DNA of 32,000 bases from Bacteriovoracia bacterium (GTDB lineage Bacteria > Bdellovibrionota > UBA1018 > JBFWNL01). How positions within the stretch are numbered: the first letter of the stretch is position 1; the number at the start of each line of letters is the position of its first letter. The translations under genes were made by a program, and so were the position numbers. Location of the stretch: contig JBFWNL010000003.1 in assembly GCA_050251055.1 (NCBI GenBank), positions 115,105-147,104 of the forward strand, in the 5' to 3' direction. Positions 1 to 32,000 of this stretch are shown piece by piece. The notes beneath the pieces were generated by a model. The model worked only from the letters and a program-made list of their open reading frames with translations. It searched no databases and had not been told where the DNA came from.

Positions 1-828
1 GTTGGTGACGATCACGTCCGCTTTCTTCACCGCCTCCATCATGCGTTTACGCGCTTGATCGCGTTGCAGCGCTTTCACGCGCGCTTTGATGAGGGGATCC
101 CCTTCGTGTTCTTTATGCTCTTCTTTCGCCTCTTGCTTCGTCAAGCGTACCGATTTCCCGAACTCCCACTTCTGTAGCCAGAAATCGCCGGCCGCGAAGA
201 TGATCAAGATCGCGGTAAGCACCAGGAAGATGACCTTGGTGCTCGAGTCGAAAGCCCCCAATATCGACGAAGGATCGTTCAAGATGTAACTCGACGCCTT
301 GCGGACATCGGGTTTGAGCAGCAGGTAGGCCACCCCGGCCACGACGATGGCCTTGAACAACATACGCACGGAGTCTAGCGCGTGCTTCATCGAAAACAGG
401 CGCTGCAGTCCCTTGAGCGGGTTGATTTTTTCCAGGTCCGGGGTCAGCGGCTCGGTGGAAAACACGTTTCCAACCTGAAAATAGCTCGCGGCGATGCCCA
501 CGATAAAGCCCACGATCGAGATCGGCAGACCGATACCCGCCAGAACCTTCATGGTCTTGCCCAAAAGCGCCCAAAGTGTTTCCTGCTTGCCTAAGTCCAG
601 GTGCGACATCGCGTCCACCCGGAAAACGTCCTGCATGAATTCAGAGAGTTGTTGGCCCATCGAAGGCGCCATGGCGTAGGCAGCCAGCCCCGTGGCGAGC
701 AGGCAGAACATCCCCGAAAGCTCCTTGCTCTGGGCGACGCGGCCTTGCTTCCGAAACTCCTCCAACCGGTAAGGCGACGCCTCGTCGGATAAGTCTTCGG
801 TTGATCGGTCTTCCTTCTCCTGCGCCAA
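1..828 (-). CDS. flhB: Flagellar export apparatus protein FlhB, N-terminal 276 codons (3' end lies beyond the left window edge)
   Basis: Absent from the ORF track because the frame is open to position 1. My translation starts at TTG 828, with GAGGGA at 840-835 directly after the fliR stop. It reads LAQEKEDRSTEDLSDEASPYRLEEFRKQGRVAQSKELS, then four hydrophobic segments, then LTKQEAKEEHKEHEGDPLIKARVKALQRDQARKRMMEAVKKADVIVTN. That is the FlhB N-terminus, TM domain and the linker preceding the NPTH cleavage site. The position after fliR is canonical. Confidence 0.9.
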   Translation of the reverse strand, partial: MAQEKEDRSTEDLSDEASPYRLEEFRKQGRVAQSKELSGMFCLLATGLAAYAMAPSMGQQLSEFMQDVFRVDAMSHLDLGKQETLWALLGKTMKVLAGIGLPISIVGFIVGIAASYFQVGNVFSTEPLTPDLEKINPLKGLQRLFSMKHALDSVRMLFKAIVVAGVAYLLLKPDVRKASSYILNDPSSILGAFDSSTKVIFLVLTAILIIFAAGDFWLQKWEFGKSVRLTKQEAKEEHKEHEGDPLIKARVKALQRDQARKRMMEAVKKADVIVTN

Positions 829-840
829 CTGACTTCCCTC

Positions 841-1647
841 TTATCTGCCCATGGACGCCATGACCGCGGTCATGTGCGTCCCGATATTCCCAAACATCGT
901 AGACGTAACGTCCTGAAACTCCGGCACGCTCAAGAGCATCACGAACAGCCCCACGAACGCGCTAATCGAAAAAGACAGTACGAGCACGTTGAGCTGCGGC
1001 ACCGCGCGCGCCATCACGCCGTAAAAAATGTTGATCCCAAAGAGTGCGACCGCCATCGGCGCTGCGATCTGAAGCCCCATGCGCAGGACTTCACCGCTGA
1101 AGTGGATCAGCTTGTCGGCGAAAATCGCGCCAAACTCCGCCTTGCCCATGCCCACCAACCGATAGCTATCGAGCGCGCTCCGTAGCATCAGGTGGTGGCC
1201 ATCCATCGCCAGGAAAATCAACATTGCGATGGTCGTTTGGATCTTGGCCACGACCTGGGTTTGCGTTTCCTGATGGGGGTCGAAGACGCTGGCGGATGCG
1301 AAACCCATGAAACTACCGGCGATGTCAGAACCGATCTGAATGGCATCGAAAACCATGCGGGCGGAGAACCCCACGACGGCGCCGAAGAGCGCCTCCTTGG
1401 CGATCACGCCCCCCAGGGTAGAGGCCTGCGCGGCCCAGATCGCGGCCTCGGCAGGGCGGACCTGGCCGCTGCTCACCAAGATCGGATACACGACCAGGGT
1501 AATCGCCACCGACAGAAGAATCTTGGCCGGAGCGGGCACCGACTTGTCCCCCAAAAAAGGCAAGGTCGCGATAATCACGCTAAAGCGCACGAGCACGGCG
1601 AAAAAGGTCATGATCTCGTTCTGGTCGAACTGCAGAAGCGAACTCAC
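841..1647 (-). CDS. fliR: Flagellar export gate protein FliR
   Basis: 268-aa polytopic membrane protein (FFAVLVRFSVIIATLPFLG..., multiple TM segments). It overlaps the fliQ stop by 4 nt and is followed by flhB. Order fliP-fliQ-fliR-flhB. Confidence 0.93.
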   Translation of the reverse strand: MSSLLQFDQNEIMTFFAVLVRFSVIIATLPFLGDKSVPAPAKILLSVAITLVVYPILVSSGQVRPAEAAIWAAQASTLGGVIAKEALFGAVVGFSARMVFDAIQIGSDIAGSFMGFASASVFDPHQETQTQVVAKIQTTIAMLIFLAMDGHHLMLRSALDSYRLVGMGKAEFGAIFADKLIHFSGEVLRMGLQIAAPMAVALFGINIFYGVMARAVPQLNVLVLSFSISAFVGLFVMLLSVPEFQDVTSTMFGNIGTHMTAVMASMGR

Positions 1648-1913
1648 CTAATCCAGACCCCCGCGTTGCCAAACACCGTGATCGCGTACTCCTGCATGAC
1701 CTTGAGCATCCACGGCGCCATCACGGCCATGACGAGCACGACCGCGAATATTTTAGGAATGAAGGTCAGGGTGGATTCGTTGATTTGCGTGATGGCTTGC
1801 AGCACGCTGACGACGATACCGATGATCATGGCCGCGAGCAGTAGTGGACTCGCGAGCAAAAGCGTCGTCTTGATCGCTTCGGCTCCGATCGAAAGCACTA
1901 ATTCGTCCGTCAT
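1644..1913 (-). CDS. fliQ: Flagellar export gate protein FliQ
   Basis: 89 aa with two TM helices. Sequence LLLASPLLLAAMIIGIVVSVLQAITQINESTLTFIPKIFAV is the FliQ/SpaQ signature (QxxTQIQE-type). Confidence 0.95.
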   Translation of the reverse strand: MTDELVLSIGAEAIKTTLLLASPLLLAAMIIGIVVSVLQAITQINESTLTFIPKIFAVVLVMAVMAPWMLKVMQEYAITVFGNAGVWIR

Positions 1914-1952
1914 TTGTCCCCCCGCGCGGACCGTCCGCGCTCATCTGCAAAT

Positions 1953-2753
1953 CTAACCGAAACTTTTCACCAGGCTGCCTACGACCAGCTCCCAGCCGTC
2001 CACGAGGACGAAAAGCAGAATCTTAAAAGGCAGCGAAATCATCATCGGCGGCAGCATCATCATCCCCATCGCCATCAGCACGCTGGCCACGACCATGTCG
2101 AGGACCAGGAACGGCAGGTAGAGCATGAAACCGATTTGAAAAGCCGTTTTCAGCTCGCTGATGATGAAGGCCGGAACCAAAATATATGTCGGCACGTCCG
2201 CGCGGGTTTGCGGCTTTTCGCTCTTAGTGAGCGACAGGAAAAGCTCAAGATCCTTTTCGCGGGTTTGACTGAACATGAACTCGCGAATCGGCACCTCGGC
2301 GCGCTCGAGCGCCGTCTTTTGCGGAATCTGCTCGTTCATATAGGGTTCGATGGCGCTGGCGTTGATTTGCTGGAAAGTCGGCGCCATCACGAAAAACGAA
2401 AGGAAAAGAGATAAGCCGATAATTAACTGGTTTGGCGGCATCTGCTGGGTTCCCAGCGATTGCCGTAGGAAGCTCAAAACTACCACGATGCGCGTGAACG
2501 AGGTCATCATGATCAGGATCGCGGGCGCCAGTGAAAGCACCGTGAGCATGATCACGATGCGCAAAACGGAAACCAGGTCCTGCGGTTTGTCCGATCCGCC
2601 GAAATTGAGCGATAGCGCCGGCACGGTCAGTCCCGAGGTGCCCGGGACGTACTTTTGGTTGTCCGCGTAGGCTGGCGCCGCCGTCACCGACGCCAGGGCA
2701 ATCCCCAGGACGGCACTAAAAGTCAAGATGGCGGAGACCAGCCGTTTGATCAT
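1953..2753 (-). CDS. fliP: Flagellar export gate protein FliP (with signal peptide)
   Basis: 266 aa. N-terminal signal-like segment, then [41 protein letters not shown] and [29 protein letters not shown], both conserved FliP motifs. ATGA overlap with the fliO stop. Confidence 0.95.
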
Positions 2754-3943
2754 AGCGACTTCATCCCCTTGAGGCGGTCCCGGATACGGTCCCGGGCGTT
2801 GGCGCTCTTGGCCGCCGAGCTCAGCTTGACCGAGTCGGAAACGCGGTTCGTGGCCTGCGCCATCGCGGGATCGAGCACGGCATCGAAGCTAAGGGCCGGT
2901 CCCTTGGCGGCGGGAGCCGTCGCCGCTGGGCGACGATCCGTCGACTGAACCGGAGCGTGGGCCGAGGCGGGCGTCGCACGCGTGGTGGGCTCGAGCTCTT
3001 CGTCGAAATCCCCGACCGCTTCCGCCAATGCCGAAAGGTGCGAGATCAAATTGATCGAATCCTCGGTGATCCCTAGCACCATTTCCTTGCCGTTCACGCG
3101 AACCACCGCGATGCTCTTCTTTGGCCCCAGGTAATGCGTGGCCATCACCTCGATAGCGGCCTTACGAGCGGATTTGCCTTTTTGGAACATGCCCGTAAGG
3201 CGGCCTTGCAATGACCCGCGGCCTTTTAGCTTCCGCAGCAGGAGCACGGCGCCCCCAAACATCGCGAGGATCAATCCCAGCCAGGCGAACGCCCGGATCG
3301 GGCTAGGCAGGGGTTTGGCGCTCGTCAGCGGGAGCTTTTCCCCTTTGGAATCCGTCTTCAGATCTAGCTTCGCGGCCGACTTTCCATCCGCTTTGGCCGC
3401 GGGCTTAGGCGCGCCCAGAACTTTCTCTAGTAACGCCTTCTGCTCCTTATCGAGCGTGGGCGGGGAATCGTCGGCGGCGGTTTCAGCGGGTGCTTGGCGC
3501 GTGGCCTGCGCGGATGCGGTGGCGATGGCATCTTTTTTAGTGTCCTTCGGTCCCAGCTTCACGATGAGCTGCTTGCCATTGGCCTGCAGCTGCAGGCGAT
3601 TGCGGAACGCCTCGGCGCTCTCCTTCACGCTCAGGCGACACCGAACCAGCTTCGGCGTGTACTGATAGGTAAAAATCTTGGTGATCTCCCCGCTATCGAC
3701 GGCGAGGATCTTTGCTGGATAGACCGAAACGTCCTTCAGACTGAGCTGAATGATATCGCGCACGTATTCGATTCCTACCTGCGCCATCGAGATGGGCTGG
3801 TCGAACTGCAGCACGATCTGCTCGCCTTTTCCGGATTGAACCTGCTTTAACACCGTGGTGGCCGAGGCTTCGCTCGGTAGGCACGCGGCCGCGACGAGCC
3901 CCAACCCCGCGAGAAAAAAGCCGGACAACTTGCTTTGCATCAT
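2750..3943 (-). CDS. fliO: FliO-family protein with a long N-terminal periplasmic extension (FliO module only in the last ~150 aa)
   Basis: The ORF is open to ATG 3973, but ATG 3943 is preceded by AAGGAAGG at good spacing. The N-terminus [28 protein letters not shown] is signal-peptide or lipobox-like. A single TM ([19 protein letters not shown]) is followed by [40 protein letters not shown], the FliO/FliZ core motif. The gene lies between fliN and fliP. Confidence 0.75.
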
Positions 3944-4000
3944 AAAGCCTTCCTTGGCAAACTCCCGGGCCATCCTGGTCCGGGTTCAAAGCTTGAAACC

Positions 4001-4438
4001 TTACTTCAGCTGCTCGATCCGCTCGATCGGGGAGATGATATCCGTCAGACGAATCCCGAACTTCTCGTTTACGACCACGACTTCACCGCGAGCGACGAGC
4101 TTTTCGTTCACTAGAATTTCCAAGGGCTCGCCCGCGAGCTTCTGGAGCTCGATCACCGAACCTTGCCCTAACTCCAGGATCTCGCGGATGGACATTTTCG
4201 CCCGTCCTAGCTCCGCGGTGACCTTAAGGGGGATGTCGAGGATGAAGTCCAATGACTGCACCGGACCTGCCTTGGGGGCGCCGCCCGGTTTCCCGGCCCC
4301 GGCGGTCCCTTGAGCCGCGGCACCCGCCGCCGCCGCTTGGAGCAGCTGCTCCGCGCCGGCGCCTTCGATCGCGGCGGCCACATCGGTGGGCGCGCCTGGT
4401 TCCATTGGAGATGTGGTTGCTTCTTCACTCATAGTCAA
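4001..4438 (-). CDS. fliN: Flagellar switch protein FliN
   Basis: The C-terminal ~85 aa are a SpoA/FliN domain: LDFILDIPLKVTAELGRAKMSIREILELGQGSVIELQKLAGEPLEILVNEKLVARGEVVVVNEKFGIRLTDI. The N-terminus is Ala/Gly-rich. The gene follows fliM. Confidence 0.92.
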   Translation of the reverse strand: MTMSEEATTSPMEPGAPTDVAAAIEGAGAEQLLQAAAAGAAAQGTAGAGKPGGAPKAGPVQSLDFILDIPLKVTAELGRAKMSIREILELGQGSVIELQKLAGEPLEILVNEKLVARGEVVVVNEKFGIRLTDIISPIERIEQLK

Positions 4439-4456
4439 TTCCCTTCTTTAATCCGA

Positions 4457-5518
4457 CTAACCTTCTTCAATCAAACGCGTCACCTGGACCGCCCGGTTGC
4501 CGCGAGAAATTCCAAAAAAACACTTAAACTTGGCCACGCCTTCGACGTTCACCAGCAGCTCGGCGTCGCTGTCCTGATGCAAAGGGATGATGTCCCCTAC
4601 GTTCAGATTTACGAGGTCGCCTACCGTAATTTGCGTTTCGCCGAGATTGACGGCGAGGTTCGCGCTGGCGTTGCGAAGGTGCTCTTCCATCATCTCCGTC
4701 CACTCCTTGTCCACGCGATCGGACTCGGTTTGGAAAGAAGCGTTCAACTTGTTCTTGATCGGCTCGATCGTCGAGTACGGAATCACCAAGGCGATCGTGC
4801 CACTCGCGTTTTCGAGTTCGACTTCAAACGTGGTGGAGATGATGACGTCGGATGGGGGAACCACGCCCACGAACTGGGGGTTCACTTCCACGCGCAGGAA
4901 AGAGATATCCACCTTATGCACCGGCGCCCACGCCTCCTCCAGGTCATGGATCGCTAGTTCCATCACCTTATGGATGATGGACAGCTCGATGCGAGTGAAC
5001 TCCTTGCCTTCGATTTTGGTATAAGGACGATCCGTGCCGCCGAAGTAGCTGTCGACCAGCGCGTAGGCGAGCTTCGATTCAAACACGAGCAACGCCGGCC
5101 CCCGCAGGCTCTCGAAACGCATGATGCACATGCAGCTGGGGATGGGGAGCGTATTGACGAATTCGCCGAACTTCAAAAGGTCGGTAGAAATGATGCTGAT
5201 AGAAGCGATTTTTCGCAGCGAGTTCGAGAGCGACATCCGGAACAAGCGGATAAAACGCTCGTAAATAATATCGAGAGTCGGCATCCGGCCGCGAATAACG
5301 CGGTCCTGGTTGGTAAGGTCGTAAGGCGTAACCTCTGGGCCGTCGGCGATGGCTTCCACGCCACCCAGTGATCCGGCGCCCCCGCCGGCTCCGCCGGCGG
5401 CGCCCGCCGCGCCACCCGCACCGGCCGCGCCACCCCCGCCGCTGGCTACGTCCAGCGAGCCTTCGGAGACCGCGCTCAACAGAGCATCGACTTCAGCCTG
5501 GGTTAATACTTGATTCAT
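4457..5518 (-). CDS. fliM: Flagellar switch protein FliM
   Basis: The N-terminal VLTQAEVDALLS matches the LSQxEIDALL CheY-P binding motif. The body of the protein (YDLTNQDRVIRGRMPTLDIIYERF...) and a C-terminal SpoA-like segment fit FliM. Confidence 0.95.
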   Translation of the reverse strand: MNQVLTQAEVDALLSAVSEGSLDVASGGGGAAGAGGAAGAAGGAGGGAGSLGGVEAIADGPEVTPYDLTNQDRVIRGRMPTLDIIYERFIRLFRMSLSNSLRKIASISIISTDLLKFGEFVNTLPIPSCMCIMRFESLRGPALLVFESKLAYALVDSYFGGTDRPYTKIEGKEFTRIELSIIHKVMELAIHDLEEAWAPVHKVDISFLRVEVNPQFVGVVPPSDVIISTTFEVELENASGTIALVIPYSTIEPIKNKLNASFQTESDRVDKEWTEMMEEHLRNASANLAVNLGETQITVGDLVNLNVGDIIPLHQDSDAELLVNVEGVAKFKCFFGISRGNRAVQVTRLIEEG

Positions 5519-5561
5519 AATTCAGCCGTCCTAGCTTCCTTACGTTACTGACATTCCATTG

Positions 5562-6179
5562 CTAACTACTGAGGGCGAAGTTCGTGAAGAATACTCCCTT
5601 CACCTTTCCCGTCACCAAAAAACTATTTAATGCGTTGCGGATCTCTTCCTTGAGAAAGTCTCGTTGCTCGGGCGACGAGAGGTCGCCGGGCTTCTTGCTG
5701 TTGAACAGATCGATGATCGTATTGCGTACTTGCGGCATCTTCTGCGTGACTTCCGACTCCGTGTCGTCCGAAGGAACCTGCACGGAGATGCTCACGCGCA
5801 CGAACTTTGGATTCACGCTGCCGACGGTGGAGAGGTTGACCGTGAATTGCTCGAGCGTGACCATCTTGCCGAAATCTTGATCGCCGCCGGAATCATGGCC
5901 CTTGGCCGCTTCGCCATGACCATCTTTCGCGGCTTCGCCATGACCGCCGGCTTCGCCGTGGCCTCCCGCTTCGCCGTGGCCACCACCATGCTCATCTTCG
6001 GCGACGATGTCGTCGACCTTGGGATGGGAGTTTTCTTTTTTGAAAGAAATGAAAAGAACGCCGACCACGCCGATAGTGACGAGCAGATTCACCGCGGTCA
6101 AGATCAGTACGAGCTTATTGCCACCGCCGCCTTTACCGGCGTCGGCCGCTGCGGGTTCAGCTGCTTTTTCTTCCGACAT
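5562..6179 (-). CDS. fliL: Flagellar basal-body-associated protein FliL (with His/Gly-rich insertion)
   Basis: 205 aa with a single N-terminal TM (LVLILTAVNLLVTIGVVGVLFISF). The C-terminal FliL domain reads MVTLEQFTVNL...KFVRVSISVQV...QVRNTIIDLF...REEIRNALN. GGGAGGGG Shine-Dalgarno upstream. The gene lies directly upstream of fliM. Confidence 0.85.
   Translation of the reverse strand: MSEEKAAEPAAADAGKGGGGNKLVLILTAVNLLVTIGVVGVLFISFKKENSHPKVDDIVAEDEHGGGHGEAGGHGEAGGHGEAAKDGHGEAAKGHDSGGDQDFGKMVTLEQFTVNLSTVGSVNPKFVRVSISVQVPSDDTESEVTQKMPQVRNTIIDLFNSKKPGDLSSPEQRDFLKEEIRNALNSFLVTGKVKGVFFTNFALSS
5892..5990 (-). repeat. In-frame tandem repeat inside fliL encoding HGGGHGEAGGHGEAGGHGEAAKDGHGEAAKGHD
   Basis: Three consecutive 18-nt units (cttcgcc[a/g]tg[a/g]cc...) plus two degenerate units are visible in the DNA. 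They encode GGHGEA x3 followed by (D)GHGEAAK x2, immediately after the TM helix. Confidence 0.85.
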
Positions 6180-6259
6180 GGGTTGAGCTACCCCTCCCTA
6201 TCCACTTATTTTGCAATGAGTTGCACAAGCGAACAAGTCGGCAATATTTGCAGGCCGTG

Positions 6260-6289
6260 AATATAGGGGGGCGTTCGAGCCGCCGTCAA
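6260..6289 (-). promoter_or_regulatory. Candidate sigma-70-type promoter for fliL-flhB
   Basis: The minus strand reads TTGACG (6289-6284), an 18-nt spacer, then TATATT (6265-6260), about 80 nt upstream of the fliL ATG and downstream of two hairpins that follow flgE. Pattern match only. Confidence 0.3.
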
Positions 6290-6320
6290 GGAATTGGCAG
6301 ACCCCGACTTTTTGGGGGGG

Positions 6321-6349
6321 CGGCTCCGGAGCACGAGCCTCCGGAGCCG
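6321..6349 (-). terminator. Perfect 11-bp GC-rich stem-loop between flgE and fliL (no U-tract)
   Basis: CGGCTCCGGAG-cacgagc-CTCCGGAGCCG. On the transcribed minus strand it is followed by CCCCCCCAAAAAG rather than a T run. It is therefore a stability, attenuation or processing element, or a non-canonical terminator. Confidence 0.35.
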
Positions 6350-6368
6350 TGAACTACGTCAAATAACT

Positions 6369-6399
6369 GCCGGTGCCGAGGCTAATCCCCGACACCGGC
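6369..6399 (-). terminator. Stem-loop starting 7 nt after the flgE stop
   Basis: 7-bp stem GCCGGTG/CACCGGC with a 17-nt loop. On the minus strand it is followed by AGTTATTTGA, which is only moderately T-rich. Confidence 0.35.
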
Positions 6400-6405
6400 C
6401 TAAAA

Positions 6406-7686
6406 TTACGTACGCTTCAAGTTGATCACTTCCTGCATCATCTCGTCCGCCACGCTCACCACGCGGGTGTTGGCTTGGAAGTTACGCTGAGCGTTCATCA
6501 GGTTGATGAACTCATCGGCGATATCCGTCGTGGAAGACTCGATGGTCTTGGCCGAGATCCGACCGCGGCCGCCCTGCGACGGAGCGCCGATTGTAGGCTG
6601 TCCCGACAAGCGGCTTTCGCGGTATCGGTTTTGACCGCTCTTGAACAGGCCTTCCGGATTCTCGAACTTGGCCAAAGCGAGCTGCGCCAAGTTGATGTTT
6701 TCCCCGTTGGTGTAGATCGCGACCAACATGCCGTCGTCGTTGATCGAAAGGCCCGCCAGGGTGCCCGCCGTATAGCCGTCTTGCATGGTCTTGTAGGCTT
6801 CCGATTCCGTACCATACTGGGTGACCTGGAGACCATCTCCGCCTTCTTTTCTCGACTTTCCGAAATTGAAGCGAATCTCCTGATCGGGCTGCGAGCCGAT
6901 GAAGTTAAACGCCGACTTATCCGTCTGGTTCTCCTCCAAGCGGCCATCAGAGCCGAAGATCAACTTCCCAGCCGCCTGCTCCACGAGCTGACCGCGTTCG
7001 CCGCCGGTGATATCCTCACCCTTGGCCATGATGCGCCACTGCCATTGGCCTTCATCGACCTTGTTGAAATAGGCGGTCACGGTATGCGCCGTACCGGCCG
7101 TGTCGTAAACCGTCATGCCCGTCGCGAAGTGCGCCGTTTTCTCCGGCATCTTCGGATCGAACTGCAGGTTTTTATCGGCCTTGAGATTGAGGTTGGCGTA
7201 GAGGTTCACTTCCGAAGTCTTCTTCGCGTCGACGACGGTTCGGCCGGCGGCGATGGAGCCCATCTTGGAAGTGATCTTGCCTTGGTCGTCCGCCTGGAAA
7301 CCCATCACGCGGTAACCGTCGGCGTTGATCAGCGCCCCTTCCTTATCGAAGTGGAAGGATCCGTTACGCGTGAAGCTGCGTCCGTCGACGCCGTCCACGA
7401 CGAAGAATCCGTCGCCGGTGATGGCCAAGTCGGTAGCCGATTCGGTCTGCACCAGGGAGCCTTGCGAGAAGATGGGGTTCACCGCCGCGAGCTTCACGCC
7501 GCGGCCGATTTGGTTACCGCCCAAGATCCCCTTGAGGGACTTCGCGACCACATCCTGAAACTCGGGTCGGGAGGTCTTAAAGCCTACGGTGTTAGCGTTG
7601 GCGATGTTGTCGCCGTAGATCGAGAGGGCTTCACCTTGGCCTTTTAAGCCGGTGACGCCAGTATACATAGATGAAAGAATACCCAT
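6406..7686 (-). CDS. flgE: Flagellar hook protein FlgE
   Basis: 426 aa. The N-terminal MGILSSMYTGVTGLKGQGEALSIYGDNIANANTVGFK is the flagellar rod/hook N-terminal motif. The C-terminal ESSTTDIADEFINLMNAQRNFQANTRVVSVADEMMQEVINLKR is the conserved hook C-terminal helix. Confidence 0.96.
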   Translation of the reverse strand: MGILSSMYTGVTGLKGQGEALSIYGDNIANANTVGFKTSRPEFQDVVAKSLKGILGGNQIGRGVKLAAVNPIFSQGSLVQTESATDLAITGDGFFVVDGVDGRSFTRNGSFHFDKEGALINADGYRVMGFQADDQGKITSKMGSIAAGRTVVDAKKTSEVNLYANLNLKADKNLQFDPKMPEKTAHFATGMTVYDTAGTAHTVTAYFNKVDEGQWQWRIMAKGEDITGGERGQLVEQAAGKLIFGSDGRLEENQTDKSAFNFIGSQPDQEIRFNFGKSRKEGGDGLQVTQYGTESEAYKTMQDGYTAGTLAGLSINDDGMLVAIYTNGENINLAQLALAKFENPEGLFKSGQNRYRESRLSGQPTIGAPSQGGRGRISAKTIESSTTDIADEFINLMNAQRNFQANTRVVSVADEMMQEVINLKRT

Positions 7687-7842
7687 ATGGGACGCCTCCT
7701 TGCGTCGTTATTGGTTAAACGAACCCGCCGATCAGTCAGTCACGGCGAGCTAGGCTTCCCGTCTGGGTCCAGCCTAGATACTTCCTGCTATTTACCTACC
7801 GTGGCGCCATCCTGGCGTCCCGGCTTGCCATCTACGAAACAT

Positions 7843-8277
7843 TCAAACAATGACCGCGCCGTCAATGTTCGTGAAAACATTGCCGTTCAATGAATTTTTA
7901 TCCATTGCGGTCACTACCGTGCGATTCGGGACATTCACGATAAATGCCGCGTCGGACGTGATCACTAACGTATCATCGATTCCCTTCGCGGCGGCCTTAT
8001 CGATCGCGCCATTGATCTTCTCCATCAAAGCCGGATCCATCGAAATCTTTCGATCGTTCAAGCGTTGATTCGCGTGCGCTGAAAACTTCAACGGCTCGCG
8101 AATCTTGGAAAGATCTTTCGCCGCGTCTTTGCCGATCTCGTTGCGGAAAACGGCATCGAATTCTCCCGGAACCGCTTTCTCCGTCTTGCCGCCGATTCTT
8201 TGTCCACGCTCGGCTTCTACGCGACCGGTTTGACTATTAAGCGAAGTTACGTTCGGGTATAAAATGGGACCGCTCAT
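7843..8277 (-). CDS. Small flagellar operon protein of the type found between flgD and flgE (TIGR02530-like)
   Basis: 144 aa. The motifs LKFSAHANQRLNDRKISM...AIDKAAAKGIDDTLVI...NRTVVTAMD...VFTNIDGAVIV match, from memory, the family seen between flgD and flgE in Firmicutes and spirochaetes. GGAAGGAGGTGA Shine-Dalgarno inside the flgD 3' end. Confidence 0.65.
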   Translation of the reverse strand: MSGPILYPNVTSLNSQTGRVEAERGQRIGGKTEKAVPGEFDAVFRNEIGKDAAKDLSKIREPLKFSAHANQRLNDRKISMDPALMEKINGAIDKAAAKGIDDTLVITSDAAFIVNVPNRTVVTAMDKNSLNGNVFTNIDGAVIV

Positions 8278-8280
8278 GCT

Positions 8281-9450
8281 CTATTCACCTCCTTCCTTGC
8301 TACTTTTATTGTAAACCGACATTCCATTTGGAAAACCTTTTTCTTCGCCCGCGCCTTGCTCATCCGCGGCAGCTTCTGCCGATTTTGCGGCGGCCTGCTG
8401 GGCTTGGTAACTCGCCAAGGCTTTCGCCGCGTCGGCCGGCAACTGCTTGGCCGAAACCGTCTCCGAACCCACGCCCGGTTCGAACTTGATGAAGTTGCCT
8501 CCGCCGGACTTCACGGGCGTGAACGGATTGGCCGGGGCCGCGGCCGTTCCTTCAGCCCCCTCGGCGGTCGCCGGAGTCGGCGCGGCGCCCATACCCATCT
8601 TCGCGGCGAGCCCCGGGGGCAACGCGACATCGCCCGCGTCTTCGATCTGGGTCACGTTCTCGAGCTTCACTTTCACGTTGGAATTCGCATCGCCGACGAT
8701 AAACACGGGATCCTCGCCCTGCAGGGCCACGCCAATGATTTTCGAACGGGAAAGGGCGTTGGTCGCGAGCGGCTTGTCGTCCTTGCCCACCGCTTCTACC
8801 CGGATAAGATAATCGCCGCTTTCGGCCTCGATCGTATTGGCTTTCTTCCCGTCCCAGACAAAGCTTTGCGCGCCCGCGGCTTTCGGTCCTAAACTTTTTT
8901 CCATGACGACTTCGCCCGCTTGGGAAACCAGCGCGAGTTTTACCTCTTTGGCGTCGGCCGGCAGGTTGAAGTTCACGGTTTGATTGTCGCCTTTGGTGTG
9001 CGGGAAGCGGTTTTGGTCGATCACGACCGTCTTTCCGATCAGGTTTGTCATGGTCAAGCGCTCGAGCGGCTTATGCTGGTTGCCGAGCTTCTTCAAGGCC
9101 TGACTGACATTGGACATCTGTTCGAGCTGGGCGATCTGCGCGATTTCTTGGCCCAGTTTTTCAGTGTCGAAAGGTTTGGTCGGATCCTGGTGCTTCATCT
9201 GCGAAATCATGATCCGCATGAAATCGTCTTTATCGAGGGATTTCTTGATTTGGCGTGGCTTTTCCGGCTTGGCGCCCATATCCGACTGGATGCGATTCCA
9301 AACGTCGGCAAAGCTCTGCTTACCGCCTTCGCCCGGCTTACCGGCGCCACCCGTTTTGGGCGTGGCCGCGGGCTTGCGCAGCTCCGGCTCGGCTCCCCCC
9401 ACGTTCACGGGCGGCGGGGCATTGAAGGTTTGTCCACGAATCGGGTCCAT
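8281..9450 (-). CDS. flgD: Hook assembly/capping protein FlgD (long form)
   Basis: DKDDFMRIMISQMKHQDPTKPFDTEKLGQEIAQIAQLEQ is the FlgD N-domain motif. It is followed by a beta-rich FlgD Ig-like region (VNFNLPADAKEVKLALVSQAGEVV...FVWDGK...GDYLIRVEA) and a ~110-aa Ala/Pro-rich C-terminal tail. Confidence 0.9.
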   Translation of the reverse strand: MDPIRGQTFNAPPPVNVGGAEPELRKPAATPKTGGAGKPGEGGKQSFADVWNRIQSDMGAKPEKPRQIKKSLDKDDFMRIMISQMKHQDPTKPFDTEKLGQEIAQIAQLEQMSNVSQALKKLGNQHKPLERLTMTNLIGKTVVIDQNRFPHTKGDNQTVNFNLPADAKEVKLALVSQAGEVVMEKSLGPKAAGAQSFVWDGKKANTIEAESGDYLIRVEAVGKDDKPLATNALSRSKIIGVALQGEDPVFIVGDANSNVKVKLENVTQIEDAGDVALPPGLAAKMGMGAAPTPATAEGAEGTAAAPANPFTPVKSGGGNFIKFEPGVGSETVSAKQLPADAAKALASYQAQQAAAKSAEAAADEQGAGEEKGFPNGMSVYNKSSKEGGE

Positions 9451-9484
9451 TTAACTCGCTTACTCCTGGTTCACTTCTTGGGGA

Positions 9485-9510
9485 GGGGGCGACCGGCCAT
9501 GCCGGCCCCC
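9485..9510 (-). other. GC-rich stem-loop in the fliK-flgD spacer
   Basis: GGGGG-cga-CCGGC-cat-GCCGG-CCCCC (two stacked 5-bp GC stems) lies 30 nt after the fliK stop. No T run follows on the minus strand. Confidence 0.3.
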
Positions 9511-9539
9511 CCTTCACCAAACTCACTGCTTTCCACTAG

Positions 9540-11159
9540 CTAAGCCATCACATCCAAGCGCCGGTCACTTTGACTGGTGCGGCTGTAAGGGCCGGCTCGC
9601 AGACCTTGGGCCCCATGGGCCGAAGATCCGCTCGCGTACGGAGACGCCTCTCGGTAATCTCTCACCGACGAGTCGTTGCCGCCGTAACCTTGGTCCTGAC
9701 GGTAACCGGAACTCCCACCGCCCATCGGGTCAAATGCGTTTTGTCCCGCGAACTGTGAAAAATCCGGTTGCCCCGACGTATTGCCGTTGGCCATCGCCAA
9801 GTTCGAACCGTGCAGGTTCGGACCCGAAGAATGGGCCGCAGCATGCGCCAGCGTCACCTCCACCTTAGCCAAGCTCAGATTCTGTTGCGCGAGGCTGTCG
9901 CGGAGATATTTCACGCTCTCCTCGATAACCTGCTTCGCCGACGGATCCGTGGCTTGGATGCGGAGGCCGACTCGATTATCGACCGTGGCAACGTGGACGC
10001 TCAGCTCGCCCAAGTTATCCGGTCGCAAGCGGATGCGGATTTCTCCGCCGCCGCGATTAGCTACCGAGCCGATCCCGTTGGATAGGCCGATCATCGATTC
10101 GGAAGACAGTCGGTCTTTGGCCCACGCTCCCTGCACCACGTGCCCCGTTACTTCCACGGGCGGGGGAGCGATGCTTCGCTCCACGCGCGCGCCGTTAAGC
10201 GCGGGATTCGCCATGTGCTGGGCGCCATCCGGGGAGAGGGGCAAGGTCGAAGGCCGCAGGCGCTTTTCACCGGTGAGCATCCGCTCGGACGTTAGCCCGT
10301 CGGCGAAGGCCGCCGACTCCGCTACCGTCATTCCCTCGCCGAGCGCGGGCTTACCGCCCGCGTTTAACGTCGAGGATCCGTTCGCGCCTCCCGCTTTCAT
10401 GCGGGCGGTCACGCGCGGATTGTCCCAAGCGCGATCCAGCTTGCCACCAAATTCGGTGGCGCCGGTCTCGGCGCCCGACTCGCGAGCCCCGTCCAAGGCG
10501 GCGAGATACTCGCCACCGGAGAGGCCAGCCCGGCTGACCGAAGCTTGGGGAGCCGATTCCGGATCCAACTCGCCCGGTAACGCGCCTTCCGCGGAGAGCG
10601 CACCCAACATCGAGTCCGCCGGATCCACGGCCTGCACCGAACCGTTGAGCTGGGCAATCCGGCTCTCTAAGCCAGAAGGCACGGACTTCGCCGTAGCCGC
10701 GTCTTGGCCCGTGAGGGCCGCGGCGCCGGCTTTGCCCGAAGGCTTGCCGATCTGGTTAGCGAGCGAATTCGTCGAGGCCATTTCCAAGCCGCTTCCCGAA
10801 GATCCGATTTTGGATAAATCGTTTCCTGCCTGACCGATCTGCTTGAGCTCGGCGGGCAAGGGTCCGGCTGACTTTGAAACTGCTTCCGCCCCCAGGGCCG
10901 ACTGGCCGTTTTGGGGAGCGTTAGCGGGTTTCTCGACTGCGTTCGTTTCCGCTTTCTGCACCGGGATCTGCGCGGCACCCGCCGTGCTCCACTGTACTAG
11001 GTCCGCCATATTCTCGGACTGTTTCAGCTGCTCGGCGAAGCCTCCGGACTTATCCGACTCCGCGGACTCCGCTCCGTTGGCCTTGGCGGACGTCTTCCTG
11101 ACTCCGCCCGTGCTTGCGTTTCCCGTGCTTACTACTGGGTTCATTGCTATTTCCATCAT
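9540..11159 (-). CDS. fliK: Hook-length control protein FliK
   Basis: 539 aa. The N-terminal two-thirds are Ala/Gly/Ser/Pro-rich and likely disordered. The C-terminal Flg_hook-type domain reads EIRIRLRPDNLGELSVHVATVDNRVGLRIQATDPSAKQVIEESVKYLRDSLAQQNLSLAKVEV. AAGGAGGTG Shine-Dalgarno. ATGA overlap with the upstream gene. Confidence 0.87.
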   Translation of the reverse strand: MMEIAMNPVVSTGNASTGGVRKTSAKANGAESAESDKSGGFAEQLKQSENMADLVQWSTAGAAQIPVQKAETNAVEKPANAPQNGQSALGAEAVSKSAGPLPAELKQIGQAGNDLSKIGSSGSGLEMASTNSLANQIGKPSGKAGAAALTGQDAATAKSVPSGLESRIAQLNGSVQAVDPADSMLGALSAEGALPGELDPESAPQASVSRAGLSGGEYLAALDGARESGAETGATEFGGKLDRAWDNPRVTARMKAGGANGSSTLNAGGKPALGEGMTVAESAAFADGLTSERMLTGEKRLRPSTLPLSPDGAQHMANPALNGARVERSIAPPPVEVTGHVVQGAWAKDRLSSESMIGLSNGIGSVANRGGGEIRIRLRPDNLGELSVHVATVDNRVGLRIQATDPSAKQVIEESVKYLRDSLAQQNLSLAKVEVTLAHAAAHSSGPNLHGSNLAMANGNTSGQPDFSQFAGQNAFDPMGGGSSGYRQDQGYGGNDSSVRDYREASPYASGSSAHGAQGLRAGPYSRTSQSDRRLDVMA

Positions 11160-11698
11160 GGTTTTTCACCTCCTTTCTGATTGGTTTCATTGTGACTTAC
11201 TTTCTTGACCTTCTTTTTCATGGCCAGCAGCTCGGTCAACTCCTTCGACCGGCTGATCTCCATGATATTGAGAATCTTGGCGAGCTTGGGCGTCGAGATG
11301 CGCTCCATGGCGGCGACCGCGAGCTCGTTCTGCAGCTTCGAAATCAGCTCGGCGGATTTTTTCGGGCTCATGGTTTCCAAGGTTTCCACGAGCTTGGCGA
11401 CCTTCTCCTCCTGCTTGCTATCCTGAACGAGCGATAACCCGGCGATCTCGGCCTTGAGAGCCTCAAGCCGCTTCATCTCGACTTCGAGCGCCTTTTTCAT
11501 GTCGGCGAGTTCCGCTTCTTTTTCTTTGAGCGCCTTCTCCTTGGCTTCCACCGCTTCTTTATTCCGCCGCAGATCCAGCAGCACGGCTTCGTCCGCCAGG
11601 CAGCCCTCCGAGTCGGGGGCGGCGAAGCTCATGGGCGCCCAAGCGGCGAAGGCTACGATCAGAAGGCCGGCGGCGATGAGGGCGATTCCGCGGATCAT
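11156..11698 (-). CDS. FlbB/YlxF-type flagellar protein (N-terminal TM, coiled coil, MgtE-N-like domain)
   Basis: 180 aa. N-terminal anchor IALIAAGLLIVAFAAWAP. Coiled coil KEKALKEKEAELADMKKALEVEMKRLEALKAE. Then KLVETLETMSPKKSAELISKLQNELAVAAMERISTPKLAKILNIM, an MgtE-N/FlbB-like helical repeat. It occupies the fliJ-X-fliK slot held by YlxF in Bacillus and FlbB in Borrelia. Confidence 0.65.
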   Translation of the reverse strand: MIRGIALIAAGLLIVAFAAWAPMSFAAPDSEGCLADEAVLLDLRRNKEAVEAKEKALKEKEAELADMKKALEVEMKRLEALKAEIAGLSLVQDSKQEEKVAKLVETLETMSPKKSAELISKLQNELAVAAMERISTPKLAKILNIMEISRSKELTELLAMKKKVKKVSHNETNQKGGEKP

Positions 11699-12147
11699 CC
11701 GACGTCCCCTCCCGCGCGCGCGCGCATGATGTAGAGGTCTCGCAGCTGACTCTCCGTCTGTTTGGCGATCTCCCGCTTGTATTTGTTGAAATCGCGCTCA
11801 CGCAGCTTCTCAATGACCATGCGCTGGCGACGCGCATAGAGGTAAATCCGCAGCATCTTTTCTACTTTTTTGCGTTCGCGGATCAAAGCGTGGTCGGACT
11901 GAATGATCCGCTGTTTGGTGCCGACGATAAAATCCTGTTCCGTACGATAGGCGATAATGCTCGTAGGAATCTGCGCCAGCTGTTCCCGACGGGCGAGGGA
12001 TTCATCCAAGTCGCGGATCAAGCCTTTTTTCCGCTCGACTTCGGCGGCGTAAGCGCGCTGGGCGTCGCTCAAAGCACGCATGGCGATCTTCTCTTGATCG
12101 ATCCGGACCTTCTCGACGGTTTCGAAGCGAAACTTGAAGCGTTTCAT
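11695..12147 (-). CDS. fliJ: Flagellar export chaperone/stalk protein FliJ
   Basis: 150 aa, all-helical. MKRFKFRFETVEKVRIDQEKIAMRALSDAQRAY... has the typical FliJ start and heptad character. ATGA-coupled to the downstream FlbB-like gene. Confidence 0.8.
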   Translation of the reverse strand: MKRFKFRFETVEKVRIDQEKIAMRALSDAQRAYAAEVERKKGLIRDLDESLARREQLAQIPTSIIAYRTEQDFIVGTKQRIIQSDHALIRERKKVEKMLRIYLYARRQRMVIEKLRERDFNKYKREIAKQTESQLRDLYIMRARAGGDVG

Positions 12148-12285
12148 TCCTATCTACGATTCTCCGGTAACCCGCGAAAGAAACTAGACTGAAAGTTTTT
12201 CCGTCGGCAAATCCGGCGGTGGGTATTTTCTGCCCCTCAAACTTGTCTCTTTCCCGATGACGGGTTTCGACTAGCATGGATCATC

Positions 12286-13134
12286 ATGCGGCTTATAAGG
12301 GTGCTCTTTGCTTGGCTTTGGATATTCGCCGCGCCCGGTGCCGCGGGCGCCATTACCCATTCCACGCTGGCGCCGGAAATCCAACGCATCCTTTCCCGGG
12401 GGCGCCTAATCGTGGCCCTAGAGCGCACTGACCGGGCGCCTTTTTTTTATCGCGACCCTCGATCGGGATCCCTGAAAGGAATCGATATCGAGCTCGCCCG
12501 GACGGTCGCCGAAAATTTGGCGGTCGAAGTTGAGTTTGACCGCAGCGCCGTCACGGCGGATGAGGCGGTACGCCGGGTGACCTCCGGCAAAGCCGATATC
12601 GCCATCTCCCGCCTGAGCGTTAACTTAAACTGGGCCATCAGCGCCCGATTTACCCGCCCTTATCTCGTACTGAACCAAGCTCAGCTCGTGAATCGCCTGC
12701 GCCGGGCCCGGACCCCTAATCGCTCCCCTTTCGGGAGCCTCGGCGAGTCCCGCGCGCGCCGGGCCGTCGGCTATCTCAAGGGGAGTGCCTACGAATTCTT
12801 TGCCCAACGGTATTACCCCGATGCCTATCCTATCCCCTATAACTCCCTGGAGGGAATGTTCGAAGACGTGTTGCGCGGCGAGATCGACTCCGCCATCAGC
12901 GATTCACGCTCGATCCGCGGCTGGTTGCGAGCCGCTCCTCAAAACGGGATCCAGACCGAAGCGTTGACCTTTCCGGATCGCCAGGATCAGCTGGCCATGG
13001 CGGTGGCCTGGCACTCACCACAGCTGCACGCCTGGATAAATCTATTTCTAGAGCAAGCCGAGAAGACGGGTCTCCTTGAACGCATCGTGGCCGCGCACGA
13101 GGCGGGTGAACCTTCGGGAGGAAAATCCCATTGA
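12286..13134 (+). CDS. Periplasmic solute-binding protein, family 3 (amino-acid-type SBP)
   Basis: Signal peptide MRLIRVLFAWLWIFAAPGAAGA. The motifs LIVALERTDRAPFFYRDP..GSLKGIDIELARTVAENL, GKADIAISRLSV and RFTRPY are typical of SBP_bac_3. Confidence 0.8.
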   Translation: MRLIRVLFAWLWIFAAPGAAGAITHSTLAPEIQRILSRGRLIVALERTDRAPFFYRDPRSGSLKGIDIELARTVAENLAVEVEFDRSAVTADEAVRRVTSGKADIAISRLSVNLNWAISARFTRPYLVLNQAQLVNRLRRARTPNRSPFGSLGESRARRAVGYLKGSAYEFFAQRYYPDAYPIPYNSLEGMFEDVLRGEIDSAISDSRSIRGWLRAAPQNGIQTEALTFPDRQDQLAMAVAWHSPQLHAWINLFLEQAEKTGLLERIVAAHEAGEPSGGKSH

Positions 13135-14378
13135 TTTATCGGGTCCTACTTAACCCGTGGTTTCTGCTCGGTACGCTCGCTTTGAGCGCGCTGACCGGAA
13201 CGTTCGCGCGTGACTTCGCTCTGGGTATCGGAAAGTATGGGCACCTCTATATCAACCTTCTGCAGATGACGGTGATTCCAGTCCTTATCACAGCCGTGGT
13301 TTCCAGCATGGGACGACTCATCGAAGTGCACGGCTTCACGCGGTGGCTGATGAAACTGACCCTGGTTTCCCTGCTTTTTCTCGCCCTAGCGAGCCTAATC
13401 GGAATTTTGGGCGGCATGATCACCCGCCCGGGCGCGGGTCTTACGGAAGAAGCGCGGGCCATGATCGGCAAGGTACTCAGTGAGGCCGAAACGCGCGGCG
13501 ACGCCTCCGTCGCTCGCTCCGTGTCCTTCTTCGAGATGATACGGGACATGATCCCCATCAATCCCGTAGCCGCCATCAGCCAAGGCAAGCACTTGGCCAT
13601 ACTCTTCTTCTCCCTGGTCCTAGGCATCGCATTGGGATTTGGAGAACCGGCGGCCCGTGACGTCACCCTACGGGTAGCGGAGGCGCTCTACGCCGCCCAG
13701 TTAAAAATCATTCATTGGACGCTTTGCGCCCTACCATTCGGCATCTTTTGCATTTTTTCCGAACAAATCGCCAATATGGGCCTCGGCATTTTCCGCGCCA
13801 TGGGGGGGTTTGTGCTCTTCAGCATTGCCTTGGCGTTTGTCACCAGCCTGCTCTACGTCGGCGTCATCGCCCGCGTCTCGCGCCTGCCGTTCTTGCAAGC
13901 CTTAGCGGCCCTCAAACGGGTCATTTCGGTCTCGTTCGTAACCGCCAGTAGCTTCGCTTCCATTCCCGTAATGATCGAAGCGCTCGTCAAAGGATTCCGA
14001 CGTGACGTCCGCGACGTCAACCTCATCGTGCCGTTAGCCGTGAACCTCAATCGTCAGGGATCGTCGATTTACATGGCTTTCGCTTTCATGTTCGTCGCGC
14101 AGTTATACTCGCTGCCAATCCCGATCGATTCCCTACTGCTCGTCTGGGGTTTATGCGCCCTCTCCGGCATGATTCCCGCGGGTATCGTCGGTCTTATTCC
14201 GATCGTGTTCACGCCCGTCGGCCTCCCCATCGAAGTCGGCATTACGCTCTTGCTCGCCGTCGAAGTACTGCTCGATCCCGTCTTCACGGTAGTGAACGCG
14301 CTGGGTTTCTGCTCGACGTCCCTGCTCTTTTCCCGATCAAGCCCGAAATCTCTCGGTGCGGAGGAGGCCTCTCCTTGA
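13131..14378 (+). CDS. Dicarboxylate/amino acid:cation symporter (DAACS/SDF) family protein, divergent
   Basis: 415 aa, polytopic. LLQMTVIPVLITAVVSS is TM3-like, TASSFASIP is the HP1 SSSxxxP motif, and SGMIPAG is HP2-like. TTG 13131 overlaps the upstream TGA and has GGGAGGA upstream. Key motifs are altered (see findings). Confidence 0.85.
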   Translation: MIYRVLLNPWFLLGTLALSALTGTFARDFALGIGKYGHLYINLLQMTVIPVLITAVVSSMGRLIEVHGFTRWLMKLTLVSLLFLALASLIGILGGMITRPGAGLTEEARAMIGKVLSEAETRGDASVARSVSFFEMIRDMIPINPVAAISQGKHLAILFFSLVLGIALGFGEPAARDVTLRVAEALYAAQLKIIHWTLCALPFGIFCIFSEQIANMGLGIFRAMGGFVLFSIALAFVTSLLYVGVIARVSRLPFLQALAALKRVISVSFVTASSFASIPVMIEALVKGFRRDVRDVNLIVPLAVNLNRQGSSIYMAFAFMFVAQLYSLPIPIDSLLLVWGLCALSGMIPAGIVGLIPIVFTPVGLPIEVGITLLLAVEVLLDPVFTVVNALGFCSTSLLFSRSSPKSLGAEEASP

Positions 14379-15412
14379 AGCAAGCACGCAACTTCGTCGT
14401 CGTCGCCTTGGTCTCCGCTCTTTACGCTTGCAGCGGGACCCCGCCGCCCAATCCCCTCATCATCGCCACCTGGCCGGGGTACCAAGTCCTGGAGTTGAAC
14501 GAATCGTTTACTCGGCAAACCGGAATTCCAGTCTCCGTGCGCATCTACGAATCCAACGAAGAGCTCATCGCCAAGCTCAAAGCTGGCATCGGAAACTACG
14601 ACGTGATCGTGCCTTCTGATTACGCGGTATCCACCCTGATTCGGGAAGGGTTGATCTTGCCCCTACGCCGGGAAAGCCTGCCTTTTTTGGGAATCGACCC
14701 GCGATTCCTGGACCGTACCTTCGATCCAGGCAACCAGTACTCGATTCCTTTTGCATGGGGCGTGACCGGAATCGCCTACCGGCACGACCTGTGGCCCGCC
14801 GGCGTCGCCAGCTGGAGCGATCTCTTCGGAAATCCTCGCCTGCACGATCGGTTCACCATCTTAAACGACAGCCGCGAAGCGTTGGGAGCCGCGCTTAAAG
14901 CGCAGGGAAACAGCCTTAACGCGACTAAGCGCGAAGCCCTCGAACGGGCAACCGAACGCTTGATCGCCTCCCGCCGAGCGGCCAAGGGTTTGATCATGGA
15001 CGCTACGGATCTCTTAGCGAGTGGCGAAATTGTCGCGGCCCACGCCTACTCCAATGACGCCACCCGGGCGGCGCGCGTAAGCGGGAAGCCCATTCGCTTT
15101 TCCGTGCCACGCGAGGGCGCCACGCGCTGGACCGACAGCTTGGCGATTCCCATGGGCTCCCGGCAAGTGGAAGCGGCCTATCGGTGGATACGGTTCATGT
15201 ACGAGCCCCGCCATAACCTTACCTTCGTGGACGCCACGTCCGTGGGCGCCGTACTGCTGGATACGCAGAAGAACCTTTCTCCGGAGAACCGAAGAAATCC
15301 GACGATTGTGCCCGCGCGTGATTTTGGGAAAGACTTAGAGGAAATCAAGGATCTGGGTGAGAGCCAAACCACTTGGGACCGTGCCTGGAAACGCGTACAG
15401 ATCGGCTACTAG
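14375..15412 (+). CDS. PotD/PotF-like (polyamine-type) periplasmic solute-binding lipoprotein
   Basis: I place the start at TTG 14375, with GGAGGAGG 9 nt upstream and overlap of the symporter TGA. The ORF-track start at 14153 would lie inside the symporter gene. Lipobox VSALYAC. NYDVIVPSDYAVSTLIREGLILPL and YSIPFAWGVTGIAY are typical PotD-family motifs. Confidence 0.8.
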   Translation: MKQARNFVVVALVSALYACSGTPPPNPLIIATWPGYQVLELNESFTRQTGIPVSVRIYESNEELIAKLKAGIGNYDVIVPSDYAVSTLIREGLILPLRRESLPFLGIDPRFLDRTFDPGNQYSIPFAWGVTGIAYRHDLWPAGVASWSDLFGNPRLHDRFTILNDSREALGAALKAQGNSLNATKREALERATERLIASRRAAKGLIMDATDLLASGEIVAAHAYSNDATRAARVSGKPIRFSVPREGATRWTDSLAIPMGSRQVEAAYRWIRFMYEPRHNLTFVDATSVGAVLLDTQKNLSPENRRNPTIVPARDFGKDLEEIKDLGESQTTWDRAWKRVQIGY

Positions 15413-15427
15413 CCCCAAGCTCGGAGA

Positions 15428-16789
15428 CTAACTTCGATACGCATCGCCGGCCCGGCTGATCGCCAACATCATGGCTTGCGCCTCCGGCAACCGCACCACG
15501 TCTTCCACGCCTTGGCGCAGGAACTGCGTGATCCGATCGTTAAGCTGCACCGCCTGGTCGATCTTGGGGTTGCTCCCTTTCACGTAGGCGCCGATGTTAA
15601 TCAAGTCCTCGGACTGATTGTACACCGCCATCCACTCCCGGATCTGGGAAGCGTGCCGTCGTTGATCGGGCGTGGCCACGGTGGACATCAGGCGGCTGAC
15701 GCTCTGGAGAACATCGATGGCAGGATAATGATTCCGCTCGGCGAGGCGGCGGGTAAGCACGATGTGGCCGTCGAGGATCGAGCGGGCGGCATCGGCGATG
15801 GGATCGTCCATGTCGTCGCCCTCTACCAGCACGGTATACAGGCCGGTGATGCTGCCCCGGTCCTTGGCCGTCCCCGCGCGCTCCAGGAGCTTGGGGAGCG
15901 TCGAAAAAACGCTGGGCGTGTAGCCCTTGGAAGCGGGAGGCTCTCCCAGGGAAAGGCCGATCTCCCGCTGAGCCATGCAAAAACGAGTGACCGAATCCAT
16001 AAGCAAAAGCACGTCTTGGCCCTGGTCTCGAAAATACTCGGCGATCGTCGTGGCGAGAAACGCCCCGCGCATGCGAATCAGCGGTGCGGTGTCGGAAGTG
16101 GCTACCACGACCACCGATCGGCGTAGGCCTTCTTCGCCCAAATCGCGCTCGATGAACTCCCGAACCTCGCGCCCGCGCTCACCGATGAGGGCGATCACGT
16201 TCACGTCCGCGGCGGTGTTTTTGGCCATCATGCCCAGTAAAACCGACTTGCCTACGCCGGAGCCGGCGAAAACGCCTACCCGCTGACCCTTACCGCAGGT
16301 GAGGAGTCCGTCGATCGCCTTCACGCCCAAGCTCAAAGGATCCTTGATCCGCTCTCGACTCAAAGGATCCGACGGCCGTTGGTAAAGACCACGTTCTTCG
16401 TGCGGCACTCCGTCCAGGATCAGAGGGCCCTTGCCGTCGATCGGAAATCCGCGGGCGTCGATCACGCGTCCCAAGAGGCTTTGGCTGACGGACATCGTGG
16501 AGACGCGCTTCTTCAGCACGACCAGGCTATCGTTATTCACGCCGCGCACATCCTCGAACGGCATGAGCATCACGCGCTTGTCGCGAAAGCCAATGACTTC
16601 AGCGTCGATACCCTGGTCTTCGGCACGCTCATGCGAAGTGTGGATGCGGCAGAGACTCCCAATGGCCGCGCCGGGCAGGGTCGCTTCGTAGACCAGGCCT
16701 AATGATTTCGTGAGCTTGCCCGCCTCGTGATAGATCAAAGCGGATCCGAGCCGATCTTGGTACTTGCGGGCGGGAATGGACCAACTCAC
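15428..16789 (-). CDS. fliI: Flagellum-specific ATPase FliI
   Basis: Walker A is GVFAGSGVGKSVLLGMM and Walker B is VLLLMDSVTRF. The protein shows F1-beta-like architecture. The likely start is GTG 16789, preceded by AGGAG 8 nt upstream right after the fliH stop. The ORF is open up to 16879, which would overlap fliH by 79 nt. Confidence 0.95.
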   Translation of the reverse strand: MSWSIPARKYQDRLGSALIYHEAGKLTKSLGLVYEATLPGAAIGSLCRIHTSHERAEDQGIDAEVIGFRDKRVMLMPFEDVRGVNNDSLVVLKKRVSTMSVSQSLLGRVIDARGFPIDGKGPLILDGVPHEERGLYQRPSDPLSRERIKDPLSLGVKAIDGLLTCGKGQRVGVFAGSGVGKSVLLGMMAKNTAADVNVIALIGERGREVREFIERDLGEEGLRRSVVVVATSDTAPLIRMRGAFLATTIAEYFRDQGQDVLLLMDSVTRFCMAQREIGLSLGEPPASKGYTPSVFSTLPKLLERAGTAKDRGSITGLYTVLVEGDDMDDPIADAARSILDGHIVLTRRLAERNHYPAIDVLQSVSRLMSTVATPDQRRHASQIREWMAVYNQSEDLINIGAYVKGSNPKIDQAVQLNDRITQFLRQGVEDVVRLPEAQAMMLAISRAGDAYRS

Positions 16790-16800
16790 CGAATTTTCTC

Positions 16801-17652
16801 CTAACCGCCGGAGGCGCTTTGCAGCGCCTCGTGAATGCTCTTCAGCTGGGTTTCGATGCTGGCGTCGATCGCGTTCCACTCGGTTTCCACGATGCAGCCG
16901 CCACCGCGAACGTCCGCCGAAGCTTCGATACGCAGGTTCTTTGTTTCGCCCAGGTTTTTCTGGAGATCTTCCTTGAGGATCTCCAGGCTCTTCATGTCAC
17001 TGGGGTTGATCAGGATCGTGACATTTTCGCGGGTACCGATCCGTTCGATCAGCTGCGCGGCGAGCTTCGACACCACCGTGGGATCCGCTTGCAGCTCCTT
17101 TAGCAACAGCGTCTTGGCGACCTGGAATACGATCTCTACCAATACCTTTTCGTTTTCTTCGAAAATCTTGGCCTTCGCGCCCTCGAGCGACCGTAAAAGC
17201 TCGTCGAACTTCTTGACCCGATCCGTACCCTCGGCCCGAAACTTCATGAAGGCTTCTTCGTATCCTTTTTTCAGTCCTTCTTCGTACCCTCGTGCGTCGG
17301 CCTGCTTGCGTACGTCGTCCTCGACCTGCTTCACGCGATTGGTGACGCGCTCTTCGATCACCCGTTTTTCCTCTTCCTCCACCGAAAGGGGCCCGCGCAG
17401 CAACGGGTTGAGGGTGAACCGCGAATCTTTTTGAGTCTTCGCCTTGCGCTCGACGTCGGTTGCCGCCAAAGGCCCATACTTCGCCTTGATCTGGGAGTAG
17501 GTTTGGCCGCTCCGTTTGTCGAGCTTCTCCATGCGGTAAGGCTGCGGCTCCGTGGCCTGGGCCATGGGCTTCATCACCCGGACCGCCTCGGAGCTTTCTC
17601 CGGCGGCTCCCTCCGATTGCACCTGAAATGGCTGAAATTTGGTGATCGCCAT
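16801..17652 (-). CDS. fliH: Flagellar export protein FliH (FliI regulator/stator)
   Basis: 283 aa. A charged coiled-coil centre (EEEEKRVIEERVTNRVKQVEDDVRKQADARGYEEGLKKGYEEAF) is followed by a C-terminal FliH domain (ILINPSDMKSLE...GGCIVETEWNAIDASIETQL). The gene lies between fliG and fliI. Confidence 0.87.
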   Translation of the reverse strand: MAITKFQPFQVQSEGAAGESSEAVRVMKPMAQATEPQPYRMEKLDKRSGQTYSQIKAKYGPLAATDVERKAKTQKDSRFTLNPLLRGPLSVEEEEKRVIEERVTNRVKQVEDDVRKQADARGYEEGLKKGYEEAFMKFRAEGTDRVKKFDELLRSLEGAKAKIFEENEKVLVEIVFQVAKTLLLKELQADPTVVSKLAAQLIERIGTRENVTILINPSDMKSLEILKEDLQKNLGETKNLRIEASADVRGGGCIVETEWNAIDASIETQLKSIHEALQSASGG

Positions 17653-17680
17653 CGACTATGCCTTTCCCTTACGCCCGGGC

Positions 17681-18694
17681 TTACACCAGGGCGTCCGCCT
17701 CGCCGCCGCGGGCGATGAGGATCTTGCCCTCTGCCTCCAGCCGCTTGGCCACGTTGACGATTTCCTGCTGGGCCGCCTCGACGTCGGAGAGACGCACCGG
17801 TCCCATCGCTTCCAGGTCCTCGCGCAGCAAATCGGCCGCGCGCTTGGAGATGTTCTTGAAGATCTTTTCCTTGATCTCCTCGGGAGCGGTCTTGAGCGCG
17901 ATGACGAGCTTGTCGTTCGGCACTTCCTTGAGCAGCACCTGCATGCCACGGTCGTCGATGAAGATAATATCCTCGAAGACGAACATGAGCTTGCGGATTT
18001 CCTCGGCCAGCTGCGGGTCTTTTTCTTCGACGCGGGCCATGATGTTTTGCTCGGTGTTCTTATCCATGACGTTGAGCATCTCGGCGATCGGCTGCACGCC
18101 GCCCAGTTGCTGGGTGTCGATCGAACCCAAGGTCGCCAACTCTTGCTTAAGCACCTCGTCGACCTGCGCAATGAGGGTCGGCGAGATATAGTCGAGGTTT
18201 GAAATTCTGAGCACAACCTCGGTCTGGATCGCTTCCGGCAGGCGTTTGAGCACGTCGCACTTCTTGCCCGCCTCCAAGTGAGCCAGGATAAGGGCAATCG
18301 TCTGCGGGTGTTCGTTGACCAAGAAGTTCGAGAGCGTGCGCGGGTCGACCAGCTCGAGCGCCTCGAGCGTCCGGCTGCCCTCGACCACGGAAAGTTGGCC
18401 TAGCACCGTTTTCGCCCGCTCTTCGCCCAAGGTCTCTAAGACGAAGTCGCGTCCCTGCGCGTGGCCGAAGATCAGGATGTCCTGCTCCGCGATTTCGGTA
18501 TAAAAATTTTCGAGTACCTGCTTAACCAGCGGGATCGGGACTTTGGTGACCTTGCCCATGGCGGTGACCAACAACTTCACGTCGTTGTCCTTCATGTTCT
18601 TGAAGACCTGGGCCGTGACGTGATTGCCCAAGACGTTGAGCAATACCGCCGCCTTCTCCATCCCCGTCATGCTGGCTAACGCATCCGCGCTCAT
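17681..18694 (-). CDS. fliG: Flagellar rotor/switch protein FliG
   Basis: 337 aa. GMEKAAVLLNVLGNHVTAQVFKNM..., the EHPQTIALILAHL motif, MFVFEDI, and the C-terminal torque-helix region RAADLLREDLEAMGPVRLSDVEAAQQEIV. Confidence 0.96.
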   Translation of the reverse strand: MSADALASMTGMEKAAVLLNVLGNHVTAQVFKNMKDNDVKLLVTAMGKVTKVPIPLVKQVLENFYTEIAEQDILIFGHAQGRDFVLETLGEERAKTVLGQLSVVEGSRTLEALELVDPRTLSNFLVNEHPQTIALILAHLEAGKKCDVLKRLPEAIQTEVVLRISNLDYISPTLIAQVDEVLKQELATLGSIDTQQLGGVQPIAEMLNVMDKNTEQNIMARVEEKDPQLAEEIRKLMFVFEDIIFIDDRGMQVLLKEVPNDKLVIALKTAPEEIKEKIFKNISKRAADLLREDLEAMGPVRLSDVEAAQQEIVNVAKRLEAEGKILIARGGEADALV

Positions 18695-18706
18695 AGCACC
18701 CTCTCC

Positions 18707-20395
18707 TTACGCGGTTTTATCCGCGCCGTCCTTAGCTTCTTCGCCTTCCGGCGCCTTCTTCTCCCCGCGTACCCAGTCGCGAAGGATCAACGCCGCTTTG
18801 TGCGGATTGGCGTCGACCAAGGTTACGATCTTCTCCTTGATCATCTCGCCTTCGATTTTTTCCGGGTCAATCTGCTCTGGCAACTCCGGGACGACTTCGT
18901 CTACCGGCAGATTTTGGGCTTTCTGCAACTTCTCAAGCTCCTCGATCGTCTGCGGCAAGAACGTGTCCACGCTGTCGGTGGTGTTCTCGGTGACCCACTT
19001 GATGAACGGGCGAATGACGAACAGGAAGAACAAGATGATCAACAGGCCGATGACGGAGTAAACCATCATGTTCTGGAGATAGCTGCGACGCTCGCTGTCT
19101 TGGATCTGCTTTTCAGCCTCCGAGAAGTCCGCGCGGTTGAATTCCATGTTCTTGATCTGGATCGTGTCCCCTCGTTTGGGGTTTAAGCCCACGGCGCCCG
19201 CGATGATCTGCTCGAACTCCTTCAACTTATCTTCCGACCACGGTTCCACCTTCGCCTTCGCGTCGGGCTTCTCCGGATCTTTTACCTGTCGGCCATCGAC
19301 CACCACGGAAACCGAGAGCCGCGAGACCGTTCCGGACGGTTTCCGCGTCTGGCGGATGGTCTGCGGTACCTCGAAATTCGTCGTTTCGTGGACCTTCTGG
19401 GTATCCGTCTTGACTTGCGCGGCTTGCACGCCCGGCTGCTCGCCGGGGGTATTCGCGCGAACGCCGGCTACCCCGCCCGGCGCGGGACGGCTACCGGACA
19501 TCGAATCGTTATTTTTATAGGCCGAACGCACCGCGGAACCGTCGGCGTCGAAAGTCGTCTGGGTCTCGCTCACCTGGGAAAAATCCAGCTCCGCGCTCAC
19601 GCGGGCGACGACGTGCCCTTCGCCCACGACGGGAGACAGCATCTCCTCAACCCGCTTCTCCATGCTTTCTTCGAGCTTCCGGCGAAAATCAAGCTGGGTG
19701 GCGCTGGCTTGCACCAGCGGGTCACGCGTATTTTCGGAAAGAGTCCGCCCCGTCGAGTCAACGATCACGACCTTGCCGATATCTAGGCCTTCGACGGCGC
19801 TGGCGACAAGATTTCCGATGCCAAAAACTTGCTTCTCCGAAAGACGAACGCTGGGCTCGAGGTCGAGCACCACCGAAGCGGTCGGCTCCTTCTGATCCTG
19901 AATGAACGTGCTTTCCTTAGGGATAGCGAGGTGCACGCGCGCACGTTTCACGCCTTTGATGGCGCCGATCGTCCGCATCAGCTCGCCTTCTTTCGCGCGC
20001 AGCATGTTGATGCGTTGGACGAGACTAGTGGTCCCTAGGGACTGGTGGTCGAACACCTCATAACCCACGACGCTCGATTGCGGCAATCCCAAGGTCGCCA
20101 GCTCCATGCGCAGGTCGAACACGCTCTCCGGCGGAATCTCGATATTGCGTCCACTCTGGTCCACCTTGAAGGGGATCTGCTTTTGGCGCAGGACGCGCAT
20201 GACGTTGGCGGAGTCCTCCGGGTTGAGGTTGGTCATCAAGGGTCGGTAAGTCTGACTGCCCGCCCATTGGAACATCGCGAACACCCCGGCCAGCACCGCC
20301 ACGGACACCACGCCTAACGCAAGCTTGCGACCCGGGCTCAGCGCCGTGAAAAACTCGCCCAGCTGCCGAAAAACTTTCTTGAAATACTCGGTCAC
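18707..20395 (-). CDS. fliF: Flagellar MS-ring protein FliF
   Basis: 562 aa. N-terminal TM (LALGVVSVAVLAGVFAMF). YscJ/FliF ring-building motifs (LMTNLNPEDSANVMRVLRQKQIPFKVD..., ELMRTIGAIKGVKRARVHLAIPK). A second TM near residue 445. C-terminal FliG-binding tail. Confidence 0.96.
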   Translation of the reverse strand: MTEYFKKVFRQLGEFFTALSPGRKLALGVVSVAVLAGVFAMFQWAGSQTYRPLMTNLNPEDSANVMRVLRQKQIPFKVDQSGRNIEIPPESVFDLRMELATLGLPQSSVVGYEVFDHQSLGTTSLVQRINMLRAKEGELMRTIGAIKGVKRARVHLAIPKESTFIQDQKEPTASVVLDLEPSVRLSEKQVFGIGNLVASAVEGLDIGKVVIVDSTGRTLSENTRDPLVQASATQLDFRRKLEESMEKRVEEMLSPVVGEGHVVARVSAELDFSQVSETQTTFDADGSAVRSAYKNNDSMSGSRPAPGGVAGVRANTPGEQPGVQAAQVKTDTQKVHETTNFEVPQTIRQTRKPSGTVSRLSVSVVVDGRQVKDPEKPDAKAKVEPWSEDKLKEFEQIIAGAVGLNPKRGDTIQIKNMEFNRADFSEAEKQIQDSERRSYLQNMMVYSVIGLLIILFFLFVIRPFIKWVTENTTDSVDTFLPQTIEELEKLQKAQNLPVDEVVPELPEQIDPEKIEGEMIKEKIVTLVDANPHKAALILRDWVRGEKKAPEGEEAKDGADKTA

Positions 20396-20427
20396 TTTAC
20401 GCTCCTATTTCCTAAAATTACCCGCTA

Positions 20428-20844
20428 CTAAACCTGCATCCTCATGATTTCGCGGTAGGCGTCGAGCACCTTGTTCCGCACCTGCATCATGAGTTTCAAC
20501 GACATTTCCGCCTTCTCCACGGCGAGCATCGTTTCATGCACATTCTTCGTTCGACCCGCGATAAGCTCCTTCATCGCGCTGTCCGCCTGCACCTGCGTCG
20601 AATTCACGTTTTCGAGCGTCCGCTGCAACATCTGCGCGAACCCGTCGGTCATGCCGCCTTTGGCGGCGGCCGGGTCGACGGCGCCGGGAGCGCCCATCAA
20701 TCCTTCGAGACCATCCGATACCTGCATGCCTTGGCGACGCATCTCCTCCATCACGCGGCGGTCGCTCATGGGCGAGGTGCCGCCCAAAGCGTCACCCTTC
20801 CAACCGCTCAGCTGATCGATGTTCTCCAACCGTAAATCGTTCAT
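20428..20844 (-). CDS. fliE: Flagellar hook-basal body protein FliE (N-terminally extended)
   Basis: The C-terminal FAQMLQRTLENVNSTQVQADSAMKELIAGRTKNVHETMLAVEKAEMSLKLMMQVRNKVLDAYREIMRMQV is the FliE domain. At 138 aa the protein is ~35-40 aa longer than typical. TAATG overlap with flgC. Confidence 0.9.
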   Translation of the reverse strand: MNDLRLENIDQLSGWKGDALGGTSPMSDRRVMEEMRRQGMQVSDGLEGLMGAPGAVDPAAAKGGMTDGFAQMLQRTLENVNSTQVQADSAMKELIAGRTKNVHETMLAVEKAEMSLKLMMQVRNKVLDAYREIMRMQV

Positions 20845-21287
20845 TATCTACCGATCTCCAACGCTTTTTGGGCCATGGCCTTGGCCGCGTTCAACGTGTT
20901 CACGTTGGCGTCGTAAGAACGCTGGGCGCTGATCATATTCGCCATTTCCTCGACCGTGTTGACGTTCGGCATGGCGACATACCCTTCCTCGTTGGCGTCC
21001 GGGTGCGAGGGGTTGTAGACCATCCGCGGAGGACGCGTATCCTCGGCGATTTCGGTCACCTGCACGCCCTGGACGTTTTCATCCATGGCCGACTGAAGAA
21101 TCTCGCCGAAGCTCTCCCGATCGACCTGCGCCTCCAAGACCGGATCGCGCCGTTTGTAGGGGGCGATATTCCCGTCGGCGTCGCGGGTGGTTTCCGCGTT
21201 GGCCACGTTGCTCGAAATCGTATTTAGCCGCTTGGTTTGGGCTTCCAAACCGGAAGCGCTCACGCGCATGGACGAGAAGAAATCCAT
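20844..21287 (-). CDS. flgC: Proximal rod protein FlgC
   Basis: MRVSASGLEAQTKRLNTISSNVANAETTR and the C-terminal VEEMANMISAQRSYDANVNTLNAAKAMAQKALEIGR are FlgC signatures. Confidence 0.96.
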   Translation of the reverse strand: MDFFSSMRVSASGLEAQTKRLNTISSNVANAETTRDADGNIAPYKRRDPVLEAQVDRESFGEILQSAMDENVQGVQVTEIAEDTRPPRMVYNPSHPDANEEGYVAMPNVNTVEEMANMISAQRSYDANVNTLNAAKAMAQKALEIGR

Positions 21288-21703
21288 TAGTTGCTACCTC
21301 CGCCTTCCGAGATCCCGTACTTCAGCATTCCGAGCTTCTTTTTGAGTAGCTCCACGGACGCGTTGTACATGATTTGGTTTTCCGTGGATTTGGCCATCTC
21401 GGCGGAGCGATCGACGGTGTTCCCGTCGAGCGATTCCACCCCGTTGGGGTCCTCCACGATTTCAGGATGAATGGGGTCGAGTTCCTTCGGAACCTGGTGT
21501 CCCGCGTGCGTCTGCTCGGGCCGAATCCCTTCGCCGACGTCAAGCGCTTCCCGTAACGCGGTCTCGAACTCCAGCTTCTTCGCCTTGTAATTCGGCGTGT
21601 CCGCGTTTGCGATGTTCGAGTTGATCACGTTCTGATTCACCATCCGCGCGTTCAAAGACGTATTCAGCGCGCCGATGGTGGAATCGAAAAGCTTATTGGA
21701 CAT
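21287..21703 (-). CDS. flgB: Proximal rod protein FlgB
   Basis: LNARMVNQNVINSNIANADTPNYKAKKLEFE and the C-terminal NQIMYNASVELLKKKLGMLKYGI are FlgB signatures. GAAGGGGGA Shine-Dalgarno. Confidence 0.95.
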   Translation of the reverse strand: MSNKLFDSTIGALNTSLNARMVNQNVINSNIANADTPNYKAKKLEFETALREALDVGEGIRPEQTHAGHQVPKELDPIHPEIVEDPNGVESLDGNTVDRSAEMAKSTENQIMYNASVELLKKKLGMLKYGISEGGGSN

Positions 21704-21724
21704 AGTCCCCCTTCAACCCAATAT

Positions 21725-21739
21725 TCAAGTTACATGCCG
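21725..21739 (-). promoter_or_regulatory. Weak sigma-54-like element upstream of flgB
   Basis: The minus strand reads cGGCATgtaacTTGAa. GG and TTG are correctly spaced, but the invariant -12 GC is GA. It lies only ~21 nt before the flgB ATG, implying a very short leader. Confidence 0.25.
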
Positions 21740-21844
21740 CGTTCGCCGATACTCAGCGCGGCATTACGCGGTAACGAAAATACTTTTCCCCCTAGAACTA
21801 GGCGTTTTTTTCCGCCACGTTCACGTCCGGGTAAAACCTGCCGA

Positions 21845-22810
21845 CTAGACCTGAATGCCGATCTTGCGGTAATCCGAAAGCTTATTACGCAAGGTACGAA
21901 TCGAGATACCCAACGCCCGCGCCGTGTGCGTGCGGTTTCCGTTGTGGTACTGCAACGCCTCGAGAATCACGGAGCGCTCGATGTCGTTCAGCGTCTGACC
22001 TGGATTCCAGCTATAGCTTTCCGATCCCTCTTCGCCGGCCGCCAAGCCCGCGGCATCTTCGCGGTACTCGATCATGATGTCGCCATGGCCGATGGACGCG
22101 TCTTTGGCCGTGATGATCGAACGCTCGATCACGTTTGCGAGCTCACGAATATTACCCGGCCAGGCGTAAGCTTCGAGCTTAGCGAGGGCTTCCGGGGAGA
22201 ACGGTAGCGCGGGCCGACCATTTTTCTGCGAATACTGACCCACGAAGTACTCCGCGAGGTTCTTCACGTCGCCAATGCGGTCACGCAGCGGAGGCAAGGT
22301 GAGGTTTACCACGTTCAGGCGGTAATACAGGTCTTCGCGGAAAGTGCCTTCGGTAACGCAGCTAGCAAGATTCTTGTTCGTCGTCGCGATGATGCGGACG
22401 TCCACGGCGATGGGTTTACGGCCGCCGATCCGATCCACTTCGCCTTCTTGGATCACGCGCAATAGTTTCGCTTGGAGACGGATGTCCATCTCGGAAATTT
22501 CATCGAGCAGCAACGTGCCGCCGTTGGCGATTTCGAACTTACCCGCTTTGGCGTTCACGGCACCCGTGAAGGCCCCCCGCTCATGGCCAAACAGTTCCGA
22601 CTCGAGCAGATTTTCCGGTATCGCGGCGCAGTTGATCGCCACGAAGGGACGGTTGGCACGCGAGCTGTTCTGATGGATCAGGTTCGCCATCACTTCCTTG
22701 CCCGTGCCGCTTTCGCCCTGGATCAGCACGGTGGCCTTGCTCTGGGCGACCGTCTTCGCCAATTGAATCATCTCGCTCATCTTACGGTCCGCAGTGATCA
22801 GATCGTTCAT
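21845..22810 (-). CDS. Sigma-54-dependent transcriptional activator (AAA+ plus Fis-type HTH only; no receiver or sensory domain)
   Basis: Walker [12 protein letters not shown] begins ~30 aa from the N-terminus. [15 protein letters not shown] is the GAFTGA sigma-54 contact loop. The C-terminal HTH reads [21 protein letters not shown]. The start is set at ATG 22810, which has GGGAGGG 5 nt upstream. The ORF-track TTG at 22840 adds only 10 aa. Confidence 0.9.
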
Positions 22811-22841
22811 CTTTACCCTCCCTGGTAAAATCGGTAACAAA

Positions 22842-25703
22842 TTAGTTTTCCGTTCTCTCTAACGCTTCCTGCGCTAATTTCTTCCAAGCGACGTCGCCGT
22901 CTTTGGTGCCTAGAATTTCCTTTAATGTCTGTACGGCCTTTTCCCGGTCATTCTCCTTGCCGGTTTTTCCCAGCACGCGGGCATAGCCGTAAAGCAGCTG
23001 GTCGTTACGCGCGCCCTGGGCAATCGCGTTCGCGAAAGCGCCGGCGGAGTCGGCGTAGTTCGCCGTGCGCTCCAACAACTCCGCTTCCTTGATAAAAAGT
23101 TCGGCCAAGCTCGGCAGACGGGGCACGCCCATGCCGACCAAGCCACGATTCGAATCCGGCGCGGCGGCCGCGAGCTTACGCTCGGCATCTTTAGAAGAAA
23201 TCGCCGGACCTTCCGGGTAGCCGGCGCGAATTTCCTGAATCGACTTGATGGCGCCGGGCAGATTCCCCGCCTTTTCCTGCAACGTCGCCACCCAGTAATC
23301 CAGCTGGCGATCGATCGTGGCTGAGCGCTTCGCGAAAAGCAGCTTAGCGCGCGCTACTCGGGTCATCGCCCGCTCCGGCTGGCCCTTGCGCTCGTCCATT
23401 AAGGCGTTCAAAACCTCTTTTTCCTGTGAATAAGGCGAGTCTTCGGAAACGCGGCCCAGGTAAGTACGAAGCTTCTCTTCCCACTTCAAGCCCCCGTCCA
23501 ACCAAAGCGCCTTAGCGTGGGTGAAAGCTTCTTCAGAACGGCGAAAGCGCTCGGTGACGTCGTCGTCCGCGGGATCCAAACCCGCGCCGCCAGCCGAGGT
23601 AGCGAGCTGGCGCCCATCCTTGGCGCTCCCGGTTTCGCCCTTCGCCTCGGTTGACGTACCCAGTCGCTTTTCGTAGGTGGAAACGATCTTCAAGGAAAGC
23701 GAGCCCAGCCCCAGATCGGAAGCCGCCTGCGCCAGCTTCAGCAAATAGTCCGACGTGATGGGGTCCTTATCACCCGGGACGATCGCGGCATACTTGTCGT
23801 AGAACGAAAGCGCCGCGAGCTGGTTTCCCGCGTCCAGGCGCTTCAAGATCTCTTTGCGGAATACGAAGCGGGAGAAATCGCTTAAGATCTCCCGCGCCGT
23901 CTGCCCAACGCGTCCCCGGAAGATCTCGGCGATCGTCTCGACGGCTTCGCCCTCGTAACCCATCATGACCAGCGTCCGCACGCGCGAGAGCGCGAGCAGA
24001 TCAGGGTAGTCATTCATCCACACCTGACTGGCGGCCAACGTCGAAGCAGCGAAGGCTTTAGCGTCACCCTCAAAATACTTTTTAGCGCCCTCATAAGTGA
24101 ACCCTCCGTGATCGCCGCAGGGAAGCAAGCGCAGCCGAGCGAGGGTCGCGCCCGGACTGATCGGGTGGTTATTCACGGTTTGATAGAGCCATTTACGAGC
24201 CTCGGCCTTGGCGCCGACTTCCGAATGCCGGTCATAGATCTCCGCCAACCGGTAAGAAGCCATCCAGCCCGCGCGATGCGAAGGGAAGCGGGTCAAGAAC
24301 GCTTTGAACTCCTCCTCCGCACGATCAAACTGCCCCAGCCAGTAAATCGCCTCCGCGCGATTCAGGTACACCTCCGGCAAGGTCGCGGCTTCTTTCTCGA
24401 AGTGCTTGAGGCCCGTGAAGTAGGCGGCGAGCGCCTGGGCGTATTGCTGGCGCTCAAGATAGAGGTCCCCGATGCTCAGGCCCGCGCGGGCACGCACGAC
24501 GGGGTCCTGCGCATTTTCGGCCACCCACTGATACTCCTCCGCGGCCCGAGCGGTCTGCTTCAGCATGAACAGGCACTCGGCCGAGGCCAACCGAAAGAGC
24601 CAGTTGAGCCGGTGGCTAGGATAGTTACGCGATAGACTAATGAAGTTCTCAAGGGCAGCCAGGTACTCGGCGTTTTGATAACGTTTGGCCGCCACGAATA
24701 ACCCAGCATGCAGCCCTACCGGAGAACCCTTCGCAGTGACCGAAAGATCATGGAAGATGCGGTTCGCGTCGTCCTGCAGCCCCAGCTTCACGAGCGCGTT
24801 GCCCCGCAAGAAATGCATTTCATTACGATAGGACGACTTGGGGTATTCCGTGTCGAGGAACTCGATCGTCCGGATGGCTAGCGCGGGCTTGCCCTGGCGG
24901 TAAAGGGACAACGCCAGGCGCACGTATTGGGCGTCTTTTTCGTCGCCCTTTGGCTCGAGGTACGGATAATCGCTATCGGGGGTCGTTAGCGAGAACCACT
25001 TCCCGAAATCGATCGGCACATGAACCGCCCGGAAGCGCACGAAGATGTCGTTCTGGGTGTTGACGGGTTCTTGACAGTATTTTTGGGTGTCCGCCGCATC
25101 GAGCTCCTTCTTCAAGGTGGCGATGCGCCGCTGCACCTGGCGCTTGGCTTTTTCTTCGGATTTCTTTCGAAGCGTGTATTTTTTGGCGCGCTCTCGTTCG
25201 GCCACCACTTGGGCATGCGTGGGACCCGGCTTCACCCAAAAATCGACCACGAATCGAGACGGGGTCTTTTCCCGGAACTCGAAAGTTTCCATCTGGGGCT
25301 GAAACGGAGCTTCCGGCCCGGTGGGAAACTTCCACGCGCCGGTCACCACCACTCCCGCCTCGGTTTCCGCTACTTTCAGATCGCCCAGGCGGGCGTCCCT
25401 TAAGTCGCTCAATCCCGTCAACCAACGCGCTTCCCCACCAAAGGGAGCCCCCAGATCCACGAGCCCCAGCTCCTTGAAGACCAGTTCGAACCCCTGGGCG
25501 GTGCTTCTCCACTCCGCCTTCACGCCGGAATCAACCCGGAAGACCAGTCGGGAGTGAGTATTGAAAGTTTGGATGGAGATGGCGCGATCGGTCCAGGCTG
25601 GGGCCCCGTGCGCGAACGCCGGCGCCAACGCCATGACAAAGATCAGAAGGTAACGTACCCAGTTGAAGAGCATCCTGCTCATGTTCCTCAGTTTTCGCCC
25701 CAC
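22842..25703 (-). CDS. Large secreted protein: N-terminal beta-rich (AMIN-like) domain, basic coiled linker, long TPR/helical-repeat array
   Basis: 953-aa ORF with GTG at 25703; alternative ATGs at 25682 and 25673. Signal peptide [17 protein letters not shown]. Beta-rich region [36 protein letters not shown]...SRFVVDFWV. Charged helix [33 protein letters not shown]. Then many TPR-like units, for example [51 protein letters not shown] and [26 protein letters not shown]. Its stop lies 1-30 nt from the activator gene start. Confidence 0.8.
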
Positions 25704-25753
25704 GCACCCGCCATCCTGACGAGCCCGTAAGCTATTGCCACGGAAATAAACAA

Positions 25754-25769
25754 AGCAAACCCAGTGCCA
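25754..25769 (-). promoter_or_regulatory. Consensus sigma-54 (-24/-12) promoter for the TPR-activator(-flgB...) operon
   Basis: The minus strand reads TGGCAC-TGGGT-TTGCT, a full match to TGGCAC-N5-TTGC(A/T). It lies 52 nt upstream of GTG 25703, in the correct orientation, in a 267-nt divergent intergenic region. Confidence 0.75.
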
Positions 25770-25866
25770 ACTTTTTTCCTAGCGACGACTTTGCCCAATC
25801 CGTTGTTACCGCTAGGCATTTTCAAATCGGCAAAACCTTCAGGCCACGCGCGGACTCGCGGTTTTT

Positions 25867-25879
25867 TGACCCTCCGTCA
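25867..25879. promoter_or_regulatory. Palindrome TGAC-N5-GTCA about 100 bp upstream of the sigma-54 promoter (candidate activator binding site)
   Basis: TGACcctccGTCA sits at the distance typical of enhancer sites for sigma-54 activators. There is a single copy only. Confidence 0.25.
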
Positions 25880-25960
25880 GAAAGGGCCACAATTCCGGCG
25901 AGGAATTTGACGACCTTGCGGTGCACATGACCGTTGATTCCACCGGCGAATTACCATAGA

Positions 25961-25966
25961 TATAAT
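25961..25966 (+). promoter_or_regulatory. Perfect TATAAT -10 box 4 nt before the lipoprotein ATG
   Basis: The sequence reads ccatagaTATAATagatATG. There is no Shine-Dalgarno and no good -35 (TTCCAC at 17-nt spacing; TTGATT at 21 nt). Confidence 0.3.
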
Positions 25967-25970
25967 AGAT

Positions 25971-26525
25971 ATGCCCCACCGCTTCCCTCGCTTCGCCGTC
26001 GCGGCCGCCGCGATCGCCCTGGGCGCGCTCTCCTCCGGATGCAGCGTGCTCATTGGCAATGTGAAGCCCGTCGCCGAACATGCGGACGGCTACACGGTGG
26101 CGGAACTCCCAAAGCAAGATGCGAACTGGGCGCCGATCGAACAAGATCCCGGCGCGCCTTCCGATCCCCAGGTGTCCGACTACGCCTACCAATCCAAGCG
26201 GACCGCCTCGATCATCTCGCTCACCACGAACTGTCGTAAGCGAAACGTGGATGAGCCCAAGAACCTCCAGGAGCTGACAAACCTTCTATACATGGGCGTG
26301 GCGAACATCACCGATCGCAACGAGAAGAATTTGACGATCCGGGGCACGCCCGCGCTCGAAACCACCCTGCGCGGAAACCTGAACAACCAGGACATGATGT
26401 TCCGGACCGTGGTCATGCGTCGGGACACCTGCATCTTCGATTTCATGTACATCGCTCGACCGAAGCACTTTCCCGAAGAGGAAAAAACGTTCGGTGAATT
26501 TATTGCCTCCCTGAATTTCAAATAG
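25971..26525 (+). CDS. Hypothetical lipoprotein
   Basis: 184 aa. Lipobox in AAAAIALGALSSGC. I recognise no family. It lies immediately upstream of the Mla-like genes, with a 32-nt gap. Confidence 0.6.
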   Translation: MPHRFPRFAVAAAAIALGALSSGCSVLIGNVKPVAEHADGYTVAELPKQDANWAPIEQDPGAPSDPQVSDYAYQSKRTASIISLTTNCRKRNVDEPKNLQELTNLLYMGVANITDRNEKNLTIRGTPALETTLRGNLNNQDMMFRTVVMRRDTCIFDFMYIARPKHFPEEEKTFGEFIASLNFK

Positions 26526-26557
26526 TCCCCGCAACTGTTTAGCTTTAGACTGACTTC

Positions 26558-27403
26558 ATGGCGTCTTCGACCATCGCTTCCATCGACGCGGGCAATCCCG
26601 TCGTTCGCGCGTTCAAGAAATTTTCACGCCGATTGGGCGAACGCATGATTTCATCCGTACGCTTCGCGGGCGGCTTCGGATTGTTGAGCCTGCAGATCTT
26701 TCGGGAGATGTTCCGTCCCCCGTATTACCCAAAACTGCTGATCGATCAGGTCTTCCACCTCGGCATAAAATCTTTCCTGCTCACCACGGTGGTGGGCTTG
26801 GCCACCGGTTCCGTCATGGCCCTGCAGTTCGGCTACGGCCTCGAGAAGTTCGGCGGTAAAATGTATGTGCCCAAGATTGTCGCGCTCGCGATTTTGCGCG
26901 AAATGGGCCCCGTTTTCACTAGCCTTTTGCTCGCCGGCCGCATCGGCTCGGGCATTGCCTCCGAAGTCGCCTCGATGAACGTGACCCAGCAAATCGACGC
27001 CATCCGCGCGCTGGGAACCAGTCCCATCAAAAAGATTGTCATCCCGCGCCTCATGGCCAGCATGATCGCGTTGCCGATCCTTACCCTCTTCTCCGATTAC
27101 ATCGGGATTTTCGGTGCCATGCTCGTGTCGCTGCACGAACTGAACATCAACACCGAATACTTCATCGCCACCGCCGTCGATTCCCTCCGCATGACCGATC
27201 TGCTGACGGGCATGGCCAAAACCGTCGTGTTTGCCTACTTTATATCCGTCGCCGCATGCTGGAAGGGCCTGAACACCGAGCGGGGCACGCAGGGCGTGGG
27301 CAACACCACGACCTGGGTGGTCGTCGCCTCGAGCATCTTCATCATGGTCAGCGACTTTTTTCTAACGAAGTTGTTTATCCTGACGGTTTACGACAAAGGT
27401 TAA
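26558..27403 (+). CDS. mlaE: MlaE-family ABC transporter permease
   Basis: 281 aa. The motifs REMGPVFTSLLLAGRIGSGIASEVASMNVTQQIDAIRALGTSPIKKIVIPRLMA are the MlaE/YrbE/Ttg2B signature. Confidence 0.9.
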   Translation: MASSTIASIDAGNPVVRAFKKFSRRLGERMISSVRFAGGFGLLSLQIFREMFRPPYYPKLLIDQVFHLGIKSFLLTTVVGLATGSVMALQFGYGLEKFGGKMYVPKIVALAILREMGPVFTSLLLAGRIGSGIASEVASMNVTQQIDAIRALGTSPIKKIVIPRLMASMIALPILTLFSDYIGIFGAMLVSLHELNINTEYFIATAVDSLRMTDLLTGMAKTVVFAYFISVAACWKGLNTERGTQGVGNTTTWVVVASSIFIMVSDFFLTKLFILTVYDKG

Positions 27404-27408
27404 GCCAA

Positions 27409-28191
27409 ATGGCCTCGCGGGAGAAATCCAACTCAAACGACGTGGTGCTGGATGTGCGAGGCCTCCATAAGGCGTACGGAACCAAGCGTGTCCACCGCGG
27501 GGTTTCGTTTCAGCTTTATCGGCACGAGATCCTGGGATTGTTCGGCGGATCCGGCAGTGGCAAGAGCGTGATCTTACGCTCGATCATCGGGCTGGAAAAA
27601 CCCGACGAGGGGCAGATCATTTTCGACGGTCAGGACATCACCCAGCTAACCGAGGAGGAACTATTTAAGGTACGCACCCATATCGGCTATGTGTTCCAAA
27701 ATGGCGCGCTATTCGATTCGCTGAGCGTGGAGGAAAACCTCACTTATCCGCTCGAAGCCCACACGCAGCTCACGCCCACGGAAATCCACGCCAAGGTGAA
27801 CAAGATGCTCGAAACGGTGGACATGAAAGGTAGCAATGACCTGCTGCCGTCGGAGCTGTCGGGGGGCATGCAAAAACGCGCGGGACTGGCGCGGGCGATC
27901 ATCCTGGAACCCGAGATCATCCTTTTCGACGAGCCGACCGCGGGCCTGGACCCTACTAACACGCGACGCCTCACGGAAAACGTCAAGCGACTGAAAGCGA
28001 ACGGCATCACGGGAATCTTCGTCACCCACGATATCCCAAGCGCGTTCGAAATCGCCGACCGTATCGCCATCCTGAATGAGGGCCGCATCGCCGTCTGTGA
28101 CACGGTCGAGAATATCAAGAAGTCCAAAGACCCGCTTGTGCAATCATTTATCGCCGAGGCGCTGGGACTACACGGAGAGCACGCAAGATGA
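27409..28191 (+). CDS. mlaF: MlaF-family ABC transporter ATPase
   Basis: The start is ATG 27409; the ORF-track start at 27256 lies inside mlaE. Walker A GGSGSGKS, signature LSGGMQKRAGLARA, Walker B ILFDEPTAGLD, and H-loop VTHD. Confidence 0.9.
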   Translation: MASREKSNSNDVVLDVRGLHKAYGTKRVHRGVSFQLYRHEILGLFGGSGSGKSVILRSIIGLEKPDEGQIIFDGQDITQLTEEELFKVRTHIGYVFQNGALFDSLSVEENLTYPLEAHTQLTPTEIHAKVNKMLETVDMKGSNDLLPSELSGGMQKRAGLARAIILEPEIILFDEPTAGLDPTNTRRLTENVKRLKANGITGIFVTHDIPSAFEIADRIAILNEGRIAVCDTVENIKKSKDPLVQSFIAEALGLHGEHAR

Positions 28192-28985
28192 AAAAAGGCA
28201 TGGAAATCGAAATGAAGGTAGGGCTGTTCATCAGCGTGGGGGTGCTGCTGATCATGTTCGCGGTTATCCTGCTGGGCGGGGTCGAAACCTTCCTCACCCG
28301 CCACTCTCTCTATACCGTGCATTACTCCGACTCGGAGGGCGTGATCAAGGGAGCCAAAGTCGCCCTGAACGGAATTCGCGTGGGCATCGTGGAGAACGTG
28401 CGCTTCGACGAGCAGACGAACGACATTGCCATCGATCTTTCTATTAACCACTCTCTCACTCACCTAATCCGCCAGAACGCGGTCGCCGAAATCGCGACCC
28501 AGGGCGTGCTGGGGGACAAATACATCTACATCAAGGCCACCCAAGACGGCTCCCCCGCCCTTCCTCCGGGTTCCACCATCACCTCCGGGACCGGCAAGAA
28601 TCTCACCCAGTTCCTGAGCAGCGGCGAAGAGCTCATGGTGTCGCTTAAGTCCATCGCCCGTAACCTCGACGAGATCCTAAAAGGCTTCCGCGTGAACAAC
28701 CGCTCCGACATCTTCTTCGACAGCCTCACCAAGACCTCCAAGAACATGGCCGAGCTCACGCACAAGCTCAACCAGGAGATGGACCACATCAAGATTAAGA
28801 GCGCGATCGGCAACCTCGACTCGATCATGGCTAAGATCAATAACGGGACCGGCACCCTTGGGGCGCTGGTCAACGACTCCAGCCTCTACGAAGACGTGCG
28901 CTCGCTCTTCGGCGGGGTTAGCCGCAACCGGATCATGCGCAACCTCGTACGCAAGACCGTGAAGGACAACGAAAACAAAGAATAG
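28188..28985 (+). CDS. mlaD: MlaD-like MCE-domain protein
   Basis: N-terminal TM (VGLFISVGVLLIMFAVILLGG). MCE domain (YTVHYSDSEGVIKGAKVALNGIRVGIVENVRFD...). Helical C-terminal region. ATGA overlap with mlaF. Confidence 0.85.
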   Translation: MKKGMEIEMKVGLFISVGVLLIMFAVILLGGVETFLTRHSLYTVHYSDSEGVIKGAKVALNGIRVGIVENVRFDEQTNDIAIDLSINHSLTHLIRQNAVAEIATQGVLGDKYIYIKATQDGSPALPPGSTITSGTGKNLTQFLSSGEELMVSLKSIARNLDEILKGFRVNNRSDIFFDSLTKTSKNMAELTHKLNQEMDHIKIKSAIGNLDSIMAKINNGTGTLGALVNDSSLYEDVRSLFGGVSRNRIMRNLVRKTVKDNENKE

Positions 28986-29017
28986 ACGACGCCCGAGGGT
29001 TTCGGGTAAACCCTAAG

Positions 29018-29043
29018 GCGCACTGCGGCATATCCGCATGCGC
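29018..29043 (+). terminator. Bulged 10-bp stem-loop after mlaD (A8 rather than T-run downstream)
   Basis: GCGCA-c-TGCGG-catat-CCGCA-TGCGC is followed by cgcatctAAAAAAAA. A second hairpin, AGGGTTT-cgggt-AAACCCT, lies at 28996-29014. Non-canonical for either strand. Confidence 0.3.
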
Positions 29044-29096
29044 CGCATCTAAAAAAAACACTCGGATCGCTTTTGCTTTGATGCTACCCCCGGGGC

Positions 29097-29951
29097 ATGA
29101 ATTCCAATCCGTTACGCTGGCTTACCCTCATCGCGGCTCTATTCGTGGCCTGCGGCCCCCTCCCCCAGTCGAATCGGGCTTTTCAGGTGACAAATGGCTT
29201 CCGCGACTTCGAAGGATATTGGGTGGCTGAATATCCACTCGACCAGGAAGGCATCGCTATGGTCTTCCGTATCGATGCCGCCGGCAAATACGAAGTCTTG
29301 CAAAGCGATCCCGTCCGAAAGCTTAGCTTTCAGCCCGTACGGCTAGCCGTGGACCCCGATCAGACGGGCGCCCTCCTCACGGAAACGCTAGCTCAAGGGA
29401 AGACCGCATCGCTCCGGCCAACCCGCCTGCTCACTAGCGAACGCCTGCTGATTGAATCGACCGCTAAAAGCCTTTCCGGTTTCGACTTCACCGCTCGCCG
29501 GGTATCCCCCGAAGCAGCGGAGGCCCGAATCCAGCGGATACAGGTCCGCCTCGATCATCCGGACGCGGTGATCGATAAGCTCAAGCGCCGCGCGCGCGGG
29601 CGCTGGCGGCTTACCTCCTATACGATTTACCGCAACGAGACGATCATTGAGCAACACAGCGCACGTACTGCGATCGAGCCCGCCGCTTGGATGCGTGAAC
29701 TCGACATCTCTTCTGATCGCGTCGTCTACAACGGTGGCACGCATTCCAGCCCGATTTACTATAACCCCCTCTCGCTCTCGTTCAACCTCATCCCCAAGCC
29801 GGCGGGGGAAACCGGCGACTGGAAGACCTTTTATTTCAGCGAAGAGGCCGCTTGGCCTCTCTGCGTCTATACGCGGGAATGGAAAAGGGGCAACGAGGCG
29901 GGCGAGCGGGTCGGCACCCGCCGTGAACTTTGCTATACCCGAAAAAAATAA
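29097..29951 (+). CDS. Hypothetical lipoprotein
   Basis: 284 aa. Lipobox in LTLIAALFVAC. I recognise no family. Confidence 0.6.
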   Translation: MNSNPLRWLTLIAALFVACGPLPQSNRAFQVTNGFRDFEGYWVAEYPLDQEGIAMVFRIDAAGKYEVLQSDPVRKLSFQPVRLAVDPDQTGALLTETLAQGKTASLRPTRLLTSERLLIESTAKSLSGFDFTARRVSPEAAEARIQRIQVRLDHPDAVIDKLKRRARGRWRLTSYTIYRNETIIEQHSARTAIEPAAWMRELDISSDRVVYNGGTHSSPIYYNPLSLSFNLIPKPAGETGDWKTFYFSEEAAWPLCVYTREWKRGNEAGERVGTRRELCYTRKK

Positions 29952-29977
29952 GGCCGGTACCCTTGCGGACACCGGCC
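29941..29977 (-). terminator. Rho-independent terminator for the second sigma-54 activator gene
   Basis: The minus strand reads GGCCGGT-gtccgcaagggt-ACCGGCC followed by TTATTTTTTTC, starting 30 nt after the stop at 30008. The T-tract overlaps the last codons of the convergent lipoprotein gene. On the plus strand the same stem is followed only by TTAAGTATT. Confidence 0.6.
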
Positions 29978-30007
29978 TTAAGTATTCTAGCTTTTACCGA
30001 ACGGCGC

Positions 30008-31123
30008 TTAGGCGGAGCCGCTCATGCTGCCCATGTCCATCTCGGCGCCTTCGCGATTCTTCGCGGCCGGGACGATCATGCCGCGCTTGCGGAGTTTTTC
30101 CACAAGCGTGGTGCGGTTCATGCGGAGCAGTTCCGACGCCCGGTTCTTGTTTCCTTGCGTGCGGGCCAAAGCCTGGTCGATCAGGTGGTTCTCGAAAGCG
30201 GCGACGATGGCCTTGAGGTCCACGCCGACGTTCGGGAGCACCATGCGCGGGAATTCGTTTTCCGAGAAATCGGAGACGGCGCCCGTGCCGGCTGGCTTGG
30301 TTTCGGTGAACTTGCGGAAAATGCGGTGAGGCAGATCGCCCAAGTCGACGGAGCCTTGACCCTTCAGGATCACCAGGCGTTCGATCAGGTTCTCGAGCTC
30401 ACGGACGTTGCCCGGCCAGTCGTAGGCCATCAACGCTTCCATGATCTGGCCGCTCGGGGCTTCGACGTTGTGACCGGTCATCGAGTTGAACTGGGCGATG
30501 AAGTGATTCACGAGCAGTGAGATGTCTTCCTTGCGCTCGCGCAGGGCCGGAATCTTCACGGGGATCACGTTCAGGCGATAATACAGGTCTTCGCGGAATT
30601 CTTTCTTCTGGACAGCCTCTTCCAGGTTGGCGTTCGTCGCCGCGATGATGCGAACGTCGGCTTGAATGGTCTTCGAGGAGCCGACTTGCTCATACTGGCG
30701 GGTCTGAAGCACGCGCAACATCTTCACCTGAAGGTGAAGGGGAAGGTCGCCCACTTCATCCAAGAAAAGCGTGCCGCCTTGGGCCGCTTCGAAACGGCCG
30801 ATGCGGTTTTGGGTCGCGCCGGTGAAGGCACCCTTCACATGACCAAAAAGCTCGGCTTCCAGTAGCTCGCCGGGTATGGCGCCGCAGTTCACGATCACCA
30901 GCGGCTTGGTCGCGCGCGTGGAATTTTCGTGGATGGCGCGGGCGACGAGCTCTTTGCCCGTGCCGCTTTCACCAGTAATTAGCACAGTGCTGTCGCTCTG
31001 CGCTACTTTCTGGATCGTACCCATGATGTTCTGGATTGCTTGGCTGTCCCCAACAAATAACGATTTCAAACTGAGCATCAATGCCCCCCTTTGACCCTTC
31101 CGTGAGTAACGTTTGAGTGTCAT
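30008..31123 (-). CDS. Sigma-54-dependent transcriptional activator (AAA+ plus HTH only), FleQ/FlrA-like C-terminus
   Basis: Walker [12 protein letters not shown], then EAELFGHVKGAFTGA (GAFTGA loop), then the C-terminal HTH GNKNRASELLRMNRTTLVEKLRKRGM. ATG 31123 has no obvious Shine-Dalgarno. The alternative ATG 31078 is preceded by AGGGGGG. With either start, fewer than 50 aa precede the AAA+ core. Confidence 0.9.
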   Translation of the reverse strand: MTLKRYSRKGQRGALMLSLKSLFVGDSQAIQNIMGTIQKVAQSDSTVLITGESGTGKELVARAIHENSTRATKPLVIVNCGAIPGELLEAELFGHVKGAFTGATQNRIGRFEAAQGGTLFLDEVGDLPLHLQVKMLRVLQTRQYEQVGSSKTIQADVRIIAATNANLEEAVQKKEFREDLYYRLNVIPVKIPALRERKEDISLLVNHFIAQFNSMTGHNVEAPSGQIMEALMAYDWPGNVRELENLIERLVILKGQGSVDLGDLPHRIFRKFTETKPAGTGAVSDFSENEFPRMVLPNVGVDLKAIVAAFENHLIDQALARTQGNKNRASELLRMNRTTLVEKLRKRGMIVPAAKNREGAEMDMGSMSGSA

Positions 31124-31194
31124 TTCTGCGTCGCCTTGGAAGACGCCGCGACAACTTCGTCCAACTCAGCCGTTCAACCCTTGAACCACTGATT

Positions 31195-31211
31195 TGTCAG
31201 ACGTGCTGACA
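31195..31211. promoter_or_regulatory. Palindrome TGTCAG-N5-CTGACA upstream of the second activator gene (candidate operator)
   Basis: Perfect 6-bp arms, 72-88 nt upstream of ATG 31123. It lies just downstream of the candidate -10 element of that gene. Confidence 0.3.
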
Positions 31212-31217
31212 TGTAAA

Positions 31218-31246
31218 AGGCTAAGCAAAACTTGCCGGGCTGTCAA
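31218..31246 (-). promoter_or_regulatory. Candidate sigma-70-type promoter of the second activator gene
   Basis: The minus strand reads TTGACA (perfect -35, 31246-31241), a 17-nt spacer, then TAGCCT (a weak -10, 31223-31218). Confidence 0.3.
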
Positions 31247-31439
31247 AATTATTTCTTGAGAAAAATTAGCGACCTAAAAAGTCGAAGCTAAACATCAGGT
31301 TGAGGGTCGAAAAACTGTCGTTTTCTTTCCGCCACTCGAAATCGTCCCGATAGAGAATGCCAGAAATACCCCGCCCAGGCCTCCAGGTGGGTTTTTTGAG
31401 CGCGTTTTCTGACACATTCTCGAGCCTGGTTTTTCCGCA

Positions 31440-31445
31440 TATAAT
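31440..31445 (+). promoter_or_regulatory. Perfect TATAAT -10 box 7 nt before the ATG of the small secreted protein
   Basis: The sequence reads ccgcaTATAATcagaggcATG. This spacing would place the transcription start at or next to the A of the ATG. Confidence 0.35.
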
Positions 31446-31452
31446 CAGAGGC

Positions 31453-31869
31453 ATGAACGCTTTTCCCCGAGTTTGGATAGTCACCTTGGTCGTTTCGGCT
31501 TCCTGGCCTAGCTTCGCGGCCGACCTGGATCCGGCTCAAGCCGAAGCCTTAGCGAAAACGCAGGCTCTCCTCACCTCCCCGCCAGCAAGAGACAAGGCCG
31601 TGTCCGAAAGTCCCGGCGCTCAGAAGGCGGATCAAAATGTAAGGCATCTCCTAGGTAACGGCGGCAACGCCGAAGCGGCTTACGGGATTTCGTCCCAAGT
31701 TTTCGAGGAGCTGATTCGGGAGAATGGCGGGGATTCTGCCAAAGCCCAGGAGATCTTAGAGAACGCCCAGCGGGACCCGACGAGCTTCTATCAAAGCCTC
31801 AGCCCCGAAAGTCGGCAAGCCATCCAAGATTTGTCAAAAAAGGCAGGACAGGCAACCCACCAGCCCTAG
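31453..31869 (+). CDS. Small secreted hypothetical protein
   Basis: 138 aa from ATG 31453; the ORF-track start at 31357 adds 32 non-signal residues. Signal peptide MNAFPRVWIVTLVVSASWPSFA/AD. The rest is helical and charged. I recognise no family. Confidence 0.5.
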   Translation: MNAFPRVWIVTLVVSASWPSFAADLDPAQAEALAKTQALLTSPPARDKAVSESPGAQKADQNVRHLLGNGGNAEAAYGISSQVFEELIRENGGDSAKAQEILENAQRDPTSFYQSLSPESRQAIQDLSKKAGQATHQP

Positions 31870-31885
31870 CGAAGCCGCACGGGGA

Positions 31886-32000
31886 TTACTCGTTGAATTC
31901 TTTCTTAAGCAGGACGCGGGTTTCTTCGAGGCGGCTCTTCAGCCCGGGAATCTGCTCTTGAAGCTCACGGATCTTCTGCTCGTGACTCCGGACCTGTGCT
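31886..32000 (-). CDS. 3' end of an unidentified coiled-coil protein gene (5' part beyond the right edge)
   Basis: My translation of the minus strand gives ...AQVRSHEQKIRELQEQIPGLKSRLEETRVLLKKEFNE followed by TAA at 31888-31886. Only 37 codons are visible, so the coding call is tentative. Confidence 0.3.
   Translation of the reverse strand, partial: AQVRSHEQKIRELQEQIPGLKSRLEETRVLLKKEFNE

Follow-up and report, generated by a model that had tools for sequence, protein, structure and literature searches.

The closest described counterpart of the protein analysed here is PflA of Campylobacter jejuni and Helicobacter pylori, a structural spoke of the flagellar motor. PflA consists of a signal peptide, an eight-strand beta-sandwich folded as four beta-hairpins and resembling an AMIN domain (PMC11870540), a linker, and about 16-18 TPRs. 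AMIN domains are peptidoglycan-binding modules, and the genomes of these two species code for a FlgY-type E-ring protein as well. According to a speculation by Drobnic et al., co-option of YbgF gave rise to PflA and PflB. Two further groups can be likened by description. MotK (Cereibacter sphaeroides Fla2), MotC (Sinorhizobium meliloti) and CC_2058 (Caulobacter) are likewise periplasmic TPR proteins that go with a MotE/FlgY-type protein and a stator; MotK has been described as combining AMIN with TPR, and all three come from another phylum and another gene context than the protein treated below. FlcA and FlcB of Borrelia are TPR-rich and periplasmic, rely on FlbB, the FlgY homologue, and are required for stator assembly; the collar to which they belong is a much larger structure of at least five proteins, and neither is among the top 50 PDB matches of the present protein.

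Within the Bdellovibrionota, the motor of Bdellovibrio bacteriovorus has a 12-fold inner-membrane-associated ring and an E-ring, together with a sheath and enlarged P/L rings (PMC5758724). Chaban et al. 2018 proposed a PflA-like protein, WP_011165745.1, whose gene lies in a flagellar operon, as this 12-fold ring, and reported no sequence homology of that protein to PflA (PMC5758724). In Feng et al. 2025 (PMC11870540, Supplementary Table 5), TPR proteins from cultured Bdellovibrionota with lengths of 882-951 aa are given as "potential PflA". Their scheme classes single-copy TPR proteins beside flagellar genes as PflA-like spokes, the gene lying within five genes of a flagellar cluster and a FlgY homologue being encoded in the genome (PMC11870540).

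The window, a 32,000-nucleotide stretch from an uncultured lineage of Bacteriovoracia, encodes a 953-residue protein that adds a further candidate to this set (Table 1). The initial annotation had proposed it as an undescribed periplasmic scaffold of the motor; the scaffold reading is supported by the computations below, and the word undescribed is not, given Chaban 2018 (PMC5758724) and Feng 2025 (PMC11870540). As the idea is already in the literature for Bdellovibrionota relatives, the gain is incremental.

Table 1. Features of the candidate gene, its promoter and the flagellar genes discussed in the text (coordinates are positions in the window).
Feature	Position	Strand	Evidence
PflA-like candidate gene, AMIN-like plus TPR, 953 aa	22842..25703	(-)	ORF, Pfam, homologues, AF2 model
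Sec-type signal peptide, residues 1-31, predicted cleavage between AFA and HG	25611..25703	(-)	sequence reading and homologue N-termini
N-terminal beta-sandwich, putatively AMIN-like, eight strands, residues 42-157	25233..25580	(-)	AF2 pLDDT ~90, Foldseek
Single long basic helix, residues 163-204	25092..25217	(-)	AF2 models
Conserved linker, residues 205-255, with near-invariant Cys210 (codon 25074-25076)	24939..25091	(-)	
Alpha-solenoid, ~18 TPR-like helical hairpins, residues 256-953	22845..24938	(-)	AF2, Pfam TPR families, cysteine co-conservation
Sigma-54 type -24/-12 promoter element TGGCACTGGGTTTGCT	25754..25769	(-)	exact consensus; motif kept at orthologous loci
Sigma-54 activator, FlbD-like, AAA+ and HTH, without receiver domain	21845..22810	(-)	Pfam, NCBIfam
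flgB, flgC, fliE, fliF, fliG, fliH, fliI	15428..21703	(-)	Pfam
FlgY/FlbB/MotE-like gene between fliJ and fliK	11156..11698	(-)	Pfam MgtE_N E 2e-4
fliL; product a possible partner, as suggested by PflA(AMIN)-FliL	5562..6179	(-)	Pfam; analogy from PMC11870540

The protein has a mass of ~103 kDa, and its AlphaFold2 model has a pLDDT of 87. The reading frame opens with GTG; ATG starts are possible at 25682 and 25673, the copy in the database (P0001) starts from M11, and the mature product is identical with any of the candidate starts. On inspection, N-termini across the family show a basic n-region, a hydrophobic run of 13-20 residues and small residues at -3/-1. The layout described in the initial annotation, from signal peptide through beta-domain and basic coiled linker to TPR array, is borne out by the model, apart from the length of the beta-domain, which is ~116 residues rather than ~130. 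This domain is modelled as eight strands forming four hairpins, with a pLDDT of ~90. The helix that follows holds 14 K/R and six D/E among its 42 residues. In the solenoid, a second near-invariant cysteine, Cys529 (codon 24117-24119), sits in a loop; the two cysteine motifs read FC..P and LLPC..HGGF. The Pfam families TPR_16, TPR_6, TPR_21 and TPR_14 exceed their cut-offs, and no domain other than TPR is detected with Pfam or NCBIfam. The model contains neither a second hydrophobic helix nor a beta-hairpin inside the solenoid, and the product is predicted to be soluble and periplasmic, without a transmembrane segment once the signal peptide is cleaved.

Comparison of the whole model against the PDB with Foldseek, a check that the initial annotation had proposed, places C. 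jejuni PflA first among solved structures (9hmf_K, E 7e-13; 773 residues, PflA 16-788). Generic TPR superhelices have E-values worse by about three orders of magnitude; the TM-scores to PflA are low (0.26/0.30). TPR solenoids match one another promiscuously. The isolated N-domain gives a marginal first match to the AMIN-containing AmiC (4bin, E 2.8e-3, probability 1.0), and PflA 9hmf_K is third, also at a marginal E-value (0.079, probability 0.84). The window protein shares with PflA the signal peptide, a predicted eight-strand, four-hairpin sandwich that may be AMIN-like, the linker and a TPR array of similar repeat number. It differs in being ~165 residues longer, in the 42-residue basic helix after the beta-domain, and in the Cys210/Cys529 pair. 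A PflB-like identity was considered and rejected: the protein lacks a TM anchor and a mid-chain beta-pair, and PflB is not among its top PDB matches.

At the level of sequence, there is no detectable similarity to PflA. A profile search of PDB chain sequences, which should include 9hmf, returns generic TPR proteins only, with PflA absent at E<=1; the same type of search with the N-domain finds nothing, and homology to any characterised flagellar scaffold protein is not detectable in PDB sequences by this route. The Pfam AMIN model (PF11741) has no match, even at E<=10, to the window N-domain or to any of 21 N-domain sequences.

A candidate partner is encoded in the same cluster. The initial annotation had pointed to a FlbB-like gene, and its identification is supported by the MgtE_N match, by its place between fliJ and fliK and by a sole NCBIfam match to collar_FlbB, which at 18.9 bits is under the cut-off. 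The product has a signal/TM segment, a coiled coil and an ARM/MgtE_N-like domain, and a sequence search finds no solved homologue. The gene's position agrees with the criteria of Feng et al. (PMC11870540), and the product is presumed to be the E-ring partner of the TPR protein. The TPR protein itself shows several of the properties by which Feng et al. recognize PflA-like proteins: at least three TPR motifs in succession, without any enzymatic domain; a gene two genes upstream of flgB; and a FlgY/FlbB-like gene in the genome. As in PflA-type proteins, it is predicted from N-termini and the AlphaFold2 model to be secreted and soluble, with none of the mid-chain antiparallel beta-pair of PflB. 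Genes for PflB, PflC/D or cage proteins are not seen, and no PflB-like partner is identified.

Unlike pflA, which is not so clustered, the gene is the first of the flgB operon and follows a sigma-54 type promoter. An exact TGGCAC-N5-TTGCT motif occurs ~50 nt upstream of the TPR gene. No other match at <=1 mismatch exists in the window, and with a chance expectation of 0.73 this one is not significant alone. At the same place, TGGCAY-N5-TTGC is found in 53/73 orthologous loci. Downstream, the activator ATG lies 31 nt past the TPR-gene stop codon and is preceded by the ribosome-binding site GGGAGGG; in relatives, overlaps of 4 nt or 20 nt occur between neighbouring genes of the TPR-activator-flgB stretch. 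The order given in the initial annotation, with the TPR gene first behind the promoter and the activator and flgB-fliI following, is confirmed by motif, spacing and Pfam assignments. Farther along the same strand lie FliJ, the MgtE_N/FlbB-like gene, FliK, FlgD, an FlbD-like gene and FlgE, and then FliL, FliM, FliN, FliO, FliP and FliR; three opposite-strand transporter genes split the cluster between fliI and fliJ. A second AMIN-like domain was sought in the 260-residue N-terminal extension of FliO, and the searches gave no support for it. From this arrangement, the TPR gene would be the first gene of an early flagellar operon transcribed from the sigma-54 promoter and co-expressed with the FlbD-like activator and with MS-ring, rod and export genes, and its translational coupling with the activator is probable. 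Transcribed at the head of such an operon, the protein would be present when the basal body forms.

This linkage is retained across the family. The sigma-54 activator adjoins the TPR gene on the same strand in 68/68 loci, flgB is next in order in 61/61, and members at 21-25% identity still hold the flagellar linkage. In a rearranged subclade, where flgB is no longer adjacent, the TPR-activator pair adjoins flagellin genes. No family copy outside a flagellar neighbourhood was found among the loci examined, one of the checks proposed at the outset. On the other side, a divergently transcribed Mla operon adjoins the TPR gene in 58/61 loci. Gene order is thus frozen on both sides, which makes flagellar linkage alone less specific than it looks. 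The Mla neighbour is gone from three loci (L028, L029 and L064), and all three retain the flagellar neighbour.

That the gene is genuine is shown by 42 full-length homologues at 31-46% identity, the nearest relative being only 46% identical to the window protein, and by 314 cluster representatives that match at E<=1e-30. Homologues are found only within the Bdellovibrionota. Cys210 and Cys529 are both present in 136/137 members, and the sole exception has neither; the median number of cysteines per mature protein is two. This co-conservation, the joint loss and the low cysteine content argue for an oxidising periplasm, and the pattern suggests a Cys210-Cys529 disulfide. Such a bond would pin the linker onto the central part of the solenoid and make the molecule more rigid.

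Taken together, the structural match, the predicted export and the operon context suggest that the gene product is soluble, resides in the periplasm and belongs to the accessory proteins of the flagellar motor, with PflA architecture and acting as a stator scaffold, at a probability of roughly 0.6. Its localisation at the motor, its binding partners, its stoichiometry and its effect on the stators would follow by analogy with the described systems. If it resembles PflA, MotK/MotC and FlcA/FlcB, the TPR superhelix would lie just above the inner membrane as radial spokes or as a ring. The inner end of the superhelix would dock on the FlgY/FlbB-like E-ring protein, at its coiled coil, and the outer end, carrying the AMIN-like domain, would contact FliL, the periplasmic domain of MotB and/or peptidoglycan. 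The scaffold would keep a fixed number of stator units round the rotor, probably 12, as in the B. bacteriovorus motor.

A more elaborate version of this scaffold reading, which is doubtful, would make the protein spoke and rim in one: a minimal, possibly ancestral, single-component scaffold in which the linker is stapled in cis to its own solenoid. The cysteine-stapled linker may then correspond, within a single molecule, to the "wire-wrapped pendant" that a PflA loop makes by wrapping round PflB. The protein may form a 12-fold ring, and the two-protein PflA/PflB system may have diverged from such a scaffold.

An alternative that keeps the protein at the flagellum, and is unlikely, is that it serves as an assembly or targeting factor rather than as a stator scaffold. 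It could be a chaperone that stabilises a motor protein, as was first suggested for MotE with MotC; an AMIN-based adaptor for peptidoglycan remodelling or pole targeting; or a factor for the sheath or the P/L rings. The linkage and export evidence fits such a factor equally well, an AMIN domain binds peptidoglycan, and TPR arrays are generic interaction platforms; B. bacteriovorus moreover has both a sheath and enlarged P/L rings. Against this, the architecture of the whole protein and its best structural match are those of a spoke, ~103 kDa and ~18 repeats suit a fixed-length spacer more than a chaperone, and the gene for a FlgY-like E-ring partner is present.

It is improbable that the protein is instead a general envelope TPR protein of the CpoB/YbgF, BamD or LapB type, serving Mla or Tol-Pal, with a flagellar context that is merely inherited gene order. 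The highest-scoring curated model is in fact the NCBIfam tol_pal_ybgF model (TIGR02795; 67.1 bits, E 2e-18, against a cut-off of 90.1), with BamD next: BamD/YfiO reaches 36.7 bits of 81.4 in NCBIfam and 19.3 bits of 25 in Pfam. CpoB/YbgF sequences in the PDB also match weakly, some sources call homologues "TolA-binding protein" or "BamD", and the frequent Mla neighbour would suit such a role. All of these curated-model matches are, however, under their cut-offs and local, covering only 80-120 TPR residues, so that the search for a confident non-flagellar TPR family, also suggested in the initial annotation, comes back negative. The TPR_6-type repeats are common to CpoB and the window protein, but CpoB has ~260 residues, with a coiled coil and three TPRs, and its gene belongs to the tol-pal operon; BamD is a lipoprotein of ~245 residues with a lipobox. 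The window protein is three to four times as long as either, has no lipobox cysteine at the end of its signal peptide, and carries the putative AMIN-like domain. No tol-pal genes are found near the TPR gene. It is co-directional and coupled with the flagellar activator behind a conserved sigma-54 promoter, and both the loci that have lost Mla and the subclade beside flagellin keep a flagellar neighbour. A PilF or secretin-pilotin role was rejected separately: secretin and T2SSE genes lie 8-10 kb off, beyond Mla, and the protein is not a lipoprotein.

Least probable of all is a regulatory partner of the activator, a periplasmic sensor or checkpoint reporting envelope or assembly status; the two genes form an invariant unit even without an adjoining flgB, and the activator has no receiver domain, but a protein predicted to be soluble and periplasmic could hardly contact a cytoplasmic AAA+ activator directly without a transducer, and Pfam and NCBIfam detect no sensor-type domain.

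Should the stator-scaffold reading be confirmed, the family would identify the 12-fold inner-membrane-associated ring seen by cryo-ET in the B. bacteriovorus motor. Stator scaffolding by an E-ring and TPR spokes would then reach another phylum, with fewer parts than in Campylobacter, which is relevant to the question of an ancient or a convergent origin of such scaffolds. The conserved cysteines and the FlgY-like partner make this a sharply defined candidate, open to testing in a predator amenable to genetics.

The published Bdellovibrionota "potential PflA" proteins are probably among the family members at 21-25% identity, a placement made because a motif scan of genomes gave no cultured Bdellovibrio; homologue searches with a broadened profile or with a distant member (P0151) returned no named proteins of cultured species. 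At locus L044, from a "Bacteriovorax stolpii" MAG, the encoded protein has ~921 aa and is not the published 951-aa entry. Assembly identifiers of the distant members find no counterpart in the table of Feng et al. The B. bacteriovorus protein (WP_011165745.1 / WP_157865726.1, 926 aa) comes from the same phylum as the window protein, has been described as PflA-like in its arrangement of domains, and shares the length class and flagellar-operon position of the window protein, which suggests orthology. Its accession number is 10 from that of the FlgY homologue, the same as the gene spacing here.

The TPR protein is read here, at a probability of roughly 0.6, as a computational candidate for a PflA-like periplasmic spoke or ring protein. 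Its gene can be read from a GTG start; in-frame ATGs lie at 25682 and 25673, the second being the annotated start of the identical database protein (P0001). The upstream -24/-12 element is the sole match in the window to the sigma-54 consensus at up to one mismatch, a single match that is not significant alone, with 0.73 expected by chance. TGGCAY-N5-TTGC stands at the equivalent site in 53 of 73 orthologous loci. Downstream, no terminator-like site was found between the TPR gene and the activator, whose GGGAGGG-N5-ATG begins 31 nt past the TPR stop codon. The 321-aa activator comprises AAA+ and HTH domains only; since the alignment to its best curated match, Caulobacter FlbD, begins only at model position 118, it has no receiver domain. 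The same strand continues with flgB, flgC, fliE, fliF, fliG, fliH and fliI, then fliJ, an MgtE_N-like gene, fliK, flgD, a small FlbD-type gene and flgE, and finally fliL, fliM, fliN, fliO, fliP and fliR. The order proposed in the initial annotation, from sigma-54 promoter through TPR gene and activator to flgB-fliI, was thus confirmed on one strand. The activator-flgB gap contains a GC-rich inverted repeat (GCCGCG...CGCGGC) and no sigma-54 consensus.

Features of the window and modelled segments of the TPR protein
Feature	Position	Strand	Details
fliO	2750-3973	-	unusually long, 407 aa; FliO domain at residues 232-319
Small FlbD-type gene	7843-8277	-	Pfam PF12611 (Flagellar_put); between flgD and flgE
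FlgY/FlbB-like gene	11156-11698	-	180 aa; between fliJ and fliK
fliI-fliJ insertion	12286-15412	+	SBP_bac_3, 282 aa; sodium:dicarboxylate symporter, 415 aa; SBP_bac_8, 419 aa
Activator-flgB gap	21704-21844	-	141 nt
Activator	21845-22810	-	FlbD-like
TPR gene	22842-25703	-	953 codons from GTG start
Sigma-54 -24/-12 element	25754-25769	-	TGGCACTGGGTTTGCT; exact consensus, ~50 nt 5' of TPR gene
Lipoprotein gene	25971-26525	+	184 aa; lipobox LSSGC; divergent from TPR gene, heads mlaEFD operon
Second sigma-54 activator	30008-31123	-	371 aa; AAA+ and HTH, no receiver domain; beyond Mla operon
TPR protein, hydrophobic helix	N-terminal		AlphaFold2
TPR protein, beta-domain	residues 42-157		AlphaFold2; eight strands, four hairpins
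TPR protein, single unbroken helix	residues 163-204		AlphaFold2; 14 Lys/Arg in 42 residues
TPR protein, linker	residues 205-255		AlphaFold2
TPR protein, solenoid	up to residue 953		AlphaFold2; ~36 helices (~18 hairpins), two disordered loops

This linkage extends across the family. A word-indexed search returned 42 full-length homologues (31-46% identity), and an exhaustive profile search 314 cluster representatives at E ≤ 1e-30; in a scan of species-representative genomes, 77 carry the family, essentially all Bdellovibrionota MAGs (Bacteriovoracaceae, Bdellovibrionia and Oligoflexia). Where flanking sequence suffices, the activator directly follows the TPR gene on the same strand in 68/68 loci, with overlaps of 4 or 20 nt in relatives, and flgB comes next in 61/61. 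The divergent neighbours are also kept (lipoprotein gene, 60/61 loci; mlaEFD, 58/61), so the region is frozen on both sides; three loci have lost the Mla neighbour and kept the flagellar one. Members at just 21-25% identity retain the arrangement, sometimes with an inserted HD-GYP gene. One distant subclade has glycosyltransferase and flagellin genes after the TPR-activator pair, in place of flgB. As the pair is kept where flgB no longer follows, the invariant unit is the TPR gene plus activator, every time within flagellar surroundings. No family copy in a non-flagellar setting was seen among the loci examined. The protein itself diverges far more quickly than those encoded around it: its highest identity in any relative is 46%, versus 88% for FliG and 82% for FlgC, a divergence typical of accessory scaffolds.

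Among relatives' loci, L085 and L086 carry an HD_5 (HD-GYP-like) gene between activator and flgB. In the distant subclade (L087 6001-9677, L088 7990-11666, L089 10001-13710), HD-GYP, PALP, glycosyltransferase and flagellin genes follow the pair. These genes hint that the locus may be connected with c-di-GMP turnover. Four loci of Bdellovibrionota type (Mla/TPR/activator/flgB) occur in MAGs labelled Lysobacteraceae, Bryobacterales or "Proteobacteria" (L058, L078, L060, L079); these contigs are probably mis-binned or mislabelled.

The AlphaFold2 model, built on 38 homologues and confident (mean pLDDT 87.3), and Pfam, which matches only TPR families (residues 250-510 and 880-950), bear out in all essentials the signal peptide, beta-domain, basic linker and TPR array described initially. 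Throughout the family the N-terminus shows a basic n-region and a run of 13-20 hydrophobic residues, with small residues at -3/-1. This pattern, with cleavage predicted here between AFA and HG (after residue 31), points to a Sec signal peptide that is cleaved off, leaving a soluble mature protein of a predicted 922 aa and 103 kDa. The beta-domain, linker and first half of the solenoid are the most conserved parts. In Foldseek searches of the PDB, the top match to the full model is 9hmf_K (E 7e-13), a 773-residue chain corresponding to PflA residues 16-788 in the C. jejuni periplasmic scaffold 9HMF (Drobnic et al. 2025). Generic eukaryotic TPR superhelices (such as Ski3, Ctr9 and IFT-A) follow at ~4e-10, and PflB is absent from the top 50. 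At 0.26-0.30 the TM-scores are low, which is to be expected of long flexible solenoids; the PflA match is therefore an argument from ranking and no proof. For the N-terminal region taken alone (residues 36-215, pLDDT 90), the best match is E. coli AmiC 4bin (E 2.8e-3, prob 1.0, 123 columns, 4.1 Å), which carries the AMIN domain at its N-terminus; PflA comes third (E 0.079, prob 0.84). PflA has a beta-sandwich of four antiparallel pairs like PilQ AMIN domains, then a loop and 17 TPRs (PMC11870540), the same architecture as that modelled here. Sequence searches tie the protein to neither PflA nor AMIN.

A further feature is a cysteine pair. Among 137 full-length members spanning 21-100% identity, 136 have both Cys210 (linker, FC..P) and Cys529 (solenoid loop), and the one lacking Cys210 also lacks Cys529; mature proteins contain a median of exactly two cysteines. 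We read the pair as a conserved disulfide. This speaks independently for a periplasmic protein and would fasten the linker to the mid-solenoid.

The FlgY/FlbB-like gene at fliJ-fliK and the FlbD-type gene at flgD-flgE give an order that we take to be typical of spirochaetes and Firmicutes. The former encodes a signal/TM segment, a coiled coil and an ARM/MgtE_N-like region. Its sole NCBIfam match, the spirochaete collar protein FlbB, is weak (18.9 bits); position and features fit the criteria of Feng et al. (PMC11870540) for FlgY/FlbB/MotE E-ring proteins, in keeping with its initial designation as FlbB-like. In C. jejuni, FlgY dimers encircle the MS-ring. The TPR protein would be expressed early from the sigma-54 promoter with MS-ring and rod genes and, by analogy, would dock on the FlgY-like E-ring, where its outer AMIN-like end could position stator units.

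It is unlikely, though conceivable, that the TPR protein instead serves flagellar assembly, targeting or the sheath and has no scaffold role. That it belongs with the CpoB- or BamD-type TPR proteins of the general envelope and is linked to Mla or Tol-Pal is improbable: among curated models Tol-Pal YbgF matches most strongly and BamD second, but both stay below threshold (YbgF with 67 bits against a cut-off of 90), and size, operon structure and the loci with Mla lost also argue against it. That it partners the receiver-less activator in regulation is hardly credible given the predicted soluble periplasmic topology.

Within the reach of computation, the PflA-like scaffold role is thus supported. 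It is not "undescribed", as initially stated, having been published for Bdellovibrionota. Chaban et al. (2018; PMC5758724) speculated that a PflA-like B. bacteriovorus protein, WP_011165745.1, forms the 12-fold inner-membrane-associated ring of their subtomogram average, a proposal repeated by Drobnic et al. (2025). Feng et al. (2025; PMC11870540, Supplementary Table 5) list, for six cultured genomes (Bdellovibrio, Pseudobdellovibrio, Bacteriovorax, Halobacteriovorax), a single TPR "potential PflA" of 882-951 aa apiece and, in Silvanigrellales-type genera, 891-928-aa proteins beside shorter TPR proteins. In accession number, the Bdellovibrio/Pseudobdellovibrio entries are ten away from the FlgY homologue and that of Halobacteriovorax vibrionivorans nine, matching the gene spacing in the window. 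Judged by phylum, position, length and architecture, the TPR protein is very likely orthologous to these. Our literature search found no experiment reported on any Bdellovibrionota family member. New here is how broadly and strictly TPR gene, activator and flagellar genes are linked, together with the conserved sigma-54 promoter, the near-invariant cysteine pair and the model-based AMIN-like assignment of the N-domain, backed by the PflA top match.

Elsewhere in the window, the second activator is matched by a counterpart in the corresponding place in many relatives; two receiver-less activators flanking the region suggest a two-tier sigma-54 cascade. The 184-aa lipoprotein has no family match beyond a sub-threshold PsbP_2. 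Upstream of its domain, FliO has a signal-peptide-like N-terminus, a ~100-aa beta-rich segment and a low-complexity Ala/Lys/Pro linker; neither Pfam nor hhalign supported an AMIN-like assignment of this extension. In the flagellar cluster, three genes on the opposite strand separate fliI from fliJ. In relatives this junction holds AAA_14 and DUF4423 (L001), a 406-aa gene whose sole match, to Peptidase_C1, is faint (L003), or nothing (L081, L082), and looks like a recurrent insertion point.
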